Positions 1 to 64,000 of a DNA stretch of 64,000 nt are shown one piece after another. Source of the DNA: an uncultured Christensenella sp. (GTDB lineage Bacteria; Bacillota; Clostridia; Christensenellales; Borkfalkiaceae). Made by a program: the position numbers and the translations under genes. The notes under the pieces are model-generated. The model was not told the origin of the DNA. It did no database searches and worked only from the letters and a program-made list of their open reading frames with translations. How positions within the stretch are numbered: the first letter of the stretch is position 1; each line of letters begins with the position of its first letter. The stretch is taken from positions 192,112-256,111 of the forward strand of contig CAJTUK010000004.1 in assembly GCA_910579525.1 (NCBI GenBank). Reading direction: 5' to 3'.

Positions 1-140
1 AATTTTTAATCAAAATATATCTCCGCCCATATGATTACCTGATTTAACGCTAATTATTCAAAACGATAACTTTGTTGAGTACATTATAAAACCTAATTCC
101 TACAATGTCAATAGGAATTAGGTTCTTTTAAAAAATTAAA

Positions 141-1157
141 TTAACGAAGTCTTTCAAAAAAATGATTTTCGGCAAGTTCTTTTTCTATATCGTTTCCCGA
201 GCCCAAAGCGAGCAAAACCTTGGTGGTTGCCATTTCAAAACTTATATCGTATGCCGGTATGCAAGATTGCGCAAGCCCCAATGCACTACCGTAAGTCCGC
301 GCCTTGCTGTCAATTGTAGATATAACTACTTTTATGCCTAAATTTTTACAATAATTAAGAAAATTTTTGAAATTAACTTCTTTACCTGCGGTGCAAACCG
401 TCCCGCTGTGATACAGCTGAACCATAACGGCTTTAGGTTTTATTTCCGTAAAGCGGTAAAAATCAAAGTTTAAAAGTGCGTGCGCCTGAATCGTAACCAT
501 ATCCATGCACAACTTTTGAGACTTGCAAGGTTTACGTTTTTCATAAAGCTGCGCAATAGCGGGATTCAAAGGGTTTTCGTTATAAATGAATTTACCGTCA
601 AGCATCTCTCCGAAATGCACGCCCAGAATACTTTCGTATTCGCCACTGATCTGCGTTGCGGCAATAAGCCTGCTTGCAAGGTGAATTTTACAATTTTGTC
701 CGTAATTCTGAAAACTTACGAATACTCCGCCGTAATCCGCTTGATTAATAAAATCAACTGCTCCGGCAAAATTTTCCAAGCCTTTACTCCGTTCATCGTC
801 AAGCGGATAGAGCGCGGAAACGAAAACTACCGGTAATTCGATATCACAGAAAATTTGACTGAAAAGATTAGCCGTAAAACACAAAGTATCAGTGCCGTGA
901 GTTATTATAACGCCTTTATACCCGTTATTTTTAACCTTTCGCAGACAGCACGCCATAATTTCGAGATCAGAAGGCTGAATATTCTCACTCAAAATATTTA
1001 ACGGCCGATATTCGTCAAATTCAGTATCGTTACCAAAACGTCCACGGTATAATTCAAGCAAAAAACTCTTTTCTTCGTTTCGCAAATCAACCGTATCGCC
1101 ACAAACGCGCGAACCTATCGTTCCGCCCGTAAAAATAACGCAAATTCTGTTTTTCAT
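141..1157 (-). CDS. L-asparaginase family protein (type I-like)
   Basis: 338-aa ORF with the asparaginase/glutaminase signatures TGGTIGS (N-terminus) and ITHGTDTL. Lies immediately downstream of asnS. Confidence 0.75.
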   Translation of the reverse strand: MKNRICVIFTGGTIGSRVCGDTVDLRNEEKSFLLELYRGRFGNDTEFDEYRPLNILSENIQPSDLEIMACCLRKVKNNGYKGVIITHGTDTLCFTANLFSQIFCDIELPVVFVSALYPLDDERSKGLENFAGAVDFINQADYGGVFVSFQNYGQNCKIHLASRLIAATQISGEYESILGVHFGEMLDGKFIYNENPLNPAIAQLYEKRKPCKSQKLCMDMVTIQAHALLNFDFYRFTEIKPKAVMVQLYHSGTVCTAGKEVNFKNFLNYCKNLGIKVVISTIDSKARTYGSALGLAQSCIPAYDISFEMATTKVLLALGSGNDIEKELAENHFFERLR

Positions 1158-1170
1158 AAGTTTTTAAAAA

Positions 1171-2547
1171 TCAAAGACTGCCCACCGTTCTGGGATAAAG
1201 CAATGTATCGCGTATATTCTGAACTCCTGTTATATACATGAGAATTCTCTCGAATCCCAAACCGAAACCGCTGTGCGGAACGCTTCCGAATTTTCTTGTA
1301 TCAAGGTAAGAATTATAAGCGTCAAGCGGCATATTCCGTTTTTGCATTGCATTTTTAAGTTTTTCAAGGTCCGCTTCTCTTTCGCTGCAACCTATAATTT
1401 CACCGATTCCCGGCACAAGCAAATCTGTCGCGGCGACGGTCTTGCCGTCGGGATTTTGCTTCATATAAAACGCTTTTATATCGGCGGGATAGTCGGTTAC
1501 AAACACGGGTTTTTTAAAGTGCTCTTCGGTCAGATACCTCTCATGCTCCGTTTGCAAATCGCAACCCCACTCTACTGGGAACTTAAATTCTTTACCGGAT
1601 TTTTTGAGAATCTCAACCGCGTCGGAGTATTTAAGTTTAACGAAATCGCTTGAAATCACCGCATTAAGTTTTTCAATAAGCCCTTTTTCTGATCGCTCGT
1701 TAAAAAATGTGAGTTCCTCGGGGCAATTCTCTATTACGTCGCGTATAATCGATTTAATAAAATCTTCGGCTATTTCAATTATATCTTGTAAGTCGCAAAA
1801 ACACACTTCGGGTTCTATTTGCCAGAATTCGGCCGCATGCCTTGTAGTATTGCTGTGCTCCGCACGGAAAGTAGGTCCGAACGTATAAATTTTACCTAAT
1901 CCCATAGCGGCGATTTCGCCTTCTAACTGCCCCGACACCGTAAGTCCGGCCTTTGCTCCGAAAAAGTCGTTAGAAAAATATTCCGCTTCGGTTTTTTCTT
2001 TTGCATTCCAAGGTTGCGTGGTCACACGAAACATTTCTCCAGCGCCCTCGCAGTCGCTGCCCGTTATTATAGGAGTATGAACGTATTTGTAACCGTGACT
2101 GTGAAAATACTTGTGTATTGCAAATGAAAGCTCGTTTCTCACTGCAAAAACAGCCTCAAAAAAACGCGTACGCGGTCTCAAATGCGGAATTGTACGCAAA
2201 AATTCAAGTGTGTGATGCTTTTTTTGCAAAGGATAATCTTGAGGACATTCACCCAAAACAATTACATTTTTAACACTAATTTCGAAACCGTTCCGCTCTG
2301 AAGGAACAAAAATTCCCTCTGCCTTTATTGCCGTTCCCGTGGCGAAAGCCGGTTTCAACAGACTTTCGGCTACGACCCCTTTTTCAATTACAAGCTGTAA
2401 ATTTTTAAGACAAGTTCCGTCATTCAATTCTATGAAAGCTATCCCCTTCGAATCACGCCATGTTCTCACCCATCCGCAGACCGTAACGCTTTTATCTTTG
2501 TAAACTTCGGAATTCAAAAACAGTTCTCTTATGTCCGTATGTTTCAT
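1171..2547 (-). CDS. asnS: Asparagine--tRNA ligase
   Basis: 458-aa ORF. Class IIb aaRS motifs FRAEHSNTTRHAAEFWQIEPE and GFGLGFERILMY, with an N-terminal OB-type anticodon-binding region. The pattern fits AsnRS better than AspRS. Confidence 0.9.
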   Translation of the reverse strand: MKHTDIRELFLNSEVYKDKSVTVCGWVRTWRDSKGIAFIELNDGTCLKNLQLVIEKGVVAESLLKPAFATGTAIKAEGIFVPSERNGFEISVKNVIVLGECPQDYPLQKKHHTLEFLRTIPHLRPRTRFFEAVFAVRNELSFAIHKYFHSHGYKYVHTPIITGSDCEGAGEMFRVTTQPWNAKEKTEAEYFSNDFFGAKAGLTVSGQLEGEIAAMGLGKIYTFGPTFRAEHSNTTRHAAEFWQIEPEVCFCDLQDIIEIAEDFIKSIIRDVIENCPEELTFFNERSEKGLIEKLNAVISSDFVKLKYSDAVEILKKSGKEFKFPVEWGCDLQTEHERYLTEEHFKKPVFVTDYPADIKAFYMKQNPDGKTVAATDLLVPGIGEIIGCSEREADLEKLKNAMQKRNMPLDAYNSYLDTRKFGSVPHSGFGLGFERILMYITGVQNIRDTLLYPRTVGSL

Positions 2548-2564
2548 ATTTACCTCTTTAAATG

Positions 2565-2594
2565 CAAAAATACGGACCGCCGTAAGGCAGTCCG
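2565..2594 (-). terminator. Rho-independent terminator after rpmF
   Basis: On the minus-strand RNA: 9-bp stem CGGACUGCC/GGCGGUCCG (one G-U), UUAC loop, then UAUUUUUG, a few nt after the rpmF stop. Confidence 0.6.
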
Positions 2595-2602
2595 CAGATT
2601 TG

Positions 2603-2794
2603 TTAATTTGCTTTCTTTTCGTCCTTGGACACTACTTCGACTTTATCGTAGTAGCCGCAATTCCCGCAAACTTTATGAGCCTCTTTCAATTCATGACAAT
2701 GAGGACATTCAACGAGCGTAGGAGCCGTTGCCTTGTAGTTTGCAAACCTTTTATTAGTTCTGCTTTTGGACTGTTTGCCCTTGGGTACTGCCAT
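2603..2794 (-). CDS. rpmF: 50S ribosomal protein L32
   Basis: 63-aa ORF starting MAVPKGKQSKSRTNKR, with zinc-ribbon cysteines CPHC...CGNCG. Conserved DUF177-rpmF gene pair. Confidence 0.95.
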   Translation of the reverse strand: MAVPKGKQSKSRTNKRFANYKATAPTLVECPHCHELKEAHKVCGNCGYYDKVEVVSKDEKKAN

Positions 2795-2816
2795 CTTTTA
2801 CACCTCTTTTTATAAT

Positions 2817-3221
2817 TTATTTAGGTACGTCAATACCCGTGCAGTCTTCTTTACATAGTAAAACGCTGGGCTGACTTATAAGTATTGCATCATCCACGGC
2901 GGTTTTAAGATTAATTCTTATGCCGTCGTAAAAATAATTATCGCCGTCATGCTCGGGAACAAAAAGTATATCCGACGTGAATTCGGTAAGCTTTTGAGCA
3001 TCTTTTAAGCAATAAGAGCAGTGTCCCGAAATTCTGTAACTTACCGTGAGTCTTACCCCCACGCAATCGTCATCATAAATTTCGTATTCACCCGAAACCT
3101 TAACCGCACCCGAAATCTCACTCAACGGCACCAAACAAAGATTATTTTCAGGCAAATATTCAAACTGAAAGTTCCCCGTGTATTTTTTTAGCGCGTTAAG
3201 CTTTTTTACTTCAATTTCCAT
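2817..3221 (-). CDS. YceD/DUF177 family protein
   Basis: 134-aa acidic ORF directly upstream of rpmF, the classic DUF177-rpmF arrangement. C-terminal Cys residues typical of the family. Confidence 0.75.
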   Translation of the reverse strand: MEIEVKKLNALKKYTGNFQFEYLPENNLCLVPLSEISGAVKVSGEYEIYDDDCVGVRLTVSYRISGHCSYCLKDAQKLTEFTSDILFVPEHDGDNYFYDGIRINLKTAVDDAILISQPSVLLCKEDCTGIDVPK

Positions 3222-3239
3222 AATGTAGCTGACCTTAAG

Positions 3240-3269
3240 ATTATAATATAGTTAAAAAACCTTTGTCAA
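3240..3269 (-). promoter_or_regulatory. Sigma-70-type promoter for the DUF177-rpmF operon
   Basis: Minus strand reads TTGACA, 18-nt spacer, TATAAT, ending about 20 nt upstream of the DUF177 start codon. Confidence 0.5.
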
Positions 3270-3296
3270 CTCATTTTTACGGCGCAAAAATAAATT

Positions 3297-4493
3297 TTAT
3301 AAAAGTTCAGCCGTTTCCCTGGCGATAACGAGTTCTTCATTCGTCGGAATTACTAAAACTTTAACTTTGGAATTGTTTTTGGAAATCTCGCGAATATTCC
3401 CGTCGTTTTTAGCTTTATTCGCCCGTGAATTGAACTTAACGCCAATGAATTCGAGCCCTTTGCACACATTTTCACGCACATAAGGCGTATTTTCACCTAT
3501 TCCGGCGGTAAACACAATACAGTCAAGTCCGCCCATAGCCGCAGCGTAGGCGCCAACGAATTTTTTAACCTGATAAGAGAACATATCCAGCGCAAGAACG
3601 CATCTTTCATTCCCTTTCTTCATTCCCGATTCGAGATCTCTGAAATCGCTCGAAACTCCCGAGATTCCGGCAACACCGCACTTTTTATTGAGATATGTAA
3701 CAGTGTCGGCGTGAGAAAGCCCTTTTTTCCTTGCAAGGAATTCAACCGCAGAGGCGTCTATGTCGCCTGAACGCGTTCCCATAAGCACGCCGGCAAGCGG
3801 AGTAAATCCCATAGAGGTATCAACGCACTTGCCGCCGTCCACAGCGGAAATAGAAGAGCCGTTGCCAAGATGGCATGTTACTATTTTCAAATCTTCGGGA
3901 TTTTTTCCAAGGTATTTTGCCGCTTCGGCAGATACAAACTTATGACTGGTACCATGTGCGCCGTATTTTCTTACTCCGAATTCCTTATAATCGTTATAAT
4001 CTATACCGTAAAGGTACGCCTTGGGAGGCATAGTTGCATGGAACGAAGAATCAAACACGAGCGCCATGGGCGTACCGGGCATAACTTCCATACATGCCCT
4101 TAATCCGGTGGCTGCCGCAGGATTGTGCAAAGGAGCAAGTTCAAACGTCTTTTCTTCAAGAGTTTTGAGGACTTCGGGCGTGACAAGCGTGGTCTTTTTA
4201 AAATATTCACCGCTCGCAACTATTCTGTGTCCCACAGCGTCTATTTCTTTCATTGACTTAATAACGCCGATTTCTTCGTCCAAAAGCGCGTCAAGTACCA
4301 GTTTTATAGCTTCTTTATGGTCGGGCATGCTCTGTTTATAAATTTTCTCGCCGCCGTTCCCTTTAGCTTTTAATAGCGAACCGCGTATTCCTATGCGTTC
4401 GCATCCGCCCTTTGCCAATACTTTTTCAGTTTCCATATCAATAAGCTGATATTTGAGCGAAGAACTACCTGCGTTTACTACTAAAATTTTCAT
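3297..4493 (-). CDS. ackA: Acetate kinase
   Basis: 398-aa ORF. N-terminus MKILVVNAGSSSLKYQL, plus HRIVASGE, GAHGTSH and TCHLGNGSS motifs of acetate/propionate kinases. Confidence 0.95.
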   Translation of the reverse strand: MKILVVNAGSSSLKYQLIDMETEKVLAKGGCERIGIRGSLLKAKGNGGEKIYKQSMPDHKEAIKLVLDALLDEEIGVIKSMKEIDAVGHRIVASGEYFKKTTLVTPEVLKTLEEKTFELAPLHNPAAATGLRACMEVMPGTPMALVFDSSFHATMPPKAYLYGIDYNDYKEFGVRKYGAHGTSHKFVSAEAAKYLGKNPEDLKIVTCHLGNGSSISAVDGGKCVDTSMGFTPLAGVLMGTRSGDIDASAVEFLARKKGLSHADTVTYLNKKCGVAGISGVSSDFRDLESGMKKGNERCVLALDMFSYQVKKFVGAYAAAMGGLDCIVFTAGIGENTPYVRENVCKGLEFIGVKFNSRANKAKNDGNIREISKNNSKVKVLVIPTNEELVIARETAELL

Positions 4494-4512
4494 ATTTATT
4501 CTCCCTTAATTT

Positions 4513-5517
4513 TTATTCTGCCTGTAATGCGGTAACAGCAACGGTTGCCACGATATCTTCAACATTGCAACCGCGAGATAAATCGTTCAAAGGTTTTGCA
4601 AATCCCTGACAAATGGGACCTACCGCCATATACCCGCCAAAGCGTTGCGCTATTTTGTAACCGATGTTACCCGCGTTAATATTGGGGAAAACGAAAACGT
4701 TTGCATGCCCCGCAACTTTAGAACCGGGAGCTTTGAGTTGCCCGACTTCGGGAGCAACCGCCGCGTCAAACTGGAATTCGCCGTCAAGCGCGAGATTAGG
4801 AGCCGCCGCTTTTGCAAGAACCGTAGCTTGCTGAACTTTAGGAACTGTTTGCGTGAATTTATCGTCGTTTCCGCTACCTTTCGTCGAAAACGAAAGCATA
4901 GCGACTCTCGGTTCGATTCCTGCTATATCTTTTGCCGTTTTTGCCGAAGAAACGGCTATATCGGCGAGTTGTTCCGCGGTAGGTTCGATATTAATCGCGC
5001 AGTCGCCGAAAACGGCAACACCGTCAGGGTTATAAGGATTTGATTTGTCGGGAGCAATCATAATAAAACAACTCGAAACGGTTTTGATTCCTGGAGCGGT
5101 TTTAACAACTTGTAATCCGGGGCGCAGAGTGTTCGCCGTAGAATGGCACGCGCCCGAAACGTAGCCGTCCACATCGCCAGCTTTAAGCATAAGCGCACCG
5201 AACATCGTCCTGTCTTTAGCTTGTTCGCTTGCCTGCTCCTCCGTCATACCTTTAGACTTTCTGGCTTCGTAAAGTATTTTCGCATACTCCGCGGTTTTGG
5301 AAGAAGTAAGCGGATCCACAAGCGTCACTCCCGTCAAATCCACATCAGGCGCAACTTTTTTACATTCATTCTCGTTACCGATAAGCACGATTTTGGCAAT
5401 ACCTTCTTTAGTTATGCGCGCCGCAGCTTCCACCACGCGCTTGTCCTCCCCCTCGCAAAGAACTATAGTCTTTTTTCTGGCGGCGGCTTTCATTTTTATT
5501 TCTTCCAATAATGACAT
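4513..5517 (-). CDS. pta: Phosphate acetyltransferase
   Basis: 334-aa ORF with full-length similarity to short-form Pta (GDxxRVVEAA, SGAxHSTAxT, DCAINIxP, NIGYK motifs). Forms a pta-ackA operon. Confidence 0.93.
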   Translation of the reverse strand: MSLLEEIKMKAAARKKTIVLCEGEDKRVVEAAARITKEGIAKIVLIGNENECKKVAPDVDLTGVTLVDPLTSSKTAEYAKILYEARKSKGMTEEQASEQAKDRTMFGALMLKAGDVDGYVSGACHSTANTLRPGLQVVKTAPGIKTVSSCFIMIAPDKSNPYNPDGVAVFGDCAINIEPTAEQLADIAVSSAKTAKDIAGIEPRVAMLSFSTKGSGNDDKFTQTVPKVQQATVLAKAAAPNLALDGEFQFDAAVAPEVGQLKAPGSKVAGHANVFVFPNINAGNIGYKIAQRFGGYMAVGPICQGFAKPLNDLSRGCNVEDIVATVAVTALQAE

Positions 5518-5592
5518 TCCGTTTTCTCCTTAAAACACTTTATTTTTAACAAAAACCGTTATATAATTATAAAAACGGTTGCAAACGCAATC

Positions 5593-5621
5593 ATTATATA
5601 CCGATTTTTTTTGATTGTAAA
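5593..5621 (-). promoter_or_regulatory. Sigma-70-type promoter of pta-ackA
   Basis: Minus strand reads TTTACA, 17-nt spacer, TATAAT, about 75 nt upstream of the pta ATG. Shows that host DNA extends at least to ~5625. Confidence 0.5.
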
Positions 5622-5783
5622 GGGCTAAAATGAAAATTTGCGCAATAATTTGTGAATTAAAACTAAAATCACCTTGCAACATTTATAGGCACTAAACATC
5701 ACTTGTACAGTAGGATTGAATAGTAAAAAATCACTTATTATCACCTACAAACACCAACCATTTCTTGCCGATACTTGTGCGGC

Positions 5784-5805
5784 GTGGACAAATCGTGGAC
5801 AAATC
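5784..5805 (+). repeat. Tandem direct 11-mer GTGGACAAATC x2
   Basis: Two exact, adjacent copies in the non-coding junction region. Candidate recombinase arm-type or regulator binding sites. Confidence 0.5.
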
Positions 5806-5853
5806 TATTGAATTAACACATAAATGTTAAAAATCTCAGCCCTATTGGTAGTA

Positions 5854-5882
5854 TTGACAAGAAAATATTTCTTTGCTATACT
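5854..5882 (+). promoter_or_regulatory. Sigma-70-type promoter (extended -10)
   Basis: TTGACA (5854-5859), 17-nt spacer, TGcTATACT (-10 at 5877-5882). An AGGAG RBS and the ATG at 5933 follow. Confidence 0.6.
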
Positions 5883-5932
5883 ATATAATAATGTGAAGTA
5901 TTTAAGACTGCACAAAAAGGAGAAAATTTAAT

Positions 5933-6610
5933 ATGACATTGGCACTCATTGTGCTTGTGGTCTTCTTGATTGTGTGGTTCAACCAATCCGCAAAGATCAA
6001 GGGCAACAAACACACTCACAGGAAGCGCACCATCACAAATGTTCCGTTGCAAGATGAGCTTGGTGCAAAAAACTTCAAAAAAATAATTGACGACTTAAGC
6101 GCTCTGCCATCGTCTAATACGTTGTCTGGTGATAGCTTAATGGATGCAATCGAAAGCTTGTATCAAGAGTACGACCTGCCGGACAGACGCACACCAGAAC
6201 AGAGAACTACGGACAGGGCAAAGTATTTGGCGACTATCTCATCTGCAAGAGAGGATGAAGAATATCCTATGGATGACTCAAAACTCCCTCTTATTGATAG
6301 AATTTGGCATTACCCTTTTGATGCGCCGCTTATAGACCGCCCAGACCTTCTCGTTGGCATTCCAAACACAATCATTGAGGTTGACGGCATTAAATATAAA
6401 TATGACCACCGCGGCATTCCTACGAACTTGTATCAGTCGATACCCGCTAAGCTCGTCGGAGACTTAAAGGTTCTTCTTACAATGCGAGAACTTGACGCGG
6501 CTGGATACAAATATAGTTGGAACAGACAAGCAGCAAATTGGCAGCGCGCCGAAATAGCTGCTGAGCAATATAAAGAAACGAAGAAAAAATACCCGTGGCT
6601 TTATAGATAA
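5933..6610 (+). CDS. Membrane-anchored hypothetical protein (prophage-edge gene)
   Basis: 225-aa ORF with a good RBS. N-terminal hydrophobic helix TLALIVLVVFLIVWF followed by a basic stretch. No motif recognised. Confidence 0.6.
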   Translation: MTLALIVLVVFLIVWFNQSAKIKGNKHTHRKRTITNVPLQDELGAKNFKKIIDDLSALPSSNTLSGDSLMDAIESLYQEYDLPDRRTPEQRTTDRAKYLATISSAREDEEYPMDDSKLPLIDRIWHYPFDAPLIDRPDLLVGIPNTIIEVDGIKYKYDHRGIPTNLYQSIPAKLVGDLKVLLTMRELDAAGYKYSWNRQAANWQRAEIAAEQYKETKKKYPWLYR

Positions 6611-6611
6611 A

Positions 6612-6803
6612 TCAATCGCAGTGTTTAGGGTTGCATCCCATCGCAACCCTCATTGCGTCGGTCATTATCTTCCACTCATCTTCGCTAATCAGAATAGCCT
6701 TGCCTGAGTTGGTTTGTATTGCATAGAAATTTTCTCCCATCGACGCATTATTGATAAAGTCGTCGGCGCGGTCAAGGAACTCATTCAATTTTAACTCTTT
6801 CAT
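6612..6803 (-). CDS. Small Phd/YefM-antitoxin-like protein (possible regulator)
   Basis: 63 aa counted from the ATG at 6803, which has a GAGGTG SD. The ORF-track start at 6815 has no SD. The sequence ...NSGKAILISEDEWKIMTDAMRV resembles the Phd/YefM strand-helix core. Has its own promoter. Confidence 0.45.
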   Translation of the reverse strand: MKELKLNEFLDRADDFINNASMGENFYAIQTNSGKAILISEDEWKIMTDAMRVAMGCNPKHCD

Positions 6804-6831
6804 ATGGCACCTCATTGGAAATTATATATAC

Positions 6832-6860
6832 ATTATATAATAAGTGAGCGCCAAAGGCAA
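6832..6860 (-). promoter_or_regulatory. Sigma-70-type promoter for the 63-aa gene
   Basis: Minus strand reads TTGCCT, 17-nt spacer, TATAAT. Divergent from the early promoter at 6943. Confidence 0.5.
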
Positions 6861-6942
6861 GACAAAAGCAGCCGTATTAGAAAATGTAATTGAAAACGGC
6901 AAAAATGTAAAAAAAATTTTTAAGAAAATCGTCAAAAATCTC

Positions 6943-6971
6943 TTGACATTTTCTTTTTACTATGCTATTAT
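6943..6971 (+). promoter_or_regulatory. Early rightward sigma-70-type promoter (extended -10)
   Basis: TTGACA (6943-6948), 17-nt spacer, TGcTATTAT (-10 at 6966-6971). Confidence 0.6.
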
Positions 6972-6989
6972 AAAACATATTTAGACACA
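6966..6989 (+). promoter_or_regulatory. Conserved element copy A (TATTATAAAACATATTTAGACACA)
   Basis: Exact 24-mer also present at 10102-10125. Contains the core ACATATTTAGACAC shared by four sites. Confidence 0.6.
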
Positions 6990-7039
6990 TAATAGGATAA
7001 GTGCCGCCATTTTACAGATGCGGCTTACTTAATAAATAA

Positions 7040-7060
7040 TATACGACATATTTAGACACA
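7040..7060 (+). promoter_or_regulatory. Conserved element copy B (TATACGACATATTTAGACACA)
   Basis: The 20-mer TATACGACATATTTAGACAC is identical to the minus-strand copy at 61614-61633. Ends 12 nt before the ATG at 7073. Confidence 0.6.
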
Positions 7061-7072
7061 ACGGAGAGAACT

Positions 7073-7159
7073 ATGATTTACTTTATGTTAGGTCTTATGT
7101 GTGGGGCTTTGCTTGCCCTACTATACATAGATGGCGATCAAAGACCGCCAAGATATTAA
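7073..7159 (+). CDS. Small hydrophobic peptide (28 aa)
   Basis: ATG at 7073 preceded by a GGAGAG SD. Sequence MIYFMLGLMCGALLALLYIDGDQRPPRY. A better gene model than the 7099-7311 track ORF, which has no SD. Confidence 0.4.
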   Translation: MIYFMLGLMCGALLALLYIDGDQRPPRY

Positions 7160-7173
7160 ATACGGAGGGAACT

Positions 7174-7311
7174 ATGTTAACCACTTGCATCATCATTGCT
7201 GCTTGGACAACAGGTATGCCACTTTGGGCATCAATCACCATGACGGTAATTGCCAGCATACGATTTGTATTCAAATGTATCGGCACGGGCATTAAGCTAA
7301 GCGACAATTAA
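7174..7311 (+). CDS. Small hydrophobic protein (45 aa)
   Basis: ATG at 7174 preceded by a GGAGGGA SD. Sequence MLTTCIIIAAWTTGMPLWASITMTVIASIRFVF..., predicted to have two TM segments. Confidence 0.45.
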   Translation: MLTTCIIIAAWTTGMPLWASITMTVIASIRFVFKCIGTGIKLSDN

Positions 7312-7348
7312 ATTTGAATAAAACTGATATTTTATTGAGGTAAAAAAT

Positions 7349-7603
7349 ATGGACAAAAAGTTAACTTGCCCATTTTGTGGCAAAGAAGCAAGAATTGTAG
7401 TCTGTGACGACGAAGGCAACATTCATCCAGACGAGTACGAAGACGATCCTTGGAGCGGTTTAGGCTATATGTTAGTCCACGAAGAACAAGACGACGTGAA
7501 ATGTCCCATTGCCACAGAGCCAGACGAGCCGTTAGGTCGTTTAATTTATGACTCTCGTGAGGAAGCCGCTGCTATGTGGGACACAAGGGTTCCAACACCA
7601 TAA
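7349..7603 (+). CDS. Lar-family restriction-alleviation-like zinc-ribbon protein
   Basis: 84 aa. N-terminal CPFCG knuckle, a second KCP element, and a C-terminal SREEAAAMWDTR resembling the Lar-family xEAIxAWNRR tail. Confidence 0.5.
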   Translation: MDKKLTCPFCGKEARIVVCDDEGNIHPDEYEDDPWSGLGYMLVHEEQDDVKCPIATEPDEPLGRLIYDSREEAAAMWDTRVPTP

Positions 7604-7622
7604 AGAGCGAGGTACACAATCA

Positions 7623-8057
7623 ATGGATAAACAGGAATTATTAAATAAAAAGTCCGAGCTTGAAAAAGAACTTAGCCAGATCAACAAAGAACTGTGGGAT
7701 TACGACGTCAAACAGCTCGCAGAACAATATAAAGATAAATTCTCTTGTGAGTTCTGCCGCTACAATGCAGTACGCGGGTTCTCTGGTGACGGATGGCACA
7801 ATATGTGCTGCGCTGATAACTGCACTTGTTGCCACAGTTACTGCGACAAGTACAAACCAGATAACGCAGCGACACTTAAAATCAAACAATCTGGCAAGCA
7901 AGACGCTTTATTAAGACCGAAGAGCACGAACGGCTACGGTCAAATCGGCGAAGACGACAAGGACGCACTCGAAGAGCTTGGAGCAAGAATATTTGCCGAT
8001 GAGCCAACAGGGTACACAATGAAAATGCTTGACTTATATTTGGAGAGCTGTAAATGA
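7623..8057 (+). CDS. Hypothetical coiled-coil / Cys-rich protein
   Basis: Taken from the in-frame ATG at 7623, because the track start at 7548 overlaps the previous gene. Cys cluster CEFCRY...CCADNCTCCHSYC. Confidence 0.5.
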   Translation: MDKQELLNKKSELEKELSQINKELWDYDVKQLAEQYKDKFSCEFCRYNAVRGFSGDGWHNMCCADNCTCCHSYCDKYKPDNAATLKIKQSGKQDALLRPKSTNGYGQIGEDDKDALEELGARIFADEPTGYTMKMLDLYLESCK

Positions 8058-8590
8058 GCAACACACTCGTAGTTAACCTCTTCGGTGTTCCGGGGGCTGG
8101 CAAAAGCACTGGCGCCGCATACATCTTTTCCTGCATCAAAATGGCAGGAGTTAATGCAGAACTCATTACTGAGTATGCAAAAGACAAAGTTTGGGAACGG
8201 AACGATGAAGCGTTCCGCAACCAAGCATACATATTTGGAGAACAATCTTATAGGATAAGCCGCTGTGCTGGTAAGGTAGATGTTATCGTAACCGACAGTC
8301 CCCTTCCTTTAAGTGTAATGTATAACAACGATGAACGACTTACGGAAAACTTTAACAAAGCAGTAATGGACGTATTCAACACCTACGACAATCTTAACTA
8401 CCTCCTGCTGAGAGTTAAGCCGTACAATCCCGTTGGGCGTAAGCAGACTGAGGCTGAGTCTGACGCGCTTGGCGCATCGGTAATCTCACTGCTCAAAGAT
8501 AGAAACATCCCCTACCATTCCATCGATGGCGATGTTAAAGGGTACGATGAGATCGTTCGAGAAATTATTTCAAGAGTAAACGGAGAGTAA
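8054..8590 (+). CDS. P-loop NTPase / kinase-like protein
   Basis: 178 aa. Walker A GVPGAGKST near the N-terminus, and a Walker-B-like VIVTDSP. Translationally coupled (ATGA overlap) to the upstream gene and placed directly before the Thg1-like gene. Confidence 0.65.
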   Translation: MSNTLVVNLFGVPGAGKSTGAAYIFSCIKMAGVNAELITEYAKDKVWERNDEAFRNQAYIFGEQSYRISRCAGKVDVIVTDSPLPLSVMYNNDERLTENFNKAVMDVFNTYDNLNYLLLRVKPYNPVGRKQTEAESDALGASVISLLKDRNIPYHSIDGDVKGYDEIVREIISRVNGE

Positions 8591-8596
8591 AATTAT

Positions 8597-9445
8597 ATGG
8601 AGAACAATTCGCTTGGCGACAGAATGAAAGAGTATGAAAATATATCAAGAATATATTTGACTAAGCGTAGCCCTGTTATCATTCGTATCGATGGCAAAGC
8701 ATTCCACAGCTTTACAAAAGGGTTCATTCGCCCTTTTGATAAAATGCTTATGGAAACTATGGCTGAAACGGCGAAGTTCCTCGCCGAAAACATTTCTGGA
8801 TGCAAGCTTGCATATACACAGTCGGACGAAATCAGCCTACTTCTCACGGATTATGACACAATTAAGACGCAACCGTGGTTCGAGAACAATCTTCAGAAAC
8901 TTGTAAGTATTGCGGCAAGTATGGCAACCTTGCAGTTCAACAGAATATTCACTACCAAGGTTGGCGACATTAAACGCACGAAACATCACCTTGTTTTTAA
9001 GGACGTCAACGAAGAGAGTGATGAAAGCAGCATAAAGGATCTTACGAGATATTGTGATTCTCTTTCAAAATCACAACAGGCAGGAGCAATGTTCGATGCA
9101 AGAGCTTTTATACTACCAAAGGAAGAAGTTGTTAACTACTTTATATGGCGTCAGCAAGATGCAACGCGCAATTCAATTCTTATGGTTGCTCAATCGTGTT
9201 TTTCCCACAAAGAAATGCAAGGGATTAAGTGCGACGCCCTGCAAGAAAAGTTATTTAGCGAACGTAACATCAACTGGAACGATTACACAATACCTCAAAA
9301 GCGCGGTACTTGTATTAGAAGACAAACAACTTTAAGAAATGATGTAGAGCGTCACGAATGGATTATCGACACTAATATACCGATATTCACACAAGATAAA
9401 GATTATATAAATAAACTTGTATTTGGAGAACAGACAAATGAATGA
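8597..9445 (+). CDS. tRNA-His guanylyltransferase (Thg1)-like protein, 3'-5' nucleotidyltransferase
   Basis: 282 aa. Thg1-family pattern GDRMKEYE, RIDGKAFHSFTKGF, PFD, AYTQSDEISLLL. Confidence 0.8.
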   Translation: MENNSLGDRMKEYENISRIYLTKRSPVIIRIDGKAFHSFTKGFIRPFDKMLMETMAETAKFLAENISGCKLAYTQSDEISLLLTDYDTIKTQPWFENNLQKLVSIAASMATLQFNRIFTTKVGDIKRTKHHLVFKDVNEESDESSIKDLTRYCDSLSKSQQAGAMFDARAFILPKEEVVNYFIWRQQDATRNSILMVAQSCFSHKEMQGIKCDALQEKLFSERNINWNDYTIPQKRGTCIRRQTTLRNDVERHEWIIDTNIPIFTQDKDYINKLVFGEQTNE

Positions 9446-9857
9446 CATCACAGAATTTAGAGGAAACAACTACTACCTCAGTAACTTCTACGAAAGAGAT
9501 GTGAGCTGCTTTGGTTTTACATTTAAGAATAACGAGGCGGCGTTTCATGCAATGAAGTGCCCTGAAAGAGCAAGCGAATTTTGCGACCTTGACCCATCAG
9601 CGGCAAAGAGACTTGGACGACAAGTTAAGCTCCGCCCAGATTGGGAGCAAGTCAAAGAAGACATCATGTACGAGGTATGTCGAGCAAAGTTTATGCAGCA
9701 TTCAGACTTAAAAGAGCAACTCCTCTCCACCGGTTCCGTACAACTCGTTGAGGGTAACGACTGGAACGACAGAGAATGGGGCGTGTGCAACGGAGAGGGC
9801 AAGAACAAGCTTGGCAAAATATTGATGAGAATCAGAGGAGAACTTGCAAATGCGTAG
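9438..9857 (+). CDS. NADAR (YbiA/DUF1768) family protein
   Basis: Taken from the ATG at 9438 (GGAGAA SD). FRGNNYYLSNFY, NNEAAFHAMK and DREWGV resemble the NADAR signature. Confidence 0.75.
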   Translation: MNDITEFRGNNYYLSNFYERDVSCFGFTFKNNEAAFHAMKCPERASEFCDLDPSAAKRLGRQVKLRPDWEQVKEDIMYEVCRAKFMQHSDLKEQLLSTGSVQLVEGNDWNDREWGVCNGEGKNKLGKILMRIRGELANA

Positions 9858-10080
9858 TACGAAAAAAGTAACCGCAAAAGACGCTGGCTGGGATCCGCGG
9901 CTGGATAGCTTCAATACTTCATTGAAGCGCTCAGCGCGGCGGCAACTCAACCATAAACTCAGACAACGGCAGAAGCGCGAACTCCGTAATATGTCGGAAG
10001 TTTGTGTTTGTTGCGGTGCTCCACTCGGTGACGCTGAACTCGGAACAATGATGTGCAGCGAGTGTAGCAAAGAACAATAA
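9850..10080 (+). CDS. Small basic zinc-ribbon protein
   Basis: ATG at 9850. Arg/Lys-rich N-terminal half and a C-terminal CVCCG...CSEC. Confidence 0.45.
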   Translation: MRSTKKVTAKDAGWDPRLDSFNTSLKRSARRQLNHKLRQRQKRELRNMSEVCVCCGAPLGDAELGTMMCSECSKEQ

Positions 10081-10101
10081 CTTCTACATCTTTATTTTTT
10101 A

Positions 10102-10125
10102 TATTATAAAACATATTTAGACACA
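10102..10125 (+). promoter_or_regulatory. Conserved element copy C (TATTATAAAACATATTTAGACACA)
   Basis: Exact copy of 6966-6989. Ends 9 nt before the ATG at 10135. No recognisable -35 upstream. Confidence 0.6.
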
Positions 10126-10134
10126 CGGAGACAT

Positions 10135-10707
10135 ATGACAAACAAAGAAACATTCCTATCTATTTGCAGAGAAGACATTAAGCGCGACGGCATTGAAGAC
10201 CTCTTAAAGTGGCTTGAAGACAGCGACTTCTTCGCTGCACCGGCAAGTACAAGATTCCACGGAAACTATGAAGGCGGCTTGTGCGAACACTCGCTGAACG
10301 TACATCGAGAACTCACACGCTTAAACGACATCTACCAGCTTGGTTACTCAAAAGAGACCATTGCGGTCACCGCCCTCTTCCATGATCTCTGCAAGGTTAA
10401 CTACTATAAGCGCGGAACACGGAACGTCAAAGACGAAAACGGTAACTGGGTTGTCAAAGAAGTCTATGAAGTTGACGAAAGAGTTCCACTCGGGCACGGC
10501 GAAAAGAGCTGCATCATTTTGCAGTGGTACATAAAGCTTTCGCTTGAAGAATTGCTCGCTATACGCTGGCATATGGGCGGTTTTGACTCCGCCACTAAGG
10601 GCGGCGATTACAGCCTGAGCAAGGCTCAGGACAACTCAAAGCTCGTAACACTCATCAGTGTTGCGGACTTGATAGCGTCAAATCTTTTCGAGGAGACTAA
10701 AAAATAA
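10135..10707 (+). CDS. HD-domain phosphohydrolase
   Basis: 190 aa. STRFHGNYEGGLCEHSLNV and ALFHDLCK give the H...HD metal-binding pattern (YhaM-like HD). Confidence 0.75.
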   Translation: MTNKETFLSICREDIKRDGIEDLLKWLEDSDFFAAPASTRFHGNYEGGLCEHSLNVHRELTRLNDIYQLGYSKETIAVTALFHDLCKVNYYKRGTRNVKDENGNWVVKEVYEVDERVPLGHGEKSCIILQWYIKLSLEELLAIRWHMGGFDSATKGGDYSLSKAQDNSKLVTLISVADLIASNLFEETKK

Positions 10708-11012
10708 TGCCGCCCGATTTACATAGATTTACCCCAACCGGTGCTCGAATATATGTACGCTCCGAAGATGGCAGACAAGTTGAACTTAATCTTGCTCACG
10801 TCCAAGAGATACATTTTGACCGCGGCGCCGACCACGATTATATGGCAAATGCCTTTAGGTATTTTGACGCAGCAGCTGAGCAAGTCGGTATCACGCTAAA
10901 GGGCTTACAGCTTGCCGTAAAACTCTCTACACCGGATGGCGAAGAGAAAGACGTATCCTACGAAGATTGGGAGCGCATGATACTGAACGGCATCCATAAC
11001 GAAGACAAATAA
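10707..11012 (+). CDS. Hypothetical protein
   Basis: 101-aa ORF, start coupled to the HD gene stop. No motif recognised. Confidence 0.5.
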   Translation: MPPDLHRFTPTGARIYVRSEDGRQVELNLAHVQEIHFDRGADHDYMANAFRYFDAAAEQVGITLKGLQLAVKLSTPDGEEKDVSYEDWERMILNGIHNEDK

Positions 11013-11027
11013 TTAAAGGAGGCAAAA

Positions 11028-11777
11028 ATGCCAGATACAGAAAAGTTAAACATTCACCAAAAGATTTTGAAGATTGCCGACGCTGCCGGGGTTCTTCAAA
11101 AGACCAAGTCGGGCTACAACTACAAGTACGTGCCCGAAGAAGAGATTCAGGCGAAAGTAACTGCTTGTATGCAAAAGTATGGAGTTATGCTCTACCACTC
11201 CATCGTTCAAGGCACGCTTCGTGTTCAACCTTATACATACGAAAAATACGACGCGAAACTCAAAGCAAACAAGACAGTCAACGAGTTCGTCGTCACCGCC
11301 GACTCTGTGTACAAATGGGTCAACGCCGAGACCCCCGGCGAGTACATCGAAGTACCTTGGGCTCTCGTAGGGCAAATGGAAGACGCATCTCAAGCGTTCG
11401 GCGCGGCAGAAACATACTGCAACAGATACTTCCTTATGAAGTCGTTACAGCTTGCAACATCCGAAGCAGACCCCGACGAGTACAGAAGCAAACAAAAGGA
11501 AGCCGAAGGTTATGATCAAGAAAAAGAGCAAAAGGCTGCGGCGGAAGAACTTGCAAAAGCCGTTAAGGAAATCTTAGACAAGGGCTCCGAGCTCATCAAA
11601 AAAGGTTTCGCAAAAGAAGAAGTTATGGCAGTTGTAGGAAAATACAACAACGGCAACTCCAACCCTTCGAGCATCAAGTCGATTGAGATTTGCGCGGCGG
11701 TTATGGCAGAATTTGCGGAGCTCGAAAAGTCAAAAGCAAGCAAAAAGTCAACCACACCAAAAGGAGAAACGAAATGA
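11028..11777 (+). CDS. ERF-family single-strand annealing protein
   Basis: 249 aa. NIHQKILKI...KSGYNYKYVPEEEI...FGAAETYCNRYFLMK...SEADPDE matches the ERF layout. Sits before SSB and a nuclease. Confidence 0.7.
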   Translation: MPDTEKLNIHQKILKIADAAGVLQKTKSGYNYKYVPEEEIQAKVTACMQKYGVMLYHSIVQGTLRVQPYTYEKYDAKLKANKTVNEFVVTADSVYKWVNAETPGEYIEVPWALVGQMEDASQAFGAAETYCNRYFLMKSLQLATSEADPDEYRSKQKEAEGYDQEKEQKAAAEELAKAVKEILDKGSELIKKGFAKEEVMAVVGKYNNGNSNPSSIKSIEICAAVMAEFAELEKSKASKKSTTPKGETK

Positions 11778-12172
11778 TTTTTAACGACAACAAAATCTAC
11801 GCAAAAGTATGGAAAGTAACGCCGTCCGAGAACGGCAAGTACGTTGACCTTCAAATTACCACATCGGAAAAGGACAATGACGGCAACTACGTAAACTCAT
11901 CGTGGTTCCCTCGCGTTATCGGCAAAGCGGTTAACACCTTGAAAGGTTTGAAGCGCGAAGACCGCATCATCATTACGAAGTCGAAGTTCACCAACGAACG
12001 CAGAGACACCGACGACGGCAAGAAGTCCTTCTTCCGCTTCCTCATCCTCGAAGCAGAAATCGAAGGCAGCGAAAGGTCAGGCGGCAACACTCCCGCGACG
12101 GAAACCAATAAGAAGAATAAGCCGAAAGAGGAACCTGCTCCTGCGGCGGCTGAGGACGCTTGTCCTTGGTAA
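11774..12172 (+). CDS. Single-stranded DNA-binding protein (OB-fold)
   Basis: Taken from the ATG at 11774 (ATGA overlap with erf). About 100 aa of OB-like core, a Pro/Ala/Lys linker, and an acidic-aromatic tail AAEDACPW. Confidence 0.55.
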   Translation: MIFNDNKIYAKVWKVTPSENGKYVDLQITTSEKDNDGNYVNSSWFPRVIGKAVNTLKGLKREDRIIITKSKFTNERRDTDDGKKSFFRFLILEAEIEGSERSGGNTPATETNKKNKPKEEPAPAAAEDACPW

Positions 12173-12915
12173 GCGGAGAGCCAAGAAAGGAACGGTATAG
12201 TTTTTCTAAGTTATCAGCATTCCACACCTGCAAGTACGGGTACAAGATGACATACATAGACCATAAGAAAGGCATCGGAAATTGCTTCAGTTCTTATGGT
12301 CTTGAAGTTCACTCCATTATGGAGAGATACGCAAAGGGCGAACTTACCCTTTGGGATTTGGTAGGCATATATGAGTGGGAATTTGACGCGGCGGTGCCCG
12401 AAAAGTTCCCTTCTACCAAGTACTGCAAAGATATGCGAAAGCTCTACTACGATCAAGGGCTTGAGTACCTGAAAAACTTTGCAGGATACGATGACAGAAA
12501 AATATTAGAAGTTGAATCACAGTTCGATTACGAAATTGACGACTGGACTTTTAACGGCGTAATCGACTTAGTTTTTGAAGACAAAGACGGAAAGCTTATT
12601 ATACAAGACTATAAATCCAAGAGTTCTTTCAAGAACAAGCGCGAACAAGCGGAATATGCACGACAGCTTTATCTGTACGCATTATTTGTGAAGAAAAAAT
12701 ACGGTAGATATCCAGATATCCTTCGCTTTATGATGTTCAGAAAAAATATGTCGATTGACATACCGTTCGACGAGTCCAGCTTAAACGAAGCTTTAAGTTG
12801 GGCAAGAGAGACGGTGAAAGAAATCCGTGAGTGTTGGGATTTCACACCGACGTGTGACGAGTTCTTTAGCGAGAACTTGTGCAATCATCGCGAGTATTGC
12901 GAAAGCAAAATATAG
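12160..12915 (+). CDS. PD-(D/E)XK nuclease, Cas4/RecB-like with Cys cluster
   Basis: 251 aa. N-terminal YSFSKLSAFHTC, a core GVIDLVFED...IQDYKS (D...D/ExK), and a C-terminal CWDFTPTCDEFFSENLCNHREYC (4-Cys Fe-S type). The TTG start at 12160 is uncertain. Confidence 0.7.
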   Translation: MSLVSGEPRKERYSFSKLSAFHTCKYGYKMTYIDHKKGIGNCFSSYGLEVHSIMERYAKGELTLWDLVGIYEWEFDAAVPEKFPSTKYCKDMRKLYYDQGLEYLKNFAGYDDRKILEVESQFDYEIDDWTFNGVIDLVFEDKDGKLIIQDYKSKSSFKNKREQAEYARQLYLYALFVKKKYGRYPDILRFMMFRKNMSIDIPFDESSLNEALSWARETVKEIRECWDFTPTCDEFFSENLCNHREYCESKI

Positions 12916-12933
12916 CATTGGAGGTATAGGCTT

Positions 12934-14895
12934 ATTCTTGTCGAAAAGGAACAAATTCTAAAAGCAAAAGCAAAGCTTGGCGACAGAAACGCAGAAATAA
13001 TTGCTGAGCTATTAAACCTCGAAAAGTATGATGCCGTAAATAAAAAAGCACTATGCCCGTGGCATTTAGAAGACTCACCGAGTTTCATCTACAACCCAAA
13101 GACATTCAGTTTCCACTGCTTTGGGTGCGGTAGAAATACAGATATCATCGATGCGTACACTCACACGGGAATGACATATCTTGAGGCACTGCAAAAATTA
13201 TTCGAGGAAGCAAAGATGTCCGTCTCTTTCGGAGAGAAAGGCGTCAAAACTAAATATCAGTACAGATACCCAAAAGAAGAGCCACTGAATGACAAAGAGC
13301 ACGTCTATACATATTTGGCTCAACGACACATATCACAAACCACAGTAGATGCTGTTGACGTCCGCGAAGACGCTCACGGCAACATCGTGTTCAACTACTA
13401 CGACACCAATGATGTTCTCTGCCTCGTTAAATATCGTCCGTCACATAAGATTGATAAGGCGAACGGCGAGATAAAGGCTTGGTGCCAAAAAGACGCAGAC
13501 ACAACCCCTCTACTCTTTAATATGAACAGAGTCAACACAACCTCTCCCCTTTTAATTTGCGAGGGCGAAATTGACTGTATGGCTGCCATCGAGGCAGGCT
13601 TTACGAACGCAGTTTCGGTACCGCTTGGCGCAAACAACTACGGCTGGATTGAGGAAAACTTTGATTGGCTCGAACAGTTTGAGAGCATCATCATTTGTTC
13701 GGATAATGATGAAGCAGGCATCAAAATGCAAAAGGAATGTGTGTTCCGACTTGGTTCTTGGAGAACAAAAGTTGTCGGCATTCCACTCTTCCACTACGAT
13801 GCCGAGCAAGACAAGCGCTTCCCTATGAAAGACCTTAACCACGTCTTGTACTACGAAGGGAAAGACGCCGTACTCGAACTCATACATAACGCAAAAGACA
13901 CGCCTGTCGATAGTGTTTCGGACTTCTCCGACATCACCAATATTGACTTGGATCAAATCGACGGCATAAAGACTGGCATCCCTGATTTAGATAAGAAACT
14001 TATGAAGTTGTTCTACGGAACATTCACAATTGTTACGGGCGTCAATGGCTCTGGTAAGTCATCGTTCCTCTCACAGTTAATATGTAACGCGGTAGACGAA
14101 GATAAGAACGCCTTCCTCTACTCTGGCGAGTTACCCAACTTCCAGAGCAAGAACTGGATTAACTACATCCTCGCCGGACAGCGCAACGTGAGAGAGTATA
14201 ACTTCAACGGTGCAACTTATTGGAAGGTAACTCCAGAAGCACAAAAAGCGATGAATGAATACTATCGCGGAAGGCTCTTCATCTACAAGGACGGCTACGA
14301 CCATAAGGTAGATTCCATACTGAAATCTATGGAAGATTCTACGAGGAAATATGGGTGTAAGTTACACATCATCGATAACCTGACGTCTGTCAACCTCGAA
14401 GCGAACGAGCAGAACAAGTATCAGAAACAAGAAGAATTTGTTACACGGCTCATCGACTTTGCGAAGAAGTACAACGTCGCGGTTCTCTTGGTTGTACACC
14501 CACACAAGATTGAACAAATGCGCAGGCTGAACAAAATGGATATCCAAGGCATCTCGGCAATCATCGATTTGGCTCACAGGATTTTGAGTTTGTACAGAGT
14601 AACACAAGACGATAGGCGCGGCGTTCCTAATAAGCGTGGCGGCTGGTACAAAGAACCTATTAAGTTCGATGTACTGTGCGACATCTTAAAGGATAGATTG
14701 CTCGGATTTGAGGGCAGTTCCGCTGGGCTCTACTACGACAAACCGTCAAGGCGCTTCTTCGTTGACGAAGAGTCACTTGACAAACGATATGGCTGGGACA
14801 ATGAAGAGTACGCTGGCGCACTCCCCTTCCCGCCGCCTCAACTTTATCAGCAAGATGAAGAAGAGATTTATGGACACATTTCTGGAGAAGGCTAA
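12934..14895 (+). CDS. Bifunctional primase-helicase (T7 gp4-like: CHC2 Zn finger + TOPRIM + DnaB-type helicase)
   Basis: The track ORF starts at ATG 13171, but the same frame is open back to the TAG at 12913-12915 and encodes CPWHLEDSPSFIYNPKTFSFHCFGCG (a DnaG CHC2 finger). TOPRIM motifs LICEGEIDCMAA and CSDNDEAG, and Walker A GVNGSGKS. Proposed ATT start at 12934, 9 nt after a GGAGG. Confidence 0.8.
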   Translation: MLVEKEQILKAKAKLGDRNAEIIAELLNLEKYDAVNKKALCPWHLEDSPSFIYNPKTFSFHCFGCGRNTDIIDAYTHTGMTYLEALQKLFEEAKMSVSFGEKGVKTKYQYRYPKEEPLNDKEHVYTYLAQRHISQTTVDAVDVREDAHGNIVFNYYDTNDVLCLVKYRPSHKIDKANGEIKAWCQKDADTTPLLFNMNRVNTTSPLLICEGEIDCMAAIEAGFTNAVSVPLGANNYGWIEENFDWLEQFESIIICSDNDEAGIKMQKECVFRLGSWRTKVVGIPLFHYDAEQDKRFPMKDLNHVLYYEGKDAVLELIHNAKDTPVDSVSDFSDITNIDLDQIDGIKTGIPDLDKKLMKLFYGTFTIVTGVNGSGKSSFLSQLICNAVDEDKNAFLYSGELPNFQSKNWINYILAGQRNVREYNFNGATYWKVTPEAQKAMNEYYRGRLFIYKDGYDHKVDSILKSMEDSTRKYGCKLHIIDNLTSVNLEANEQNKYQKQEEFVTRLIDFAKKYNVAVLLVVHPHKIEQMRRLNKMDIQGISAIIDLAHRILSLYRVTQDDRRGVPNKRGGWYKEPIKFDVLCDILKDRLLGFEGSSAGLYYDKPSRRFFVDEESLDKRYGWDNEEYAGALPFPPPQLYQQDEEEIYGHISGEG

Positions 14896-17800
14896 TGAAA
14901 GTATTTCAAAACTACCATCGTCATGCGATGTACACAAACGTAAGAATATCCGACTCGGCGGTAACCCCTAAGGATTACGCCGAGAGAGCGAAAGCTCTTG
15001 GGCACGGTATCCTATCATCTGCTGAACACGGATGGCAAGGTAACTACTTTGAAACGGTTCGGCTTGCGAAAGAATACGGTCTCAAACCACTTATAGGTGC
15101 CGAGGCGTACTGGGTTAAAGACAGAGCAGAGAAAGACAGAACGAACTGCCACATCTTCTTGGGAGCTAAAAATGAGCGCGGCAGGCAGGCATTGAACGAC
15201 GTTTTGTCCGAAGCAAACCTCACAGGTTTCTACGGGCAGCCGAGGCTCGACGTACCGCTGCTCCTCTCACTTCCAAAGGATGACTTAATTGTAACAACGG
15301 CTTGTATAGCATATTGGCGTTATGAAAACATTGAAGAGATAACCGCTATGCTTGCAAAGCACTTTGGCAAAAACTTCTTCCTTGAAGTTCAGTATCACAA
15401 CACAGAGTCTCAGCGTGAACTTAACAAAAGAATATTGCGCTTACATAACGAATTGAAGATACCTCTTATTATGGGGTGCGACAGTCACTACATAGGCGCA
15501 GACCAAGGTCAAACAAGAACCGACTTCCTCGTATCGAAAGGGTTAACATACCCCGACGAGGAAGGGTGGTTCCTCGACTATCCAGATGGCGACACAGCAT
15601 ACGAAAGGTTTGCTAACCAATGCGTGTTAAGCCACAGTGAAATTAACGACGCTATGGATAACACAGGCGTCTTTCTCGAAGTTGAAGAATATGACAGTCC
15701 TATCTTCAACACCGATATTAAAATGCCCTCCCTCTTCCCTACTTTGTCACAAGAAGAAAAGAACGAGAAGTACAAGAGCTTGGTATGGAGCGGCTGGGAA
15801 GAATATAAAAAGTCGGTGCCCGAAGATAAATGGGCTTTGTACGAGTCCGAAATTGAAAAAGAAATTAAGACCGTTGAAGACACACATATGGCTGACTACT
15901 TCATCGACAACTACCACATCATCCGCAAAGGAAAAGAGAACGGCGGATGGTTGACAAAAAGCGGACGTGGCTCCGCGGTATCGTTCATCACAAATATGCT
16001 TCTTGGCTTCACCGAAGTTGACAGAATTGCAGCCAAAGTGCATATGTACCCAGAACGTTTTATGAGCGCAACGAGAATTCTACAAAGCGGCTCCTTGCCC
16101 GATATAGACTTCAACTGCGCACCCGTAGAACCGTTTGCTCGCGCACAGCAAGAAATACTTGGCGAAGACCACGCCTACCCTATGGTAGCTTATGGCACCA
16201 TGCAGAAATCGGCGGCTTGGAAACTCTACGCAAAGTCACAAGGCATATCCTTCGAGATCGCCAATGCGGTGTCCGAACAAATTAAAAAGTACGAAGCTGC
16301 CGTTAAGCACGCCCCCGAAGACGAAAAAGATGACATCAACGTCTTCGATTACATTGATAAAGACTTCCACGAGATATATGAAAAAAGCAAAGACTATCTC
16401 GGTCTTGTAACCTCGTGGAGTATTGCACCCTGCTCATACCTGCTCTATGAGGGCAGCATCAGAAAAGAAATTGGCTTAGTTAAAGTCAAAGACCACCTCT
16501 GCTGTTTAATGGACGGTCACTGGGCAGAAGCTTGTCACTTCCTCAAGAATGACTTGCTGAAAGTATCTGTGGTTGACTTAATTTATCGAGCCTACCACCG
16601 CATTGGAATTGAACCACCGACTGTTACCGAACTTCTTAAAATGTGTCCACCCGACGATAAGGCTTGGGAGATATACGAAAAAGGTTGCACTCTTGGTATC
16701 AACCAATGTGAACAGACAGGAACGGCTTCGAGAGTAACGAAGTACAAGCCGAAGAATATATCGGAGCTTGGTGCATTCGTTGCTGCTATTCGCCCCGGCT
16801 TCAAGTCAATGTATAAGACATTTGAAGAACGCAAACCGTTTGCATACGGCGTCAAGGCGTTTGATGAACTGATACAGACAGACGAAATGCCGAGCAGCTT
16901 CTTGCTCTACCAAGAACAAGAAATGGCAGCTCTGAACTACGCTGGCATTGATATGAGCGACTGCTATACGGCAATAAAAAACATTGCTAAAAAGCGCGCT
17001 GATAAGGTGTTGGCATATAAAGAGAAGTTCATTAACGGCTTCTCTCAGGTAATGATTGAAGACGAGCATAAGACGCCAGAAGAAGCGGCATCTATGTCGC
17101 AAGAGCTGTGGCAAATCATTGAAGACTCGTCAAGATACTCATTCAACGCATCCCACTCCTATTGCGTTGCTTTGGATAGTCTGTACGGCGCTTGGCTTAA
17201 AGCACACCACCCGTTGGAGTTCTATGAAGTGTTACTTACCCTCGCCGAACAAAAGGGCGACAAAGACAAAATGAACGCCCTTAAAGAAGAGGCTGAAAGT
17301 TACTTCAATATAAAGTTTCCGCCGTTTAGGTTTGGACAGGATAACCGTTCAATTAAAGCAGACGTTGAAAACAACTTGATTGTGAACTCTCTTTCCGCAA
17401 TAAAAGGATTTAGCCTTTCGGTCGGCGCAGCCTTATATGATTGCAGTAAAAATAACTTTACTTCATTCGTTGATGTGCTGGCGTGGCTGGATAAAAAAGC
17501 TCTCAAGGCTTCAAAGGTTAGACCCCTCATCACAATCGACTACTTCCAACAGTTTGGTAACATTAACGAACTCCTCTCCATCCTTGATTTGTGGGAGTTG
17601 TTAAAGCAAGGTCAAGCAAAGTCGGTCAGAAAAGACAAAGTGACATCCATTGTTGTGCAGCGGATATTGTCGTACAACTGTTCAACCACGAACAAAGACG
17701 GCACAGAGTCTGCATCTTACAGAATGGAAAACGAACAAACGACAATGAAGTGTTTGTATGACTTCGAGCAATACATAAAGCAACATCCAATGCCATCACC

Positions 17801-18110
17801 GTCGATGAAACAACAGATACAGTACAGTATGGACATCCTCGGTTACGCTGACGTTGTAACCAACCGTGAAGAAGATCGCAGAAGACTTCTCATAACAGAT
17901 GTCGTCCCCCTCTCAAGCGCGGGCGGTGAAGTGTGGTCTTACAGAGTTGGAACACGAAGCCTCGGCAGTGGTAAGACAGCTCGGCTCACAGTTAAGGCAA
18001 ACATATATGATAAGAAACCCATTAAGGCTGGCGACATTATATATGCTGCCGACCTCTACAAAAATCAAACGGGCTATTGGTATCTTATAGCCTACAACAA
18101 GGAGGCTTAA
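14895..18110 (+). CDS. DNA polymerase III alpha-like (C-family) replicase with N-terminal PHP domain
   Basis: 1071 aa. N-terminal PHP motifs (HRHAMYT, SAEHG), and length and layout typical of DnaE-type polymerases. Start overlaps the primase stop (TAATG). Confidence 0.8.
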   Translation: MKVFQNYHRHAMYTNVRISDSAVTPKDYAERAKALGHGILSSAEHGWQGNYFETVRLAKEYGLKPLIGAEAYWVKDRAEKDRTNCHIFLGAKNERGRQALNDVLSEANLTGFYGQPRLDVPLLLSLPKDDLIVTTACIAYWRYENIEEITAMLAKHFGKNFFLEVQYHNTESQRELNKRILRLHNELKIPLIMGCDSHYIGADQGQTRTDFLVSKGLTYPDEEGWFLDYPDGDTAYERFANQCVLSHSEINDAMDNTGVFLEVEEYDSPIFNTDIKMPSLFPTLSQEEKNEKYKSLVWSGWEEYKKSVPEDKWALYESEIEKEIKTVEDTHMADYFIDNYHIIRKGKENGGWLTKSGRGSAVSFITNMLLGFTEVDRIAAKVHMYPERFMSATRILQSGSLPDIDFNCAPVEPFARAQQEILGEDHAYPMVAYGTMQKSAAWKLYAKSQGISFEIANAVSEQIKKYEAAVKHAPEDEKDDINVFDYIDKDFHEIYEKSKDYLGLVTSWSIAPCSYLLYEGSIRKEIGLVKVKDHLCCLMDGHWAEACHFLKNDLLKVSVVDLIYRAYHRIGIEPPTVTELLKMCPPDDKAWEIYEKGCTLGINQCEQTGTASRVTKYKPKNISELGAFVAAIRPGFKSMYKTFEERKPFAYGVKAFDELIQTDEMPSSFLLYQEQEMAALNYAGIDMSDCYTAIKNIAKKRADKVLAYKEKFINGFSQVMIEDEHKTPEEAASMSQELWQIIEDSSRYSFNASHSYCVALDSLYGAWLKAHHPLEFYEVLLTLAEQKGDKDKMNALKEEAESYFNIKFPPFRFGQDNRSIKADVENNLIVNSLSAIKGFSLSVGAALYDCSKNNFTSFVDVLAWLDKKALKASKVRPLITIDYFQQFGNINELLSILDLWELLKQGQAKSVRKDKVTSIVVQRILSYNCSTTNKDGTESASYRMENEQTTMKCLYDFEQYIKQHPMPSPSMKQQIQYSMDILGYADVVTNREEDRRRLLITDVVPLSSAGGEVWSYRVGTRSLGSGKTARLTVKANIYDKKPIKAGDIIYAADLYKNQTGYWYLIAYNKEA

Positions 18111-18122
18111 TGAAAGAAAAAT

Positions 18123-18908
18123 ATGAAGAGAAGAGAAGAGAAGAGAAGAGAAGAGAAGCCGCGACCAAGGTACATTGCGAGCTGTAGTTGCGGCAAAGAC
18201 AGTCTCGCAATGCTGTCCGTCATAAAGGCTCATCCAGAAAAATATCCGCTTGATGAAATCGTAATATGCAAGATAAAGGCAACCAAAACGATGAGTGGCT
18301 GTTTCCCTATTCAGCAAGCCTTCATCGACAGCATAATTCCTATTCTTCAAAAAGAATTTAATGTACCCGTGACGGTCATTGAGGACGAAATGAGTTTTGA
18401 GGAAATTTTCTACACCAAGAAACAGTCGGGTAAGCGTGCGGGTAGCATATATGGTTTCCCCTACACTATCGGCGCTTGGTGTAACGACAGACTTAAAATG
18501 CGTCCAATCGATAAATACTTTAAGAAGCAAGGCAACCACGTTAGATATATTGGCATCGCATATGATGAACCTAATCGATATGCTCGCCTCGAAGAAAATG
18601 AAGTTGCGCCACTTTATGAAGAAAAAGTTATCGAAGCTGAGGCAAAAGAGATTTGCATACAAAACAATCGCCTCTCCCCTATCTATCAATTCTTTGACCG
18701 TGATGGGTGTTGGTTTTGTCCTAAGCAATCGCTGTATAGCCTAAGAGTAATTTATGACCATTTCCCAGATTTATGGGAACAATTGAAACTATGGCAAAAA
18801 GACAGTCCGACAACATTTAATTCTCACAGTTCTATTTTAGAACTGGATGAGAAGTTTCGAGCTGGCTTCCACCCAAAAAAGATAACAAGGAAAAAAATAT
18901 GTACATAA
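18123..18908 (+). CDS. PP-loop ATP pyrophosphatase (PAPS reductase-like) family protein, paralogue 1
   Basis: 261 aa. SCGKDS (SGGKDS-type PP-loop) and a C-terminal DGCWFCP. N-terminal repeat-encoded extension. Confidence 0.7.
   Translation: MKRREEKRREEKPRPRYIASCSCGKDSLAMLSVIKAHPEKYPLDEIVICKIKATKTMSGCFPIQQAFIDSIIPILQKEFNVPVTVIEDEMSFEEIFYTKKQSGKRAGSIYGFPYTIGAWCNDRLKMRPIDKYFKKQGNHVRYIGIAYDEPNRYARLEENEVAPLYEEKVIEAEAKEICIQNNRLSPIYQFFDRDGCWFCPKQSLYSLRVIYDHFPDLWEQLKLWQKDSPTTFNSHSSILELDEKFRAGFHPKKITRKKICT
18125..18158 (+). repeat. Pentanucleotide microsatellite (GAAGA/AAGAG) x6.8
   Basis: Perfect period-5 tract inside the first 12 codons of the 18123 CDS. Encodes KRREEKRREEK. Confidence 0.9.
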
Positions 18909-19084
18909 CAAAAAGAATGCGCGTTACTCATTTAATCTTCCCATTTACTGGGTCGGTGAGCAAAGGCATACTTGGTGCCTTGGGTTGACATCCTTTATTG
19001 CGAATTGGTGATTAAGATATCCGTAAAGCTCTGATTCAAATAGCGTCGTAAAGTCTACTGCGGCACGGGAAGCCATCGGAGCAT

Positions 19085-19116
19085 CCTTAATAAATTTGAG
19101 AAAAAATTTATTAAGG
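19085..19116 (+). promoter_or_regulatory. Perfect 13-bp hairpin overlapping the SD of the 19124 gene
   Basis: CCTTAATAAATTT, 6-nt loop, AAATTTATTAAGG. The 3' arm includes the AAGG of the AAGGAG SD (19113-19118). Confidence 0.5.
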
Positions 19117-19123
19117 AGATTTT

Positions 19124-19858
19124 ATGAGGTATATCGCAAGTTGCAGCTGTGGCAAGGATAGTCTTGCTATGGTCTACAAAATTATAGAACAACAACTCCC
19201 ACTCGACGAAATCGTCTTCTACGATACGAATATGGAGTTTCAGTCAATCTACTATAACTGGGAACAGTTAACGAAATATGCGCAAGAGCGCGGAATTAAA
19301 TGCACTACTCTTCGCCCCAAGTGTCCGTTCTTATATACGATGTTTGAGCAGCCACACAAGTCTCGCAAGGACGGGATTGTAAGATACGGATATGCTTGGT
19401 GCGGCGGACGTTGCCGCTGGGGTACGAGTGAAAAGCTGAAAGCAATTGACAAGTATTGTGAACAGGAAGAAACGATTTGCTATGTTGGCATAGCCGCCGA
19501 CGAAACGCTGAGACTTCAAAAGGAACGTAAGGAATACAAGCGCTTCCCACTCGCGGATTGGAATATGAGCGAAGCCGACTGCTTGCAATATTGTCAATCA
19601 CACAATATCAAATGGATTGAGAAATGCCACGACGGATACATAGACCTTTACTCAATCCTCGACCGAGTTTCTTGCTGGTGTTGTGCAAACAAAAATCAGT
19701 GGGAACTCTACAACTACTGGAAGTACCTGCCAGAATATTGGGACAAGTTGAAAGAGCTTCAAAGCAAGATATCGCGCCCCTTTAATAGGTACACAATCTT
19801 TGAATTGGAAGAGCGTTTTGAAAAAGGCTACATACCAGTTCACCGCATCAAAAAATAA
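19124..19858 (+). CDS. PP-loop ATP pyrophosphatase (PAPS reductase-like) family protein, paralogue 2
   Basis: 244 aa. The N-terminus MRYIASCSCGKDSLAM is nearly identical to residues 16-30 of paralogue 1. C-terminal SCWCCANK. Confidence 0.7.
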   Translation: MRYIASCSCGKDSLAMVYKIIEQQLPLDEIVFYDTNMEFQSIYYNWEQLTKYAQERGIKCTTLRPKCPFLYTMFEQPHKSRKDGIVRYGYAWCGGRCRWGTSEKLKAIDKYCEQEETICYVGIAADETLRLQKERKEYKRFPLADWNMSEADCLQYCQSHNIKWIEKCHDGYIDLYSILDRVSCWCCANKNQWELYNYWKYLPEYWDKLKELQSKISRPFNRYTIFELEERFEKGYIPVHRIKK

Positions 19859-19869
19859 GGAGATACATA

Positions 19870-20121
19870 ATGAAATCATTTCGCCTAAGCATTACAAGAG
19901 ATGGCAAGTTGTCAATCGCTTGTCCGGAGTGTGGCTCTACAAAGGTGGAAGTTACAAACTACCCTGCGAACGAGGTTGACAAGATAAAGTGCCGCCACTG
20001 CGGTCACACCCTCTACAGACCATTCCCTCAACCTAAGGGTTACCACCAAGTTACGATAGACGAACTTGATAAAGAAGACGACGAGGAACACAATGAAATT
20101 CGAGAACACACAGGTATTTAA
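19870..20121 (+). CDS. Small zinc-ribbon protein
   Basis: 83 aa. CPECG...CRHCG, with an acidic C-terminus. Confidence 0.5.
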   Translation: MKSFRLSITRDGKLSIACPECGSTKVEVTNYPANEVDKIKCRHCGHTLYRPFPQPKGYHQVTIDELDKEDDEEHNEIREHTGI

Positions 20122-20791
20122 TTTTGAGGGCGCGTTGCGCGGCATGCGTAATCCCAAGAATAGCTGGACTAAGTCAGACAGCTATTACGATGATGACAAG
20201 TACGTTATCGGCGAAAACGATATGAAACTTGCTACTACTCTTACAAAGGCTGGCAGCGAACACCGCAAATTCTTACGGCAAATCTTTGTGTCCGTAGATA
20301 TTACGGCTCCACTTTATTGGTGGAAGGAATTTGATACATACAAGGTCGGAACTGTTGCGAACTCGACATCAACCATGCACAAGTTGGCATCCACTCCTAT
20401 CACTATCGACTGCTTTGAAACGGACGATTATCACAGCATCGTACTTAACACCGAAGAATCAGATCCATTCCTTCAAAAGATAAACGTCTTCAACGCAATT
20501 GAGAACGACCTCATCCCGTTTCTTGAAACGTTGAGAGTTATGTACAACAAAACGCAAAATAAGCAAATCTGGAAAGAGTTGATTCGTTGGCTCCCAGAGA
20601 GCTGGTTGCAAACGCGAACCGTAACACTGAACTACGAAAATCTCTTGGCTATTTGTAGGCATAGGCGGCACCACAAACTGAATGAGTGGTCTGGCGCAGA
20701 CAAAGCCGACCTTCCGAACTTCATATCGTGGGCGCGTTCACTTCCCTACGCAAAAGAATTTATCTTCTCAGACGAAGAAACACAACAATAA
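20093..20791 (+). CDS. ThyX (Thy1-fold)-like protein, divergent
   Basis: Taken from the ATG at 20093. GSEHRKFLRQIFVSVDITAPLYWWKEFDTYKVGTVANSTSTMH aligns by eye with ThyX GHxSxxEH...SRxxxxQxxRHRxxSxxxxSxRY, but RHR is replaced by DTY. Confidence 0.45.
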   Translation: MKFENTQVFNFEGALRGMRNPKNSWTKSDSYYDDDKYVIGENDMKLATTLTKAGSEHRKFLRQIFVSVDITAPLYWWKEFDTYKVGTVANSTSTMHKLASTPITIDCFETDDYHSIVLNTEESDPFLQKINVFNAIENDLIPFLETLRVMYNKTQNKQIWKELIRWLPESWLQTRTVTLNYENLLAICRHRRHHKLNEWSGADKADLPNFISWARSLPYAKEFIFSDEETQQ

Positions 20792-20803
20792 GGAGAATAC
20801 ATA

Positions 20804-21352
20804 GTGCGCAATTTTATTTGTATATCTGGTAAAGCACAAAACGGCAAAGACACATCAGCTGAAATCTTTAAGAACGAACTCGTTATCCGCGGGCATTCCG
20901 TCCTCGTCATACACCAAGCAGACTTGCTCAAGTATATCTGCAAAGCGTTCTTCAATTGGAACGGCGAGAAAGACGAAGCTGGCAGAACTCTGTTACAGCA
21001 AGTTGGAACCAACGTCATCAGAAAAGTTGAACCCGACTTCTGGGTAGACTTCATCGCTAAGGTCACTGGGTTCTTTAAGGATACTTGGGATTATATCATC
21101 ATCCCAGACACACGATTCCCCAACGAACTCGAAAAGTTAAAAGCGGACGACGCGAATGTTTTCCATGTGCGCGTCATCAGAAAAGACTTCAAAAGTCCAC
21201 TTACCGAAGAGCAGCAACGACATCCGTCTGAGACGGCGCTGGACGGCATTGAGAGCGACTTTACGCTTCTCAATGACAAAGGCATCGACGACTTATATGG
21301 CGGCGTTGTAGGCATTCTGGACGCCATAGAGCAGCGAATTAAGGAGAATTAA
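20804..21352 (+). CDS. Deoxynucleoside monophosphate kinase
   Basis: 182 aa, GTG start after an AAGGAG SD. P-loop SGKAQNGKDT, plus LLQQVGTNVIRK and IIPDTRFPNE typical of phage dNMP kinases. Confidence 0.7.
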   Translation: MRNFICISGKAQNGKDTSAEIFKNELVIRGHSVLVIHQADLLKYICKAFFNWNGEKDEAGRTLLQQVGTNVIRKVEPDFWVDFIAKVTGFFKDTWDYIIIPDTRFPNELEKLKADDANVFHVRVIRKDFKSPLTEEQQRHPSETALDGIESDFTLLNDKGIDDLYGGVVGILDAIEQRIKEN

Positions 21353-21952
21353 ATGTCGAAAGATTACTCTCATATCACACTGTTAGTTGATATGGACGAC
21401 ACGATAGAAAACTTACTTCCGGCGTGGGCGGAATGGTTGAACAAGAAACACGGAACGTCTGTTAAGACTGACGATATAACGGGTTGGGATGTTCAAAAAT
21501 TCTTCCCATCATTAAGTAAAGATGAGGTTTACGCCCCTTTATATGAAGACGAATTTTGGGGAACAGTACAACCAAAAGAAGATGCTATCCACCACCTCTC
21601 ACGTATCAATGAGTTGGGCTTTAAGTTATACATCTGTACCAACTCAAACTATCAAACAATACGTCGCAAGTTGGAATACATCCTCGATAGATACTTCCCG
21701 TTTATTTCTTGGTGGAATGTTATCACGATATGTAGCAAGCAACTCATCAATGCTGACATTTTGGTGGACGACGGCGTACATAATCTTCTTGGCGGTTCGT
21801 ACAAAAAGATTTTGATGACCGCATCACACAATAAAGCTTTCGACGCCAACGCAAACGGTATGGTGAGAGTAAATAATTGGCAAGAAGCCTACGACAAAAT
21901 AATTGAATATGCCGACCAAATTTTGGCTGGCAAAACGGAGATAGCTAAATGA
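21353..21952 (+). CDS. 5'(3')-deoxyribonucleotidase (HAD family)
   Basis: 199 aa. HAD motif I VDMDDT, a downstream TNS motif and VDD. Confidence 0.7.
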   Translation: MSKDYSHITLLVDMDDTIENLLPAWAEWLNKKHGTSVKTDDITGWDVQKFFPSLSKDEVYAPLYEDEFWGTVQPKEDAIHHLSRINELGFKLYICTNSNYQTIRRKLEYILDRYFPFISWWNVITICSKQLINADILVDDGVHNLLGGSYKKILMTASHNKAFDANANGMVRVNNWQEAYDKIIEYADQILAGKTEIAK

Positions 21953-24084
21953 AGATAGTTAAAAAAGACGGAACATTATCTGAATACAACGACGCAAAAA
22001 TTATTAACGCAATCAGCAAATCTGCCGAGCGCGTACTGGTAAAATTTACGGACGAAGAGATTCGGCAAGTATGCGACAAGGTCAAATCAAGGCTCCCTCA
22101 ACAAGAAGAGATAAGCATTCTCGAAATGCACAGATTAGTTGAGACCGCGCTTGACGAGGTTAACCCGAAAGTCGCAAAAAGCTACAGAGACTACCGCAAC
22201 TATAAGCAAGACTTCGTACACATACTCGACAAAGTATTTAAGAAGTCGCAAACGATACGATACATAGGCGACAGAGACAACGCCAACACGGACAGCGCGC
22301 TCGTACCTACGCAAAGAAGTCTCATCTACAACGAGCTGAACGGAGAGCTTTATAAGAAGTTCTTCTTGAACGTCGAAGAACGTGCGGCTATGAATGAAGG
22401 ATACATTTACATCCACGATAGATCCGCGCGCTTAGATACAATGAACTGCTGTTTATTTGATATTGCAAAGGTTCTTGCCGGCGGCTTTGAAATGGGCAAC
22501 GTTTGGTACACAGAACCTAAAACATTGGATGTTGCGTTCGACGTTATCAGTGACATCACGATAAGCGCAGCCGCTTGTCAGTACGGCGGGTTCACTATCC
22601 CCCGCGTTGACACAATCTTGGCGCCGTATGCTCAAAAGAGCTACGAAAAATATAAGCGCGAGTTTTACGCTATCGCATCCGTGTTAAACAACTCTGGCAA
22701 GACCGTAGACGAACAAGCCGACATATATGCAGAGCGTAAGGTACGCCGCGATTTTGAACAAGGCTTCCAGTCTTGGGAGTACCGCTTCAACACCGTCGGC
22801 AGTAGCCGCGGCGACTACCCTTTCATCGCAACATCATTCGGTATCGGCACAAGCCGCTGGGAGCAGATGGCTACGGAAGTTATTTTAAGGACACGTATGG
22901 GTGGTCAAGGCGCGACAGGTCACAAGAAACCTGTGCTCTTCCCCAAGCTCACCTTCTTGTATGACGAGAATTTACACGGCGAAGGCAAACCTATGGAGTA
23001 CTTATTTGACACGGCAGTCGAATGTTCAAGTAAATCTATGTACCCAGACTTCCTCTCCCTCACGGGCGAAGGCTACATACCGAGTATGTACAAAAAGTAC
23101 GGCAAGGTCGTATCGCTTATGGGTTGTCGCGCGTCCCTTTCGCCTTGGTATGAGCGCGGCGGTATGGAACCTGCCGACGAGAATGATACGCCGATTTTTG
23201 AAGGAAGATTTAACCTCGGCGCAATCAGTTTGCATCTTCCGATGATATTGCAAAAAGCGCGCCAAGAGAACAGAGATTTCTACGAAACGCTTGACTATTA
23301 TCTGCAACTCATCAGGGGATTGCACAAAAAGACCTATGACTATCTCGGCGAAAAGCTCGCGTCCACCAACCCTCTTGGTTATTGCCAAGGCGGCTTCTAC
23401 GGCGGAACGCTCAGCCCCGACGACAAGATAAAGCCACTTCTCAAGCCAATGACTATGAGCTTCGGTATCACGGCTCTGAACGAACTTCAACAACTCTACA
23501 ACAAAAAGTCAATTGTTGAGGACGGAGAATTTGCCCTTGAAGTTATGAGGCATATCAATGCTAAGGTAACGGAGTTCAAAAAAGAAGACGGTATCTTATA
23601 TGCAATCTACGGCACGCCCGCCGAAAGCCTTGCAGGACTGCAAGTAGAACAGTTCCGTAAGAAGTACGGCATCATCCAGAATGTATCCGACAGATTGTAC
23701 GTTTCAAACAGCTTCCACTGCGGCGTATGGGAAGACATCACTCCCATCGAAAAGCAAGATTATGAGCGCCGTTTTTGGGATTTGTTCAACGGCGGCAAGA
23801 TACAATATTGCCGTTATCCCGTCTCATACAACAAAGACGCAATAAAAACGCTCATCAGACGTGCAATGGACTTTGGATTTTATGAGGGCATTAACCTCTC
23901 GCTCTCCTACTGTGAAGACTGTGGGTATGAACAGCTGGATATGGATAAGTGTCCGAAATGCGGAAGCGAACTCATCACGAAGATTGACCGAATGAACGGC
24001 TATCTCGGCTACACAAGGGTACACGGGCGCACAAGGTACAACGACGCAAAGAACGCTGAAATCAAAGACAGGATTTCAATGTGA
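21949..24084 (+). CDS. nrdD: Anaerobic ribonucleoside-triphosphate reductase (class III)
   Basis: 711 aa. N-terminal ATP-cone-like region, a C-terminal Zn site CEDCG...CPKCG, then a glycyl-radical-type NGYLGY loop. Followed by nrdG. Confidence 0.88.
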   Translation: MKIVKKDGTLSEYNDAKIINAISKSAERVLVKFTDEEIRQVCDKVKSRLPQQEEISILEMHRLVETALDEVNPKVAKSYRDYRNYKQDFVHILDKVFKKSQTIRYIGDRDNANTDSALVPTQRSLIYNELNGELYKKFFLNVEERAAMNEGYIYIHDRSARLDTMNCCLFDIAKVLAGGFEMGNVWYTEPKTLDVAFDVISDITISAAACQYGGFTIPRVDTILAPYAQKSYEKYKREFYAIASVLNNSGKTVDEQADIYAERKVRRDFEQGFQSWEYRFNTVGSSRGDYPFIATSFGIGTSRWEQMATEVILRTRMGGQGATGHKKPVLFPKLTFLYDENLHGEGKPMEYLFDTAVECSSKSMYPDFLSLTGEGYIPSMYKKYGKVVSLMGCRASLSPWYERGGMEPADENDTPIFEGRFNLGAISLHLPMILQKARQENRDFYETLDYYLQLIRGLHKKTYDYLGEKLASTNPLGYCQGGFYGGTLSPDDKIKPLLKPMTMSFGITALNELQQLYNKKSIVEDGEFALEVMRHINAKVTEFKKEDGILYAIYGTPAESLAGLQVEQFRKKYGIIQNVSDRLYVSNSFHCGVWEDITPIEKQDYERRFWDLFNGGKIQYCRYPVSYNKDAIKTLIRRAMDFGFYEGINLSLSYCEDCGYEQLDMDKCPKCGSELITKIDRMNGYLGYTRVHGRTRYNDAKNAEIKDRISM

Positions 24085-24091
24085 GGTACGT

Positions 24092-24592
24092 ATGAACTAT
24101 CATAATATTTTACACGACAATATGTTAAACGGCGACGGGTTGCGTGTTGTTCTCTTCGTATCGGGTTGTGAACATCACTGTAAAGGATGTCACAATCCAC
24201 AGACGCACGCCCCATCCTCTGGCATTCCGTTCACACGGGCTGAGGAAGATGAAATCTTTGAACAACTTTCAAAGCCATACATACAAGGGTTGACGCTTAC
24301 GGGCGGCGATCCGTTGCACCATTGCAACTACACAACTCTTCTCGCTCTCTGTAAAAAAGTCAAAGCAACATTTCCCAAAAAGAATATATGGCTCTACACT
24401 GGGTATCGTATCGAAGATATCCCAGAGGAAATGCAAGAAATCTTCCAGTATATAGATACAATTGTTGACGGACGGTTCGTCGAGGAATTAAAAGATGTAA
24501 ACCTTCCCTACGTTGGTTCTTCCAACCAAAGGATTATCCGCTTAAATAAAAGAATATTTGCTACCCTCAAGGTTGGCAATTTTAAGGAGTAA
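24092..24592 (+). CDS. nrdG: Anaerobic RNR activating radical-SAM protein
   Basis: 166 aa. Radical-SAM cluster CEHHCKGC, and GLTLTGGDP. Confidence 0.88.
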   Translation: MNYHNILHDNMLNGDGLRVVLFVSGCEHHCKGCHNPQTHAPSSGIPFTRAEEDEIFEQLSKPYIQGLTLTGGDPLHHCNYTTLLALCKKVKATFPKKNIWLYTGYRIEDIPEEMQEIFQYIDTIVDGRFVEELKDVNLPYVGSSNQRIIRLNKRIFATLKVGNFKE

Positions 24593-24598
24593 TACATA

Positions 24599-25084
24599 AT
24601 GAATAAATTTGAAAAAGTTTCAAAGAAGCAATATGACTTGGACGCATGGGGCGGCAAGCATATGGCTGACTACGATGACATAAAACTTCCCCACCGCGCT
24701 ACGAAGTGCAGCGCAGGCTACGACATTTATGCCACCATCGGTTTTGAACTCCCTCCCGGCGAATCTATCAAGTTCCCTACGGGTATCAAGGTTTCGCTTG
24801 ACGACAATAAGTTCCTTATGGTTGTTCCTCGTAGCAGTCTTGGGTTTAAGTACAGAGCGCAACTCGATAACACGGTCGGCATCATCGACGCAGACTACTA
24901 CAACAATTCCAACAACGAAGGACACATCTGGGTTAAGATAACTAACGACTCAAAGCGCGGCGATACGCTCGTCGTGAACAAGGGCGACGCTATCGCTCAG
25001 GGTATCATCCTTGAGTACTTCAAGACTGACGATGACAATGCAGACGGAGTAAGAAACGGCGGTCTCGGTAGCACCTCAAAATAG
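24599..25084 (+). CDS. dut: dUTP diphosphatase (trimeric dUTPase)
   Basis: 161 aa. SAGYDIYA, PRSSLG, GIIDADYY and C-terminal RNGGLGST motifs. Confidence 0.88.
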   Translation: MNKFEKVSKKQYDLDAWGGKHMADYDDIKLPHRATKCSAGYDIYATIGFELPPGESIKFPTGIKVSLDDNKFLMVVPRSSLGFKYRAQLDNTVGIIDADYYNNSNNEGHIWVKITNDSKRGDTLVVNKGDAIAQGIILEYFKTDDDNADGVRNGGLGSTSK

Positions 25085-25191
25085 CGCTTTACAGCGTCGA
25101 TAGCCTCTGACGATAGCTTCTTCAAGGAACTCGATAAAGTGTCACAGCGGCTAAATGGCGCAGCCAGACTGGCGATTAAGGAGCATTTCTT

Positions 25192-25665
25192 ATGATACAA
25201 ATATTAGACGAGAGAACAATGAGACAGTTAATTATAGCAAGAAAAGATTTGAATATGTCAGCTGGGAAATTGGCGGCGCAATGCTGCCATGCCTCTATGG
25301 CATTTTTAACTAAACCACTTAGAGACCAATCAAGAATAATTAAATCAACTGCCACGGGGAATAAAACATTTTCTATAACTTTACCATCAAGTATTTGTGA
25401 TGAATGGATTTGTGGTATATTCACAAAAACTATCTGCGCGGCAAAGAATTATAACCATCTTATGAAGGCTATCACAATGGCTCGTGAGCTTGGTCTGGTT
25501 GAAGGCAAGGATTTCTTTCTTATCAAAGATAATTGTCTTACTGAACTCAAGCCAGAAGAAATTGATGAGAACGGCGTCGGCAGAACTCTTACTTGCATCG
25601 GTTTCCGCCCACTCGAAGATGACATCGCTCATTTAATAAGCAAAAAATTTCAGCTTTATAAATAA
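25192..25665 (+). CDS. PTH2-family peptidyl-tRNA hydrolase
   Basis: 157 aa. ARKDLNMSAGKLAAQCCHASMAF, IKDNCLTELKPEE and TCIGFRP match the archaeal/eukaryotic-type Pth2 pattern. Confidence 0.75.
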   Translation: MIQILDERTMRQLIIARKDLNMSAGKLAAQCCHASMAFLTKPLRDQSRIIKSTATGNKTFSITLPSSICDEWICGIFTKTICAAKNYNHLMKAITMARELGLVEGKDFFLIKDNCLTELKPEEIDENGVGRTLTCIGFRPLEDDIAHLISKKFQLYK

Positions 25666-25677
25666 AGGAGAACCACT

Positions 25678-25992
25678 ATGAAGATTTATAATCTTAGGCG
25701 CGGCGGTGGCAAAACGATAAGATTGCTATGTATAAGCGAATATACAAATGCACCCATACTATGTGTTGACCAAGCGCATAAAAACTTTATTAAAAGAGAA
25801 GCACAAGGACTTAACATTAAAATCCCCGAGCCAATCACTATCGGCGAAATAGATAGAGCGACACGAGGAACGCATATCGCGCCAGATTACATAGTTGACG
25901 AAGCGCTCACATACTTACAAGCGTTAATCGAAAGGTTGTCTGGGGGCAGGTTATCGAATCCCCTTGCGGTATCATTCTCAGAAAAGGAATAA
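25678..25992 (+). CDS. Hypothetical protein
   Basis: 104 aa with a good SD. GGGKT near the N-terminus. Last gene of the rightward block. Confidence 0.5.
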   Translation: MKIYNLRRGGGKTIRLLCISEYTNAPILCVDQAHKNFIKREAQGLNIKIPEPITIGEIDRATRGTHIAPDYIVDEALTYLQALIERLSGGRLSNPLAVSFSEKE

Positions 25993-25999
25993 AAAATAA

Positions 26000-26035
26000 G
26001 GGCGTACCCATTTCTATGGGTCGCCCTGTTTTTAT
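26000..26035 (+). terminator. Rho-independent terminator of the rightward block
   Basis: 10-bp GC-rich stem (GGGCG-ACCCA / TGGGTCGCCC, one bulge), 6-nt loop, then TGTTTTTATT. Confidence 0.7.
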
Positions 26036-26054
26036 TGTTGAACGATAAGCTTTA

Positions 26055-26083
26055 TTGACTTAATGGTTGATATGTGATATAAT
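26055..26083 (+). promoter_or_regulatory. Sigma-70-type promoter (extended -10) of the lipoprotein gene
   Basis: TTGACT (26055-26060), 17-nt spacer, TGaTATAAT (-10 at 26078-26083). Confidence 0.65.
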
Positions 26084-26108
26084 ACATAAAATTATAAGGA
26101 GACTTATT

Positions 26109-26624
26109 ATGAAAAAAATTATTTGTGCTTTACTCATTGCGCTTTCGCTGGTAACATTATGCGCCTGCGGAACATCACCCGCCGACAATAATGGCGGCAC
26201 ATCACAACCGAATATCAAAGAAGTTAATGTCGGAGACGAATTCTTGGCTTATCCTGATGTATCTTTTACGTACACATATGTTAAGCGTACTTATCCAAAC
26301 CCGAATGACCCGACAGAAGTTGAAGAAACTCGCTATGTCATCCAAATCACGGAAGCTAAATTAGTGCTTACAAAAAAGAACACCATCACAAAAGACGAGA
26401 GCATCGCAGGTAAGTTCTACCCTTATGTAGCAAAGTTGACCGTCAAAGGTAAAACTGACGCGGCGCTTTCTGGGAAGGCTATACAGATTACCTATTCAAA
26501 TCAATATAATGGCATACCCGCGGACGGCGATATTGAGTTTAATGGCTCATTTACTTGCGAAAAGGAAGTAAATCTCTACGCTCTTGACACCTATTACTTT
26601 AACGCAATTAAGCTTGATGTTTAA
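26109..26624 (+). CDS. Lipoprotein (moron)
   Basis: Taken from the ATG at 26109 (GGAGA SD). The track start at 26067 lies upstream of the -10. Signal peptide MKKIICALLIALSLVTLCAC with a lipobox-like LCAC. Confidence 0.7.
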   Translation: MKKIICALLIALSLVTLCACGTSPADNNGGTSQPNIKEVNVGDEFLAYPDVSFTYTYVKRTYPNPNDPTEVEETRYVIQITEAKLVLTKKNTITKDESIAGKFYPYVAKLTVKGKTDAALSGKAIQITYSNQYNGIPADGDIEFNGSFTCEKEVNLYALDTYYFNAIKLDV

Positions 26625-26694
26625 TTATATCAAAGATGCCTTTTATTCAAACTAATATTCTCTCCAGCAAGTTGCGCCAAATAATACTTTCTGG

Positions 26695-26748
26695 AGAAAA
26701 AAGAAGGCGACCTGTGGAAACTAATCCATAGATCGCCTATTTTTTTTA
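26695..26748. terminator. Bidirectional rho-independent terminator
   Basis: 14-bp stem at 26705-26738 (one mismatch, one G-U) flanked by an A-rich run AAAAAAGAA on the left and eight Ts on the right. Lies between convergent transcription units. Confidence 0.65.
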
Positions 26749-26832
26749 TTCTTTACTCTCGTCACACGCTTGCCCACGCTCATACTCTATCGCCTGTTCT
26801 AAGGCAAGTTTTATATCGTTAAAGATACTCAT
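26746..26832 (-). CDS. Possible 28-aa peptide
   Basis: ATG preceded by a GAGG SD, directly after the 26847 gene. Sequence MSIFNDIKLALEQAIEYERGQACDESKE. Too short to assess. Confidence 0.25.
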   Translation of the reverse strand: MSIFNDIKLALEQAIEYERGQACDESKE

Positions 26833-26846
26833 CTGTCGCCTCGCGA

Positions 26847-27272
26847 TTAGTCTTTGAAATATTTATCGCCGAGCCGCGTTGCCCAACCCTCGAACCATAT
26901 GCTATCGTAATCTGGTAAATCGTGATATCTCTTCTTGCCGCTACGTACAAGTATCTCCCTGTACCAATAGCGTATGCAAGACGGTATGCTTACCAAGAAC
27001 GGCATAAATACGCCAAGCATAATATTCTGTAAGCCGTGCCCGCTTTCGTGGCGCCTGATGCTGAATGTAGGGTTCTTGTTTGTCACGAAGAAACATCCGC
27101 ACTCAAAGCCGCCCCAATTTTCCCCTATTTCAAAATAAATGAGGTAATGGAATCTGTGGGGCTTATGCCCCGTCACCATCAACGCGACAGCAACGAGGCA
27201 GCCCACTAACGTCATAGGAAGACCCCACGTAAATGAGGCTATCCAAAAGCCTATTGCCTTAAGCTTCTTCAT
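26847..27272 (-). CDS. Membrane protein with HExxH zinc-peptidase-like motif
   Basis: 141 aa. Two or more hydrophobic segments and HESGH at residues 75-79. Overlaps the holin stop. Confidence 0.5.
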   Translation of the reverse strand: MKKLKAIGFWIASFTWGLPMTLVGCLVAVALMVTGHKPHRFHYLIYFEIGENWGGFECGCFFVTNKNPTFSIRRHESGHGLQNIMLGVFMPFLVSIPSCIRYWYREILVRSGKKRYHDLPDYDSIWFEGWATRLGDKYFKD

Positions 27273-27663
27273 TCGTGCTTTCTCCGGCAGGCTTATTCTT
27301 CAAATCGTAGATAACCGATTCAATAGTGTTTGTAATCCACGTCTTAACGTCGCCAAAGTTCGTCTCAATCCATTTCTTCGAGTCTTCGGTTAACTGCGCA
27401 AGAGCCATTTCTCCCGCCTTCAAGAGTGCTTCTTTTTGCGCCTCGGGAGTAAACATATTCTTATCCTTAAGCGACTCTACATAAGTCTGATATGTAGCTT
27501 TAACGGAGCGCGTAACTACATCTACAGCACTCGTAAGATACTTTGCAAACTTGCTGTTTGCCAGCTTAGTATTGATGAGTGCAATAAGCCGTTCTGCACC
27601 CCAGCTTACCAGAGCGGTTAAAACGATGCTGATTACAGAAAGCAAAATCGTTTGCCAATTCAT
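27259..27663 (-). CDS. Holin, LL-H family-like
   Basis: 134 aa. A single N-terminal TM segment (WQTILLSVISIVLTALVSW), then YQTYVESLKDKNMFTPEAQKEALLKA...KKWIETNFGDVKTWI, resembling Holin_LLH proteins. Confidence 0.65.
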   Translation of the reverse strand: MNWQTILLSVISIVLTALVSWGAERLIALINTKLANSKFAKYLTSAVDVVTRSVKATYQTYVESLKDKNMFTPEAQKEALLKAGEMALAQLTEDSKKWIETNFGDVKTWITNTIESVIYDLKNKPAGESTNEEA

Positions 27664-27720
27664 ATAACTTCCTCCTATTTATAAAGCGAGTGCCGCCTGT
27701 GACACTCGCTATTTTTTATT

Positions 27721-28839
27721 TCACGACCAATAGAACAATCGCACGTAAAGGTCGTGTATTCTTTGTCTCGCCCAATACGAGTTAAACTTTAGCTGATGAC
27801 CACGCCACGAACACCACGATGTCATAACGTCTTCAAAAGTCATCTTGCCCTCGTCAACCCAACGCTTGAACGTTTTTAATTTTCTACGCATAAGCGTAAT
27901 ATTCTTTCTGTACGGCTTGCGGACTATCTTTCCTGTCTTGGTTAAAATGAAATGTGTCTTAAGGAAGTTGATACCGCGGCTCAACTTTACGATTTGTGTC
28001 TTCTTGGTGTTTAGCTTTATGCCAAGCTCTGTGCAAATCTCCGTAATCTTTTTTAAGCAATATTGTAGATGTTCCTTACTGTGGTGTATCAGGCACCCAT
28101 CGTCCATATAACGGCAGTAATACTTGATACCAAGTTGTTCCTTGATATAGTGATCCATTTTGTTTGGGAGTGCTAATGCACAACTCTGCGATATCTGGCT
28201 CCCAAGCCCAAGACCATTTTCACCAAAGTCATCTACTAATTGTTTGACAATAGCGTACAGTCTATCATCAGTGATTTTCTCGCGTAATATCTTCAACAGC
28301 GCAACGTGGTCAATGCTATTAAAGTATTTTGAGAAATCAAAAACGAGGGCATAACCCTCGCTACCGTAATGTCTGTAATATTTTTCCAAATGTCTATTCA
28401 TTCGGTTGAGTGCAAAGTCAATTCCTCTGAGCTTTATACAAGCACCGTTATCGTAGATAAAAGAGCGCTTTAATATTGGAACCAAACTGTAATCACATAG
28501 GCATCTCTGCACTACACGCTCGCTAATATGAACGCTTTGAATGTGCCTTGGCTTACCTCGTTCGATTATATTAAACTCATAAAATCCTTTGCTTTTGAAT
28601 GTTCCATCACGCAACATCTTATATGTAGAATTTACGTTGAGCAGAGCATTCGTTCTGTATTTGTGGGTGCTGGATTTCCAACCCACACCTTTGCAACATT
28701 GTTTGTAACTATGATATAAGTTATCAAACGTGAAGACTTTATTGTAATCACAATAAATTTCATCAAATTTCCTTTTCTTCTCGAGGCGTTTTTGTTTACG
28801 TCTCTGATACCTTAGTTCATGTCTTTCCTTGCTATTCAT
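27721..28839 (-). CDS. DGR reverse transcriptase
   Basis: 372 aa. YMDD catalytic box (CRYMDDGCLI) and GLGLGSQISQSCALALPN (the DGR-typical xGxxxSQ motif). Lies next to the TR. Confidence 0.9.
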   Translation of the reverse strand: MNSKERHELRYQRRKQKRLEKKRKFDEIYCDYNKVFTFDNLYHSYKQCCKGVGWKSSTHKYRTNALLNVNSTYKMLRDGTFKSKGFYEFNIIERGKPRHIQSVHISERVVQRCLCDYSLVPILKRSFIYDNGACIKLRGIDFALNRMNRHLEKYYRHYGSEGYALVFDFSKYFNSIDHVALLKILREKITDDRLYAIVKQLVDDFGENGLGLGSQISQSCALALPNKMDHYIKEQLGIKYYCRYMDDGCLIHHSKEHLQYCLKKITEICTELGIKLNTKKTQIVKLSRGINFLKTHFILTKTGKIVRKPYRKNITLMRRKLKTFKRWVDEGKMTFEDVMTSWCSWRGHQLKFNSYWARQRIHDLYVRLFYWS

Positions 28840-29054
28840 AAAAATTATATACCTTGTACAGTGAAATCATTGTGGAAAATAACTGCATAGTAGTACCTAC
28901 CATTAAACGCGCTACCACAATCACGCGCAATGCAAGAAGCGTCCGGTAGACCACATCAAAATATTCATTTATCCTTACGGAAAGGTCATAAGCCCCTTTT
29001 GTACTCGTACTGATTTCGTTCCTCAATTGGAATTACTGTGTCTGACATTATCGT

Positions 29055-29179
29055 ACAAAATCCGAAAGCGACGCCGTTACTGTTGTTGGCATTGTTGTTA
29101 TTGCTGTTACCGTTGTTGTTGACATAGCAGAAGTTGTTGCTATTATTGTAATACGGAGAGCGAAGCCACCAGTTGCACG
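29055..29179 (-). repeat. DGR template repeat (TR)
   Basis: 125 nt homologous to 30072-30196. Adenine-rich on the minus strand (39 As, many AAY codons). Confidence 0.9.
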
Positions 29180-29226
29180 CCACGACAAATGTTTAACGGC
29201 TCATAACCTGTGTATAAAAAATCGCC

Positions 29227-29646
29227 TTACGATTCCTGAGTGGTTTCTTTAAGGCGTTCTTTATCTTTTTTCTTGACGGCGGAAATTAGTTTGGCTTCCG
29301 CTTCTATCAAGTCCATCCACGCACACCACGTGTTCGACTTAACTTCTTCACCAAACATTTCTTTCGCAACGTCAAGTTGGGAAATTAAGCACTGCAAATC
29401 GCAGTTTGCCCTCGTGAGATAATCTCTGCGCATCTGCACCTCTAACTCACCAGAAGGGAAAACGCTATTTGCTGCCTTGACATTATTGTACACCGATTGC
29501 GATAACCGCACGATTTCGGTCGTAATGAAAAAAGTATATCGTTTTGGAAATTTGACACAATTTCTTAAGGTGAAAATCTCTAACTGTCTTGCAGTCTCTA
29601 TGAATTGTAACTGCGATTCATGTCTATCATGCTTATGTACTGACAT
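29227..29646 (-). CDS. avd: DGR accessory variability determinant (Avd-like)
   Basis: 139 aa, helical and basic. Occupies the canonical slot between target and TR. Resembles the four-helix-bundle Avd / 23S-IVS protein family. Confidence 0.75.
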   Translation of the reverse strand: MSVHKHDRHESQLQFIETARQLEIFTLRNCVKFPKRYTFFITTEIVRLSQSVYNNVKAANSVFPSGELEVQMRRDYLTRANCDLQCLISQLDVAKEMFGEEVKSNTWCAWMDLIEAEAKLISAVKKKDKERLKETTQES

Positions 29647-29679
29647 CTTTAACTCCTTATTGTGTCTTTATTTTTTTGT

Positions 29680-29997
29680 TTATTCTTCGTCTTCCCGTTC
29701 TTCGTGTTCGGGTTGAACGTATTTGATTGCCTCAAAATACTCTTCGTCTTTAACGTCTATATCTCCTATCAGAACAGACGGGCTCGCGCCAAGACCAAGA
29801 TATCTATCGATGTTATCCTGAGGGTTCTTCATATACCAGCCGACGTTCTCACCTGCAAATTTATATATCAAGTGATAGTTGCCGCAGATATGTAGTTCGT
29901 TGTTGGCTATATATCCCTGCCCGTTGGATGCTACAAAGATTAGCTTTTCCGCCTCGCTATGCGCATCGGGCGTAGGTTTGAAGTAGAATTGATCCAT
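29680..29997 (-). CDS. Hypothetical acidic protein inside the DGR cassette
   Basis: 105 aa with an AGGAGG SD. C-terminal EHEEREDEE. No motif recognised. Confidence 0.55.
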   Translation of the reverse strand: MDQFYFKPTPDAHSEAEKLIFVASNGQGYIANNELHICGNYHLIYKFAGENVGWYMKNPQDNIDRYLGLGASPSVLIGDIDVKDEEYFEAIKYVQPEHEEREDEE

Positions 29998-30023
29998 ACT
30001 TGTCCTCCTTGTTAGTTTTTAAT

Positions 30024-30044
30024 TCCGCCACATAACGTGGCGGA
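30024..30044. promoter_or_regulatory. GC-rich hairpin just 3' of the VR
   Basis: TCCGCCAC, 5-nt loop, GTGGCGGA, 22 nt past the target stop codon. Confidence 0.5.
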
Positions 30045-30065
30045 TTTTTTTGTTTCGATATGAGA

Positions 30066-31076
30066 TTAAACACAAAAGCCGAAAGCGACGCCGCCACTGC
30101 CGCTGGCACCGATGCCATTGCTGTAACCGAGGGTGGCGACATAGCAGAAGTAGCCGCTACTACCGGAACACGGAGAGCGAAGCCACCAGGCGCACGATGT
30201 TGTCGCACTGTCCCCTTGTGCCTTTGCGTTATTAAAGTTATAATAAACGTTACTTGATGTAGTCTTCTCTTGTCCAAATCTGTTGTCGTACTTGTTTGCT
30301 ACTGCGGTATCGGAAGTATAGAAACAACCCGTACCTTCAAGCACTGAAAACGCCCCCGTTCCTGTTTTTGGGTTAGGTATGGGAGCATTCTTGAAGTACT
30401 CATACTGCTCGCCTTCATTAGGGAACGACATCTGAGAAGTTTTCGAGTACATATTGTTACCCATAACTTCGCGCTGCGAGAATAAGAATAATTTATCGGA
30501 AGTTGTATCAAGTGCGCCACCCCGATCATATCTCGCCGTAACTTTATCGACTGGTTTTATCACTGCCTTAACTTCGTCGGGAAGAAGCCCATAAAGAGTT
30601 TGCATTGTTGAAGTTCTCATCGTGCTTTCAGACCATCCGCCAGCGTTTGTACTGGTTGGGTTCATCACGTAGTTCGTTGATAAACAGTTTTTCATTCCAA
30701 GCGTCACGCCCGCTTTACCACCGCCCGTAAGATTATCGTGGTTAAACCCAAGGATAACCATCGTAATTTTCTCGCCAGTAGATAAAATGATTTCTTTCTC
30801 GTCACCAACACTCCACACTACCGAGGCAAGCCCCGCTTCTGAAAGTGTTTTAATTGTGCTCCACGACGCGCCAGCAAAAGAGCTGTCCTTAGACAAGCCG
30901 ACAAGCGCATTGAGCTTACCATCCATCGTACCGAGCTTATCCATTACGGCTTCGTACTCTGTCTTTGCAGCATAATGTTGTTGTATATCGTTTCCAGCCG
31001 CATCGTAAGTTGCAGCCAACGGAATATCTACCATTGTCCCGCTTGCGGTTTTACCTTGTAATTTATATCCCGCCAT
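30066..31076 (-). CDS. DGR target protein: tail-fibre/receptor-binding protein with C-terminal variable C-type-lectin-like (DUF1566-type) domain
   Basis: 336 aa. C-terminus CAWWLRSP...GVAFGFCV parallels the TR-encoded NWWLRSP...GVAFGFC. Located at the distal end of the tail-fibre cluster. Confidence 0.85.
   Translation of the reverse strand: MAGYKLQGKTASGTMVDIPLAATYDAAGNDIQQHYAAKTEYEAVMDKLGTMDGKLNALVGLSKDSSFAGASWSTIKTLSEAGLASVVWSVGDEKEIILSTGEKITMVILGFNHDNLTGGGKAGVTLGMKNCLSTNYVMNPTSTNAGGWSESTMRTSTMQTLYGLLPDEVKAVIKPVDKVTARYDRGGALDTTSDKLFLFSQREVMGNNMYSKTSQMSFPNEGEQYEYFKNAPIPNPKTGTGAFSVLEGTGCFYTSDTAVANKYDNRFGQEKTTSSNVYYNFNNAKAQGDSATTSCAWWLRSPCSGSSGYFCYVATLGYSNGIGASGSGGVAFGFCV
30072..30196 (-). 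repeat. DGR variable repeat (VR)
   Basis: The last ~41 codons of the target gene. 98 of 125 positions are identical to the TR, and all 27 differences lie at TR adenines. Confidence 0.9.
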
Positions 31077-31088
31077 ATATTTACCCCC

Positions 31089-31919
31089 TTAAAGTAATTT
31101 GAAAAATAGCCCACCGATAGCTAAATCCTGACTCGGCGTTGTTTGTCCTGCGGCTCCTATCTCAATCGCCCTCGAGCCGGCAGTAACCCTCCCTTTTTCG
31201 TCCACTTCGACAGCAGTATAAACACCCGCCGCCACACCAGTTTTACTCAACTCAACGGGGATAGTGCTATCTTTTGCGCCATCGAAAGTGGTCTCTCCTA
31301 TAACATCACCGCTGACACTTATTTTTCTTGCGGTAGAAAGCTTGTCTGCGGTTTCTGCCGTTTTGATTGATGCTGCCGCAATAAGCTCTTGAACCCTCGC
31401 CTCAGTAATAAATCCAGAAATCTGTGTGCTAACCCATTCTTCTTTTGCGTACCCCGTTAGGTCGAGTTTTTGTGTTCCAAGAATTTCCCACGAGTCGCTG
31501 ACATAGATATATTCGGTGTAAAGATTGTCGCTGTCGCTGCCTGTATTAACCAAGTAGATTGTCGTATAACTGATATCCACGGTAGGAAGTTCCGCTACAA
31601 CACTGATCGAGAATTTTGGAATCGCACTTACCTTGTTTTCAAGGTCTGTAACTTTATCGTCGATTGCGGATTTTGTATAGTAGTTGAGCAGGTCTTCAAC
31701 CGCCTTTGTAATAAACTGGCTTACGTCAGGAATTTCGGAAGAAGAAGCCTTGTCATCCACGTCGCTCTTTAATGCTTTGAGCGCGGCAGCTAAGTCATCC
31801 CCCTCGACCCCTTCCACATCAACTACGACATTCTCAGCATTCGTTTCAGGGTGAAGTAAGAGAAACTCGTCTTCACCAAGTTTTTGTATAATCTGATAGT
31901 CTTTTTTGGTTGTTGCCAT
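31089..31919 (-). CDS. Tail fibre / fibre-associated structural protein
   Basis: 276 aa, with a coiled-coil middle section. Assigned from its position between baseplate genes and the DGR target. Confidence 0.45.
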   Translation of the reverse strand: MATTKKDYQIIQKLGEDEFLLLHPETNAENVVVDVEGVEGDDLAAALKALKSDVDDKASSSEIPDVSQFITKAVEDLLNYYTKSAIDDKVTDLENKVSAIPKFSISVVAELPTVDISYTTIYLVNTGSDSDNLYTEYIYVSDSWEILGTQKLDLTGYAKEEWVSTQISGFITEARVQELIAAASIKTAETADKLSTARKISVSGDVIGETTFDGAKDSTIPVELSKTGVAAGVYTAVEVDEKGRVTAGSRAIEIGAAGQTTPSQDLAIGGLFFKLL

Positions 31920-31925
31920 AGTTTG

Positions 31926-32318
31926 TTATTCACCTCTCTTTTTCTCTACAAACCGATATGCGCCGACTTCCATATTCTCGTCGATTTCATCGGTTGTCTT
32001 TATAAGTGACAAAGCGTTAGCAACTGTTTTTGCTGGCACCTTCGCCACTTCTTCATCAGCGCCGACAAGTACAAAATATTTCCCTTCGTCTTCGTCAGCG
32101 CCGAGTTCGTGTTCATTATAATCATCCACACGAGACGAAAGCAGGCTTAACTCTTTCGCTTTCATATCGCCTATTACTTCCGTTCCGTTGATGGTTGGTA
32201 AATTGATTAACCCCCTGTAATCACTCGGCAATAGAGAGAACACTTTGCCTATTTGTGTGGGGTTCTTTTGATCCGCGCTAACGATATGCGCGTGAATGGT
32301 CTTCTTAATCGCTACCAT
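31926..32318 (-). CDS. Hypothetical structural protein
   Basis: Taken from the ATG at 32318 (GGAGGAG SD), 130 aa. The longer track ORF to 32522 overlaps the upstream gene. Confidence 0.5.
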   Translation of the reverse strand: MVAIKKTIHAHIVSADQKNPTQIGKVFSLLPSDYRGLINLPTINGTEVIGDMKAKELSLLSSRVDDYNEHELGADEDEGKYFVLVGADEEVAKVPAKTVANALSLIKTTDEIDENMEVGAYRFVEKKRGE

Positions 32319-32856
32319 TGTTCTCCTCCCCGTCATCGGTAGTAGGCGGCGTCGTTTCGTCTCCACCAGAAACATCTGGCTCTTTGTCGTCGCCATCGTT
32401 GTCACCTTCGTTATTATCGTTACCGTAGTCGCCATTACCTTCGTCAGTAGGCGGTTCAATTGGTTCTTCGGTTTCGTTACCTTCGCCATCATCGGGTTTA
32501 TTGTTGTCTTGTTCTTCGTCAAGATAATCCTCTACTAATAGAGAGTTTTTCTTCTTGAAGACAGTGAACTCTTCGCCGTGCATTAAAGTAAGCGTAGTGC
32601 CACCTTTAAGTTCAAGTGTCAAGTCATACGTATAGAACCCAGTTGGCAATAGATTTGACATCTTTGAGGTGAACCGCAAACAGAAAGCCTCTTGCTCTTC
32701 TGAGTAAGGTAAGTCGCAAAGTATCTTGGCGGATATAGAAGAAAATATCACGCGCTCAATGTAATCAACTTCCACGTCGTCAACAACAAAATAAACTTCA
32801 AGCAAATCGCCTCTGATAACTCGAATTGCGTTATCTGTTTCTTTACAACAATTCAT
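32305..32856 (-). CDS. Hypothetical structural protein with acidic low-complexity C-terminus
   Basis: 183 aa with a GGAGGGG SD. The C-terminal ~70 aa are D/E/N/G-rich. Confidence 0.5.
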   Translation of the reverse strand: MNCCKETDNAIRVIRGDLLEVYFVVDDVEVDYIERVIFSSISAKILCDLPYSEEQEAFCLRFTSKMSNLLPTGFYTYDLTLELKGGTTLTLMHGEEFTVFKKKNSLLVEDYLDEEQDNNKPDDGEGNETEEPIEPPTDEGNGDYGNDNNEGDNDGDDKEPDVSGGDETTPPTTDDGEENNGSD

Positions 32857-32858
32857 AA

Positions 32859-33881
32859 TTACCCCTCCAAAGCGACAAAGTTTAATGCTATAAGATTTGT
32901 AGTAACTTCCCCGTCTACTTTATTTGTCGGGCACGGCAATGCGTCTAATAAGTCTTGCACATTTTGAGCTGCATTGTTCGCATCTTGAGTGGCATCTTCA
33001 CAGGCTTCCTTGGCGGCTTGAAAATCTGTTTCTCTCTGTGTTTCGGCGGTAGCCCTCTCTGACTCTGCTGTAGCACGTTGAGTCTCTGCTGTTTGACGAG
33101 CGGTCTCATTAGCTTCTCTCGTGCTTTCAGCATTCGCTCGTCCTGTTTCTGCGGTTGCCCTATTCTGTTCTGCTGTGGCTCTCGCGGTCTCTGCCGCAAT
33201 ACGTCCATCTTCGGCGGTAGCCCTTCCGCTTTCCGCGGTTCCACGGTTCGTTTCGTTTGTTTTGCGAGTTTCCTCGTTTGTTTGCCGCGTTGTTTCTTGG
33301 GTAGCCCTCACATCTTCTGCGTCTGCGCGCGCCCTTTCGGCGCTAACACGCTTTTTTTCCGCGGCGACACGAGCCGCTTCTGCCTTTACTCTATCGTTCT
33401 CAGCGGTTGACAAATTGTTTTCAAGATCTCCAACCTCTTTAAGCAATGAAAGAAGTTCGTTATAATTCTCTTCGTTCTCCGTAATGACTTTGCCAGATTG
33501 AGATTCAGATACGATAACGTAGAATCTTTGAGACGTAAGGGCGACGGTATTATCCGCGTTCGTGAACAAAATATCGCAAGCTACCCTTCCAGCTCTCGCC
33601 GTAAAGCCGCCACTAAATTGAACGATGACCGTTTTTTTGTCTTCTGAAAATTCACACTTGGACGATGTGAGAACAATACCTGACGGGGTTGTTCCGCTTA
33701 ACATTGCCTTAGAATAGATACTCAAATCCATATCGCCGTGATCATCATATAGTGTTATCTCGAAATATCTCGAATTGACGTCGCCTTCTTGGACGGGAAT
33801 TATAATTACTGGGGCGTTAACATAATCTACTGCGGGAAGGCGAAAACGTCTTACAGCCTTTCCCAACAAATCGAATTGCAT
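32859..33881 (-). CDS. Baseplate upper protein (BppU-like) with heptad-repeat stalk
   Basis: 340 aa. The N-terminal ~125 aa resemble the BppU_N domain (QEGDVNSRYFEITLYDD...). Residues 160-284 form a tandem AExxRAT heptad array. Confidence 0.55.
   Translation of the reverse strand: MQFDLLGKAVRRFRLPAVDYVNAPVIIIPVQEGDVNSRYFEITLYDDHGDMDLSIYSKAMLSGTTPSGIVLTSSKCEFSEDKKTVIVQFSGGFTARAGRVACDILFTNADNTVALTSQRFYVIVSESQSGKVITENEENYNELLSLLKEVGDLENNLSTAENDRVKAEAARVAAEKKRVSAERARADAEDVRATQETTRQTNEETRKTNETNRGTAESGRATAEDGRIAAETARATAEQNRATAETGRANAESTREANETARQTAETQRATAESERATAETQRETDFQAAKEACEDATQDANNAAQNVQDLLDALPCPTNKVDGEVTTNLIALNFVALEG
33030..33404 (-). repeat. 21-nt periodic coding repeat (about 18 heptads)
   Basis: Encodes AETARAT AEQNRAT AETGRAN AESTREA NETARQT AETQRAT AESERAT AETQRET and related units. 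Confidence 0.8.
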
Positions 33882-33882
33882 A

Positions 33883-34263
33883 TTATCCCTCCTCTATGAT
33901 TATTTCATCGATAGCGTACATCTCCGACATTGAAAGCTTTAACCCGCTTAACTCCTCTATGTGAAAATGAATGTTCGGACATTCAACGTCCGTTTCTTCG
34001 AGAAGCCTTATAGCTTCTCTGCATTCATCAATACTTTCGGTTTTAATTTTTATATTGCCAACTTTATCTTTGGCAAATTTACCCATCGCATCCTTTTCCC
34101 CATAGGTTTCGATAAGCTCTTTGAGCTTTGTATTATAAAAGGCATCCTCATCTTCGGATGCCTTTATAAACTTCATCATCTTGTACGCAACTTTTGCGTA
34201 AACTCTATCGTTGGCGTGCGCAACTAAAATATTACGTATGCCAATTAGTTTATTAAGCTTCAT
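33883..34263 (-). CDS. Hypothetical protein
   Basis: 126 aa with a GGAGAA SD. Overlaps the upstream stop. Confidence 0.5.
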   Translation of the reverse strand: MKLNKLIGIRNILVAHANDRVYAKVAYKMMKFIKASEDEDAFYNTKLKELIETYGEKDAMGKFAKDKVGNIKIKTESIDECREAIRLLEETDVECPNIHFHIEELSGLKLSMSEMYAIDEIIIEEG

Positions 34264-37200
34264 TTAATTCTCCTTTTAATTCTTTGAGTTCAGTTTCAAG
34301 CGTTGCAACCTTTTGTTTTAACGCTTGGATTTCGTGTATTGCAAGCGGGATAAACTCTCCGTATCTCAAACCACAAACCTCGACTTCATTCCCCTCGTCA
34401 TCGATAGACATCCAGCTACAGTAAATCGCGAGATCAGATTGACTTATGTTATTTTCTTCCATACTGTCTTTAACGTCTTGCGCAATAAAGCCAATGTGCC
34501 TCCTTCCACTCTTGCCGTCATTATATTTGAATGTTACAGGTTTGAGCGCATCGAAAAATTCGCTAAAAACCACCGGATTGTCTGACAAATACTCAATCGA
34601 ATTCTTTATATTTCTGTCAGAGCCGGTAATAGCTTCACCATCTTGATTATACAAATTCTCTACGCGAATAGTTTCCGCATAAATATTTCTTACGCGCCCA
34701 TCTTGATATGAGCTTTTTGCAGAACCGATATTGAGTGTATATAAACCACTCCAGCGGTCATTGATTGTTCCAAGTGAACCACCAACAAAACAGCTGTATG
34801 TTGAATTATAAGAGCCAAGACCACATAAGCCGCCGCCTCGAATACCAATGTATCTATCGTAAGAGCTTTCGCCCATCGTAAAGTTAAAGTATTTAGCTCC
34901 ACCTACGAATGCGGCGTCTGTTACGTTGTCCAGGATCGGGAGTTCAACCTTGTTCATGTTTGTTCCAGCCAACACAGTAACAGAGGTGGTTTTCTTGAAC
35001 GGCGTGCCAGCATCTGTGTATTCAACATCAAAAGTCTTATTACATGGAAGAGGACTACCATCTATATAAACCATGATTGTCGTTCCAGTAAAACCAATTT
35101 TTGCCGAATAATTATCGTATCCGCTATCGCTAAAATCTAATGTCAAGCCGTCATACGCCAATGCCCCACCTTCGATTGTAATTCCTGCGATATGTGCATC
35201 GGCAACATTTATTGAAGATATGTCGGCGCGCTGCATCCTTGTGTTGGTAATGGTAAGAACGCTTGTATTGTTAGCGCTACTTATGTTGAAGGTGTTATCT
35301 TTAGTGTATATTAAACTATACTGTGTTGGAGCCGACGATTGTCTATAATATGAAAATTCAACATCAGCAGACACCGTCGTATCCATAGTTAGCGACGTCG
35401 CCTTATTTTTTACCCACGCGCTCACTTCAATACCGCTATCTGTATACCCAACTATTTCCATTCCTTGAAATGTCGTTCCGAATGGAGCGATGCTAAATTC
35501 GCCCATAATGACACCTTCAGTATCGGTAATTCCCAAGTCTTCTAATGAGAAACTACCAATGTATGCAAACATATTCCATACACCTACACCATCGTTGAAG
35601 CCAATAGTTCCTCTTGGAATCGTTACCTGAATAGTCTTTGTTCCTGTAAACTTAGTTGTTTCGTAACGACTTCCGTCCTTGGTTTCCACAATTAACTCGC
35701 CAATATTACCGCCGCGAACGTTAATATCACCAGAGGCATCCAGTGCAAAATTTTTCGAGCGAATGAATTGATCTGCGAAATTGATGCACATACCAGCATT
35801 CGCATATGCACCGCTTCCGCCATAGCTGTAATCATCTGTGCGCATATAACCGTTTTCGGTCACAACAAATCTACTTAAGTCTGGTGTGTCCGATATTGAC
35901 TTGTATTCAATATAAACTCCGTCTGCAAGGGTTAATTTTGTAGCATATATTTCCCCCACTACATACAGGTTACCATCCGTAGACGCCTCAAAAACGCGCT
36001 GCAATGTGAAGTTATCGCTATTTTCATCGTATATCTTCTTGTTAATAGCTATTCCGTGGTCGTCGAGCATAATGGTGTTTGCCGCATTTTTTATCTCAAG
36101 AGTTTCACCTATAAGCAGTGTACCTATCAGCACATCAGCAGCGAGACCATAACCAAGATACTCACCGTCTTCCCCGTAGATTTTTCCAAGGGCTAACGAA
36201 GCAGATTCCCAGTTATCATCTGTGAATAAAATTGTGTTATTGATTATCCTAATCTGTTCTGGAAGGAACGTACCATTGGATGCGTCTACCTCAGCGTCAT
36301 ATTTCCTGCCGAGTATGCCGGTATCATCTATAATAAAAGCTTGTGCCGCCATATCAGCTTGTGCCGCCCGAAGAGTTCTATCAAGCGGAGCGTTAATCAT
36401 GCTCGTTAACTTTTCTTTATTACGTGAATAGTCAGTTAAATTAGACCAATTAGCCGATACCGTTCTTGTAGCCGACGATGTTTCTTTAAGTAAGTCAGCA
36501 AAGGTCATTGATGTGTCGCCCGGCTTCGATGCGTTAGAGAATGTCATACTGAACGAATCCGACACGTCAAGGTCATATTCGATTGTCATCAACGCAGGAC
36601 GGAAACATACACCTTCGCATTTTTCAATCGTTATAATTCGCCCAAGCACAAGTTCATTAGTAAATTGCCTGAACTCATACATCTTAATAAAGTTAAGCGC
36701 GTCCACCGTCATCTCAAACTGTGGCTGTGAACATTTTGCCAAATCAACTTTCCCTGCGTTCATAAGTTCTTTCGCAAGATCAATCCTTTCTGGCATTGTT
36801 GTCGTGTCATAGGTAGCGATATTACCATTGCTATAATCGCCCTCTATCCAATAATTTGAAAGTTCATCATACAGCTCCTGCCCGCGCCGCTTGATAAACT
36901 GCTGTATGTTGCATTGTGTATTGATATAAGTCATCTCTCCTTCTATGACTTCAATATCGTTTTGAAGGTTGTTGCTAATCGGCGTTAATGTACGGTTGAT
37001 ATGGTTTTCCCATATTGAACACCAACCATTATCGCCAACCGTTTCTGCGTATGTTGTATACCTCTCAAAACCTGATACGTAAAAAGCATACACGGAAACT
37101 ATGCCGTCCGCGCCCGCGAGAATGCGATAACGCGCGCCGTCGTAGATAAAATACGAATTTGATTGAGAAGCCGATATAGATGTCCCGTCAGGGAAAGTGA

Positions 37201-38788
37201 TAGTGAACGCGCTATTTTGATTAACTACACTCATAGTAACGCCCCTAACTTCAACGGTACCACTGCTGGCTATGTTGCCGTCGTTATCTTTGACAACACC
37301 CACCTCAGACGCAACGTTCAGTTTGCAATAGCTTCGGCTATCGCTATCCATAAAGTACCAAGCTACTGTGGCGTTGTCCTCATCTCCCTTCGAGTCAATG
37401 TAGTTCTGTATCAGTGTTTTAGGGGTACCGTTTACACCCGCATCATTAAACGAGAATGTATAGTGTCCGTCATCGCCTTTTGCTGGTTTTGCGGCGGCAG
37501 TATGCCCGACAATCGTAACCGTATCCGTGAAGTTCGTGCCGTAAAAGGTTGATGCTGGCAATAAACTTTTGCTACCAACATTAACAGTTTCAGCCGTAAC
37601 ATACCCTTCACCTTCAAGTATCTTGTCGTCGCCATTTATATATTGATCGCGCGCAACTTGCATATCAGTCAACTTGAGATTTGCAAACTGAATATCCTCA
37701 TCCGCTTTTAATTTTTGTGTATATAAGTCTTGCAACTCCTTGACGAGCGTGCTATAGCTCTTTGTGTGACCAGTGCGCGTATTATCGTCGTGTTGCCACT
37801 TTTCAAACTCGATTTCCCACGCATCAAGCGCGGTTATCAATTCTTTTGACATCCAAGGATAGTCAATCTTTCCGTCATCGCTCTTATGCTTTTTATAGTA
37901 GTCAAAATTTGCTATATAGTTTGTACCCATCGGGTTAACGGTTCGTATGTCGATGTCGCTACCGTTGCACGACATAACCGTCACAATATCCTCTGCACTT
38001 TCCTTAATCTTTAGTGAAGTAACAAGGTTATCGAATGCTAAGTATATGTTAGTCGGTTTAGTGATGTCATCCAATGTTTTAACTTTAATAGCATGATGCA
38101 AAAAGTCAAACTCAAAGATAACTTCAAACGCCTTCTCGACTTGGTTAATCATAAAATCGTAACCATTAAGGTCATCCTTCGCATCAAACCCGCGACAAAT
38201 GTTATCTATGTATTCAGCAGCCACGTACATCTCGCCATAGCTCTTTGAGCGGAACTTAAGTATCGGGTCAATGTAAATTATCGTCCAATCGCCATTGTCC
38301 TCTGTAGACTCAGTATCGGCGTTATTTAGCAATACTTTAACTCCAAGCTGCTGGTGTAGTTGACCAACAACAGACGGTATTGCTAATGCGTTGCTACTGT
38401 CATATTTTTCATCAAGTGGGTCGTTCGGATTATAAAACATATACAGTCTTTCTTCGGTAATAAACCCACGGTCTTTGAATGAATATTGGTGCGATTGCGC
38501 TGTAACATCTTTCGAGCTACTATCGCCCTCTGTTGCCTCTGAAACATCCACTATCTGAAACCAGCCTATCTTTTCAATGAATATCAATCTCTTCGACTCA
38601 ATCAGATTGTAATATGTTTCTGTTTCTTTGAGCTTCGGAACGGTAAACGTCAATTCTGATAAATCATTAAACCGTAAGACCAAATGTCTGTTATCGCCGT
38701 TCAAAGCACAAATAAAGCGTCTGTCTGGATTGCACAAATACATATTTGGACTTTCGATTTGTTTGTAGTAATCATAACTACTTATCAT
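34253..38788 (-). CDS. Tail-associated lysin/tip protein (Tal-like) with C-terminal S74 intramolecular-chaperone domain
   Basis: 1511 aa directly after Dit. The N-terminus resembles the prophage tail endopeptidase / minor structural protein N-terminal region. The C-terminus GSDRNIKNSIEYL...GFIAQDV... followed by a coiled coil is the Peptidase_S74 auto-cleaving chaperone pattern. Confidence 0.75.
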   Translation of the reverse strand: MISSYDYYKQIESPNMYLCNPDRRFICALNGDNRHLVLRFNDLSELTFTVPKLKETETYYNLIESKRLIFIEKIGWFQIVDVSEATEGDSSSKDVTAQSHQYSFKDRGFITEERLYMFYNPNDPLDEKYDSSNALAIPSVVGQLHQQLGVKVLLNNADTESTEDNGDWTIIYIDPILKFRSKSYGEMYVAAEYIDNICRGFDAKDDLNGYDFMINQVEKAFEVIFEFDFLHHAIKVKTLDDITKPTNIYLAFDNLVTSLKIKESAEDIVTVMSCNGSDIDIRTVNPMGTNYIANFDYYKKHKSDDGKIDYPWMSKELITALDAWEIEFEKWQHDDNTRTGHTKSYSTLVKELQDLYTQKLKADEDIQFANLKLTDMQVARDQYINGDDKILEGEGYVTAETVNVGSKSLLPASTFYGTNFTDTVTIVGHTAAAKPAKGDDGHYTFSFNDAGVNGTPKTLIQNYIDSKGDEDNATVAWYFMDSDSRSYCKLNVASEVGVVKDNDGNIASSGTVEVRGVTMSVVNQNSAFTITFPDGTSISASQSNSYFIYDGARYRILAGADGIVSVYAFYVSGFERYTTYAETVGDNGWCSIWENHINRTLTPISNNLQNDIEVIEGEMTYINTQCNIQQFIKRRGQELYDELSNYWIEGDYSNGNIATYDTTTMPERIDLAKELMNAGKVDLAKCSQPQFEMTVDALNFIKMYEFRQFTNELVLGRIITIEKCEGVCFRPALMTIEYDLDVSDSFSMTFSNASKPGDTSMTFADLLKETSSATRTVSANWSNLTDYSRNKEKLTSMINAPLDRTLRAAQADMAAQAFIIDDTGILGRKYDAEVDASNGTFLPEQIRIINNTILFTDDNWESASLALGKIYGEDGEYLGYGLAADVLIGTLLIGETLEIKNAANTIMLDDHGIAINKKIYDENSDNFTLQRVFEASTDGNLYVVGEIYATKLTLADGVYIEYKSISDTPDLSRFVVTENGYMRTDDYSYGGSGAYANAGMCINFADQFIRSKNFALDASGDINVRGGNIGELIVETKDGSRYETTKFTGTKTIQVTIPRGTIGFNDGVGVWNMFAYIGSFSLEDLGITDTEGVIMGEFSIAPFGTTFQGMEIVGYTDSGIEVSAWVKNKATSLTMDTTVSADVEFSYYRQSSAPTQYSLIYTKDNTFNISSANNTSVLTITNTRMQRADISSINVADAHIAGITIEGGALAYDGLTLDFSDSGYDNYSAKIGFTGTTIMVYIDGSPLPCNKTFDVEYTDAGTPFKKTTSVTVLAGTNMNKVELPILDNVTDAAFVGGAKYFNFTMGESSYDRYIGIRGGGLCGLGSYNSTYSCFVGGSLGTINDRWSGLYTLNIGSAKSSYQDGRVRNIYAETIRVENLYNQDGEAITGSDRNIKNSIEYLSDNPVVFSEFFDALKPVTFKYNDGKSGRRHIGFIAQDVKDSMEENNISQSDLAIYCSWMSIDDEGNEVEVCGLRYGEFIPLAIHEIQALKQKVATLETELKELKGELNEA

Positions 38789-38808
38789 ATTTTACCTCCC
38801 TTTAATTA

Positions 38809-39585
38809 TTAAAAGCTTATTTTGATGTAGCGCGGACAGCTAATAGTAGCCGAGCCATTCACGCGCACCTTTAAGTGATTTTTGCCGCGCATAATACGCA
38901 ACCATTTTTTGCTGAACTTACTCAGCAAGTCGTTACCGTCGCCGGTAATGATTTTGAGTTCATTGTCTACCTTATACACAGAATTTGGCGCAACTCCGTC
39001 AAAGGCGAACTCTCTCGTTTTATCATCTGTAAGATTGATGATAGATACCTTTCCATCTGCGCTATCAAATTCAACCGCAGGGTAAATATATTCATCAATA
39101 TTATCGGAATCGTTGTACAAATAAACGTCCTTGATTTCGCCATTACCAAAGACAATGACTTCAATTGGTTTCCCCGTCACGTATAAAGAATCAAACGTAG
39201 CGGACAAATTAAGACCTACACATTTCCCAGAATGATAAATTAAACTTGTCACAGTAAAAATACAGTTATAAATAAATTCATCTAACCCTTGCTGCATAAT
39301 AACAAGCGGCTTAAAACCTTTTCTGGCATCAAGCCATGTTAAGATTTCTCTCAACAGTTCTTCCTCTATTGCCTCTTCACTAACAACTGAAAAATCATAG
39401 GTCGGCGGGCTGTCATACGTCAAGTCTAAATAATGAAACTTTTTAGCCTTAGGCGCCTTGCCAACTACAACGCTTGGTATAACATACGGCGTTTCCTCCA
39501 ATACGTTGCTATTGAAACTTGCTATTTTTAAGCCATATTGTTCAGAGTAGATTCCGTCGTATGTAAACTCCGTTGCATTAAACAT
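38809..39585 (-). CDS. Distal tail protein (Dit)
   Basis: Taken from the ATG at 39585 (GGAGGG SD), 258 aa. MFNATEFTYDGIYSEQYGLKI is typical of the siphovirus tail-component family. Sits between the TMP and Tal. Confidence 0.7.
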   Translation of the reverse strand: MFNATEFTYDGIYSEQYGLKIASFNSNVLEETPYVIPSVVVGKAPKAKKFHYLDLTYDSPPTYDFSVVSEEAIEEELLREILTWLDARKGFKPLVIMQQGLDEFIYNCIFTVTSLIYHSGKCVGLNLSATFDSLYVTGKPIEVIVFGNGEIKDVYLYNDSDNIDEYIYPAVEFDSADGKVSIINLTDDKTREFAFDGVAPNSVYKVDNELKIITGDGNDLLSKFSKKWLRIMRGKNHLKVRVNGSATISCPRYIKISF

Positions 39586-39646
39586 CTTCTGCCCTCCTTT
39601 TATATTAAGAGAGCAGACCCATGCGGAGCCTGCTCTCATTGTTGTA

Positions 39647-42600
39647 TTAAAACTTTTTTTTGTATCCCGTTCGTGTCAAAGCACTTTCCATATTCTTTTC
39701 TATCTTGGTAACCGCTTGATCAACGAGAGATTTAAGCTTTGGAAGCGTGTTCTCATTTACATCACCACACTTGATTTCAATAAGTGGTGAATTGTTGTTG
39801 ATGGTTGCACCATTGCTTCCTCTACTTGACAACATCATGGGCAAGGTCTTTTTCATAAAGTTATCCATCTGCCTTGGTGTAGAAACAAACTCACCATTAA
39901 GCAGTTTCGCAAATTCCTCATTGCTCTTTAGGCTGGTGAAATCACCAACAAAACCGCCAGAGTGATACATTCCCGTGGCGCGCTTTAATGCCTCCCAGCC
40001 ATTATTATTGCCTACACCGTTCCAAAATCTTCCCCATCCATCTTGCTCTTCAAGCTTTAAGATGGTTCCATCTAAGCAACCATATAGGTTTCCTTTATAG
40101 TAAAAGATATCTCTGTCGCCATATTTATTAACTTCGTATGCGGCTTTATATAGTCCATCGCTGTCGCCATCTGTTGCCGTTTGGACATGATAAGTAGTCC
40201 CATTTAATATAACCTCGCCATTATCACCAGCATTGTTTTTTGCCATGCCTTTTCCCCACGCGCCCTTGATTTTAGTCATTTCGGCTGCTTTTTTCTGGTC
40301 TTCCGTCATTTCCGGCGCCGGTGCCTGCGGAGTTTTATATGAATCAGCAACTGACTTTGCAGCAATGTAATACGAATCTGCACCACTATAATCTCCTGCG
40401 GCAACTTTATCCATAAAAGTTTTTGCATCGCCTGTCACAGACATACCAGCAGCCTGCTTTCTTTTAAGGTCGGAATACAGGTCATACATTTCAGTACCAG
40501 TAAACTGTGTGTTGGTTAGTCCTTCTATGCCTGTAAGTATCCCATGAAGCGTCTGTGCTATCTCTGTAATTTGAGTAGAAATAAGCTCTACTTGTCCCTG
40601 AATAAATTGCTCATACTCGTTATACTCATTGTCAAGTGCAGTGGTTATGTTTTCGATTGCGCGTTCAAGAGTGTATTCATCAAGCTCTTCCTGAGCTTCT
40701 TGTAGCTGGCTTTCCAACTCTCTTGCGCGCGCTTGCCCCGTTGCCGATTTATCAAGTTTGGCGAGAGATAGCTGAGTTTGTAAGTCGGCAACTGACTTCT
40801 GCTTTTTCGCTAACTCTTTTTGATAGTTAATCTCTTCCTGATAGGTTTTAAGCAAGTCTTTGCGAATGTCAATAAGCTCTTTGTAAATATCAAGCTGTTC
40901 TTCAAGTGCATCTTGCATCTTTTCCAATCTATCAGTCTCTTCACTTATAGCTAATTCTCTTAGAAGCGATGCCCACTCAATCTCTTTTATGTTAAGGTTA
41001 TCTTGTGCTGTCGCTAAGTTCTTCAAAGCTGTCTCATAGTCATCGTCTTCTTTCGTTAAACCCGCGAGCGTTTTCTTCGCGTCTTCAAGAACTTTTTGAT
41101 ATTCTTGAAGCGACGTAATTGCCATGTCTTTTAATATATCAAAATTACTTTGTCCTTGATAGTCACCAGATAACTTATAACCATCTAAGTCTCTATTAAA
41201 GTACTTATCAAGCAAGGAAGGATATTTGTCCATCAAGGTTTGAAGTGTACCAAGAGATACAATACCATTTTTAGTGACATCCGATAAAGCATCGCTAAGC
41301 ACATCAAACTTGTCCGTAATCGCCTCAATATCATCTACAATATTAATCTCAGCCAATTCGACAAGCTTCGTCCGTAAATCACCAATGAGCCCCGTTAAGT
41401 CATCCCAGTTTGTGCCATCCCATATACCGATTGTTTTTAGGTATTCAAAAAGCTTCTGCACTTCTGGCGTCTGTTGTGCAAGTTCTTCTAATGCTGCCCC
41501 TGTAATTTTTGTTGTATCGCTATAAGTATCAGCAAACGATTTTAATGCGTCTACAGCACCTTGGTTGGTAGTTCTTGAAATTATAGCCGACCACGCATCA
41601 AGTGTACTTTGCGTTGCAGCTGTATACATATCAAGCAACTTATCACGGTCTGCAAGATAGCTATCCATTTTTTCATTCAAGCCATATTCAAAACCATCAA
41701 GAACTTCATTATACTCTTGAATAGTTTTAAGTGCCCAGTCTCTATCTGAACTATTGCGATAATCTTTTAGAGCATCATAAACTCGGCTATCAAAGCTTTT
41801 TATTACATTGCCGTTGTTGTCTTTGATTGTATTTTTACTTTTATATTTATCTAATGCGTCTTCGGCTGCATTCATTGCGTCTCTTTGTGCAACGGTTGCA
41901 GCTTCCTCTTTAACGGCTTCTTGCTGTTTTAGGAGCTCTAATTCTTGATTAAGTCTTTGTAGTTCTTGTTGATCCACAATTGAGAGCTTATCTTTAGAAT
42001 TAAGTTCATCAATTGCTTCTTGAACCTCTTTGATTTTATTCTTAACTTCCTCAAGTTCTTCCTTAGTTTCTTTCCAAGCATCTTTGCATTCCTTAGCCGC
42101 CTCTTTCAAATCTTCATATGAAGGATTAAAAGATTTAATTAAATCAATGACGCCTTTAACTATAGCAACAACCGCTGTAATAGCCGCCAATATCCACCCA
42201 AGCGGGTTGGACGCCATGAAGCCTTTTACAACCGTATCAATACCTTTAATAGCAATGGCAATACCAGCTGCTATAAACATAACTGCGCCAACGATAATCT
42301 CAGCAAAACCCTGAACCTTACCCTCAAATAATGTCATCATTGAAATTATTGTAGAAATAATTAACAAAGGCGCGTTCTCTGCCATAAACTTCTTCATTGC
42401 AGCGCCAACGGTTAAGAAGAATCCTTTAATTCCAGTGGCTGAAACACCAAGTTCCATTGCAAGTAATTTGAATTGTAGACGCGCTGTTTGGATAAGCGGT
42501 ATTAGCTTCTTCATAATCGCAATAACGCCAATAGTTGATACAACAATCAACGCCATTTTAGGGATTGCACCATCGCCAAAGCCCATAATAGCATTGAGTA

Positions 42601-44470
42601 CCTCTCCAACCCATTTCAACAAATCTACGAAAAATTTAACAAGATCGCTGTCCAAAATATTTTGCGAAAAGCTTTCCCAAGTTGCTTGGAGTTGTTCTAA
42701 TTTGCCCTCTATGGAATCGAGACGCGTCTCTTGGGCTTCCATGAGCGAGCCAACCGCTTCTCCAGAATCGGACACGATTCGCTGAGCATCGCCCCAATTT
42801 TGTATGATTGAATAAAAGGCAGCTTGTTGTCTCGTACCCGCCATCATACCTGCAATCGCTGCGCGCGAAGTTGAATCTAAATTATCCCACACCTTAGACA
42901 GGTCATTTAATATCGCATATGTAGATTTTAATTGACCATTACTATTTAGGATTTCAACGCCGTATGCCTTCATTTCCTTAGCAAGATCGGCGGTTGCCAT
43001 AATACTGCCTGCGTCTTCGCCAAGCTCTTCGAGTTCCGCAGTACTCTTAGAAATACGTGCAGCAATTGTCCTAACTGCCGTCGATGACTTGCTAACATCT
43101 TGTAAAGTGGCGTTAGCAGCAGAAACGATTGCTATAGATTGCTGTAAGCTGTTTCCGTTTGCAGCGAGTGCGCTTGCGGCGTTGTTCATTGCTTCACCAA
43201 TTTCTGCTTGTGAAATTGGGAAACTATTACCAATCCATATAAGTTGGTCAAGTACCGCCTCTAATCCCTCAGCACCTATATTAAAAGCTTTAATAATACC
43301 AGTAATATTTGTTGTTGCTTCGTTAACATTAACCCCCGCAACCTTTGCATAAATGGTTGTTTTTTCCGCAAGTGTTTGCGCATCTTTGAGGTCATAACCA
43401 AGCCTTGCATATACGGTTGTAGATTGTGTAAGGTCAGCAATACCCGTACCAATTTCTCTTGCCGCTTTTGATATATTTTTCGCAGCGTCATTCATTTGCC
43501 GAGACGTAGCTTTTGTTACGATATTCAGCTCAGTCATTGCTGTGTTTATCTTTTTCACGTTATCGTAAACTTGCTTTAATGCGCGCAACAAAACAAGCAG
43601 AAGCGTTTGTGCGATACGTTGTATAATACGAGACCCGAAGGCTTCTTTGATTTTGTTACCAACAGTATTTGTCTCTCTGCCAATTTCTTTAAGACGTGCT
43701 TGTGTATTTAAGAATTCAGTATTGAGCTTTGTAACCTCATCCTTAGTAACGCCACCCTCTTGGTTAAGAGCCGCCTGAACCTTTGCGTGGAATTCATCGA
43801 CTAATCGTGCCGCCTCTTTACTTCGCGCAATTATCTTATCAAAACCGTTATCTGTATAAAGTGATTGTGCTTTTACATCTAACTTGGCAAGAGCAGTCTC
43901 GTTTGCAATTGTGGGAGCGGATGCCGAAGCAGACTGTGCTTTGTAAGCCTTTTTCAGCGCGCGCTCCAGGGATTGAACGCTCTTAACGCGCTCCTCGTCT
44001 TTTCCAAGAAGCTCTTTTAATTGCGCAAGCTGCTCTTTGTATGTTGCTTGTAGTTCTTTGGCTTGGCGTGTAAGAAGCGTGCCGCCGACCGTTCCTTTTT
44101 TCTCCTCATCTGAGAGTTTCAAAAGTTTAGCCTTGGTTTGATATAATTTCTCAAGAGTACTTCTTAATTGCTCGTAGGATACCCCTTGTTTTTTGGCATC
44201 ATTCTCGCCGCTGGAGGAACCGCCGCCCCCTTCAACTTCAGGCTTGACATTCGCTCTAATTTTTATGTTCAACGAGCTGAGAGTCTTGTCGAGCTCTTTC
44301 TTTAGCGAAGATAATTGGTTCTTGAAATAGGTTTTATTTACGTTAACCTTAAGGCTAATTTTGCTTGCGATATATTCTAATTGTTCTTTGATGAGAGCAC
44401 CCGATGAACCCGCTTGAAAACCTTTACCGCCAGCTACACCAAACTTAATGCCAATTATATTATCAGCCAT
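39647..44470 (-). CDS. Tail tape measure protein
   Basis: 1607 aa. Extended coiled coils, a central hydrophobic/Gly-rich segment, and a TP901-type core region. Confidence 0.9.
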   Translation of the reverse strand: MADNIIGIKFGVAGGKGFQAGSSGALIKEQLEYIASKISLKVNVNKTYFKNQLSSLKKELDKTLSSLNIKIRANVKPEVEGGGGSSSGENDAKKQGVSYEQLRSTLEKLYQTKAKLLKLSDEEKKGTVGGTLLTRQAKELQATYKEQLAQLKELLGKDEERVKSVQSLERALKKAYKAQSASASAPTIANETALAKLDVKAQSLYTDNGFDKIIARSKEAARLVDEFHAKVQAALNQEGGVTKDEVTKLNTEFLNTQARLKEIGRETNTVGNKIKEAFGSRIIQRIAQTLLLVLLRALKQVYDNVKKINTAMTELNIVTKATSRQMNDAAKNISKAAREIGTGIADLTQSTTVYARLGYDLKDAQTLAEKTTIYAKVAGVNVNEATTNITGIIKAFNIGAEGLEAVLDQLIWIGNSFPISQAEIGEAMNNAASALAANGNSLQQSIAIVSAANATLQDVSKSSTAVRTIAARISKSTAELEELGEDAGSIMATADLAKEMKAYGVEILNSNGQLKSTYAILNDLSKVWDNLDSTSRAAIAGMMAGTRQQAAFYSIIQNWGDAQRIVSDSGEAVGSLMEAQETRLDSIEGKLEQLQATWESFSQNILDSDLVKFFVDLLKWVGEVLNAIMGFGDGAIPKMALIVVSTIGVIAIMKKLIPLIQTARLQFKLLAMELGVSATGIKGFFLTVGAAMKKFMAENAPLLIISTIISMMTLFEGKVQGFAEIIVGAVMFIAAGIAIAIKGIDTVVKGFMASNPLGWILAAITAVVAIVKGVIDLIKSFNPSYEDLKEAAKECKDAWKETKEELEEVKNKIKEVQEAIDELNSKDKLSIVDQQELQRLNQELELLKQQEAVKEEAATVAQRDAMNAAEDALDKYKSKNTIKDNNGNVIKSFDSRVYDALKDYRNSSDRDWALKTIQEYNEVLDGFEYGLNEKMDSYLADRDKLLDMYTAATQSTLDAWSAIISRTTNQGAVDALKSFADTYSDTTKITGAALEELAQQTPEVQKLFEYLKTIGIWDGTNWDDLTGLIGDLRTKLVELAEINIVDDIEAITDKFDVLSDALSDVTKNGIVSLGTLQTLMDKYPSLLDKYFNRDLDGYKLSGDYQGQSNFDILKDMAITSLQEYQKVLEDAKKTLAGLTKEDDDYETALKNLATAQDNLNIKEIEWASLLRELAISEETDRLEKMQDALEEQLDIYKELIDIRKDLLKTYQEEINYQKELAKKQKSVADLQTQLSLAKLDKSATGQARARELESQLQEAQEELDEYTLERAIENITTALDNEYNEYEQFIQGQVELISTQITEIAQTLHGILTGIEGLTNTQFTGTEMYDLYSDLKRKQAAGMSVTGDAKTFMDKVAAGDYSGADSYYIAAKSVADSYKTPQAPAPEMTEDQKKAAEMTKIKGAWGKGMAKNNAGDNGEVILNGTTYHVQTATDGDSDGLYKAAYEVNKYGDRDIFYYKGNLYGCLDGTILKLEEQDGWGRFWNGVGNNNGWEALKRATGMYHSGGFVGDFTSLKSNEEFAKLLNGEFVSTPRQMDNFMKKTLPMMLSSRGSNGATINNNSPLIEIKCGDVNENTLPKLKSLVDQAVTKIEKNMESALTRTGYKKKF

Positions 44471-44493
44471 ATTCCTCCTCCTTTTTTAATATT

Positions 44494-44515
44494 AAAAAAC
44501 TCGCATACGCGAGCG
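44494..44515 (-). terminator. Weak hairpin plus U-run upstream of the TMP gene
   Basis: Minus strand reads CTCGC, GTAT loop, GCGAG, TTTTTT. The stem is only 5 bp. Confidence 0.3.
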
Positions 44516-44527
44516 TTGTTTTCAATG

Positions 44528-45067
44528 TTATGCCTTGGAACATTCTTTGTAATCCCCAAGAAGTTCCGCTTTTGCTATACCTTTACCGGCGCCATTATTG
44601 AATTCATTTATTGCTTGAATTAGAAAGTCACTTCCTTCTCTTTCTTTACGGCTTCGTACATCACCGTGATTACCGTACTTGGTTATCCACCATCCGTACA
44701 CATAATTACGTGCATTATATCCTTTCGCAAATAGCAAAACTATGTTGTGCAATACGGGATCATCTCCGTCTAAATATAGCGAATCTCTTTCAAGCGAACC
44801 ATCTCTAAAGGAAACTTCTAACCGCCAAAGACCGTCGCTGTCCATATATGGTTTTTGCACTACTATATCATCGAGTGTAATAGACTTAATCAGCGCGTTG
44901 ACGTGCTTATATAAAATGTTTTTCATTTGTTCGCCGTATGTCGTTAACATAGCCGTTGGATCTTTATCGACATACTCCATACCCGTTTTCTTTTTTATTT
45001 CTGCCTTGCCCGCGGGGGACTTGGCGTATTGCTCGATGAGCTTGTTAATATAGCTTTCTGTAATCAT
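44528..45067 (-). CDS. Hypothetical protein
   Basis: Taken from the ATG at 45067 (GGAGGGC SD), 179 aa. The track start at 45175 overlaps the upstream gene. Confidence 0.5.
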   Translation of the reverse strand: MITESYINKLIEQYAKSPAGKAEIKKKTGMEYVDKDPTAMLTTYGEQMKNILYKHVNALIKSITLDDIVVQKPYMDSDGLWRLEVSFRDGSLERDSLYLDGDDPVLHNIVLLFAKGYNARNYVYGWWITKYGNHGDVRSRKEREGSDFLIQAINEFNNGAGKGIAKAELLGDYKECSKA

Positions 45068-45143
45068 TTGCCCTCCCGTACAACACAGAACAAGGGCTGG
45101 ATGATTTATCCTCACCCAGCCCACTCTGTATAAAACTATTCTT

Positions 45144-45452
45144 TTATTCGTCGATAGTCCAAGTTTGGACTTCATTCCATATTTTGTCTATGAATGAGTT
45201 ACCTTTTAACTTTTTATATTGCATATAAAGCTTTTCCAAGTCTTCGTATTCGTAAAGCCGCATCCGACGTTCTTGATAGTGCTTGTAGTAAATCTCCGTA
45301 ATCCTGTCTCTCAACAAACATCTGTCGGTTTCTTGCCCACGATAGCGACCAAAAAGCCACGCTCTGAATGGTTTACACACTGATGTTAAGAGGACAATAG
45401 CAGTACTCGGTATGCCTACTACAAGGCTTATGATTTGCAATGTTTGCAACAT
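45144..45452 (-). CDS. Small membrane protein
   Basis: 102 aa with a GGAGGAG SD. N-terminal TM segment LQIISLVVGIPSTAIVLLTSV. Confidence 0.5.
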   Translation of the reverse strand: MLQTLQIISLVVGIPSTAIVLLTSVCKPFRAWLFGRYRGQETDRCLLRDRITEIYYKHYQERRMRLYEYEDLEKLYMQYKKLKGNSFIDKIWNEVQTWTIDE

Positions 45453-45502
45453 TCTGCTCTCCTCCGATATACCCCCTTATGGCATATCTAATAAATTAAA
45501 TA

Positions 45503-46108
45503 TTAACCTTGAACATCCTTTTTGCCGAGTAAACCGGTAATTAAATCCTGTAATGATGCACCTTTTGGCATATCCTTAAGCTTTGAAGTTATTGCCGTGA
45601 TGTCTTCCTGCGGAATCCTGCCCTCAAAATCTTTGAGTACGCCGCCAATTTTATCCATGAGAGAGTTCATATCTGTCTTTGATACGAGATATTGTCTATA
45701 TGTATCGATTGCCTTATTGGCAGCGTCAAATATATCTTTAATCTCAAACTTTCCGACGGTCTTAACGACATCCTCATAGATAGGTGTATAATTCAAAACC
45801 AGCCACATATCATCCAGCTTAGTGGGAAGCTGCAAGTCTGTGAAATATTTTATAACTGTGTACTTCTGGAGTAAAGTCAAGAACTCTGGAACGTAAGAAT
45901 TTACGGTATTTTTTTCATCCATAAATACTCCGTCCACAATTTCTCTTATCATTTCAGTTCTCTTCATAAATGGCAGCACAGGGTATACTTTTACGTTAAG
46001 TTCCTTGTTGTCCTCGCCATATTTCAACTCCACAACTTTGGGAGCACTCTTTTCAATAAGAGCCTTGATTTGTGCTGTGTTATTATTTGCGTTTTTTGTA
46101 TTTTTCAT
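45503..46108 (-). CDS. Putative tail assembly chaperone
   Basis: 201 aa, located between the major tail protein and the TMP. No slippery site or frameshift partner identified. Confidence 0.4.
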   Translation of the reverse strand: MKNTKNANNNTAQIKALIEKSAPKVVELKYGEDNKELNVKVYPVLPFMKRTEMIREIVDGVFMDEKNTVNSYVPEFLTLLQKYTVIKYFTDLQLPTKLDDMWLVLNYTPIYEDVVKTVGKFEIKDIFDAANKAIDTYRQYLVSKTDMNSLMDKIGGVLKDFEGRIPQEDITAITSKLKDMPKGASLQDLITGLLGKKDVQG

Positions 46109-46568
46109 TGTATTCCTTGATCTCCTTTAATTTCTGCGTCTTTTCTTTTTTGCGCTGCTTTCTTCCTGTTTTAATTGTTTCATACGTAGTCCATCCTCCG
46201 TCAATTTTTGAAAACCCCAACCAAACATAATCAAGATTGGGATAGGTGTACCAAAACATTTTACGTTTTAGTTTTGCTACGTTATCTGGACATCCTTTAA
46301 TATCTATGACGGTCTCTTTGCCGTCTTTGTCTATAGTATAAAAATCAGCCTTATATTCAATTGCTTGAACTTTTGTGCCGTAGCGAATAAAAGCTGGTTG
46401 CAAAATGTATTTTTTTTGCATTTCGTAATGAACAATATCTCCACTCTTAACGGCGGGTAATATTACATCACGATAATATTTCATCTCAATAGCACTATCA
46501 AAGACAATTCCGTCATAGGTTCTGTCGTAGGTTTTTTTACCTACGTTATATTTTGTTCTTTCTTCCAT
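46083..46568 (-). CDS. DUF1064-like (PD-(D/E)XK-type) protein
   Basis: 161 aa. YDGIVFDSAIEMKYY...YKADFYTIDKDGKETVIDIKG fits the DUF1064 pattern FDSxxE...Y.DF...D.KG. Confidence 0.55.
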   Translation of the reverse strand: MEERTKYNVGKKTYDRTYDGIVFDSAIEMKYYRDVILPAVKSGDIVHYEMQKKYILQPAFIRYGTKVQAIEYKADFYTIDKDGKETVIDIKGCPDNVAKLKRKMFWYTYPNLDYVWLGFSKIDGGWTTYETIKTGRKQRKKEKTQKLKEIKEYNEKYKKRK

Positions 46569-46631
46569 ACTCGTTCAAGAGTAGAGTTGTAGCCGCGACA
46601 ATAAGCCGCGGCTATCCTCTATTGTAGTTTC

Positions 46632-47384
46632 TTAAGAACCGCTTACGATGTTAAACGTTACGGATTTCGTGCCAGAATAACCATTGATACCAACAATGGT
46701 TGCAGTCGCCGTGCCTACGCCAGTATTATCACTGTAAGTGACAGCATAATCGGTTCCTGCCGTAAGCGTATTGCCATCAAGAGTAACGGTTAACGTCGGT
46801 TCGATAGCACTGCCCGTTTCGACTTGGTCTGCAATGGGCTCAATCACAGCATCTGTGATATCAGTCGTTGCTTCGCTGCGTTCGATGTCAACGAAATTAC
46901 CCTCTTTGTCTACTGCAAGCTCAAACTCGATATCAATGCTCGTAGGGTCGCCGGAACCGTTGTATGTAACGTTGTAATTCGGTTTTACGAGAGCCTTGTA
47001 GACCGTAACTTTTTCGTTGTAAACAACGCCTTCCTCGTCCTTCCATACGGTGTCGCCCTCAATCTTGTAATACTTGAACGCGATTTTACCGTCGTCTTTG
47101 AACGAAACCTTATTACCTTTATCGGTAAGTTTTCCGCCGGCAAGCAACTGCATAACCTGCATAGTTGTAACCTGCGTCGAGATTTTCAAAGTTCCCTCTT
47201 TCGGGTCTTTGAAGCCAATCATTTTTACGTGTCCCTGACCACCAGTAGCCCACGTAATTTCGCCGCTGATTTCAAGGCTGACTTCGTTTGCGAAATCGAT
47301 AACCGCGGTATCGGTTTCGTCTTTGATGTTTGTAAGCTTCAAATTCAAACCATAGCGGTTAGCCATCTTAATTGTATTTTCCAT
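46632..47384 (-). CDS. Major tail protein with C-terminal Ig-like (Big_2-type) domain
   Basis: 250 aa, assigned partly by position. The C-terminal ~80 aa (TLTVTLDGNTLTAGTDYAVTYSDNTGVGTATATIVGINGYSGT) are Ig-like. Confidence 0.65.
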   Translation of the reverse strand: MENTIKMANRYGLNLKLTNIKDETDTAVIDFANEVSLEISGEITWATGGQGHVKMIGFKDPKEGTLKISTQVTTMQVMQLLAGGKLTDKGNKVSFKDDGKIAFKYYKIEGDTVWKDEEGVVYNEKVTVYKALVKPNYNVTYNGSGDPTSIDIEFELAVDKEGNFVDIERSEATTDITDAVIEPIADQVETGSAIEPTLTVTLDGNTLTAGTDYAVTYSDNTGVGTATATIVGINGYSGTKSVTFNIVSGS

Positions 47385-47385
47385 A

Positions 47386-48165
47386 CTATTTCTGCTCCTT
47401 TTCTAAATTTGTTATTGGTTTTAACCAAGCTTGTAAGTCAAAATCTTTTCCGCCGTGATTGCTATAAGCCATTTCGCTTAAGTCCATAGCTCGCAAATAT
47501 CCATATTGGAAGAATTGATCATACAGTTGAAATACGGTTAAGTCGTATATATTCAATAAGGTGTATCCGACTGATACACAGCTGAGTTTTGAGATGATGT
47601 TGCTGAGTTGCATACGCTTATCTGGCGTTGACTTTGTTGCCTCTTGTTTTAGATGTTTTTGCGCTTGTTCCCAGAGAGACTGCGCTTTCTTTGATGAAAA
47701 TTTTGTAGGCTTTGCTGAACGCTCTAAGTTGATATAATTAACTTGCAGCATCATATCTCTAACGTCATCAAAATTATCTCGGTTGATGCACCCTATTTCG
47801 TTGTGATTGTCTTTTGTTTTGGCGATAAAGCAACGCTTTGTTTTATTCCATTCCAATTCCTCGTCAATAAAAAAAGCCATTGCTTCTTGCAATAGCTGTC
47901 GCGTAGGTTCAAGTAATGTAACGACATCAAAAGCGCTAAGTTTATCCGCGTTGTCCAATGCTTTTAGCCGCTTACCGGTGGACATTTTCATAAACTTAAT
48001 TAAGTCTTCTTTTTCCCAACTCAAAATATTTAAGTACAAATTGTAAGTCCACATACCGATTCCACGTGTGGGTTTCAATTCGTGTAACAGCGGAGACCTG
48101 ATATGCCCAACACCTTCCACGGGTATCGAGTCGCCACTGATTAAGTCCTCATAGCTAAACTTCAC
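47386..48165 (-). CDS. Hypothetical head-tail/tail-completion region protein
   Basis: 259 aa, GTG start. Assigned by synteny only. Confidence 0.4.
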   Translation of the reverse strand: MKFSYEDLISGDSIPVEGVGHIRSPLLHELKPTRGIGMWTYNLYLNILSWEKEDLIKFMKMSTGKRLKALDNADKLSAFDVVTLLEPTRQLLQEAMAFFIDEELEWNKTKRCFIAKTKDNHNEIGCINRDNFDDVRDMMLQVNYINLERSAKPTKFSSKKAQSLWEQAQKHLKQEATKSTPDKRMQLSNIISKLSCVSVGYTLLNIYDLTVFQLYDQFFQYGYLRAMDLSEMAYSNHGGKDFDLQAWLKPITNLEKEQK

Positions 48166-48668
48166 TCTTTAATCTCCACAATGTTGAAATCGGGAATTTC
48201 GTATGTTATTTCTCTTATCGTAAAACTGTTTATCGGTGTCACAGTTCTTACGGAGTGTAGCTTTAGCGCGCCAAGTCCGAGAAACTCGGAATTGTTCAAG
48301 ACCTTATCGACAAACCTAACGAGGTTATCTCTGCGATTCCCCCTTATCCCCTTGAACATCTGTCGATTAAGAGTCATATAGTTTTTATGGCAAGCAACCG
48401 AAACATATAAGCGAATGCCCTTCATTGTCTTATTGTCTACACGATTAACTTCCATCTCGACCCAAATATAGGCAGCAACTTGTTGCACGGTGTCATCGAC
48501 ATATTGATAGTCTTTGATAAACTCATCGGCAGCCGTATCAACGTCGTCCTCACCAACTTCATTAAAAGCTTTGTTAGTGAGAAGACCTGTGCAATACTTA
48601 TCTTCGGCAAGGCGAAGCATAACTTTCGCTGGGTACTCTACTATTTGGTCTAAATACGTCTTTGCCAT
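48162..48668 (-). CDS. Hypothetical head-tail joining region protein
   Basis: 168 aa. Assigned by synteny only. Confidence 0.4.
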   Translation of the reverse strand: MAKTYLDQIVEYPAKVMLRLAEDKYCTGLLTNKAFNEVGEDDVDTAADEFIKDYQYVDDTVQQVAAYIWVEMEVNRVDNKTMKGIRLYVSVACHKNYMTLNRQMFKGIRGNRRDNLVRFVDKVLNNSEFLGLGALKLHSVRTVTPINSFTIREITYEIPDFNIVEIKE

Positions 48669-48669
48669 A

Positions 48670-49794
48670 TCAAGTTACCTCCACATTTATCTTTGCCTCT
48701 TTGTATTCGCCAGACGGGCTGGAGCATTTAAGCGTAAATATTGAGCCAATGAGACTATCGCTCTCTTTAACGCTTACCTTGCACGTCGCGCCGTTTGGAG
48801 TAATTGATACTCCGCTACCGTCAAATTCAAGACTCCACTCTACATCCTCTGGAGCTTCTATAGTGTTGCTGCTTTCCTCTTCAATTGCGGTTACGCTGTA
48901 AGTGCGCCCACTACCAGCTTTAATTGTTTTCTTCCCGTCGATTGATAATGTGCCTTTAATGATAAGCTCTGGCTCAGAAGGTTCTTCCTTATCACCATCC
49001 CCTTCGTTCTCTTCGCCGTTATCGTCACCATCACCGCTTTCATCGGGTGGAACAACTGGGTCTTCCGGCGGTGCAATAGGCTCCTCTGGGTCTTCGTCCT
49101 CGACAGGTTTCTCTTGATAGTCGCAAATAAGTTCTGCGATATTGTCGGAATCGGGTTTGTATGGATCCTCGTTAATGCCGAATACCATTAAGTGGCTGCC
49201 TTCTCCGAAATTGCGGCTCTTAATATCTATCCACTTAATCTTTCCAGCTTCGAGAACTTCTTTCCCGTTCTTGTCGTATATAACGCTGATACCAAGACGT
49301 TTATCAATATATAGCGCACGGCTCTCATCGTCCAAAGACACATAACAATTAAAACTATTGTCTGTAACCTTAATAGCTTTGTCGTTGCCATTTGAATACG
49401 AACCATCATCGAGGATAGCGTATTTATGGATAATGTTAAGCTCGAAGTCTTGGTAACAAAATATATGGTTGCACATCCAAAGCTCGCCATAGTACATACC
49501 AAACTCATCGACGTACATCTCGACGCATATCCAATATTCATTGAAGACTTTTACTAAGTCACCTATGTATAACCTGTCGCCGGGAATGACTGTCACGTCG
49601 CATTTATTTGTATCTTTTCTGGTTGCAACTATTGGCTGTAGCTCACCGTTTACTTCCGCATCTTCCTGATATGCGGGAGATTGTTGTATCGTTTCTGCAA
49701 AGCTTTCTTGAACATAGCTTTGCTCTTGGCACTTTTCTTGTTCTAAGCCGCAAGCCAACCAGCGGCGATATAATTCAAGTTCATCATTTGCCAT
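48670..49794 (-). CDS. Structural protein with acidic linker and C-terminal Ig-like domain
   Basis: 374 aa. A PEDPVVPPDESGDGDDNGEENEGDGD linker followed by a beta-rich ~90-aa C-terminal domain. Confidence 0.45.
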   Translation of the reverse strand: MANDELELYRRWLACGLEQEKCQEQSYVQESFAETIQQSPAYQEDAEVNGELQPIVATRKDTNKCDVTVIPGDRLYIGDLVKVFNEYWICVEMYVDEFGMYYGELWMCNHIFCYQDFELNIIHKYAILDDGSYSNGNDKAIKVTDNSFNCYVSLDDESRALYIDKRLGISVIYDKNGKEVLEAGKIKWIDIKSRNFGEGSHLMVFGINEDPYKPDSDNIAELICDYQEKPVEDEDPEEPIAPPEDPVVPPDESGDGDDNGEENEGDGDKEEPSEPELIIKGTLSIDGKKTIKAGSGRTYSVTAIEEESSNTIEAPEDVEWSLEFDGSGVSITPNGATCKVSVKESDSLIGSIFTLKCSSPSGEYKEAKINVEVT

Positions 49795-50101
49795 TCTTCT
49801 CCCCTCCGTATTGCACGCAAAGATTATCGATATTACGTGTTGAGTTCAAGATAATCTTTCTCCACTGCTTGAAGTCCACGGAATGGCTATTGATGTATTG
49901 TAGATTGTTTACTACGTATAGGTATTGTTTTTGGGACGCAAGAATTGGAAATGTTTTCATTGCGCCCGTTACATTTATGATAAGCGATTCAATGTAGTCG
50001 CCCATGTGGTTATCGAGACCACTCATTTCCGACTCTTTCATCGGAAGCAACTTAAACACATCTCCTCGTAAGCTCGATAGAAAATTCCTTAACTGTTCCA
50101 T
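49784..50101 (-). CDS. Hypothetical head-tail connector region protein
   Basis: 105 aa. Assigned by synteny only. Confidence 0.4.
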   Translation of the reverse strand: MEQLRNFLSSLRGDVFKLLPMKESEMSGLDNHMGDYIESLIINVTGAMKTFPILASQKQYLYVVNNLQYINSHSVDFKQWRKIILNSTRNIDNLCVQYGGEKNGK

Positions 50102-50110
50102 TTCTTCACC

Positions 50111-50548
50111 TCACACCTTCAAAGTATCAAACGAGCCGTATCTAAAAGAGTATGTATTGATGCGACCTCTGTATTCTTTTTCTATCTCGTCGCGCAACGT
50201 TCTGATTTCTTTTAGCAGGTTTGCAGGAGAATACGATGTATAATCTTTGTTGTGTATCATATTCTTGAGGTGCTGTCTGTTCAGTGCTTGTGCGCTCAAC
50301 CAATGGAACGCAATACCAAGCGAAAGTATCTCGATGATTTCGTTGTCTAACTCGACGTTAAACTGTTCTTTTTCTAAATCGTAATCATTCAAATTTTCTT
50401 TGCACGAGTGCTGAAAATCGACAATCGATGCCAAGAGATACTTTTGCAGCACAGCTTCTTTCATATCTGTGCAGCAGGGGTTAAGAAATGAATAGTCAGT
50501 GAACTTAAACAACGCCCTTCCGTAAATCTCCTCAAACTTTGTAGGCAT
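50111..50548 (-). CDS. Hypothetical head-tail connector region protein
   Basis: 145 aa. Assigned by synteny only. Confidence 0.4.
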   Translation of the reverse strand: MPTKFEEIYGRALFKFTDYSFLNPCCTDMKEAVLQKYLLASIVDFQHSCKENLNDYDLEKEQFNVELDNEIIEILSLGIAFHWLSAQALNRQHLKNMIHNKDYTSYSPANLLKEIRTLRDEIEKEYRGRINTYSFRYGSFDTLKV

Positions 50549-50559
50549 ACTTCACCCCT

Positions 50560-51084
50560 TTAGTTGTTTACTTGAAGCTCACAGTCAAGAGCTTTTTCAA
50601 ATGCCTTAATCTTCTTACGAGAGTCGAGCGTACCGTCCTGAATGAAACCGTTTAACGCAACAACAAGGTTTTGTTTTGCGCCATCGCTCAACGTTACGAC
50701 CTTTTCTGCAATTTCTGCATCCGTCCAACTGCACGCTTCATCAAATGTTGTTGGATCGATGAAGTTCTTGTAGTAGATATCAATTGCGAGAGCTTTATAG
50801 ATATCCGCAGGCTTTGCTTTGCAGTCTGAGTCCTCGGCTACTCCGACGATAACAAGCCATTGGTTCTTGAAATATCCAACGTCTTGCGCCTTGATGGTTT
50901 TCAGGTCGGACATTGACATAAACTGTACATCGCCGATATGCTCCCATACGAAAGTCTCTTGACTTCTGGGGTTCTTGTAGCACAATACGCCATAGAATCC
51001 GCTCTTTACTTTTATAGAAACGCCGTCCTCGATTTTGATAGGTTTAGGCTGTGATTTGGTTGTAGTTTTTGTTTCTTCTGACAT
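50560..51084 (-). CDS. Hypothetical protein downstream of the capsid gene
   Basis: Taken from the ATG at 51084 (AAGGAGAA SD), 174 aa. Confidence 0.45.
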   Translation of the reverse strand: MSEETKTTTKSQPKPIKIEDGVSIKVKSGFYGVLCYKNPRSQETFVWEHIGDVQFMSMSDLKTIKAQDVGYFKNQWLVIVGVAEDSDCKAKPADIYKALAIDIYYKNFIDPTTFDEACSWTDAEIAEKVVTLSDGAKQNLVVALNGFIQDGTLDSRKKIKAFEKALDCELQVNN

Positions 51085-51167
51085 TACCTTGTTCTCCTTA
51101 TTTTTCAAAATTAAAAATGGGCAAGCGCATACTAAGACACGCCTGCCCACTTATTTTTTCGTTCAGA

Positions 51168-52163
51168 TTAGGCGCTGAACGTGAATACGCCCATAGCTTC
51201 GGAGCACGCAACGCCGACGCCCATAGGTTGTCCGTAAACGTACTCTTTCGTCAAGTCTTGGTTATCGGTAGCTTCGCCCTCAACCATGAGACCTTCGCCC
51301 TCGTTAACCACCTTAACGGGCTTGTCGCCGCCGGCGATAACGAAAATTTTGTTATCGTTCATAGCGAACTTGGTTGTACCGGGTTTGTGAACCTGTCTCA
51401 AAGCAACCATATCGTTACCGTTGAACTTACCGAAGTAGCCCATGTTGTAAAGGTCGCTCTTTGCTTCGTCGGAAAGAACCGCGTTGGGAACCTTACGAAG
51501 AGCCGCTTTGGTTCCGTAGAGACGAGCGGTCTTGCCGGTAGCAGCTTCGATGTGTGCGATAAGCTCTAAGAGCTTGTCTTCTGCGCCCGCAACGTTGGAA
51601 GCAACAACGTAATCCGCGTTGAGACCTACGGTGTTCGTCGCGATAGCGTCGATAGCCTTGTAAGCGTCCGCAAGGATTTGCTGTTTGAAAGATTTTGCGA
51701 GGCGGTCAACGAAGGTATCGAACGAGATACGTCCTGCAAGCAGGCGGTTCAATTCCTCGTACACGCGCGCAATTTTCATAGAGGTTTTAACGGTAACCTT
51801 CTGAGACTCGTCGATTCTCTGACGTCTTACGCCCTTCACGCCCGCAGCCGCATCGGCAACAGCGAACAGCGAGTTGCCTTCAATCTCGAATTCTTGTTCG
51901 TCGCCGTCCGCGATGTTTCTGTAATCCACGAGAGAGAAGATAACGTCTTCGTCTTTGAATCCTTCGTCGATTATCGTAGGGATGAGTTCCTCAATAAGCG
52001 AGTAAACCTGACTTCCGCGATAGAAGTTCTTAATGTTGATTTTGTTCGAGCCGCCGTTAGCTTCGATGAGTGCCTGACGGATCACTTCGGAAGTCTGACC
52101 TTTGGTATAATTTTCAGGTGATGTGCCCTTAACGGCATCAATCATAACTTGCAAAAGTTCCAT
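51168..52163 (-). CDS. Major capsid protein
   Basis: 331 aa. Assigned by position after the scaffold/protease-like genes, by size and by strong expression signals. The family is not recognisable by eye. Confidence 0.6.
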   Translation of the reverse strand: MELLQVMIDAVKGTSPENYTKGQTSEVIRQALIEANGGSNKINIKNFYRGSQVYSLIEELIPTIIDEGFKDEDVIFSLVDYRNIADGDEQEFEIEGNSLFAVADAAAGVKGVRRQRIDESQKVTVKTSMKIARVYEELNRLLAGRISFDTFVDRLAKSFKQQILADAYKAIDAIATNTVGLNADYVVASNVAGAEDKLLELIAHIEAATGKTARLYGTKAALRKVPNAVLSDEAKSDLYNMGYFGKFNGNDMVALRQVHKPGTTKFAMNDNKIFVIAGGDKPVKVVNEGEGLMVEGEATDNQDLTKEYVYGQPMGVGVACSEAMGVFTFSA

Positions 52164-52194
52164 TATGTATATTCTCCTTTCTTATTTATTTTGT

Positions 52195-52674
52195 TTAGGC
52201 AACTTCGATTACGATGTAATCGCCTTCGATTGCCATGATTTTGCCGACGGTAGTAGAGCCGCTCGTTGCGGTAGCTACAACCTTAAGCTTCGTGCTTGCC
52301 TGCGCTTCTACGAGCGAGCCAACCGCGGGTGTGCCCGCAAGTGCTTCTTTGCTTACCGAGAAGATGTCGCCGGAGGTCAAGCGGTAGCAACGGATTGCTT
52401 CGCCCTTTTTGTTGATGAATTCGCCGAGACCGTAGTAAGTCTTGTCCTTAACCACTTCGGGGGTAGCGACAAGATAAAGGTCGCGAAGTTTCGTATTAGC
52501 GGCGGGTGCCATAGCCTTTCTGAGTTCTCTCTCTCCGTCGAGGTAAGCGCCGAGCGTAACGACGTTTCCGTTTTCGATATCCGCCTCAGCGCTGCCGTTG
52601 TAGAATTTGGCAGAAGCGAGGTCTTTAGCAACAGTTGTTCCCGACATATTATCGGTTCTTACATAAGCGTACAT
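52195..52674 (-). CDS. Hypothetical head protein (decoration/scaffold-like)
   Basis: 159 aa, immediately upstream of the capsid gene. Confidence 0.4.
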   Translation of the reverse strand: MYAYVRTDNMSGTTVAKDLASAKFYNGSAEADIENGNVVTLGAYLDGERELRKAMAPAANTKLRDLYLVATPEVVKDKTYYGLGEFINKKGEAIRCYRLTSGDIFSVSKEALAGTPAVGSLVEAQASTKLKVVATATSGSTTVGKIMAIEGDYIVIEVA

Positions 52675-52698
52675 ATTGTTTCTCCTTATTTCTTAAAT

Positions 52699-54315
52699 TT
52701 ATTTTTTTGGAGCAAGGTAACGCGACATAAACTCGTCGTACTCGCTCTGCTTTGTTTTTGCTTCAAATCCCACGGGAATGCGAACCTTGTCAAGAGGCTT
52801 CTTAACGATGGTGCCTGCATTCTTGCCGCGAATAGCATAAAGTTTTTCTGTCAAAGCCTCGACGCTTTCAAACGTCATAGCTTCTTTGACAACCGCCTTA
52901 TATTCATCGACTTCTCCAAGGTCGGAGAATTGTTCGATAACTGCGGCGTATGACTGCCTTTTATCTTCTTGCAGTCTGTCGGCTTTGTATTGTGCCAGTT
53001 CCGCAAACTGTGCCTTTTCAGCCGAAAGCTTTTCTTCGTCTGCCTTTGTCAACCAGACTTGTCTTACCTTTTCGTTGCGCGCCATATCGAGTATAGCTTT
53101 GTCGTCCGAGATAGCATAAGGGATTCTTATCATTCCTCTTTCCTCGGCAACTTCTGCGCCGGCAAAATGGAAACAAGAATAGACATAAGTATCGTCGAAA
53201 TCAACAAGACAATACCATATGTAGGATTTCTCATCGTGCATTTCGTAAGATCCGAGAGCCTCGCACAGTACACGACGTTTTTCCTCGTATGTCAATTCAA
53301 CCGAAAACTTCAAAGGTTCTTCGTTGGTAGGCTCCGCAGCAGGTTCTGCGGCAGGTTCCTCTCTGTTGTCAGAAAATGTCTCTGTCGTCTGCACGGGGTC
53401 GCCGGCAGGTTCGCCATCTTCTGTAGTACCATCGGTAGATGTGTTATCTTCCGTGGGTGTTTCCGTTTGATTGTCCTGAGAATATACTTCTTTAATCTTT
53501 TCCCTTAATTCATCTTCCGTCATTTCTTCCGCAACTTCAAAAGACAAAACCGTATCTTCAGCCAAGCCGAATTCAAGTAAAATCTTTTTGATAGTTTCAG
53601 TATTCAATGCTTCTTTTCCTCCTTTCACGACGTCAACCGCCGAATAACTTTTTGCCAACTGCTCTTTGAATTCCGCAAACAGTTCAATCCAATTCCCTTC
53701 GTCGGAGAATTTGTATGGTTCTACTCTTGCAGACTTAAAGCATGGCAAAACATTCTTACTCGGGTCATCGCTCTTGCCAAGCAAGCACAATGCCGAGAAC
53801 TGGAATTTCTTTACTTCCAAACCGTCCGATGTCTTCTTCGTATCGGAAGGCATAATTTCCATACTTTGAGCAAAGTAGATGTCTTCGTTGTAGATCGTAT
53901 CAAGCAACTCGGGATATCTACCAGTCCAGAGAATGATATCTGCAACCAGATATACGTTCTTGGTACCGTCTGCTTCTTCCACTTCTTCATAGTGAACATT
54001 GTCTTGTTGTGGAACTGTACCATACGGAACTGTAACCGATTTGAATTTGTATTTACCGTCGGCATTCTTCTCGAGTATGATATCGTGACCACCGAGTCTT
54101 ATCTCGCCGTTTTCGTCTATATACAAATGTCCTACAACCGGAATATTAAACAACGTAGGCAAAGCATCATCGACAGATTCCTTCGAGATGATTGTCTTGT
54201 TGACATTTTTACCAATCGCCATCACAAAACACTTACACAGTGTGAACTGCTCGTTGATTGGTTTGACAGGCTTAATCTTAGCTTTGAATGTAATTGCAAT
54301 TAGTTCTTTGCCCAT
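52699..54315 (-). CDS. Putative prohead protease / scaffold fusion
   Basis: 538 aa. N-terminal ~200-aa globular domain (IPVVGH...AQSMEI), an acidic T/E/P linker, and a helical C-terminal half. Follows the portal. Confidence 0.4.
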   Translation of the reverse strand: MGKELIAITFKAKIKPVKPINEQFTLCKCFVMAIGKNVNKTIISKESVDDALPTLFNIPVVGHLYIDENGEIRLGGHDIILEKNADGKYKFKSVTVPYGTVPQQDNVHYEEVEEADGTKNVYLVADIILWTGRYPELLDTIYNEDIYFAQSMEIMPSDTKKTSDGLEVKKFQFSALCLLGKSDDPSKNVLPCFKSARVEPYKFSDEGNWIELFAEFKEQLAKSYSAVDVVKGGKEALNTETIKKILLEFGLAEDTVLSFEVAEEMTEDELREKIKEVYSQDNQTETPTEDNTSTDGTTEDGEPAGDPVQTTETFSDNREEPAAEPAAEPTNEEPLKFSVELTYEEKRRVLCEALGSYEMHDEKSYIWYCLVDFDDTYVYSCFHFAGAEVAEERGMIRIPYAISDDKAILDMARNEKVRQVWLTKADEEKLSAEKAQFAELAQYKADRLQEDKRQSYAAVIEQFSDLGEVDEYKAVVKEAMTFESVEALTEKLYAIRGKNAGTIVKKPLDKVRIPVGFEAKTKQSEYDEFMSRYLAPKK

Positions 54316-54328
54316 TAGCCTATCCTCC

Positions 54329-54547
54329 TTAGAAAAATAACGACCCGTTCTGAACGACGATAATTGCCTCTTGGTAATTCTGCTCCCCGCAGAAGTTGCG
54401 GATTGCCTCTACGAGTTCGGGAGATTCCTCAAAACAATAGACCGTTTGATTGCCGTTAACTTTTTCTTCTATATATGAAAAACCGCCATCACTCAAAGCG
54501 TTGGCAATTCTTTCATCGAATAACTTTATGAATTTTGTGTTTTCCAT
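54329..54547 (-). CDS. Small hypothetical protein
   Basis: Taken from the ATG at 54547 (GAGGTG SD), 72 aa. The longer track ORF overlaps the portal gene. Confidence 0.4.
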   Translation of the reverse strand: MENTKFIKLFDERIANALSDGGFSYIEEKVNGNQTVYCFEESPELVEAIRNFCGEQNYQEAIIVVQNGSLFF

Positions 54548-54554
54548 ACCCACC

Positions 54555-56069
54555 TCACTTATTTGCGTTTGTATCATCGTCGCGCGTCTCTTCGCCCGCA
54601 TCGCCCAAGTCATTGTCCGAACTTTGCGGTCTTCCGCCGCTTTTATCACTGGACGTATAAGCGCTCTTCAACGGACGCAGTTTATCGAACGGGATAAGCT
54701 CGCTCTCGAGATAAGTAAGCCCCTCGATGTCGCACTGTGGAATACCGAGCGTTGCCGCATATTGCGACTTGCCGATACCAAACGCGACTGCCTCTTTGTA
54801 ATATTTCAAGTATTCTTCTTTGTTGAATACCGTAATAGGTAAAATGGTTATCTTAAACTTTGTGGTACCAGAGAACCCTACCTTTAAGTATCTGTTGATT
54901 ACCTTTTCAACTTGCTGTACCATACCGAGCACATATGTCTCGTCGTTCTTAATAGCAAGTTTAGCCACACCGCTTGTGCTATTCTCTCTGCCGTGCAGTA
55001 ATCCAGACGTACCAGCCGTTGACCAGAAGTTTGCCACCGCATTTGATAAGTCATCTACATCTGCAACGCCGCTCTTGTTCTCAAAGCCAAATGCCTCGAA
55101 CTCGAACGGAGATAGCGCAAGTCCTACATTTTCGCCAAGCGCATTAGCGATATGCGCATAATACTTGGATACAATGTCATCTGGCATAAGCGAATTGCCT
55201 TTATCGTCTGTCGGTACTTTGCCCGCGAGCATCTTATAATTCTTCAATTCCTTCGCGGTCTCTTGAAGCGCCTCGGTATTGGCAATCGTGTACAACGACG
55301 GCATAACTGCCGCAAATGGCGGTATAGTGTAATCTATCAACGTACTATCTGCCTTGATGCAAACAGAAATCTCAACTGGAACTTCTTGCCATTGGTCACC
55401 CGTCGCGATGTAATTGTTATACATCTTCGTAAATTCCGCTGGGAAAAACTCAAGTTTGCTTGCAATCTTGGTCATATCGACTTTATACAAGAAGCTTCCA
55501 TCACATATTGATGTAATTCTACAGTAATCGGGGTCTAATTGCTGGATGAAAGCAGAGTTGTTGTCGCTAAGCAAAACGCCATAAAATGCCCCGTCACGTA
55601 ATGCGATGAGAATCTCCTCTCTTAAAATGTTAGGAATATTCATAAGCTCAATAGCTTTTGATACCTTCCTATACTGCTTAGCAAAATTATCTTTTACGGA
55701 TCCGTCAAATCCCAGCGGGGAAATAACGTATGCACCGGTATACAATCCGGCATAATAGTTCAACAACCTATTATAGTGCATCGATGACAAATACATATAG
55801 TTCGATGCGTCACGCAAACTCTTTTCGTTGGATGAACTCGTTGGCGCTTGCAACCATTTGAGAATATTCTCCTTGGTGTAAACAGAATACGAGCGTGATT
55901 TTTTTGAAGAAGCATTTTGAGGATTATACGTAAGTTGACGCATTAACGCTTTCGCAAAATATAACGGCATCTCAACCATCTGTTGCTGGTTGTTACGGCT
56001 CGGATTGTTTCTTCGATTGTTTGGTCGATGGTTATTATTGCGATTGCGGTTATAATTGTCTTTCGCCAT
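54555..56069 (-). CDS. Portal protein
   Basis: 504 aa, directly downstream of and overlapping the large terminase. Asn/Arg-rich N-terminus and acidic C-terminus. Confidence 0.7.
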   Translation of the reverse strand: MAKDNYNRNRNNNHRPNNRRNNPSRNNQQQMVEMPLYFAKALMRQLTYNPQNASSKKSRSYSVYTKENILKWLQAPTSSSNEKSLRDASNYMYLSSMHYNRLLNYYAGLYTGAYVISPLGFDGSVKDNFAKQYRKVSKAIELMNIPNILREEILIALRDGAFYGVLLSDNNSAFIQQLDPDYCRITSICDGSFLYKVDMTKIASKLEFFPAEFTKMYNNYIATGDQWQEVPVEISVCIKADSTLIDYTIPPFAAVMPSLYTIANTEALQETAKELKNYKMLAGKVPTDDKGNSLMPDDIVSKYYAHIANALGENVGLALSPFEFEAFGFENKSGVADVDDLSNAVANFWSTAGTSGLLHGRENSTSGVAKLAIKNDETYVLGMVQQVEKVINRYLKVGFSGTTKFKITILPITVFNKEEYLKYYKEAVAFGIGKSQYAATLGIPQCDIEGLTYLESELIPFDKLRPLKSAYTSSDKSGGRPQSSDNDLGDAGEETRDDDTNANK

Positions 56070-57847
56070 TACCTTCCTCCTTTATAGTTTCTGCTGATTT
56101 TTGGCGCCCTGAAGTTTAGCACCAATGTTTCTGTGTTGTTTTTAGCTGCTTGAGCAGCTTCTCTCTCAATAGTTTTTGCTACATAGATGTTGTAACTCAA
56201 ACTACTGTATCTATCCTTTCGCATACCAGATTTTTCTTTTACTCTGATGACATTGTTCTTCGTCTCATATTCCAGATTGACAAGTTCATTTACGAGTAAT
56301 GTGGTATGTATGTAGGGTAACTTAAATTGTAATGATTCGGGCGTTGGCAGCGAGGCGTAGCCTTTGATGATATTGTGTAAATACTCGTCTGCATCGTACT
56401 CTGAAATAAGTAATCTCACTTGCCCTTGCCTTAACGCTTCGCGTAATCCAAGCGCGCAAGATGAGTTGAACTCGGGAGCACCCTTTATTGCCCAAATTGA
56501 CTTAGGCGCATTTGGCACAGCACACCTCTTTGCTATCTCTTCATCATTGCAGCAAGAGAGCGCACCATATGTTTCGCCCGTTGATTGGTCATAGATATCT
56601 CCCATTAGGGCGTCAACGACACCCAGACCGAGACCTGTTCTGTCTATAACCAAATAATCGCAGTCAAACTCTGCGAATAGTTTACGGATAACAAGCGCCT
56701 GCGCTTCCGTGCGGAGACCTTCATTGTTTTCTGTGTAAACTATATTGTTAATGTACCTGCCCGAAGGCGTTGGTAACATTTGATTGATGAAAATTGATGT
56801 AGCGTCGTTCTTATTTCTACCAGACGCCATCAATGCAATATCCGCCGAAAGAATTCTCTTCTCTCCTGCTCTTTTCGGTGGTATACGCAACTGTTTGTCC
56901 TGATGCTTGCCGATGATGTGGCTTGGATAGAACGGGTGTTGTATGACCCTATTCTTGTCAATCTCATCGAAGCTATATAAGCCGCTGCTCGCTTGCGACC
57001 AGAACAAGGCGCACATTTCCATATGGAACTGTACCTCGTTAAAGTCCGCTTCCGACATCTCGTCCTCGACCCTTTCTCTGTCGAGTAGGTTTTCCTTAAT
57101 GGCAAGCTGGTAAGGCATCGAGCAACAGAAATAACTTCTGCCACGCATCATTTGAACTACGTAAGACTGAACGTGCTTATAACTCCAATGTGCTTCGTAC
57201 CAACAGCTGCTCGCGTATAATTCCTTCGTTCTTTCTATAGGATAATTTGCGTACTCTGGTTTGTCCATAAAGCCCGGATGTCTTGGAGACGTCAAGAATT
57301 TACGAAGAACGGTATCAATGGTATTCTTATCTACCATTCTGTACTCATCAACGATAAGTATGGTCGCCCTGTTGTGGCGCGCGGAGTCTGCCGCTGTAAC
57401 AACCTTAATAATTGAACCGTTCCTAAACCCGACAAATGACTCGGCTTGGTTGGATTTTATCTCTCCTATCTCAAGTCTTAAGTTTGCCGATAGCGGCATA
57501 AGTATATTTTGAATTTTATCGATAATTTCGATAGCCTGACCACGAGTTTTAGACGCAAGACAAATCGTTGTTCCCGGGAACAAGATGCAATAGCACACAC
57601 AAAAAATCGCAAGCAAGAATGATTTACCACCACCACGGCTTGCGAGATAGATTGAGTTAACTTTTCTGAACATCTCGTTGAGAATTATCTGCTGGAACTT
57701 CTTGAGTTTCAACCCAAGATAATCTCTCGCGAACCGATGCGGATTTGCCCTATAAAAAGACGCCCACGTGGCAACGCCATCCATTATGCGCGCTTGCTTT
57801 TCTCTTTTGATTTCGGCATCCGTTTGCCTTTCCGCTACTGCTGTCAT
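56069..57847 (-). CDS. Terminase large subunit
   Basis: 592 aa. Walker A SRGGGKS, Walker B TILIVDE, and a C-terminal nuclease-size domain. Confidence 0.85.
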   Translation of the reverse strand: MTAVAERQTDAEIKREKQARIMDGVATWASFYRANPHRFARDYLGLKLKKFQQIILNEMFRKVNSIYLASRGGGKSFLLAIFCVCYCILFPGTTICLASKTRGQAIEIIDKIQNILMPLSANLRLEIGEIKSNQAESFVGFRNGSIIKVVTAADSARHNRATILIVDEYRMVDKNTIDTVLRKFLTSPRHPGFMDKPEYANYPIERTKELYASSCWYEAHWSYKHVQSYVVQMMRGRSYFCCSMPYQLAIKENLLDRERVEDEMSEADFNEVQFHMEMCALFWSQASSGLYSFDEIDKNRVIQHPFYPSHIIGKHQDKQLRIPPKRAGEKRILSADIALMASGRNKNDATSIFINQMLPTPSGRYINNIVYTENNEGLRTEAQALVIRKLFAEFDCDYLVIDRTGLGLGVVDALMGDIYDQSTGETYGALSCCNDEEIAKRCAVPNAPKSIWAIKGAPEFNSSCALGLREALRQGQVRLLISEYDADEYLHNIIKGYASLPTPESLQFKLPYIHTTLLVNELVNLEYETKNNVIRVKEKSGMRKDRYSSLSYNIYVAKTIEREAAQAAKNNTETLVLNFRAPKISRNYKGGR

Positions 57848-58956
57848 TGCTTCTTGTCTCCTTTACTGCTGAATTTTTCAAGTAAGGATATATCGACAGC
57901 ATCGTCGTCGCCGTCATACGCGGGCGGCTTGACAGTATATTGCTCCATTGCCTTTCTATATTGCTCTTCGTTGTCGTTCTTAATGTCAACAACGTGGCAA
58001 AGATGACCGAAGAAGAATGTGTCGATGTACTTTTTAATTCCATCAACATCTTCCCATTCAGGTTCAGCTTTAGGCAATGGTCTTTCTTGCTCAAACTGCT
58101 TAATCAGTGTTCCGAAAGTATTTTGGTCTGTGAGATCATCATTGGTATTTTGACGCGGTTGAAGGTTGCATGAAGCAAGCAAGTCTTGGAACGCTTTCAT
58201 TGCTTCGGTAACTTTACCACCACCTTGTTGTGCCTTCTGAATATTGAGCTGTGAAAGGCATATTGTCCTTATCAGCTCTTCTTGTGCCTTACTCTTGCAT
58301 TCAACACGCGAGCGCCAATCTTCTTCTTGTTCTTCGAGCCACTCGTATTCTTCTGGCTTATGACCGTAGCCCCACTTTTTAATTATAGGCTTGGTAACAA
58401 CAAACCCGCCTTGATTATTCTCCGACGAAGCAATGTCGCTAACCGTGCGAATACGCACAGCCTCGCCAGCTTCGTGGCGTACCGTGTCGAGATAACTCGT
58501 GCCACGACTACGCACTTGTTTCGTGTTGAGCTTTGAGGGATAAAGTGATACCCTTGAGCGCCCCGGCTGAACGTGAACAGCCGTCATCGATGAAGCCTCT
58601 AAGTCATACGGATAGTCGAAGATACCGCACCAATGATGGAGCGCGTGCTCTTCATTGCCGCTGTAGAAATCTACAAGGGCATTAAATATTGTTTCGGCAC
58701 AGCTTTTGCATATAGGCATATATCCGTTATTGCCTTGCCATAAAATTGAGCTGCCCGCTTTAAGGAAATTCCCGTCTTGTCTTTGGTAACTTTTGCCGCA
58801 GCAGGTACACACGTACTCACGCGATGAGTTGCTTTCTTGTACCCTTATTTTTGGCATCTGGAAATCACCGTTAATCTTTATTGGAGCCTTTGATAGTATC
58901 TTTGTCTGCTCCAACATATTACCCCCGAGGGGGCGTCCTGTATTTTGTTCTGACAT
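57844..58956 (-). CDS. Hypothetical Zn-ribbon protein (possible small terminase/DNA-recognition subunit)
   Basis: 370 aa. CTCCG...CKSC. Overlaps the TerL start. Assigned by position only. Confidence 0.3.
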   Translation of the reverse strand: MSEQNTGRPLGGNMLEQTKILSKAPIKINGDFQMPKIRVQESNSSREYVCTCCGKSYQRQDGNFLKAGSSILWQGNNGYMPICKSCAETIFNALVDFYSGNEEHALHHWCGIFDYPYDLEASSMTAVHVQPGRSRVSLYPSKLNTKQVRSRGTSYLDTVRHEAGEAVRIRTVSDIASSENNQGGFVVTKPIIKKWGYGHKPEEYEWLEEQEEDWRSRVECKSKAQEELIRTICLSQLNIQKAQQGGGKVTEAMKAFQDLLASCNLQPRQNTNDDLTDQNTFGTLIKQFEQERPLPKAEPEWEDVDGIKKYIDTFFFGHLCHVVDIKNDNEEQYRKAMEQYTVKPPAYDGDDDAVDISLLEKFSSKGDKKQ

Positions 58957-58983
58957 ATTCCCTCCTCGTATTCCGTATTGTCC

Positions 58984-59976
58984 TTAGAACAAATCGTCTA
59001 CTTCGTCATCGTCCTCTCTGACTACGTAGAAGTTAATGGTTGTGCTTGAGTCTTCGTGTCCAAGCAACTGCCTTACAGACTCAACATCCTTGCCGTCTTC
59101 AACGACCGCTTGTGTCGCGCGGCTTGCACGCAGCGTGTGCGGGTGAACAGGTCTTCCAACTATTGGTGTAATCGTTGTAGTGAACCAATTGTTAAAGGTC
59201 GTCTCGCCAATCTGCCTGATTTGACCGCCGTATTTCGTAACGAACATATACGGACAATCATCGTCGCCGCGGATGCGCAACCATTCTTTCATAGCTTCCA
59301 TAGCTTCTTCGCCAAACGCAAGACGTCTTATCTTGCCGCCCTTGCAGCGAATAGGCTTCGTGTAATACATTTTGATTTCAGTCGTAACATCGTTGCCGTT
59401 CTCATCTTTTGTCGTGCGAGACTTAATGATAGGCTCAAACGTTACTGTGTCTTTTGTGAGCTGTCTGCTTTCCTCTCTGCGGCACCCCGCATCGAAAGTG
59501 AACAGCACATACGCGACCATTTGATGTTCGCCGCGTTCCTTCAAAACTTCCACTAAATGACGAAATTCCTCTTTAGTGAGAGGAATTTTTTCCCGAACTG
59601 TATTCTTCGGCGGTCTTTTTATGGATTTGTTTATGAAGTTTCTGAAGGTTGGATAATCATCGTGGTAATAGATTTCTATGTAACCGTTCAACGATGAGAT
59701 CGCCGCCCTCTTGTTATTTGTATCGGAAGATGAACAGCCCCTGTTCACCATCCAGTTTTGGAACTTCTTATATTCAAGTGGTTTAATGTCAATCTGCTTT
59801 TTGTTTTTGAGATTATCTTTAACCCATACGAACCAAATCTTTAAGTTGGACTCGTAGGCTTTTCTTGATTTAGGAGAAAGCTCTACAGAATCGCTTAAAA
59901 AAGATTCGACAAGGTTTCTGTTAAACTCGCAGACTTCATTCCACTGCTCTTGCGTCACTGCTTCAAGTTTCTTCAT
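58984..59976 (-). CDS. Tyrosine recombinase / phage integrase family
   Basis: 330 aa. N-terminal SAM-like core-binding domain, and a catalytic region with AGCRREE, HPHTLRASRAT and LLGHEDSSTTINFYV (the R..HxxR..H..Y pattern). Confidence 0.85.
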   Translation of the reverse strand: MKKLEAVTQEQWNEVCEFNRNLVESFLSDSVELSPKSRKAYESNLKIWFVWVKDNLKNKKQIDIKPLEYKKFQNWMVNRGCSSSDTNNKRAAISSLNGYIEIYYHDDYPTFRNFINKSIKRPPKNTVREKIPLTKEEFRHLVEVLKERGEHQMVAYVLFTFDAGCRREESRQLTKDTVTFEPIIKSRTTKDENGNDVTTEIKMYYTKPIRCKGGKIRRLAFGEEAMEAMKEWLRIRGDDDCPYMFVTKYGGQIRQIGETTFNNWFTTTITPIVGRPVHPHTLRASRATQAVVEDGKDVESVRQLLGHEDSSTTINFYVVREDDDEVDDLF

Positions 59977-59992
59977 GTGCCCTCCTATTTTG

Positions 59993-60271
59993 TTAATCTT
60001 CTTTTACGTCAAGTAATTCTGACGGTGTAAACTTTACGAAGTCTCTCTCTGGAGTAACGAGCATTTCGCCCGTGCTTGGGTGCCTAACATTCTTGGCTTT
60101 TGCCTTCTTATGTTTGAAGGCACCGAAGCCCGTAATGACGACATCCTCTTTCTCTTCATAAAGTAAAGAACCAAGTAATTCAAATGCGTTTCTGCATATT
60201 TGATCCGCGTCTTGATACGTAACTCCGTATCTCTCTGCGAATTTTCTGCTAAATTGTTTTCTGTTTACCAT
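59993..60271 (-). CDS. HU/IHF-family DNA-binding protein
   Basis: 92 aa. GFGAFKHKKAKAKNVRHPSTGEMLVTPERDFVKF is the HU beta-arm pattern. Confidence 0.8.
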   Translation of the reverse strand: MVNRKQFSRKFAERYGVTYQDADQICRNAFELLGSLLYEEKEDVVITGFGAFKHKKAKAKNVRHPSTGEMLVTPERDFVKFTPSELLDVKED

Positions 60272-60306
60272 ATCCTTATATTCCTTTAATTCTTATCCGC
60301 GGCGTT

Positions 60307-61521
60307 TTACTTCAAGCCGATGTCGTATAAGCATTTCACAGGTCTCTCACGTGTCGTAATAATTACGCACTGCTCTGGTTCGCCTGATATTCTCAAGTCA
60401 ACGCAGTGGTCATCTGTTCCGACTACGCAACCCATCTGCACAACCTTGACACCATACTGAGTATCAAAAGCGTTGTGGTGACGGTGCGCCATAAGAACAG
60501 CATCTGGTTTCTTGCCCGTCATAAGGGTAAGGTTTCTGACTGCGTTCGACGGAGTGTCTTTGTCGCCGTGTACGAGATAGAACAGCTTGCCGCCCCTCGT
60601 AACAAAAGTATTGATTGAGTTGTCTACGTACCCGTCCTCGTGGATGGTTACACTCGGGTTGTTCGCGAACATCATCTTTAAGCAGAACGGAACCATTGCA
60701 TCAAGCTCCTCTCCGTTAAGATGTTCCGCTTTGTTTGGTGACAACCTTGAGTGGTTGCCCGAAACGCTGTGTACTCTTATCTCGGCGAACTCACTCTGTA
60801 AAGCTGTAACGAAATCGCCAATGAACGTTATGACTGTTTTAATCTGTTCGATAACATTCTCGTTGTTTTGTAAACGGAGATTTGGATGTATGAGCCCCGA
60901 AATGTTATCGCCGCCAAGTACAAGTTCACAGCGCTGGCACTTGTGTACCGCTTGAATGGCTTTGACTTCGTCAATGTATTTGCAAAGCCTGCCGCGCAAT
61001 ACGTCAACGTTGTATGTGTTCCACCAGTTTTGCACTTCGATTCCAGCGTGCAAGTCTGACAAGCAAACAATCATATCTTCGTCGTTGCTTATGACTGGTG
61101 TCTCTTTGTAATCGAGTGGTTCTATTTGCGCCGCAAGTCCGCGCTCAATCACCTCTAAGAATGATTCTCTACGCGCCTGCTCTCTCAGCGACCTTTGGTA
61201 GTCAGTTCTTTCGTCGCTTAATTTTTGACGCTCTTTTCTGACCTCTTCTTTTTCGAGGCGGAGTTGTGCGATGTACCCTTCGCTCGCCGTATCAACGGCA
61301 TTTTTTTCTCTGAAGTAGTCCGCTACGAACTGACCGCCGAAGATTGTCTGGCTCGCTTTACGAAGCGTGTCGCTGTGACAATCGATGTTATATTTGGCAA
61401 CGATTTCTGCCCAATCCATATCGTTAGATCCATTGATTTTGTCCTTAATATCTTTCAGGCAGCTCTCATATTGCTCCCTGTTAAGACCATACTTTTTCAG
61501 CTCTTGGTCGATATCAATCAA
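60307..61521 (-). CDS. Calcineurin-like metallophosphoesterase
   Basis: 404 aa, TTG start after an AAGGAGGG SD. Motifs LSDLHAG, GGDNISG, GNHSR, VHGD and HRHH, preceded by a ~140-aa coiled-coil N-terminus. Confidence 0.7.
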   Translation of the reverse strand: MIDIDQELKKYGLNREQYESCLKDIKDKINGSNDMDWAEIVAKYNIDCHSDTLRKASQTIFGGQFVADYFREKNAVDTASEGYIAQLRLEKEEVRKERQKLSDERTDYQRSLREQARRESFLEVIERGLAAQIEPLDYKETPVISNDEDMIVCLSDLHAGIEVQNWWNTYNVDVLRGRLCKYIDEVKAIQAVHKCQRCELVLGGDNISGLIHPNLRLQNNENVIEQIKTVITFIGDFVTALQSEFAEIRVHSVSGNHSRLSPNKAEHLNGEELDAMVPFCLKMMFANNPSVTIHEDGYVDNSINTFVTRGGKLFYLVHGDKDTPSNAVRNLTLMTGKKPDAVLMAHRHHNAFDTQYGVKVVQMGCVVGTDDHCVDLRISGEPEQCVIITTRERPVKCLYDIGLK

Positions 61522-61583
61522 GTCCTTTCCCTCCTTAATGGTAATCTGGTAACTCCCTACGGGAGTTGAATTTTTCTCTCTTT

Positions 61584-61638
61584 CCTATACGACAATAAAT
61601 TTAGATTTTTTTAGTGTCTAAATATGTCGTATAGTAGG
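61584..61638. promoter_or_regulatory. Imperfect palindrome containing conserved element copy D (minus strand, 61614-61633)
   Basis: The right arm read on the minus strand is CCTACTATACGACATATTTAGA. The left arm read on the plus strand is CCTATACGACAATAAATTTAGA. The minus-strand 20-mer is identical to 7040-7059. Confidence 0.6.
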
Positions 61639-61649
61639 GGAGATTTTGA

Positions 61650-61670
61650 TACCGCCATTTTTTGGCGGTG
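61650..61670. terminator. Hairpin downstream of the RNAP-like gene
   Basis: ACCGCC, 7-nt loop, GGCGGT. A T-rich tail follows only on the plus strand (GTATTTTATT), so its role as the terminator of the minus-strand gene is uncertain. Confidence 0.35.
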
Positions 61671-61699
61671 TATTTTATTGGGTTGTTTTTGTAAGTTTT

Positions 61700-64000
61700 T
61701 TACATAAAAGTCTCGGATGAAGCGGCTCTTTTGAAGGAAAAATCGTAATAATTTTCGGTTCCTTCGACGTCTTCGACGAGCATATAAACGGTCTCTCTGC
61801 TCTCGTCAACCATCTTCATAAAAGTCTCGTCTGGCTTACCAAACATAATCTCAAACATCAGATTTTTAATGGAGCGGTTCTCTTTTTTTTCAACCTCTTT
61901 AAGAACCAGATACATCAAATATTCGTGTGATGACATCTTACTTATTGCGTTCTCACACTCTTGTTTGAGCTGCGCGGCTATCTCTCTGGCGAGTTGTTTG
62001 CCCGCTTTGTCCTTATCGTCATAGCCGATGTAAGTTTCGGTGATGCGCGTCTTGTAGAACTTAATCATTTCAATGATTTTATCGCGCACGATGTTGTACG
62101 CACCACTCTTGGCTGTTGGCTTCTTTATAATATCCATTAAAGGAATTATATTCTTATTGGTTAGGCGAGCTTGACGATAGTTTGCGGACGAGATTATCTT
62201 CTGTAAATAATCCATAGGTGTCTCAAAATATCTGTACATCGTGTCGGGCGGCAGCGCATAGCCATTTTCAGTAGTAATCATCTTGAAGAACATTGGCTTT
62301 AACGTCTTACCGTCCTCTTCAATGTGGTACTTGCGTTTCAGTATATCAATCTCCTTGCCGCTGTCTATTGTAAACTCTTTCTTTGCTTTATCGATTTCAA
62401 CTCCGGAGAGCACGTCGAGCTTGCAGATGTCCCAGTAAAGTTCTTGGTTCGCTTCGATACTCTTGCCGCTGTGCAAGCGTTCCCAGTACAAGCTATTGAG
62501 CTGTTGCGAGAGGTTGACTATCTCTCCTATTTTGTTAACACTTGTTCTTACATCGAGGTCAGCTCTGTCTGATGAATTGTAGCGGCGCTTTGTTTTCTGT
62601 GCGCTGACGCAGTTTGTTGGGACGAGGTACACACCATAGTTTTTACGAGCGGTCTGTATGAGCAATTCGTTGTCCGTAAGTAACATGGTGTCGCTGTCCA
62701 TATCGGCACCGGAGAGCCTTTGCAGAATGTTCTCGCCTATCGAGTTGATGTACACAATCTCGTTAGTCATATTGAAGTACTTGTCAATGTTTTCGCTGGC
62801 TACGTTCTGGGCAAGTAGAATATTCCCCATCGTTACGTGAGGGCTTCGCGAGCCGAGCACGGTCTTGCCGTATTCAAATTTGTGGCTATGTATATTACCG
62901 ATGCCAATCTCGCTGCTACCGTCGAATTGCCCTATCGCTTGCCTCAACAATTCGAGACCGTTCCCGAGTAATGTGGAGTAGTTTCCATTGAGAAGGATGT
63001 GTCCTCGTTTGAGATTTCGGAAGAACCCCTTGACGATGTCGTCGCGGAACTCTTTGTAAATTTTTGTGCGACTGAACTTGTCGTTGATGCCCAATAATTT
63101 GAACACGATTTCATTCTTTGTTGTCAACGAACTCAGCTCCGCTTCTTCCTCCGCATTTTTGAACGCATAGCCGATATGATAACGCAGCACCGCGGGGTCT
63201 TGTCGTATGGCGCCCACATAAGCCAGTGACGGCTTCAAAAGTTCTTCCACGTCTTTATACGAGAGTTGCAAAGTGTTCAGGAGCTGATAGTGACATTGAA
63301 CCATTCTGCCATCAAAGAAGTGAGTTTCTTTCTCGTATTTAACGATACCGAAAGTGTGTTCAATGTTCGCCAGCCAGTCTTCGATAGAGCCAAACTTTAG
63401 ATACTTTACGCTGCTCGGCGTGGTAATGAGTTTGACTTGAGAGATGTCTGTCGCAAGAGTGAAACCGTTGAGCTGTTCAACGCTCGTAATACCGTTGTCC
63501 GCAAACCATTGTTGGATATTTGCATTGAACGCGCACGTCTTGAAGAAGCGGTTACGCAACAATACCATTCCTTTGCTTGCATAGTCTCCAAACATACTCA
63601 CATCAAGCAGCGACTCGCCATCCCAGATACAGTTTGTGACATCCACTTCCTTCTCGCTTGCCACAAGCCGTCCGTCCTTTTCTTCTACGGCGATAACCTT
63701 ATCTTTGAAACAGCTCTCAAAGTCATCGACGATAAGAATGTTCTCGGGTTCAATTATCATTGTGTCGATAATGCTGCTCATAGGTAATGCTATGTAAGCC
63801 TCGTATGACGCAAGGTCGATTGGTGCGTTGTCTCTTATGGTTAAACCACATCTATCCCAGCGCGCCATTCTCTTTGCAACCACCTCGTTAACGAACAAGC
63901 ATTTCCCTACGCGGCTACTGCCCGCGCTTCTTTTATAGCGCACATATTTGATGCCGTCACAAACAAACCCGTTCTCGTACAACTCTTGTCTTAAGTCTGC
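61700..64000 (-). CDS. Two-barrel (YonO / RdRP-like) single-subunit RNA polymerase candidate, N-terminus outside the window
   Basis: At least 760 aa. The frame stays open upstream of the TTG at 63982 to the window edge. GSRSPHVTMGNIL plus SGADMDSDTM (D427/D429/D431, codons at 62690-62704) parallel beta-prime NRAPTLH...NADFDGDQM and eukaryotic RdRP RNPxxHPGD...DxDGD. Confidence 0.55.
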   Translation of the reverse strand, partial: ADLRQELYENGFVCDGIKYVRYKRSAGSSRVGKCLFVNEVVAKRMARWDRCGLTIRDNAPIDLASYEAYIALPMSSIIDTMIIEPENILIVDDFESCFKDKVIAVEEKDGRLVASEKEVDVTNCIWDGESLLDVSMFGDYASKGMVLLRNRFFKTCAFNANIQQWFADNGITSVEQLNGFTLATDISQVKLITTPSSVKYLKFGSIEDWLANIEHTFGIVKYEKETHFFDGRMVQCHYQLLNTLQLSYKDVEELLKPSLAYVGAIRQDPAVLRYHIGYAFKNAEEEAELSSLTTKNEIVFKLLGINDKFSRTKIYKEFRDDIVKGFFRNLKRGHILLNGNYSTLLGNGLELLRQAIGQFDGSSEIGIGNIHSHKFEYGKTVLGSRSPHVTMGNILLAQNVASENIDKYFNMTNEIVYINSIGENILQRLSGADMDSDTMLLTDNELLIQTARKNYGVYLVPTNCVSAQKTKRRYNSSDRADLDVRTSVNKIGEIVNLSQQLNSLYWERLHSGKSIEANQELYWDICKLDVLSGVEIDKAKKEFTIDSGKEIDILKRKYHIEEDGKTLKPMFFKMITTENGYALPPDTMYRYFETPMDYLQKIISSANYRQARLTNKNIIPLMDIIKKPTAKSGAYNIVRDKIIEMIKFYKTRITETYIGYDDKDKAGKQLAREIAAQLKQECENAISKMSSHEYLMYLVLKEVEKKENRSIKNLMFEIMFGKPDETFMKMVDESRETVYMLVEDVEGTENYYDFSFKRAASSETFM

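Follow-up and report, generated by a model that had tools for sequence, protein, structure and literature searches.

A conserved directional element at the lytic transcription units of an SPbeta-like Christensenellaceae prophage: a candidate promoter of a YonO-family RNA polymerase or a candidate repressor operator

The window, a stretch of 64,000 nucleotides analysed here as a whole, begins with host DNA (positions 1-5700, with pta, ackA, rpmF, yceD, a class II tRNA synthetase and asparaginase); the rest belongs to a prophage of Christensenellaceae whose late module is SPbeta-like and which encodes an RNA polymerase of the YonO family. Its main transcription blocks are the following.

7073-26624, plus strand: rightward early/replication gene array, served by copies A, B and C of the element described below
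26847-61521, minus strand: leftward late gene array of 35 kb, served by a single element, copy D
61700-64000, minus strand: YonO-family RNA polymerase gene, 3' 766 codons, running past the window end

The rightward array includes genes for Thg1, NADAR, HD, Erf, exonuclease, primase-helicase, Pol III alpha and NrdD/G proteins, among others, and the leftward array carries YonJ-like, HU, tyrosine recombinase, YonG-like, terminase, portal, YonD/YonB-like and tail genes, with a reverse transcriptase at its distal end. The YonV-, YonJ-, YonG-, YonD- and YonB-like genes of the prophage stand in the same order as in SPbeta. A search of the INPHARED collection gave no close phage relative at the DNA level, the Thg1 gene being the only match; in the assembly collection, 3123 blocks are indexed for the HU protein alone.

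The polymerase, whose full length of 933 aa was seen in related loci (L022/L081), matches phrog_8308 with E = 1e-103. Its tblastn matches are proteins annotated as 'RNA-dependent RNA polymerase' in phages of Enterocloster, Thomasclavelia and Psychrobacillus, together with a protein of Bacillus phage BUCT082 annotated as 'hypothetical'. BLASTP against SPbeta YonO gave E = 4e-7 over 459 aa (19% identity), with the motifs DMDSD/DNDGD, RSPH/RSPH and SAGSSR/SAGQIR of the two proteins aligned, and homology is also transitive through BUCT082 (E = 5e-17 and 5e-26). These alignments identify the product as a YonO homologue with a predicted catalytic Asp triad. An earlier note on this DNA had named promoters of single-subunit RNA polymerases; the matches place the protein not with the T7-type enzymes of that kind but among the two-barrel, multisubunit-like single chains, and a Pol-I-fold T7-like polymerase was not detected, either in the 760-aa polymerase protein or in the other window proteins scanned (no PF00940 or Pfam RNA_pol match). 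Enzymes of the YonO type, single-chain kin of the cellular multisubunit RNA polymerases, lack a sigma factor. In the study characterising YonO, the recognised sequence and the need for helpers were both left open (PMC5467207), and neither a description of a promoter for the family nor a later paper defining its recognised sequence was found in the searched literature.

A core sequence, ACATATTTAGACAC, occurs exactly four times in the whole window at up to two mismatches (6975-6988, 7046-7059 and 10111-10124 on the plus strand, 61614-61627 on the minus strand), against 0.62 expected, and four copies were reached in none of 100 dinucleotide-preserving shuffles. Relaxing the limit to three mismatches gave 13 sites against 7.0 expected, adding only background and no halo of degenerate copies. 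All four copies are intergenic, in a prophage of which 4.6% is intergenic, and all four are aimed at downstream genes, as the earlier note had reported; its exact 24-mer (6966-6989 and 10102-10125) and exact 20-mer (7040-7059 and, on the minus strand, 61614-61633) read as claimed, and no copies inside genes in random orientation were found in the window. Copies are also absent from the large intergenic gaps at 12916-13170, 18909-19123 and 26625-26846. The first of these gaps is in fact the N-terminus of the primase gene. The features around the copies are listed here.

6943-6971, plus strand: sigma-A-type host promoter over copy A, TTGACA-17 nt-TGc-TATTAT, with an upstream TG (consensus scan, 11/12)
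6967-6988, plus strand: copy A, a 22-nt element (ATTATAAA + ACATATTTAGACAC), the core starting 3 nt past the -10 hexamer
6998-7031, plus strand: weak hairpin between copies A and B (fold of -11.4 kcal/mol, z = -1.6)
7038-7059, plus strand: copy B (AATATACG + core), followed by GGAGAG at 7063-7068 and an ATG at 7073
10103-10124, plus strand: copy C (ATTATAAA + core); GGAGA and the start codon of an HD-domain gene (ATG at 10135) come next
61614-61635, minus strand: copy D (ACTATACG + core), with the polymerase gene on one side and the gene of the YonJ-like metallophosphoesterase on the other

Copies A and B stand in tandem, 71 bp apart, and the distance from the end of the B core to the ATG at 7073, which opens a 29-aa membrane ORF, is 13 nt rather than the 12 first given. 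Copy D lies 73 nt past the polymerase stop codon and 93 nt upstream of the YonJ-like gene. The copies had been placed at four operon starts; this holds for D, which heads the leftward array, but copy C sits in a 54-nt gap inside the rightward array and does not mark an isolated operon. The hairpin between A and B is present, as had been seen, but weak; its stem is retained in L004 with different loops, a terminator scan did not call it, and it is possibly an attenuator for transcripts starting at copy A. Nothing in Rfam matched at the element or in the leaders.

The consensus scan agreed that a convincing -35 belongs to copy A only, with B, C and D lacking one, and the host promoter at A is kept in L002, L004, L020, L072, L077 and L078. 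The layout of a plain sigma-A promoter, in which a TAnnnT -10 has a -35 hexamer 16-18 bp before it, was found at copy A only. The TAGACA within the core was also considered as a -35 and rejected: in the window D alone would allow it in principle, B and C leave too little room before the start codon, and L026 does not conserve it. By direct reading, each of the four window copies is preceded, at a distance of 3 nt, by a TAnnAT-like hexamer, and among 17 contexts chosen without regard to TATA, 10 show a hexamer whose second base is A and whose sixth is T, so that the host polymerase may use these sites as well.

The element of the relatives is about 22 nt long, ATTATA-M-R followed by the core, and is exact in 21 IMG/VR stretches and 15 stretches of Clostridia genomes while the flanks diverge; copy C, too, is exact in relatives in which the flanks differ. 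Over 30 contexts with flanks less than 70% identical, conservation forms one contiguous, asymmetric block from -8 to +15, preceded by an A/T-rich, G-poor tract, and -35 information or a TG is absent across these diverged contexts. A Shine-Dalgarno sequence and start codon follow 10-24 nt past the core in 14 of 44 unique contexts (about nine different genes), a count that leaves out intragenic copies. In many copies the Shine-Dalgarno sequence begins only 2-6 nt after the core end, and any transcription start must thus fall at or before the core 3' end.

Among polymerases at least 60% identical to that of the window, every locus has the element or a variant of it downstream of the polymerase gene, heading the late array, and related phages, checked for loss of the element, keep its copies at the same places. 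The sequence stays the same in polymerase clades of 67-100% identity and in several host families. Where it changes, the copies co-vary within a genome (ACACTTTTAGACAA at both D and G in L029, CCATATTTAGACAC at both in L027, G being the copy before the polymerase operon), and these within-genome changes track polymerase divergence. The clade of L061, with a polymerase 52% identical, carries seven copies of a related motif, ATA(A/T)CAAATTATAAC, four of which abut GGAGG-ATG, three of those before consecutive small genes. A de novo search for 10-12-mer motifs in clades with polymerases of 45-56% identity gave L061 as the only clear analogue, the rest being noise, tRNA fragments and tandem repeats.

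Relatives have a further copy, E, within the coding sequence of the yonV-like gene that precedes the polymerase gene; it has the direction of the genes and falls in a linker without conservation in SPbeta YonV. Four of its five codons are invariant, compared with 19 of 19 other conserved degenerate codons that vary (Fisher p = 4.7e-4). Copy E, constant at synonymous sites, is under selection at the nucleotide level. Copy E, copy F, the copy after P2 (a promoter module described below) and copy D in several clades have no sigma-A -10 with A at the second position, and all of them face downstream genes.

The comparison indicates that the 22-nt element is a directional promoter or operator module of the lytic programme, and it is common to all lytic transcription units of the prophage, the early, late and polymerase blocks. 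The conserved directional regulatory element proposed in the earlier note is supported in this respect, and the two explanations named there, a phage-polymerase promoter and a repressor operator, are still the leading ones; they are not mutually exclusive. That the element is a phage-specific promoter of some kind, a phage sigma-like factor included, seems about as probable as not. That it is a promoter read by the prophage's own YonO-family polymerase, in a T7-like strategy, is the explanation we favour, with a confidence somewhat short of even. It is consistent with the position of copy D, which corresponds to the site of the YonO-dependent late start in SPbeta, upstream of yonK-yonJ; at the head of the late operon and downstream of the polymerase gene, copy D is where a YonO-dependent late promoter would be expected. 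Also in its favour are the exact, co-oriented copies amid diverging flanks, the closeness of Shine-Dalgarno sequences, the co-variation of copies within genomes, the L061 motif, the constraint on copy E, the direction of the copies that lack a usable -10, the identical element beside a regulator with a swapped helix-turn-helix, the failure to find an MrpR homologue in about 85 kb and, as a precedent, the promoter motifs of phage P23-45. The surroundings of copy D contain three further features.

61585-61634, minus strand: inverted repeat or hairpin with copy D in its 5' arm (CTATACGACA...TGTCGTATAG + ATTTAGA/TCTAAAT), from folding
61579-61591, minus strand: box D2, CGTATAGGAAAGA, single-copy and purine-rich, from an alignment of 12 loci
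61649-61671, plus strand: hairpin with a T-run on the plus strand

The hairpin of copy D folds at -15.7 kcal/mol (z = -4.7; none of 200 shuffles fold equally well) and is retained with compensatory changes in the L027 clade (z = -4.6), whereas L026 retains the outer stem only. Since its T-run lies on the plus strand, the hairpin at 61649-61671 would terminate transcription antisense to the polymerase gene and not the polymerase transcript. Box D2 has no further copies in the window beyond chance and is conserved in all polymerase clades of the 12-locus alignment, those lacking the element included; the actual late promoter or start could instead lie here. This wider conservation counts against the element as the polymerase promoter, as do the TAnnAT-like hexamers upstream of all window copies and the single late promoter reported for YonO in SPbeta.

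The host-type promoters of the relatives bear on the operator. Copy G is a TTGACT-17-TATAAT promoter (11/12) with the reverse core as its spacer; in L027, L029, L034, L005 and L074 it reads TTGACA-17-TATAAT, and the spacer follows the core variant of each clade. Extending the prophage past G gave more copies in L090 (P2, 1874 and 2298) and no recognisable repressor. P2 (L090/L068) is a second copy of the G-type promoter module, with the reverse core in its 17-nt spacer and a forward copy 67 nt later. Both G and P2 are near-consensus sigma-A promoters with a common upstream region, and the reverse copies in their spacers look like operators. The core overlaps all three strong host-type lytic promoters seen (A, G and P2), which share no motif other than the element; an overlap of this kind is what a lysogeny repressor would need. 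A leftward promoter at P2 would fire antisense into the preceding gene.

It is almost as likely that the core is the binding site of a master lysogeny repressor of the prophage and overlaps every lytic promoter read by the host polymerase, lying in the spacers of G and P2 and at the +1 position of A. The model for this is SPBRE, the SPbeta repeated element, bound by the SPbeta master repressor MrpR/YopR (PMC10516654), of which the prophage protein would be an analogue. The forward copies would then be weak, -35-less sigma-A promoters (tATTAT, 3 nt, core) with the operator across the start, the -10-less copies (E, the copy after P2 and D in some clades) auxiliary operators or roadblocks, and the YonO-like polymerase would be confined, as in SPbeta, to a separate promoter for the late genes (box D2 and/or the D hairpin). 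Such a repressor site would be compatible with a polymerase promoter if the repressor had evolved to bind the promoter of the polymerase.

Several observations argue for the repressor. Reverse cores form the spacers of G and P2 and track the clade variants, copy A overlaps a strong sigma-A promoter, and strong early promoters of a temperate phage require operators, while A, G and P2 have no other motif in common. SPBRE itself, a proven repressor site, has nearly all the promoter-like properties of the element, being co-oriented, near Shine-Dalgarno sequences, in tandem and in the spacer of the polymerase-operon promoter, and ACATATT is common to the core and the reverse complement of SPBRE. 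A late promoter apart from the operators has a candidate in the separate, single-copy box D2. The operator option of the earlier note thus gains from facts not seen at the time: the reverse copies in the G and P2 spacers, the SPBRE/MrpR-like architecture and box D2 downstream of D. The binder that it had suggested, the Phd-like protein of 63/67 aa, fits poorly, since it is missing beside the element in L067 and L070 and rearranged in L065 despite an identical core.

Other observations speak against a repressor site. A tblastn search with YopR gave no MrpR/YopR homologue in the window or in any fetched locus (about 85 kb examined), and no other conserved DNA-binding candidate was seen. A 330-aa recombinase of the integrase family was rejected as an MrpR-like binder, as it keeps the R, HxxR and Y residues and resembles XerC/XerA rather than YopR, and a GerE-like protein was rejected because its helix-turn-helix varies while the element does not. 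The element heads the late array too, unlike SPBRE. All copies outside the spacers face the downstream gene, the -10-less ones included, a bias not expected of an orientation-free operator, and the forward copies lack both a -35 and an extended -10. In the L061 clade the motif abuts GGAGG directly, with no room for a sigma-A start past a -10. Immunity operators usually diversify, and the invariance of the element over polymerases of 67-100% identity and several host families weighs against this function.

Recognition by a phage sigma-like factor that redirects the host core polymerase, the element being a -10-only promoter (for example CATATTTA), is improbable. The candidate factor is a 231-251-aa protein encoded left of G, with a C-terminal helix-turn-helix like those of GerE and sigma region 4, and its gene has its own sigma-A promoter. 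It matches Sigma70_r4_2, GerE and sigma-factor PHROGs weakly, but below curated cut-offs and with no region 2 detected, and in the PDB it matches LuxR-type regulators best. A -35 is absent from the element, and CATATTTA resembles the -10 boxes of sporulation sigma factors; T4 gp55 reads TATAAATA. The distantly related Enterocloster phage PMBT24, which has a YonO-like polymerase, encodes a SigK-like sigma factor, but this factor has no homologue in the window, and the early window proteins scanned contain no sigma domain. Prophages in which the helix-turn-helix of the neighbouring GerE/sigma-r4-like regulator is swapped still carry an identical element, which also argues against this factor as its reader.

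An RNA-level signal in the 5' leader (a translation enhancer, a translational repressor site or a processing site) is very improbable. Such a signal would account for a core that runs in gene direction and, at many genes, ends 2-6 nt short of the Shine-Dalgarno sequence, and for the conserved hairpin with compensatory changes at copy D. It does not account for the reverse copies that track the same variants in the untranscribed spacers of G and P2, for conservation that reaches into the upstream A/T-rich, TATA-like block, for copy E inside a coding region or for copy D some 90 nt from the start codon; moreover, the core itself is predicted to be unstructured and no Rfam family matches.

If the element is a promoter of the prophage's polymerase, the following course of events may be proposed. 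The host sigma-A polymerase would first transcribe the operon of the yonV-like, 62-aa and polymerase genes from its near-consensus promoter, which lies outside the window, and would also start at copy A. The phage polymerase would then initiate inside the element, at or before the core 3' end as the geometry indicates, driving the early/replication array through A, B and C, the 35-kb late array through D, and its own gene from the copy within the yonV-like ORF, a positive feedback. At the reverse copies in the host-promoter spacers, the phage polymerase, or a repressor sharing the site, would shut those promoters off. The full proposal, in which the 22-bp element is a self-sufficient promoter of the YonO family for early, late and autogenous use, with positive feedback and antisense switch-off of host promoters, is put forward as a conjecture in which we have limited confidence.

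Should the promoter hold true, it would be the first promoter consensus for the YonO family and a defined 22-bp substrate, with natural variants that co-vary with polymerase divergence, from ACATATTTAGACAC to ACACTTTTAGACAA and then CAAATTATAAC. These variants would be usable in studies of sigma-independent promoter recognition and for an orthogonal expression system for Clostridia. A repressor site would extend the SPBRE/MrpR logic from Bacillus to abundant prophages of gut Christensenellaceae and would put early, late and polymerase genes under a single operator. In both cases the element labels all lytic transcription units in a widespread family of prophages.

Among known systems, the promoters of the T7/SP6 class resemble the element in length (about 22-23 bp), asymmetry and near-identity of copies, in spanning the start (by proposal, in the present case), in the A/T-rich block upstream, the Shine-Dalgarno sequence soon after the core and the very long polycistronic units. 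The polymerase here does not have a Pol-I fold, and the ATACGAC of copies B and D is a 7-mer coincidence with the T7 consensus; likeness to T7 based on ATACGAC and TATAGGGAGA-like strings was set aside as coincidence because the polymerase is not T7-like. In Thermus phage P23-45 (gp96/gp64), strongly conserved motifs upstream of mapped starts co-occur with the phage polymerase in related phages, but the kinship of these single-chain two-barrel enzymes with YonO is distant and the motifs differ. In the crAss-like phage phi14:2 the conserved middle motif is a host sigma-dependent promoter and the starts of the phage polymerase itself have no common motif; conservation alone, therefore, does not identify the polymerase. 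A repeated 17-mer of PMBT24, TTCAATTCGTAAAGTA, was rejected as a counterpart, as it forms inverted pairs round small cassettes and is not promoter-like.

The start site of P_YonO, the late promoter of SPbeta, has been mapped, with its sequence determinants undefined. Copy D resembles it in lying between the polymerase and YonJ-like genes and heading one very long late operon; SPbeta differs in having a single start followed by a long non-coding RNA region (a yonN-yonK gap of 1.7 kb), and in the present prophage the element also stands at early units. In the SPbeta primer-extension window (L064, 15551-15358, minus strand) the best core match is 8/14, TATCATTCTGACAC, which is not significant, as is a loose match to box D2, the polymerases being 19% identical. 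A match at the supposed P_YonO start, AACATATT, was discarded: the published primers place the start about 400 nt away, and the match is thus a coincidence.

SPBRE, reconstructed here as CAAATACAAATAATATGTAT, has 0-2 mismatches at six of seven promoter-region sites and 4 at yopM. It differs from the element in the rest of the sequence beyond ACATATT, in orientation (most copies here are inverted relative to SPbeta) and in the -10-like hexamer, which lies upstream of the core here and not downstream. SPBRE belongs to early promoters and is absent from the YonO-dependent late promoter, whereas one copy here heads the late operon and one is inside an ORF; nor was an MrpR homologue found in the sequence examined here. 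The likenesses begin with the phage kind, as both have a YonO-type polymerase and YonV/J/G/D/B-like genes. Both elements are near-invariant, asymmetric sequences of about 20 bp at many operon starts, co-oriented with the genes and often only nucleotides before the Shine-Dalgarno sequence, SPBRE lying 3-6 nt before a GGAG-type one at yopM, yopV and yonX. A tandem pair of SPBRE copies 64 bp apart at yonX parallels copies A and B, 71 bp apart, and in both phages the polymerase operon has a sigma-A promoter with one copy in its 17-nt spacer, in SPbeta the TAGACA-17-TATAAT of P_yonP.

Prophage makes up the whole of the window beyond the bacterial DNA at its left end, with the junction at about 5.7-5.9 kb, adjoining pta-ackA. 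The first prophage gene has its own sigma-A promoter (11/12 matches, 5854-5882), and its product is probably expressed in the lysogen.

Main features of the window (core positions are given for the element copies)
1-5700: bacterial DNA (asparaginase, class II tRNA synthetase, L32, YceD, acetate kinase, phosphotransacetylase)
5933-6610: first prophage gene, encoding 225 aa with a membrane helix at the N-terminus
6975, 7046 and 10111, plus: element copies A, B and C
7073-26624, rightward: early array of nucleotide-metabolism and replication genes
61521-26847, leftward: late array, beginning with YonJ-like metallophosphoesterase, HU, tyrosine recombinase, YonG-like protein, terminase and portal
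61614-61627, minus: element copy D
61700-64000, minus: right-end gene, YonO-family RNA polymerase as judged by similarity

The late array contains the Pfam families YonJ_CC, YonG_N/C, YonD_N and YonB, and the SPbeta order is mirrored (yonV-like, small ORF, polymerase, further genes, yonJ-like, HU, yonG-like, terminase). Its tyrosine recombinase (58984-59976, minus), between HU and the YonG-like gene, has catalytic R, HxxR and Y intact and is kept in all close relatives; the location is odd for a prophage integrase, so the enzyme may instead be a Xer-like resolvase. At the distal end, a reverse-transcriptase gene (27721-28839, minus), which probably accounts for the RVT_1 hit, is directly preceded by an Rfam RT-2 RNA (28829-29050; 130 bits, E = 6e-30), and the two look like a retron-like or RT-associated non-coding RNA cassette, possibly a defence moron. 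In the early array, the apparent gap at 12916-13170 before the primase-helicase ORF is coding, and the zinc-binding primase N-terminus visible there shows that the listed ORF start is too far downstream; a second gap, 18909-19123, is non-coding and without annotation, and looks structured.

The right-end gene was assigned to the YonO family because it matched phrog_8308 (E = 1e-103) and because tblastn retrieved, from phages of Clostridia and Psychrobacillus, proteins annotated as 'RNA-dependent RNA polymerase', together with an unnamed protein of Spbetavirus BUCT082. By BLASTP, the full 933-aa protein matched SPbeta YonO (E = 4e-7), with DMDSD opposite DNDGD and the RSPH and SAGxxR motifs aligned, and the BUCT082 protein links the two. 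A hairpin after the gene (61649-61671) has a T-run on the plus strand only; it would terminate antisense transcription of the polymerase gene, and polymerase-operon transcripts would read into the late array.

The element is a module of about 22 nt around the 14-mer core ACATATTTAGACAC. The 24-mer and 20-mer identities described in the earlier note proved correct on re-reading the sequence, as did the orientation of all four copies toward downstream genes. No additional cores occur with one or two mismatches (4 found at up to two, against 0.62 expected; 0/100 shuffles reach 4), and at three mismatches the search of the window gave background level only. All four copies fall in the non-coding 4.6% of the prophage. 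The -35 claimed for copy A was borne out, the copy overlapping TTGACA-17-(TG)c-TATTAT; the hairpin claimed between A and B is present on the plus strand, but weak. Copy D forms part of the 5' arm of a hairpin that is itself conserved (z = -4.7; compensatory changes in the relative L027).

Pattern searches recovered the element from 21 stretches of IMG/VR (TATAMRACATATTTAGACAC) and from 16 genome stretches (TATANNACATATTTAGACAC), and species-representative genomes with the exact pattern were nearly all MAGs of Christensenellaceae or other gut Clostridia. A polymerase protein search, unbiased toward the element, gave 41 loci of 45-100% identity. In relatives, A, B, C and D keep the same sites and the exact core with differing flanks, and this conservation at fixed positions excludes chance or a mobile repeat. 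Further sites occur in relatives.

Element sites in relatives
E: within the yonV-like ORF, some 670 nt ahead of the start codon of the polymerase gene
F: 1.3 kb upstream of A
G: on the other strand, ahead of yonV
P2, 1874 and 2298: beyond G, in L090 and L068

Thirty contexts with flanks less than 70% identical share a single asymmetric conserved block, A(-8) T T A T A M R, core, W(+15), its TATA part being partly inflated as both pattern searches required it. The tract upstream is A/T-rich, G-poor and devoid of -35-like information. Of 44 unique contexts, 14 (intragenic E copies excluded) place a Shine-Dalgarno sequence and a start codon at 10-24 nt past the core; about nine different genes are preceded in this way, and transcripts serving them must start at or before the core 3' end. 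Any promoter reading must place the start inside the element, before +15, most plausibly at core -1 to +5 or near +9 to +11 from base composition (purine at -1 in 29/30 contexts; A at +1, +3 and +5).

Several observations speak for a trans-acting factor common to the copies. The element downstream of the polymerase gene shifts stepwise with polymerase divergence: it is exact at 70-100% polymerase identity, CCATATTTAGACAC at 67%, ACACTTTTAGACA(A/G) at 60-68% and ACACTTGTGGATGG at 62-65%, with the same core variant in all copies of one genome. At 52% identity, L061 has seven copies of ATA(A/T)CAAATTATAAC, of which four directly adjoin GGAGG-ATG; three of the four precede small genes that follow one another. 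Copy E encodes N-I-F-R-H. Nine distinct sequences, with 64-100% identity across a 50-aa segment, were compared: four of its five codons never vary; all 19 other degenerate codons with an invariant residue in the segment do (Fisher p = 4.7e-4). A similar 14-mer located elsewhere in coding sequence (T-Y-L-D-T) varies freely at its synonymous positions. Aligned to SPbeta YonV, the E segment falls in a linker not conserved there.

The element may be the promoter of the YonO-type polymerase, a tentative reading, at somewhat below even confidence. The SPbeta YonO-dependent late start was mapped upstream of yonK-yonJ with its determinants left undefined (PMC5467207), and copy D lies at the position corresponding to this promoter, P_YonO. 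Copy D is alone in the 35-kb late array, which has no convincing host promoter, and the 19.5-kb early array has copies A, B and C only. Forward copies are without -35 or extended -10; the A at the second -10 position is absent from E and F, from the copy after P2 and from D of L029, L030 and L034, all of which still face the downstream genes, and in L074 it is the final T that D lacks. Other phage polymerases of the single-chain two-barrel type have promoters marked by conserved motifs; no published consensus for the YonO family was found in the searchable literature. BUCT082 and SPbeta (L062 7243-8962 and L064 14153-15835) are 95% identical in nucleotides across 1.5 kb of the yonN-yonK non-coding region, including P_YonO, whereas their YonO-like polymerases share only 25% identity, so that promoter recognition would be either highly tolerant of polymerase divergence or not by the polymerase alone. 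Box D2 downstream of copy D (CGTATAGGAAAGA, 61579-61591), single in the window and conserved in 12/12 aligned clades, including the element-less L031 and L053, could be the true late promoter, a point in favour of the operator reading.

A promoter for a phage sigma-like factor is improbable. The element is identical across prophages whose GerE/sigma-region-4-like regulator has a swapped recognition helix, which speaks for the phage polymerase instead, as does its identity where the Phd-like gene is missing. The GerE-like regulator (L082 2127-2882, minus; L081 2172-2867, minus) has near-identical N-terminal two-thirds and a replaced C-terminal helix-turn-helix between otherwise near-identical prophages, which looks like an immunity or specificity swap.

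A host promoter combined with a repressor site, as in the SPbeta repeated element SPBRE bound by MrpR/YopR (PMC10516654), is a real possibility, a close second in our ranking. On the other strand G reads TTGACT-t-GTGTCTAAATATGT-tt-TATAAT, a sigma-A promoter (11/12) that faces the polymerase operon; five other clades have TTGACA-17-TATAAT here, each with its own core variant as spacer. P2 duplicates the G module, upstream A-rich region included, and a leftward promoter at this site would transcribe the preceding gene in antisense. A, G and P2 are the strong lytic promoters of host type that were seen, and the core is the sole motif common to them. A search of roughly 85 kb for an MrpR-like protein found none, which counts for the polymerase reading. 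An RNA-level leader signal is very improbable, since the copies in promoter spacers yield no sense transcript.

Between each host-type promoter and the first gene there is a hairpin or terminator, with a forward copy downstream of it: A, weak hairpin, B; P2, small hairpin with T-run, the 1874 copy; G, a conserved leader with a strong terminator just before yonV, E. The layout is consistent with attenuation of host transcripts and initiation by a second system downstream of the attenuators, and also with cooperative operators. The leader of the yonV-like/polymerase operon, about 290 nt and conserved between clades (L082 3950-4256; L055 7710-7978), ends in a strong intrinsic terminator (TGCAACCCCCAGGGTTGCA, then a T-run) directly before the Shine-Dalgarno sequence and had no match in Rfam; its structure suggests that expression of the polymerase is controlled by attenuation or antitermination. 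Left of G, about 1 kb of non-coding DNA (L082 2900-3925; L055 6900-7640) has short direct repeats (GCTTACTATATAAGAGAGCTTATTA) and a long plus-strand G-rich tract, from which a leftward transcript would be C/A-rich; because this architecture recurs in two clades, the region may encode a large non-coding RNA or serve in replication or packaging. In L090, a GC-rich leader of about 420 nt that looks structured (1880-2290) separates two element copies; the operon downstream of it encodes, among other products, a 611-aa DUF2828/DUF7788 protein (4720-6555).

SPBRE, reconstructed here as CAAATACAAATAATATGTAT from promoter regions listed as MrpR ChAP-seq peaks, has 0-2 mismatches at six of seven promoter-region sites and four at yopM. 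Like the element, it is oriented with its genes; it is followed 3-6 nt later by a GGAG-type Shine-Dalgarno sequence and then ATG at yopM, yopV and yonX, is paired 64 bp apart at yonX, and at yonP fills the spacer of TAGACA-17-TATAAT, the promoter that drives the yonO operon. Invariance, orientation, Shine-Dalgarno adjacency and tandem pairing alone therefore cannot tell a polymerase promoter from a promoter/operator; the two readings each best explain a different subset of the observations, and both can hold. Repeated phage promoters and operators are already known kinds; the element sequence and the phage lineage are new, as are a single element serving early, late and polymerase units, an ORF-embedded copy under synonymous constraint, and host-promoter spacers formed by antisense copies.

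Follow-up and report, generated by a model that had tools for sequence, protein, structure and literature searches.

Genomic context and gene content of the locus

The window, by which we mean the whole 64-kb stretch of DNA analyzed here, consists of bacterial chromosome at 1-5.5 kb. The five genes highlighted by the original prediction (8054-10707) open the rightward early operon of a prophage that is common. The relevant sites and genes are as follows.

6860-6832, minus strand: divergent promoter-like site, facing the site at 6943-6971 (promoter-like scan)
6943..6971, plus strand: promoter-like site, TTGACA, 17-nt spacer, TATTAT, extended -10 TG (consensus scan, 11/12 matches)
7349..7603, plus strand: Lar-like protein, 84 aa, gene 1 of the accessory island (PHROG 599, E 1.2e-5)
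7623..8057, plus strand: Cys-rich protein, 144 aa (gene call)
8054..8590, plus strand: P-loop kinase-like protein, 178 aa (Walker A GVPGAGKST; Pfam AAA_28, E 3.9e-9; PHROG 2107 family)
8597..9445, plus strand: Thg1-like protein (TLP), 282 aa (Pfam Thg1, E 5.2e-31; PHROG 4717 'tRNA-His guanylyltransferase', E 2.9e-96)
9438..9857, plus strand: NADAR-domain protein, 139 aa (Pfam NADAR, E 2.2e-26; TIGR02464)
9850..10080, plus strand: basic Cys4 protein, 76 aa (CxxC...CxxC)
10135..10707, plus strand: HD-domain protein, 190 aa (Pfam HD, E 7.3e-6; PHROG 28876, E 9e-49)
10707..11012, plus strand: 101-aa protein (ORF/gene call)
11028..11777, plus strand: ERF-family single-strand annealing protein (Pfam ERF, E 4e-13; PHROG 155)
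12160..12915, plus strand: PD-(D/E)XK (Cas4/RecB-like) nuclease (Pfam PDDEXK_1, E 6e-20)
25192..25665, plus strand: PTH2-type peptidyl-tRNA hydrolase (Pfam PTH2, E 1.3e-18)

The predicted five-gene cluster was confirmed, with plus-strand ORFs for the P-loop (AAA_28), TLP, NADAR, small Cys4 and HD proteins at the expected positions and domain matches for all but the Cys4 protein, and independent gene calls recovered the same gene set on eight other contigs with an identical TLP. For the P-loop and TLP genes, originally described as translationally linked, the stop of the former and the start of the latter are separated by only 6 nt but do not overlap. Overlaps of 8 nt are present at both the TLP/NADAR and the NADAR/Cys4 junctions.

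The site at 6943-6971 on the plus strand, recognized in a consensus scan, is the probable early rightward promoter. A scan for terminator-like sites detected none on the plus strand from 7 to 12.8 kb and one weak site within the PD-(D/E)XK gene (12842-12857), with a total count no higher than expected by chance. The strong promoter-like sites and the lack of plus-strand terminator-like sites between 7 and 12.8 kb fit an early operon. The enzymatic activities considered below for its products are predicted ones, as is any counter-defence role.

At the upstream end, the Lar-like protein is a possible restriction-alleviation factor and is retained in the closest relatives of the locus (L086-L091) with 87-89% identity, while the Cys-rich protein encoded next to it has no Pfam or PHROG match and is present among these relatives in L089-L091 only. 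At the downstream end, the HD gene is the first gene of a backbone that continues with ERF, the PD-(D/E)XK nuclease, which is likely the exonuclease partner of ERF, a primase-helicase and Pol III alpha. The PTH2 gene is a second tRNA-directed accessory gene within the same early strand block.

The Thg1-like protein

The window TLP is a bona fide member of its family, a predicted templated 3'-5' RNA polymerase with intact catalytic residues, in line with the originally predicted Thg1-like identity. Its N-terminal palm domain (PF04446) scores 107.7 bits, above the cut-off of 29.2; the Pfam Thg1C model scores 19.6 bits, under its cut-off of 26.3, and the C-terminal domain was recognized from the alignment of residues 164-276 with residues 126-238 of the Bacillus thuringiensis TLP (BtTLP; 122 bits). 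The latter protein (PDB 4KGK/4KGM), a bacterial tRNA 5'-end repair polymerase, shares about 50% identity with the window TLP over both domains (E 7.5e-80 for 4KGK). The catalytic residues D30, D75 and E76 and the NTP-binding residues R28 and E12 of BtTLP (PMC3701042) are all conserved as D32, D77, E78, R30 and E14, respectively, which are invariant among 62 aligned sequences. Unlike BtTLP, the window TLP carries a 39-aa variable loop (residues 125-163) and has Arg45 in place of K43, the lysine of the activation step in BtTLP, a position at which phage TLPs are split between Lys (31) and Arg (29). The gene contexts differ as well: the BtTLP gene is chromosomal and adjoins an AAA_33 kinase gene, whereas the window TLP gene belongs to a prophage early operon. 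BtTLP repairs 5'-truncated tRNAs (PMC3061083) and activates 5'-monophosphate ends unaided, with either ATP or GTP (PMC3061083, PMC6471195), so that a kinase is unnecessary for the activation step.

Homologues of the window TLP with 40-52% identity were identified in 164 GenBank phage records. The protein falls in the same family as the PHROG 4717 'tRNA-His guanylyltransferase' genes of Bacillus Herelleviridae, Lak, Caulobacter and jumbo phages; unlike these, it is encoded by a temperate prophage of medium size, from a gut bacterium, in which no tRNA genes were found, and it shows presence/absence polymorphism among close relatives. Operons combining a bacterial TLP with a polynucleotide kinase, and in some cases a Macro domain or an RNA ligase, were previously predicted to function in RNA repair by Anantharaman, Iyer & Aravind in 2010 (PMC2904730), and phage Thg1 was predicted in 2021 to restore tRNA 5' ends (PMC7824862); thus both ideas are already published. 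No experimental characterization of any phage TLP was found in the literature, in agreement with the earlier remark that no characterized phage pathway of tRNA 5'-end repair was known.

The P-loop protein

For the P-loop protein, AAA_28 is the sole Pfam family matched (37.4 bits; cut-off 27), and structural comparison suggests that it is probably a nucleotide or nucleoside kinase with a thymidylate-/deoxynucleoside-kinase-like fold. The 50 top Foldseek matches of its AF2 model (pLDDT 83.5) in the PDB were thymidylate kinases only (E ~4e-7, TM 0.6-0.69), and its matches among viral structures were dTMP kinases, deoxynucleoside kinases and NadR-type proteins. In searches of the PDB with the family profile, a deoxyguanosine kinase was matched with E 0.011 and polynucleotide kinases were not matched at all. 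The fold, the Walker A motif and an Arg/Lys-rich lid are shared with thymidylate and deoxynucleoside kinases and with NadR-type AAA_28 kinases. Thymidylate and deoxynucleoside kinases are marked by the arginine of a DR(Y/H) or ERS motif after strand 3; unlike in these enzymes, this arginine is replaced in the P-loop protein, where the motif V-T-D81-S82-P83 (T80-D81-S82-P83) is invariant in the family.

The genomic associations of the P-loop protein resemble those of the kinases of nucleotide metabolism. Fusions join it to dUTPase in L134 and, in frame, to NADAR in L087 and P0002; it adjoins dUTPase and NrdD in L123 and L092, lies between dCMP deaminase and NrdD in an Erwinia phage, and AAA_28 also occurs within an operon of the order DNMK, NADAR, NrdD, dUTPase, AAA_28. 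Neighbours of the RNA-repair type, namely RlaP, a CCA-adding enzyme and YqeY, were encountered once each.

Compared with the bacterial TLP operons (PMC2904730), the window likewise places a TLP beside a P-loop protein and a domain for the processing of ADP-ribose, which is NADAR and not Macro. The bacterial partner, however, is an AAA_33 protein encoded downstream of the TLP, a homologue of PNKP, CthPnk and T4 Pnk that is a true polynucleotide kinase (E 5e-16 to mammalian PNKP), whereas the window P-loop gene lies upstream of the TLP gene in an adjacency that is not conserved, and its product is unrelated to AAA_33 beyond Walker A (hhalign probability of 12.5% against 21 TLP-linked AAA_33 kinases). 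A polynucleotide kinase is thus an improbable identity, given the AAA_28 assignment, the thymidylate-kinase-like structure and the missing polynucleotide kinase match, and the proposal that this protein serves the TLP as a 5'-end kinase is unsupported.

The HD, NADAR and Cys4 proteins

The HD protein exceeds the Pfam HD cut-off (26.7 bits against 22), and its residues H42, H52, H83, D84, H121, H146 and D178 are invariant among 34 homologues, as expected of an HD catalytic domain with conserved His/Asp metal ligands. The best sequence match in the PDB (profile, E 0.0015) and the best Foldseek match of the AF2 model (pLDDT 92; match 9H3F, E 4e-3, probability 1.0) were both YhaM, a 3' exonuclease of Bacillus subtilis and Staphylococcus aureus acting on RNA and ssDNA (PMC12107432). 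The PAS..H...GGL.EH and HD motifs are present in both proteins, but the similarity is weak (E ~1e-3, TM 0.56) and confined to the HD region of YhaM, approximately residues 120 to 200. As the HD protein has only 190 aa and lacks the N-terminal OB fold, it is YhaM-like and not an orthologue. Unlike YhaM, it is linked to phage ERF recombination genes.

The NADAR protein is a probable ADP-ribosyl/N-glycoside hydrolase on the basis of its profile scores (93.5 bits for PF08719 and 76.7 for TIGR02464, with cut-offs of 35.1 and 73.7, respectively). NADARs were reported to reverse the ADP-ribosylation of guanosine in RNA (PMC11833690). The Cys4 protein is a putative zinc ribbon without family matches, conserved with 83-90% identity in L086-L091 and 56% in L002.

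The accessory island in related phages

The closest relatives, L086-L091, have the Lar-like protein, P-loop and NADAR, the Cys4 protein, HD and ERF but no TLP. In these loci the junction left by the absence of the TLP gene is exact to the nucleotide, falling at the GGAGA/ATG motifs, and a single in-frame ORF encodes both P-loop and NADAR. Conversely, L002 and L125-L130 possess TLP, HD and ERF but lack the P-loop gene, with NADAR also found in L126. The order in L205-L207 is NADAR, a 92-aa ORF, TLP, YqeY, DUF488, Metallophos, HD and ERF, and L210 has no island whatever, with HD opening the operon. The HD-ERF succession is conserved in all of these loci (L002, L086-L091, L125-L130, L205-L210), and HD thus accompanies the ERF recombination/replication backbone both in the presence and in the absence of TLP. 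The TLP gene is a presence/absence cassette within an otherwise conserved cluster, and natural prophage variants with and without it exist.

The conservation of a P-loop/TLP/HD linkage had been set beforehand as the test of the proposed repair toolkit. Given the absence of TLP in L086-L091 and of the P-loop gene in L002 and L125-L130, this linkage is not conserved, and the toolkit claim is unsupported. Nor is the P-loop protein a conserved partner at TLP loci in general. In a census of the 80 closest loci per collection, with ORFs called by a plain longest-ORF heuristic, AAA_28 was a neighbour only once among approximately 136 non-redundant TLP loci, accounting for 1 of 118 flanking ORFs at the 60 viral loci and none of 150 at approximately 76 genome loci; at the latter, 24 of the 150 flanking ORFs were AAA_33. 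Centring on the P-loop protein gave the same picture, with TLP within ~6 kb in none of 22 non-redundant loci. A weak functional link between P-loop and TLP may still be conceivable in view of an independent phage contig (L024), where the AAA_28 and TLP genes overlap by 4 nt and the RNA-repair nucleotidyltransferase RlaP is encoded 3 kb upstream, and of four prophage loci (L134, L137, L139, L167) with the P-loop gene 2-4.5 kb upstream of TLP.

Origin and function of the island genes

We favour, with some confidence, the view that 7.3-10.1 kb holds an accessory island of variable content, lying ahead of a conserved backbone, and that the genes of the island were separately acquired and act independently. 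It also seems rather probable that the five genes are a mix of such separately acquired phage accessory genes and not a coordinated machine for tRNA 5'-end repair. In this arrangement, which opens the rightward early operon of a temperate phage, the P-loop protein would be a thymidylate-/deoxynucleoside-kinase-like enzyme of nucleotide metabolism, tied functionally to dUTPase, NrdD and NADAR and not to TLP. The TLP would be a stand-alone, horizontally acquired cassette that most likely uses templated 3'-5' addition to rebuild host tRNA acceptor stems truncated at the 5' end, with ATP or GTP serving it to activate 5'-monophosphate ends by itself. NADAR most likely strips guanine in nucleic acids of ADP-ribose, or else its substrate is a related N-glycoside, and the HD protein would be a YhaM-like metal-dependent 3' exonuclease serving the ERF recombination module.

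The island genes may not all be independent, since a NADAR gene is a near neighbour of TLP, only a few genes away, in more cases than the P-loop gene is. It is located within 5 kb of TLP in L003, L034, L035 and L078, in L126, L174, L183 and L192, and in L205-L207, and the two neighbours on each side of the 60 viral TLP loci included three NADAR matches and one to gp30.3/AdfN. A joint action of the two proteins on damaged tRNA or RNA, with NADAR taking ADP-ribose off guanine and TLP restoring 5' nucleotides, would be a phage analogue of the TLP-Macro pairs sometimes present in bacterial operons (PMC2904730), and would suit both the 8-nt gene overlap and the reported activity of NADARs on RNA. 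Such a partnership is nonetheless unlikely: the closest relatives retain NADAR, fused to the P-loop protein, where TLP is absent, so NADAR does not need TLP; it is found in deoxynucleotide operons without TLP as well; and, with NADAR very widespread among phages of larger size (PMC9503650) and both genes being early ones, common descent or chance may account for their closeness.

A dedicated counter-defence module, in which the P-loop protein phosphorylates 5'-OH tRNA ends, TLP refills the 5' nucleotides and HD heals the ends, appears improbable. In its favour are the tight packing of the genes in a single operon, the recurrence in L024 of overlapping AAA_28 and TLP genes not far from RlaP, the PTH2 gene of this phage and the fact that TLPs of bacteria are indeed partnered by a kinase (PMC2904730; the AAA_33 neighbours counted above). 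That kinase, however, is related to PNKP and the window P-loop protein is not; the latter is elsewhere fused to dUTPase or NADAR, the closest relatives do without TLP and others without the P-loop gene, and HD, previously cast as the end healer, goes with ERF and not with TLP, as in L210. The resemblance to T4 Pnk/Rnl1 acting against PrrC is limited to a common logic, namely a phage enzyme that could restore damaged host tRNA. Unlike in T4, no RNA_ligase, RtcB, Metallophos or PNK family members, and hence no RNA ligase, phosphatase or polynucleotide kinase-phosphatase, were found among the 20 early-block ORFs scanned; there is no known cognate nuclease, and the chemistry would be templated 5' extension as opposed to ligation.

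It is about equally improbable that the TLP gene is a neutral passenger, recently inserted by horizontal transfer and without a role in the phage. Its presence/absence polymorphism and its GC content of 39%, compared with 45-50% in neighbouring genes, would agree with this, the lower GC also fitting an acquired cassette; but its catalytic residues are all intact, contigs from many samples, 525 in all, encode the identical protein, the gene overlaps and a ribosome-binding-site-like GGAG have been kept around it, and TLPs with 61-68% identity occupy the same island position in more distant relatives. Maturation of the phage's own tRNAs, such as G-1 addition to a tRNA-His that it encodes, in place of repair of damaged host tRNAs, is highly improbable: many TLP phages are indeed large and carry numerous tRNA genes (e.g. 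Caulobacter, Lak and Bacillus phages), but no tRNA genes were detected in the 64-kb window or in the flanking sequence of the related contigs L115-L117, L120, L002, L125, L126 and L205, Rfam gave no matches over 5-27 kb, and BtTLP-type enzymes favour truncated tRNAs over -1 addition (PMC3061083).

Returning to the accessory island of independent genes, it is a tentative suggestion that the TLP is a stand-alone counter-defence enzyme, which would rebuild the 5' strand of the tRNA acceptor stem after attack by an as-yet-undescribed host nuclease or toxin, possibly alongside NADAR and PTH2. If this is true, TLP, possibly together with NADAR (removing ADP-ribose from guanine in RNA) and PTH2, would constitute a dispersed translation-protection kit, and the TLP-plus and TLP-minus variants of this abundant prophage would make the counter-defence reading directly testable.

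Genomic setting of the early region

The leftmost 5.5 kb of the window is bacterial chromosome, with a junction at ~5.5-5.9 kb, which makes the element an integrated prophage. Elsewhere the same phage genes border on these bacterial genes, on IleRS/TsaD/RF-1 or on other phage genes; as the same phage adjoins IleRS/TsaD/RF-1 in other assemblies, its integration contexts number at least two. An identical Thg1-like protein (TLP) was found in >1000 assembly blocks and on 525 contigs. The closest named relatives are Clostridia MAGs, and the host would be assigned from such relatives alone. When the region was compared by megablast with 50,697 phage records, none matched, and thus there is no close cultured relative among them. 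tRNA genes were detected neither in the window nor in the flanks of related loci, and Rfam and tRNA scans of the early block returned nothing.

The five closely spaced + strand ORFs described in the original prediction (8054-10707) are all present, with the family matches listed here.

Features of the window, with coordinates and strand
1-5517, - strand: bacterial chromosome (asparaginase, Asp/Asn-tRNA synthetase, L32, YceD, acetate kinase, Pta)
6612-6815, - strand: 67-aa ORF, flanked by the divergent promoter-like sites
6860-6832, - strand, and 6943-6971, + strand: divergent promoter-like sites, good hexamers in both
7349-7603, + strand: Lar-like putative restriction-alleviation protein, first gene of the island; PHROG 599, E 1.2e-5
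8054-8590, + strand: P-loop protein, 178 aa; AAA_28, E 3.9e-9; PHROG 2107 'thymidylate kinase'
8597-9445, + strand: TLP, 282 aa; Thg1, E 5.2e-31; PHROG 4717, E 2.9e-96
9438-9857, + strand: NADAR, 139 aa; NADAR, E 2.2e-26; TIGR02464 above cut-off
9850-10080, + strand: Cys4 protein, 76 aa, basic, CxxC...CxxC; no family match
10135-10707, + strand: HD protein, 190 aa; HD, E 7.3e-6; PHROG 28876, E 9e-49
12842-12857, + strand: weak terminator-like site within the PD-(D/E)XK gene
13171-18110, + strand: the temperate phage's own primase-DnaB helicase fusion and 1071-aa Pol III alpha (PHP) replicase
19124-25084, + strand: deoxynucleotide block (PAPS-reductase-like protein, DNMK, NT5C 5'-deoxynucleotidase, NrdD, NrdG-like activase, dUTPase)
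25192-25665, + strand: PTH2-type peptidyl-tRNA hydrolase, E 1.3e-18, closing the early block

The P-loop gene is preceded by the Lar-like gene and a Cys-rich ORF, and these in turn by the strong divergent promoter-like sites at ~6.83-6.97 kb. The HD gene is followed by a 101-aa ORF, ERF, a 132-aa ORF, a PD-(D/E)XK nuclease, the primase-helicase and the Pol III alpha subunit. Between 7 and 13 kb, the + strand has no terminator-like site other than that at 12842-12857, the total number of such sites does not exceed chance expectation, and the label 'early operon' is a reasonable one. By its arrangement, the region 6612-6971 looks like a lysis-lysogeny switch, and the Lar-like gene fits an anti-defence flavour of the island. 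PTH2 is a second tRNA-directed accessory enzyme of this phage and was also seen as a direct TLP neighbour in one IMG/VR locus. As the deoxynucleotide block includes DNMK, the phage already has a dNMP kinase besides the AAA_28 protein.

Gene order in related loci

In the six viral contigs that are closest (L086-L091), the genes are Lar, (Cys-rich ORF), P-loop, NADAR, Cys4 protein, HD and ERF, and the TLP gene is lacking, with identities to the window of 95-96% for P-loop, 96-99% for HD and 88-91% for NADAR. In DNA alignments with the window the TLP gene is absent to the base, the junctions lying at GGAGA/ATG motifs. The nearest TLPs (61-68% identity; L002, L125-L130) precede HD and ERF, and the P-loop gene is missing there. 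In three further loci (L205-L207) the order is NADAR, a 92-aa ORF, TLP, three small ORFs, YqeY, DUF488, Metallophos, a 118-aa ORF, HD, two small ORFs and ERF, the Metallophos gene and the 118-aa ORF being one fused 287-aa call in L206 and L207. In L210 the HD gene opens the operon and is followed directly by ERF, the PD-(D/E)XK nuclease, primase-helicase and Pol III alpha. From these gene orders, HD/ERF to Pol III alpha is a conserved backbone and everything 5' of it is variable. We lean towards reading the locus as a mosaic accessory island ahead of this recombination/replication backbone, in which a variable set of mixed accessory genes would sit upstream of the HD/ERF-to-Pol III alpha genes.

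A deletion of TLP in the relatives, instead of a gain in the window, was also considered. Against it stand the low GC content of the TLP gene (39%, GC3 39%, versus 45-50%, GC3 47-56%, in its neighbours) and the relatives' junction, whose homology with the left junction in the window extends as far as the ATG. On this compositional and alignment evidence we favour a gain in the window, and the low GC would fit an acquired cassette. More distant relatives also have TLPs in this island, so that the island has long been a TLP carrier.

The YqeY, DUF488 and Metallophos phosphoesterase genes lie between TLP and HD at 2312-4014 of L205-L207. YqeY and Metallophos recur near other TLPs, and as partners in RNA-end processing they are more plausible than the P-loop or HD proteins of the window.

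Census of TLP and P-loop neighbours

For IMG/VR the census covered the immediate neighbours of TLP genes and then the +-2 neighbours. Since divergent P-loop partners might escape tblastn with the window proteins, all neighbours in the census were also scanned with Pfam, and with regard to such partners the result was unchanged.

Main Pfam families encoded near TLP and P-loop genes
IMG/VR TLP, 60 non-redundant loci, 118 immediate neighbours: AAA_28 1 (L024); HAD_SAK_2 3; RlaP 3; DSPc 3; PTH2 1
IMG/VR TLP, +-2 neighbours (60 loci): NADAR 3; YqeY 3; RNA_ligase 2; cREC 2; gp30.3 1
Bacterial/archaeal TLP, ~76 loci, 150 immediate neighbours: AAA_33 24; Metallophos 4; RlaP 2; RNA_ligase 2; RtcB 1; PNKP_ligase 1; AAA_28 0
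Phage P-loop, 22 non-redundant loci: NrdD 3; dUTPase 2; NUDIX 2; cytidylyltransferase-like 2; DHFR 1; NAD synthase 1; RlaP 1; CCA-adding enzyme 1

No TLP was found within ~6 kb of the P-loop gene in any of the 22 P-loop-centred loci. Together with the synteny of the relatives, the census indicates that the P-loop/TLP/HD linkage is not conserved in other genomes. Partial exceptions are the phage locus L024, in which the AAA_28 and TLP genes share 4 nt, with RlaP encoded 3 kb upstream, and four prophage loci with a P-loop gene 2-4.5 kb upstream of TLP. Co-occurrence in the same large phages was rejected as linkage: in four GenBank phages (Caulobacter, Erwinia and Lak kinds, present in both match lists, and Clostridium FA67, present in the P-loop list only) adjacency is absent and the distance exceeds 4-5 kb, so that co-occurrence reflects large gene inventories.

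L024 is a 212-kb phage contig that also encodes a tRNA with anticodon CTA (7895-7971, + strand), 1.1 kb downstream of the AAA_28-TLP pair. ARAGORN calls it tRNA-Pyl or amber-suppressor-like, and it may be a sign of stop-codon recoding.

The P-loop protein

The original prediction saw in the P-loop protein a kinase for tRNA 5' ends. The kinases found with bacterial TLPs constitute a tight AAA_33 family of ~145 aa, encoded downstream of TLP, with profile matches to mammalian PNKP (E 5e-16), CthPnk and T4 Pnk; this association was published in 2010 (PMC2904730). The window family aligns with them at an hhalign probability of 12.5%, over the Walker A region only. As single-sequence phmmer searches of PDB with the P-loop and HD proteins gave only noise or weak matches, profiles and predicted structures were needed for both. 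The PDB matches of the P-loop family profile include no polynucleotide kinase, the best real one being deoxyguanosine kinase (E 0.011). For the AF2 model (pLDDT 83.5) the top 50 PDB matches are all thymidylate kinases (E ~4e-7, TM 0.6-0.69), and its matches in a viral structure library are dTMP kinases, deoxynucleoside kinases and NadR-type proteins. In the DRY/ERS motif the Arg is replaced.

A homologue with 72% identity, found on 853 contigs, is the last gene of an operon of DNMK, NADAR, NrdD, dUTPase and AAA_28, and in L123, L124 and L092 the P-loop family's gene and that for dUTPase overlap within this operon. In Erwinia phages the P-loop gene is flanked by dCMP deaminase and NrdD, and in a Dysosmobacter segnis prophage (L134:528-1532) a family member with 54% identity is joined to a dUTPase domain in one 334-aa protein. 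P-loop and NADAR form a single in-frame ORF of 319 aa in L087 (6001-6960), and also in L086, L088-L091 and the homologue P0002, with two linker variants, GEQIM and GEKVM, both in frame. By a Rosetta-stone argument, this fusion hints that the kinase-like protein and NADAR may cooperate. The best reading of the window protein is a putative nucleotide or nucleoside kinase.

Many P-loop homologues, such as P0033, P0051 and P0111 (~253-281 aa), have a C-terminal Cys-rich extension of ~75 aa that the window protein lacks. Just 3' of the AAA_28 gene in L123, near a Gp10_C-domain gene, lies a reverse transcriptase (RVT_1, 408 aa; 6440-7666, - strand) that may be part of a diversity-generating retroelement.

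The HD protein

For the HD protein, a profile of 34 homologues matched only YhaM in PDB (E 0.0015), and YhaM 9H3F is the sole convincing fold match of the AF2 model (pLDDT 92; E 4e-3, probability 1.0). YhaM is a 3'-5' exoribonuclease and ssDNA 3'-deoxyribonuclease that serves recombination in transformation (PMC12107432). Since the phage protein, unlike YhaM, has no OB fold, and since its linkage to ERF and the PD-(D/E)XK nuclease is constant, we infer a role in DNA-end processing during recombination or replication, not in RNA end-healing.

The Thg1-like protein and NADAR

The TLP is a genuine family member, aligning with the Bacillus thuringiensis protein BtTLP (PDB 4KGK) in two blocks (E 7.5e-80); its residues 125-163 form a loop that varies from 3 to 39 aa in the family. 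The BtTLP catalytic carboxylates D30, D75 and E76 correspond to D32, D77 and E78, and the NTP-site residues R28 and E12 to R30 and E14 (BtTLP roles: PMC3701042). All five are present and invariant in 62 aligned sequences. The BtTLP activation lysine K43 is Arg in the window protein, Lys and Arg being about equally frequent among phage TLPs. BtTLP favours 5'-truncated tRNAs whatever their identity and acts on 5'-monophosphate ends activated by ATP or GTP (PMC3061083, PMC6471195). A separate kinase is required for 5'-OH ends only.

NADARs undo guanine ADP-ribosylation of DNA and RNA, not of phosphate ends (PMC11543638, PMC11833690), and phage NADARs (AdfN) overcome DarTG1 (PMC11257639). NADAR is tied to the P-loop protein by fusion and elsewhere lies within deoxynucleotide operons. 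It is found near TLPs more often than the P-loop gene is; this proximity may be a real association, the only one within the island that we do not dismiss, and we treat it as a less likely rival to the mosaic-island reading.

Implications

Of the original prediction, only a probable tRNA 5'-repair role of the TLP survives. Its integration with a kinase and HD into one repair module is unsupported, as the linkage is not conserved, the P-loop protein is thymidylate-kinase-like and HD goes with ERF. Operons of TLP and kinase (with Macro or ligase) were predicted in 2010 to have an RNA-repair role (PMC2904730), phage Thg1 was described in 2021 as a restorer of tRNA 5' ends (PMC7824862), and an annotated TLP homologue is already present in 164 GenBank phage records. 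The window TLP belongs to the kind already predicted, the proposed toolkit does not amount to a new system, and with its failure the locus adds little to existing predictions.

The locus is a useful handle, being a very common gut prophage whose close relatives differ by the TLP gene alone. Its points of value are this natural +/- TLP polymorphism in a very abundant prophage, PTH2, and the P-loop fusions to NADAR and dUTPase. The AAA_28-NADAR and AAA_28-dUTPase fusions, and NADAR in deoxynucleotide operons, may be of more use to the field of NADAR and phage nucleotide metabolism. Our literature searches yielded no experimental work on a phage TLP, and we know of no host system that truncates tRNA 5' ends; because of this, a phage 5'-end tRNA repair enzyme, if demonstrated, would suggest a new class of tRNA-targeting immunity.

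Follow-up and report, generated by a model that had tools for sequence, protein, structure and literature searches.

Organisation of the cassette

The window, by which we mean the whole 64,000-nucleotide stretch of DNA that was analysed, carries at positions 27721-31076 a cassette of about 3.4 kb that lies throughout on the minus strand (Table 1). A sequence-only reading had listed a target gene, a 105-aa open reading frame (ORF105), an Avd-like gene, the TR and a reverse transcriptase (RT), and all of these were recovered on the minus strand at the coordinates it had proposed. Every component is full length and in frame, and the RT has a catalytic YMDD. The earlier view that the element is intact also stands. 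That reading had named three results that would count against it, concerning the family of the RT, the fold of the target and variation in the VR, and none of our findings on these points contradicts it. We hold with high confidence that the cassette is a genuine, complete and intact diversity-generating retroelement (DGR) of the avd-TR-RT type in an integrated siphovirus-like prophage.

The tail module runs from the tape measure through minor tail/fibre, BppU-like and fibre-like (276 aa) genes to the target, which is its last gene both in the window and in related loci (given L numbers below). The flanks had been described as tail-fibre genes on one side and lysis genes on the other. Tail-fibre-like and BppU-like genes do lie upstream; the lysis side is borne out for a holin downstream of the cassette (phrog_13712, E 7e-29), and no endolysin is recognisable adjoining it. 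A nucleotide search with the cassette against INPHARED (50,697 phage records) returned no match.

Table 1. Features of the cassette, read along the minus strand, with positions counted along the window
Feature	Position	Strand	Details
DGR target gene, 336 aa	30066..31076	-	DUF6273 domain; VR at the extreme C-terminus
VR	30072..30196	-	codons ~294-335 of the target; 3'-terminal ~22 nt, GGCGTCGCTTTCGGCTTTTGT, putative IMH
GC-rich hairpin	30024..30044	-	TCCGCCAC-GTTAT-GTGGCGGA; 8-bp stem, 27 nt 3' of VR; DNA fold z -2.75
ORF105, 105 aa	29680..29997	-	strong Shine-Dalgarno AAGGAGG
Avd-like accessory gene, 139 aa	29227..29646	-	PHROG 3206 'Avd protein of DGR', E 1e-8, residues 1-137
TR	29055..29179	-	39 adenines; in the target frame, CNWWLRSPYYNNSNNFCYVNNNGNSNNNNANNSNGVAFGFC
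Rfam RT-2 (RF03077) structured RNA	28829..29050	-	cmscan 130.1 bits (gathering 40); model positions 1-222 of 222
DGR-type RT, 372 aa	27721..28839	-	Pfam RVT_1 E 3e-17; PHROG 1423 E 3e-86
RT motif LGSQISQ	28186-28206 (residues 212-218)	-	DGR signature [I/V/L]GxxxSQ
RT motif YMDD	28099-28110 (residues 244-247)	-	catalytic

The repeats differ only at template adenines

The TR and VR form a pair of 125 nt, the sole long repeat in the region. On the coding strand they differ at 27 positions, all of them TR adenines, so that 27 of the 39 adenines and none of the 86 other positions are changed (hypergeometric p 2e-18). An adenine-masked TR scan of the window revealed no further VR and no remote target. 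Nineteen TR adenines fall at first codon positions, 19 at second and one at third, with 16 AAY codons; no TR codon can be converted to a stop, and the repeat could give rise to about 2.7e22 protein variants.

Comparison with related phage loci showed the same restriction. Across six relatives, the VR is variable in 35 of 39 columns that are adenine in the TR, against 3 of 86 in the others (Fisher p 5e-23). The TR itself is identical at 124 of 125 positions in five of these relatives and at 122 of 125 in L001, while their coding DNA differs by 8-19%; pi was 0.008 for the TR, 0.015 for the RT-2 RNA, 0.08-0.19 for coding DNA and 0.55 for the VR columns at TR adenines. Where the TR of L001 carries substitutions (TCTCCG to TCACCC) they are mirrored in its VR, and at a site that is A in the TR of the window and G in other TRs, the G is kept in the VRs of all those relatives. 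The adenine-restricted pattern is also present in the related DGRs L009, L010, L011, L013, L017, L021 and L026. One difference, TR-A to VR-C at position 119, does not vary among the six VRs compared from the window's subclade and is found in L013 and L021 too; it is therefore no evidence of mutagenesis. At the protein level, two 90%-identity clusters of the target hold 257 and 338 distinct sequences, and in a cluster of more than 90% identity 20 of the 25 variable positions lie within residues 296-328, with up to 9 states.

This adenine-restricted VR variation, found across related phages in different metagenomes, supports mutagenic retrohoming at the level of the lineage. All the evidence of activity is thus between samples, and the cassette could be a DGR by descent that is now inactive in this prophage, its VR differences being a historical record; the RT of L015 is seemingly frameshifted, and decay therefore occurs in the clade. 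We consider inactivity here very unlikely, however: no component is truncated or out of frame and the RT is catalytic at YMDD, the TR and RT-2 RNA are far more constrained than neighbouring coding DNA by the pi values above, the non-adenine TR/VR mismatches expected to build up after inactivation number zero, and hundreds of distinct VR variants are found inside the 90%-identity clusters.

No variation is seen among the six relatives in the final ~22 nt of the VR, which therefore constitute a putative IMH; the fixed A/C difference from the TR at position 119 lies here. The hairpin beyond it is not followed by a T-run. Hairpins are found 20-37 nt after the VR in the window and in the L009/L017/L026 and L010 clades, with stems that differ in sequence and covary. 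A GC-rich inverted repeat downstream of the IMH is a described DGR feature, which the hairpin matches (PMC5758913), and we regard it as a putative target-recognition inverted repeat. The VR thus has both parts of the IMH/IMH* and inverted-repeat arrangement, in its invariant 3' end and the GC-rich hairpin, with a putative function; where the VR has this hairpin, the TR has the RT-2 RNA at its 3' side.

The reverse transcriptase belongs with those of DGRs

The earlier reading had taken the RT for a DGR enzyme on its YMDD and GSQISQ motifs, and structural matches agree. The best PDB match was 8ub7 chain A (E 3.5e-23, 86 bits). A tblastn search of phage records with the aligned sequence of this chain identified it as brt of Bordetella phage BPP-1 (100% identity). 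Group II and retron-type structures reached 33-35 bits (group II E 1e-7), leaving bRT ahead by 50 bits, and Arg98 of the RT aligns with Arg74 of bRT. In DGR RTs the signature [I/V/L]GxxxSQ replaces QGxxxSP (PMC7826257). Motif and homology together support placing the enzyme with DGR RTs.

The probability that the repeat pair and RT come from another retroelement (a retron, a group II intron or an Abi/DRT defence RT), with a coincidental adenine bias, appears negligible. NCBIfam did return sub-threshold scores for a group II RT/maturase (83 bits, cutoff 300) and for Drt3a (55 bits, cutoff 200), but all of these fall far short of the cutoffs, bRT outscores the other solved structures by the margin given above, the RT has LGxxxSQ and no QGxxxSP, and the RT-2 RNA, too small and present on one side only, does not fit a group II intron. 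The adenine-restricted TR/VR pattern, moreover, recurs in every relative. The NCBIfam scores and the motif evidence are the grounds on which we rejected a retron, group II or DRT origin for the RT.

The Avd-like gene was assigned before the TR by the earlier reading, and its PHROG match together with synteny favours this: all related DGRs have such a gene, 32-93% identical, directly before the TR. Pfam 23S_rRNA_IVP and NCBIfam DivGenRetAVD each gave a weak, sub-threshold match (E 0.064 for both; the latter with 2/8 homologues), and neither the single sequence nor an 8-sequence profile matched any PDB sequence. On one PHROG profile and conserved synteny, the 139-aa gene is likely Avd.

A structured RNA lies between TR and RT

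The interval between TR and RT is filled by a full-length match to the Rfam RT-2 family, which begins 5 nt after the TR and overlaps the start of the RT ORF by 11 nt. RT-2 is found in this interval in 13 of 13 complete loci with an RT of at least 53% identity (12 related loci and the window) and is absent at loci with an RT of 30-34% identity. Compensatory changes are seen in 18 of its 35 predicted pairs.

The match agrees with the definition of the family (Weinberg et al. 2017) in lying directly upstream of an RT gene. The original paper assigned RT-2 to no class of retroelement; it tied only RT-10 to DGRs, speculated on the others, and the RT-10 motif occupies the TR-RT interval of BPP-1 (PMC5737381). 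Rfam models RT-2 and RT-10 as separate families, with RT-2 in no clan. Against that unassigned class, the 13 loci here are demonstrable DGRs with RT-2 in every TR-RT interval, which is direct genomic evidence that this orphan Rfam RNA is a DGR component. By analogy, RT-2 is a putative DGR 'spacer' RNA that would recruit RT-Avd and prime cDNA synthesis, and if so it would be the functional equivalent of the spacer/RT-10 RNA of BPP-1. We found no prior assignment of a role to RT-2 or to the ORF105 family in the literature.

The target is a DUF6273 protein with a variable C-terminus

The target, which ends in CAWWLRSP...GVAFGFCV, matches Pfam DUF6273 (E 7e-18; 65.5 bits, gathering 23.5), and its C-terminal part including the VR covers profile positions 86-164. 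Published DGRs include targets with a DUF6273 domain whose C-terminus holds the VR (PMC11792537, PMC10743442). An AF2 model was confident (pLDDT 88, pTM 0.81), with low confidence in the N-terminal ~65 residues.

The C-type-lectin-like fold expected by the sequence-only reading found partial support. In Foldseek, the best PDB neighbour of the model was 9qa6, the T. ramosa IgA peptidase (prob 1.0; the aligned 9qa6 residues are not given in the output). The N-terminal domain of this peptidase is DUF6273 (PMC12402451) and has a C-type-lectin-like core in the experimental structure (PMC12237041). Mtd, TvpA and FGE were not among the PDB structures recovered by the same search, in which matches to canonical CTLDs were insignificant (E 2-5); the assignment of the VR domain as C-type-lectin-like is therefore indirect, by way of DUF6273 and the IgA peptidase domain. 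Searches of PDB sequences with the single sequence and a 56-sequence profile gave nothing meaningful.

Lying at the distal end of the tail-fibre module, the target is likely a receptor-binding tip, and the likely benefit of diversification would be changed receptor specificity (host range), both suggested by gene position. Alternatively, the target may act elsewhere on the virion surface or in adhesion, for instance as a mucus- or glycan-binding decoration protein. It has a weak PHROG match to a Hoc-like head decoration protein (E 1e-6), in L027 a DUF6273 and ORF105 gene pair lies in the head module between portal and prohead protease, and DUF6273 also occurs in the secreted bacterial IgA peptidase. 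We judge this reading unlikely, since it sits poorly with the place of the target as last gene of the tail module in the window and its relatives. The BFVD matches of the model are DUF6273 tail-fibre/receptor-binding proteins (down to E 8e-15), the best of them annotated as tail-collar fibre or receptor-binding, and distant target homologues join Mtd_N (PF18454), the Mtd N-terminal domain, to DUF6273.

ORF105 accompanies DUF6273 genes

The variable sites of ORF105 are distributed 11/4/45 over the three codon positions and there are no indels, from which it follows that the frame is coding; by this pattern ORF105 is a real gene under purifying selection. Its family is small (13 clusters among 5.8 billion proteins, 38 representatives among 1.84 billion), with a syntenic homologue 43% identical in L009. 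IMG/VR scans with single proteins as query gave no matches, and the AF2 model was unusable (pLDDT 44, from a 14-sequence alignment).

Genes of the family always lie directly downstream of DUF6273 genes, including at loci with no RT, Avd, TR or RT-2 within 5 kb (L024/L025, L027/L028). Given this association with DUF6273 genes at places without a nearby DGR, ORF105 is probably a partner or chaperone of the fibre-tip protein and not part of the DGR machinery. Its nesting between target and avd in the window, L001-L007, L013, L009, L012, L015, L017, L020, L021 and L026, together with purifying selection, might instead mark a new DGR accessory factor required for retrohoming in this clade. This appears quite unlikely in view of the loci without a DGR, of the absence of ORF105 from the related DGRs L010 and L011, and of the remark by Wu et al. 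that an ORF lying between the target and the core is in general no DGR component (PMC5758913). If the partner reading is true, ORF105 would be a small chaperone or adaptor for DUF6273 C-type-lectin-like tips, aiding their folding or assembly whatever the VR sequence. We give an even chance that two proposals hold together, namely that RT-2 is the dedicated scaffold/priming RNA of a large Firmicutes-phage DGR clade and that ORF105 is the partner of the DUF6273 fibre tip.

Discussion

To our knowledge, no natural system other than DGRs carries out targeted protein hypermutation in prokaryotes; gut phages are especially rich in them. The DGR described here rewrites the tip of a tail-fibre-like protein in the prophage of a gut bacterium; it is a well-supported further example of a known system and no new one.

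Anatomy, adenine specificity, the family of the RT, the presence and conservation of RT-2 and the adenine-restricted hypervariation among natural relatives are observations made at these loci; the RT-Avd complex, priming from RNA 3' of the TR, the functions of IMH and hairpin and the receptor-binding role are inferred from the BPP-1 paradigm. In the mechanism that this suggests, the avd-TR-RT-2-RT stretch would be transcribed, and the RT and Avd-like protein would bind RT-2, the structured RNA that closely follows the TR on its 3' side. In the cDNA that the RT would then make from the TR, any nucleotide may be placed opposite adenines, while all other bases would be copied faithfully. This mutagenised cDNA would take the place of the VR in the 3' end of the target gene, with the IMH-like, GC-rich and invariant 3' terminus of the VR and the hairpin downstream as guides. 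Nearly all TR adenines occupy the first or second position of AAY, TAY and AGY codons, so that about 22 residues on the C-type-lectin-like DUF6273 domain would be randomised without stop codons.

BPP-1 (mtd-avd-TR-brt) shares with the cassette its one-strand order, target-(X)-avd-TR-RT, the adenine-specific TR-to-VR differences, a VR at the very 3' terminus of a tail-fibre gene, an invariant GC-rich 3' end followed downstream by a GC-rich hairpin, and a structured RNA between TR and RT. Its bRT is the closest solved homologue and has the same [I/V/L]GxxxSQ signature, although identity to the RT here is only about 30%, a by-eye estimate over the aligned region. The two differ in that the target here is DUF6273, with no sequence or Foldseek match to 1YU0, whereas that of BPP-1 is an Mtd-type CLec; in having RT-2 instead of RT-10; in the extra 105-aa gene between target and avd; in the number of TR adenines, 39 against the 22 counted for BPP-1 (PMC7826257); and in the host, here a Gram-positive gut anaerobe, unlike that of BPP-1.

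DGRs with DUF6273 targets are described for the Faecalibacterium prophages Lelie, CP11, Roos and Pioen and for 'Tentaclin' phages (PMC11792537, PMC10743442). The phage lineage here differs from these, as does the probable host (Christensenellaceae). In tentaclins the DUF6273 domain is N-terminal and followed by Ig-like domains, whereas the VR-bearing domain here is C-terminal. We found no mention of an RT-2 RNA or an ORF105 partner gene for the Faecalibacterium and Tentaclin DGRs in the consulted passages of those two papers (PMC11792537, PMC10743442).

The understanding of DGRs is unchanged by this locus, which extends their catalogue and supplies two testable annotations, RT-2 and the 105-aa ORF, the latter a candidate partner protein for DUF6273 receptor-binding domains. 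It adds a clean, complete and apparently active DGR from a poorly studied gut lineage, probably Christensenellaceae, in a compact cassette that could serve for reconstitution or engineering.

Cassette anatomy and the TR/VR pair

All of the ORFs that the sequence-only reading had assigned to a complete diversity-generating retroelement (DGR) were found on the minus strand, namely the target gene, a 105-aa ORF (ORF105), an Avd-like gene and a reverse transcriptase (RT) gene. The 27-32 kb part of the window contains a single long repeat, whose two 125-nt copies are 78% identical. Compared on the coding strand, the copies show 27 mismatches, at all of which one copy carries A. Because every difference sits at an adenine of this copy, we assigned it as the template repeat (TR) and the other, within the target gene, as the variable repeat (VR). 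Changes from TR to VR (17 A>G, 6 A>C and 4 A>T) affect 27 of the 39 adenines and none of the 86 other bases, and the probability of all 27 differences landing on adenines by chance is 2e-18. No further VR was detected in the 64-kb window by an adenine-masked scan.

In the reading frame of the target the TR reads CNWWLRSPYYNNSNNFCYVNNNGNSNNNNANNSNGVAFGFC, with 19/19/1 adenines at codon positions 1/2/3. None of its 16 AAY codons can mutate to a stop, and its theoretical protein repertoire is ~2.7e22. In the scheme of Wu et al. (PMC5758913) the cassette is of the avd-TR-RT (B1) type, with an 'X' ORF nested in it, and both its layout and its working principle are those of a textbook DGR.

Coordinates of the cassette, the surrounding prophage features and related gene pairs (window positions unless a locus is named)
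Feature	Position	Strand	Details
Target gene	31076-30066	-	336-aa ORF
VR	30072-30196	-	125 nt
Hairpin TCCGCCAC-GTTAT-GTGGCGGA	30024-30044	-	GC-rich; 27 nt past VR, no T-run after
ORF105	29997-29680	-	105-aa ORF
Avd-like ORF	29646-29227	-	139 aa
TR	29055-29179	-	125 nt
RT-2 RNA (RF03077)	28829-29050	-	whole-model Rfam match, 130 bits (gathering score 40)
RT	28839-27721	-	372-aa ORF
Hydrophobic ORF	26847-27272	-	141 aa; overlaps holin gene end; HESGH (HExxH-like) motif
Phage_integrase-family ORF	58984-59976	-	E 4e-17
Terminase large subunit	56069-57847
Thg1-like tRNA-His guanylyltransferase	8597-9445	+
NrdD and NrdG-like radical-SAM activase	21949-24592	+
dUTPase	24599-25084	+
PTH2-type peptidyl-tRNA hydrolase	25192-25665	+
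DUF6273/ORF105-homologue pair, no DGR	L027:3903-5315
DUF6273/ORF105-homologue pair, no DGR	L024:4021-5303

Reverse transcriptase and Avd-like protein

The RT matched Pfam RVT_1 (E 3e-17) and PHROG 1423 (E 3e-86). Its YMDD (residues 244-247) and GSQISQ motifs, on which the sequence-only reading had relied, are both present, the latter as LGSQISQ (residues 212-218), which agrees with the [I/V/L]GxxxSQ signature of DGRs and not with QGxxxSP. Among all PDB sequences the best match was 8ub7 chain A (E 3.5e-23), whose aligned sequence is 100% identical to brt, the RT gene of Bordetella phages BPP-1, BMP-1 and BIP-1. This match scored 86 bits, whereas group II intron and 'retron-type' RTs reached 33-35 bits, which upholds the DGR placement. 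Assignment as a group II RT/maturase, Drt3a or others was rejected, with NCBIfam scores far under the cutoffs. Residue R98 aligns with Arg74 of the BPP-1 enzyme, bRT, where mutagenesis at adenines is promoted by Arg74 and by Ile181, the residue with which the signature begins (PMC7826257).

The 139-aa protein matched PHROG 3206, 'Avd protein of DGR', over its full length (E 1e-8), and its counterparts sit at the place of avd in all related cassettes. Matches to Pfam 23S_rRNA_IVP and NCBIfam DivGenRetAVD were weak (E 0.064), and none was found among PDB sequences.

Natural variation among relatives

With the RT as query, an IMG/VR scan gave eight loci whose RTs are 95-96% identical and two more at 61% and 53%. 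The whole cassette was aligned for the window and five complete relatives. Averaged over pairs, the sequences differed by 0.08-0.19 in coding regions, by 0.008 in the TR, by 0.015 in the RT-2 RNA and by 0.18 in the VR. Of the VR columns, 35 of the 39 at TR adenines varied (pi 0.55) as against 3 of the 86 others (pi 0.012; Fisher's p = 5e-23). All three non-adenine differences occur in one relative, L001, and two of them mirror substitutions in its own TR (TCTCCG to TCACCC). At a site where the window TR has A and the other TRs have G, the other VRs are all G and the window VR is C. Such mirroring, together with the retained G, is what transfer of information from TR to VR should leave behind.

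The target's 90%-identity protein clusters hold 257 and 338 distinct sequences. Thirteen full-length target sequences of >90% identity vary at 25 positions, of which 20 fall within residues 296-328 and show up to nine residue types each, and a second 90%-identity cluster shows the same concentration. Seven DGRs further off in the clade (L009, L010, L011, L013, L017, L021 and L026) each have their own A-restricted TR/VR pattern. These comparisons point to adenine-restricted VR diversification in nature at the level of the lineage, rather than in this particular lysogen. In one Christensenella MAG (L015:6001-7148) the RT match is split over two frames (6001-6408 and 6411-7148), which may reflect a frameshifted, decaying DGR RT or an assembly error.

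RT-2 RNA between TR and RT

The interval between TR and RT is filled by RT-2, which begins 5 nt past the TR and runs through the RT start codon, reaching 11 nt into the gene. The motifs RT-1 to RT-19 were found adjoining RT genes (Weinberg et al. 2017, PMC5737381); of these only RT-10, from the TR-RT interval of BPP-1, was linked to a DGR, with speculation that others could also act in DGRs. We found RT-2 in this interval in the window and in L001, L003, L005, L009, L010, L011, L012, L013, L015, L017, L021 and L026, that is in all 13 loci that have both a complete TR-RT interval and an RT of 53% identity or more. RT-2 was absent from L018 and L019, whose RTs are 30-34% identical. A common fold is kept in eight diverse copies, with compensatory changes at 18 of 35 predicted pairs.

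Hairpin and candidate IMH

The GC-rich hairpin past the VR corresponds to the GC-rich inverted repeat downstream of the IMH that serves efficient homing in DGRs (PMC5758913). Hairpins also lie 20-37 nt past the VR in the L009/L017/L026 and L010 clades, with different stem sequences. The 3'-terminal ~22 nt of the VR show no variation across all relatives compared and differ from the TR at one fixed position (A119 in the TR, C in the VR), plausibly the IMH/IMH* distinction. This difference is specific to the window's subclade: the VR has C in the window and all close relatives, and the L009/L017/L026 clade has C in both repeats. Position 119 is thus a fixed TR/VR difference inside the putative IMH and not a mutagenised site. 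It corresponds to window positions 29061 (TR) and 30078 (VR) and is the sole third-codon-position adenine of the TR (GGA).

Fold of the target protein

The target matched Pfam DUF6273 (E 7e-18), the VR region aligning with the C-terminal part of the profile. An AlphaFold2 model from a 56-sequence alignment (pLDDT 88, pTM 0.81) predicts short beta-strands for the VR region, with pLDDT >90. The sole credible Foldseek match to this model in the PDB was 9qa6, the T. ramosa IgA peptidase (prob 1.0, E 0.015, TM 0.43 over 324 columns). Residues 31-322 of that peptidase, its N-terminal domain, are DUF6273 (PMC12402451), and the experimental structure of the domain has a C-type-lectin-like core resembling the C-terminal domain of Legionella Lcl (PMC12237041). 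We infer that the match involves this domain; the Foldseek output does not give the aligned 9qa6 residues. BFVD neighbours were DUF6273 phage proteins (E down to 8e-15) annotated as tail-collar fibre or receptor-binding proteins, and distant target homologues join Mtd_N (PF18454) to DUF6273. Together, DUF6273, the peptidase and the other comparisons support, indirectly, the C-type-lectin-like module proposed from the sequence, but in the same PDB search canonical C-type lectin domains gave weak, individually insignificant matches and Mtd, TvpA and FGE were not recovered.

The ORF105 family

ORF105 is a real gene: variable sites number 11/4/45 by codon position, there are no indels, and a strong Shine-Dalgarno sequence is present. 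Its family is small, with 13 clusters among 5.8 billion proteins and 38 representatives among 1.84 billion, and contains no Pfam domain; the AlphaFold model was unusable (pLDDT 44). L009 has a syntenic homologue, 43% identical, and the distant members examined always lie directly downstream of a DUF6273 gene. In L020, L021 and L026 this pair accompanies a full DGR. A role in the DGR machinery is unlikely, as L024/L025 and L027/L028 lack RT, Avd, RT-2 and any TR-like repeat for 5 kb around the pair, and the related DGRs of L010 and L011 have no ORF105. The L027/L028 pair sits between portal and prohead protease genes, in L027 a head module; an LRR_5 protein follows the L027 pair. Because of these contexts we read ORF105 as a partner of the DUF6273 protein, perhaps a chaperone or adaptor, by analogy with the tail-fibre assembly genes that come after fibre genes. 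The ORF105 profile also matched 11 and 4 separate stretches of two larger proteins, P0181 (819 aa) and P0183 (721 aa), which suggests that its fold, or a piece of it, recurs as a tandem repeat.

Prophage context and host

Bacterial housekeeping genes occupy 141-5517 on the minus strand (asparaginase, class II aminoacyl-tRNA synthetase, YceD, acetate kinase, phosphotransacetylase). Phage genes adjoin them from ~5.9 kb on: ERF recombinase, PD-(D/E)XK nuclease, primase/helicase and DNA polymerase, then NrdD/NrdG, dUTPase and PTH2, and on the opposite strand terminase, tape measure, minor tail/fibre, BppU-like and a fibre-like 276-aa protein. The window therefore contains an integrated prophage, whose left junction falls near 5.5-5.9 kb. 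No tRNA gene was detected anywhere in the 64 kb. Rather than at this junction, the integrase ORF lies deep in the phage region, ~1 kb upstream of the gene for the terminase large subunit. The two tRNA-related enzymes of the prophage, the Thg1-like guanylyltransferase and the PTH2-type hydrolase, are unusual phage cargo.

On one side of the DGR is the last fibre gene, and on the other a holin (phrog_13712, E 7e-29). Its proposed position between fibre and lysis genes thus holds for the fibre genes and holin, but no endolysin was recognisable beside the latter. The adjacent hydrophobic ORF matched no family in Pfam, NCBIfam or PHROGs. In L021, whose RT is 80% identical, a ToxN_toxin gene (8758-9276) follows the DGR RT at a distance of ~1.5 kb; nothing equivalent occurs at this point in the window. 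ToxN_toxin belongs to type III toxin-antitoxin and abortive infection systems.

Close RT relatives occur in MAGs labelled uncultured Christensenella or Christensenellaceae, one (95% identity) on a 492-kb contig; these labels suggest a Christensenellaceae host. Their isolate names carry the prefix MGBC, which we take to denote a mouse-gut catalogue.

Proposed mechanism and significance

The most likely mechanism would begin with transcription of avd-TR-RT-2-RT and assembly of RT and Avd on the RT-2 RNA. This RNA would prime the copying of the TR into cDNA, in which the nucleotides placed opposite adenines would be random, and homing directed by the IMH and hairpin would replace the VR. Some 22 surface residues of the lectin-like tip would thereby be randomised, and variants binding available receptors selected. 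Of this scheme, the sequence comparisons show the anatomy, the specificity for adenines, the family of the RT, the conservation of RNA and hairpin, and hypervariation in nature; the RT-Avd complex, priming chemistry, IMH and hairpin function and receptor-binding role are taken over from the BPP-1 paradigm.

DUF6273-targeting DGRs of gut Firmicutes phages have already been published (PMC11792537, PMC10743442). The present cassette is solid, complete and useful as a model, and holds no surprise for the specialist. Its modest additions are that an orphan Rfam motif, RT-2, occupies the TR-RT interval of all 13 DGRs examined, and that a small protein family is tied to DUF6273 genes.
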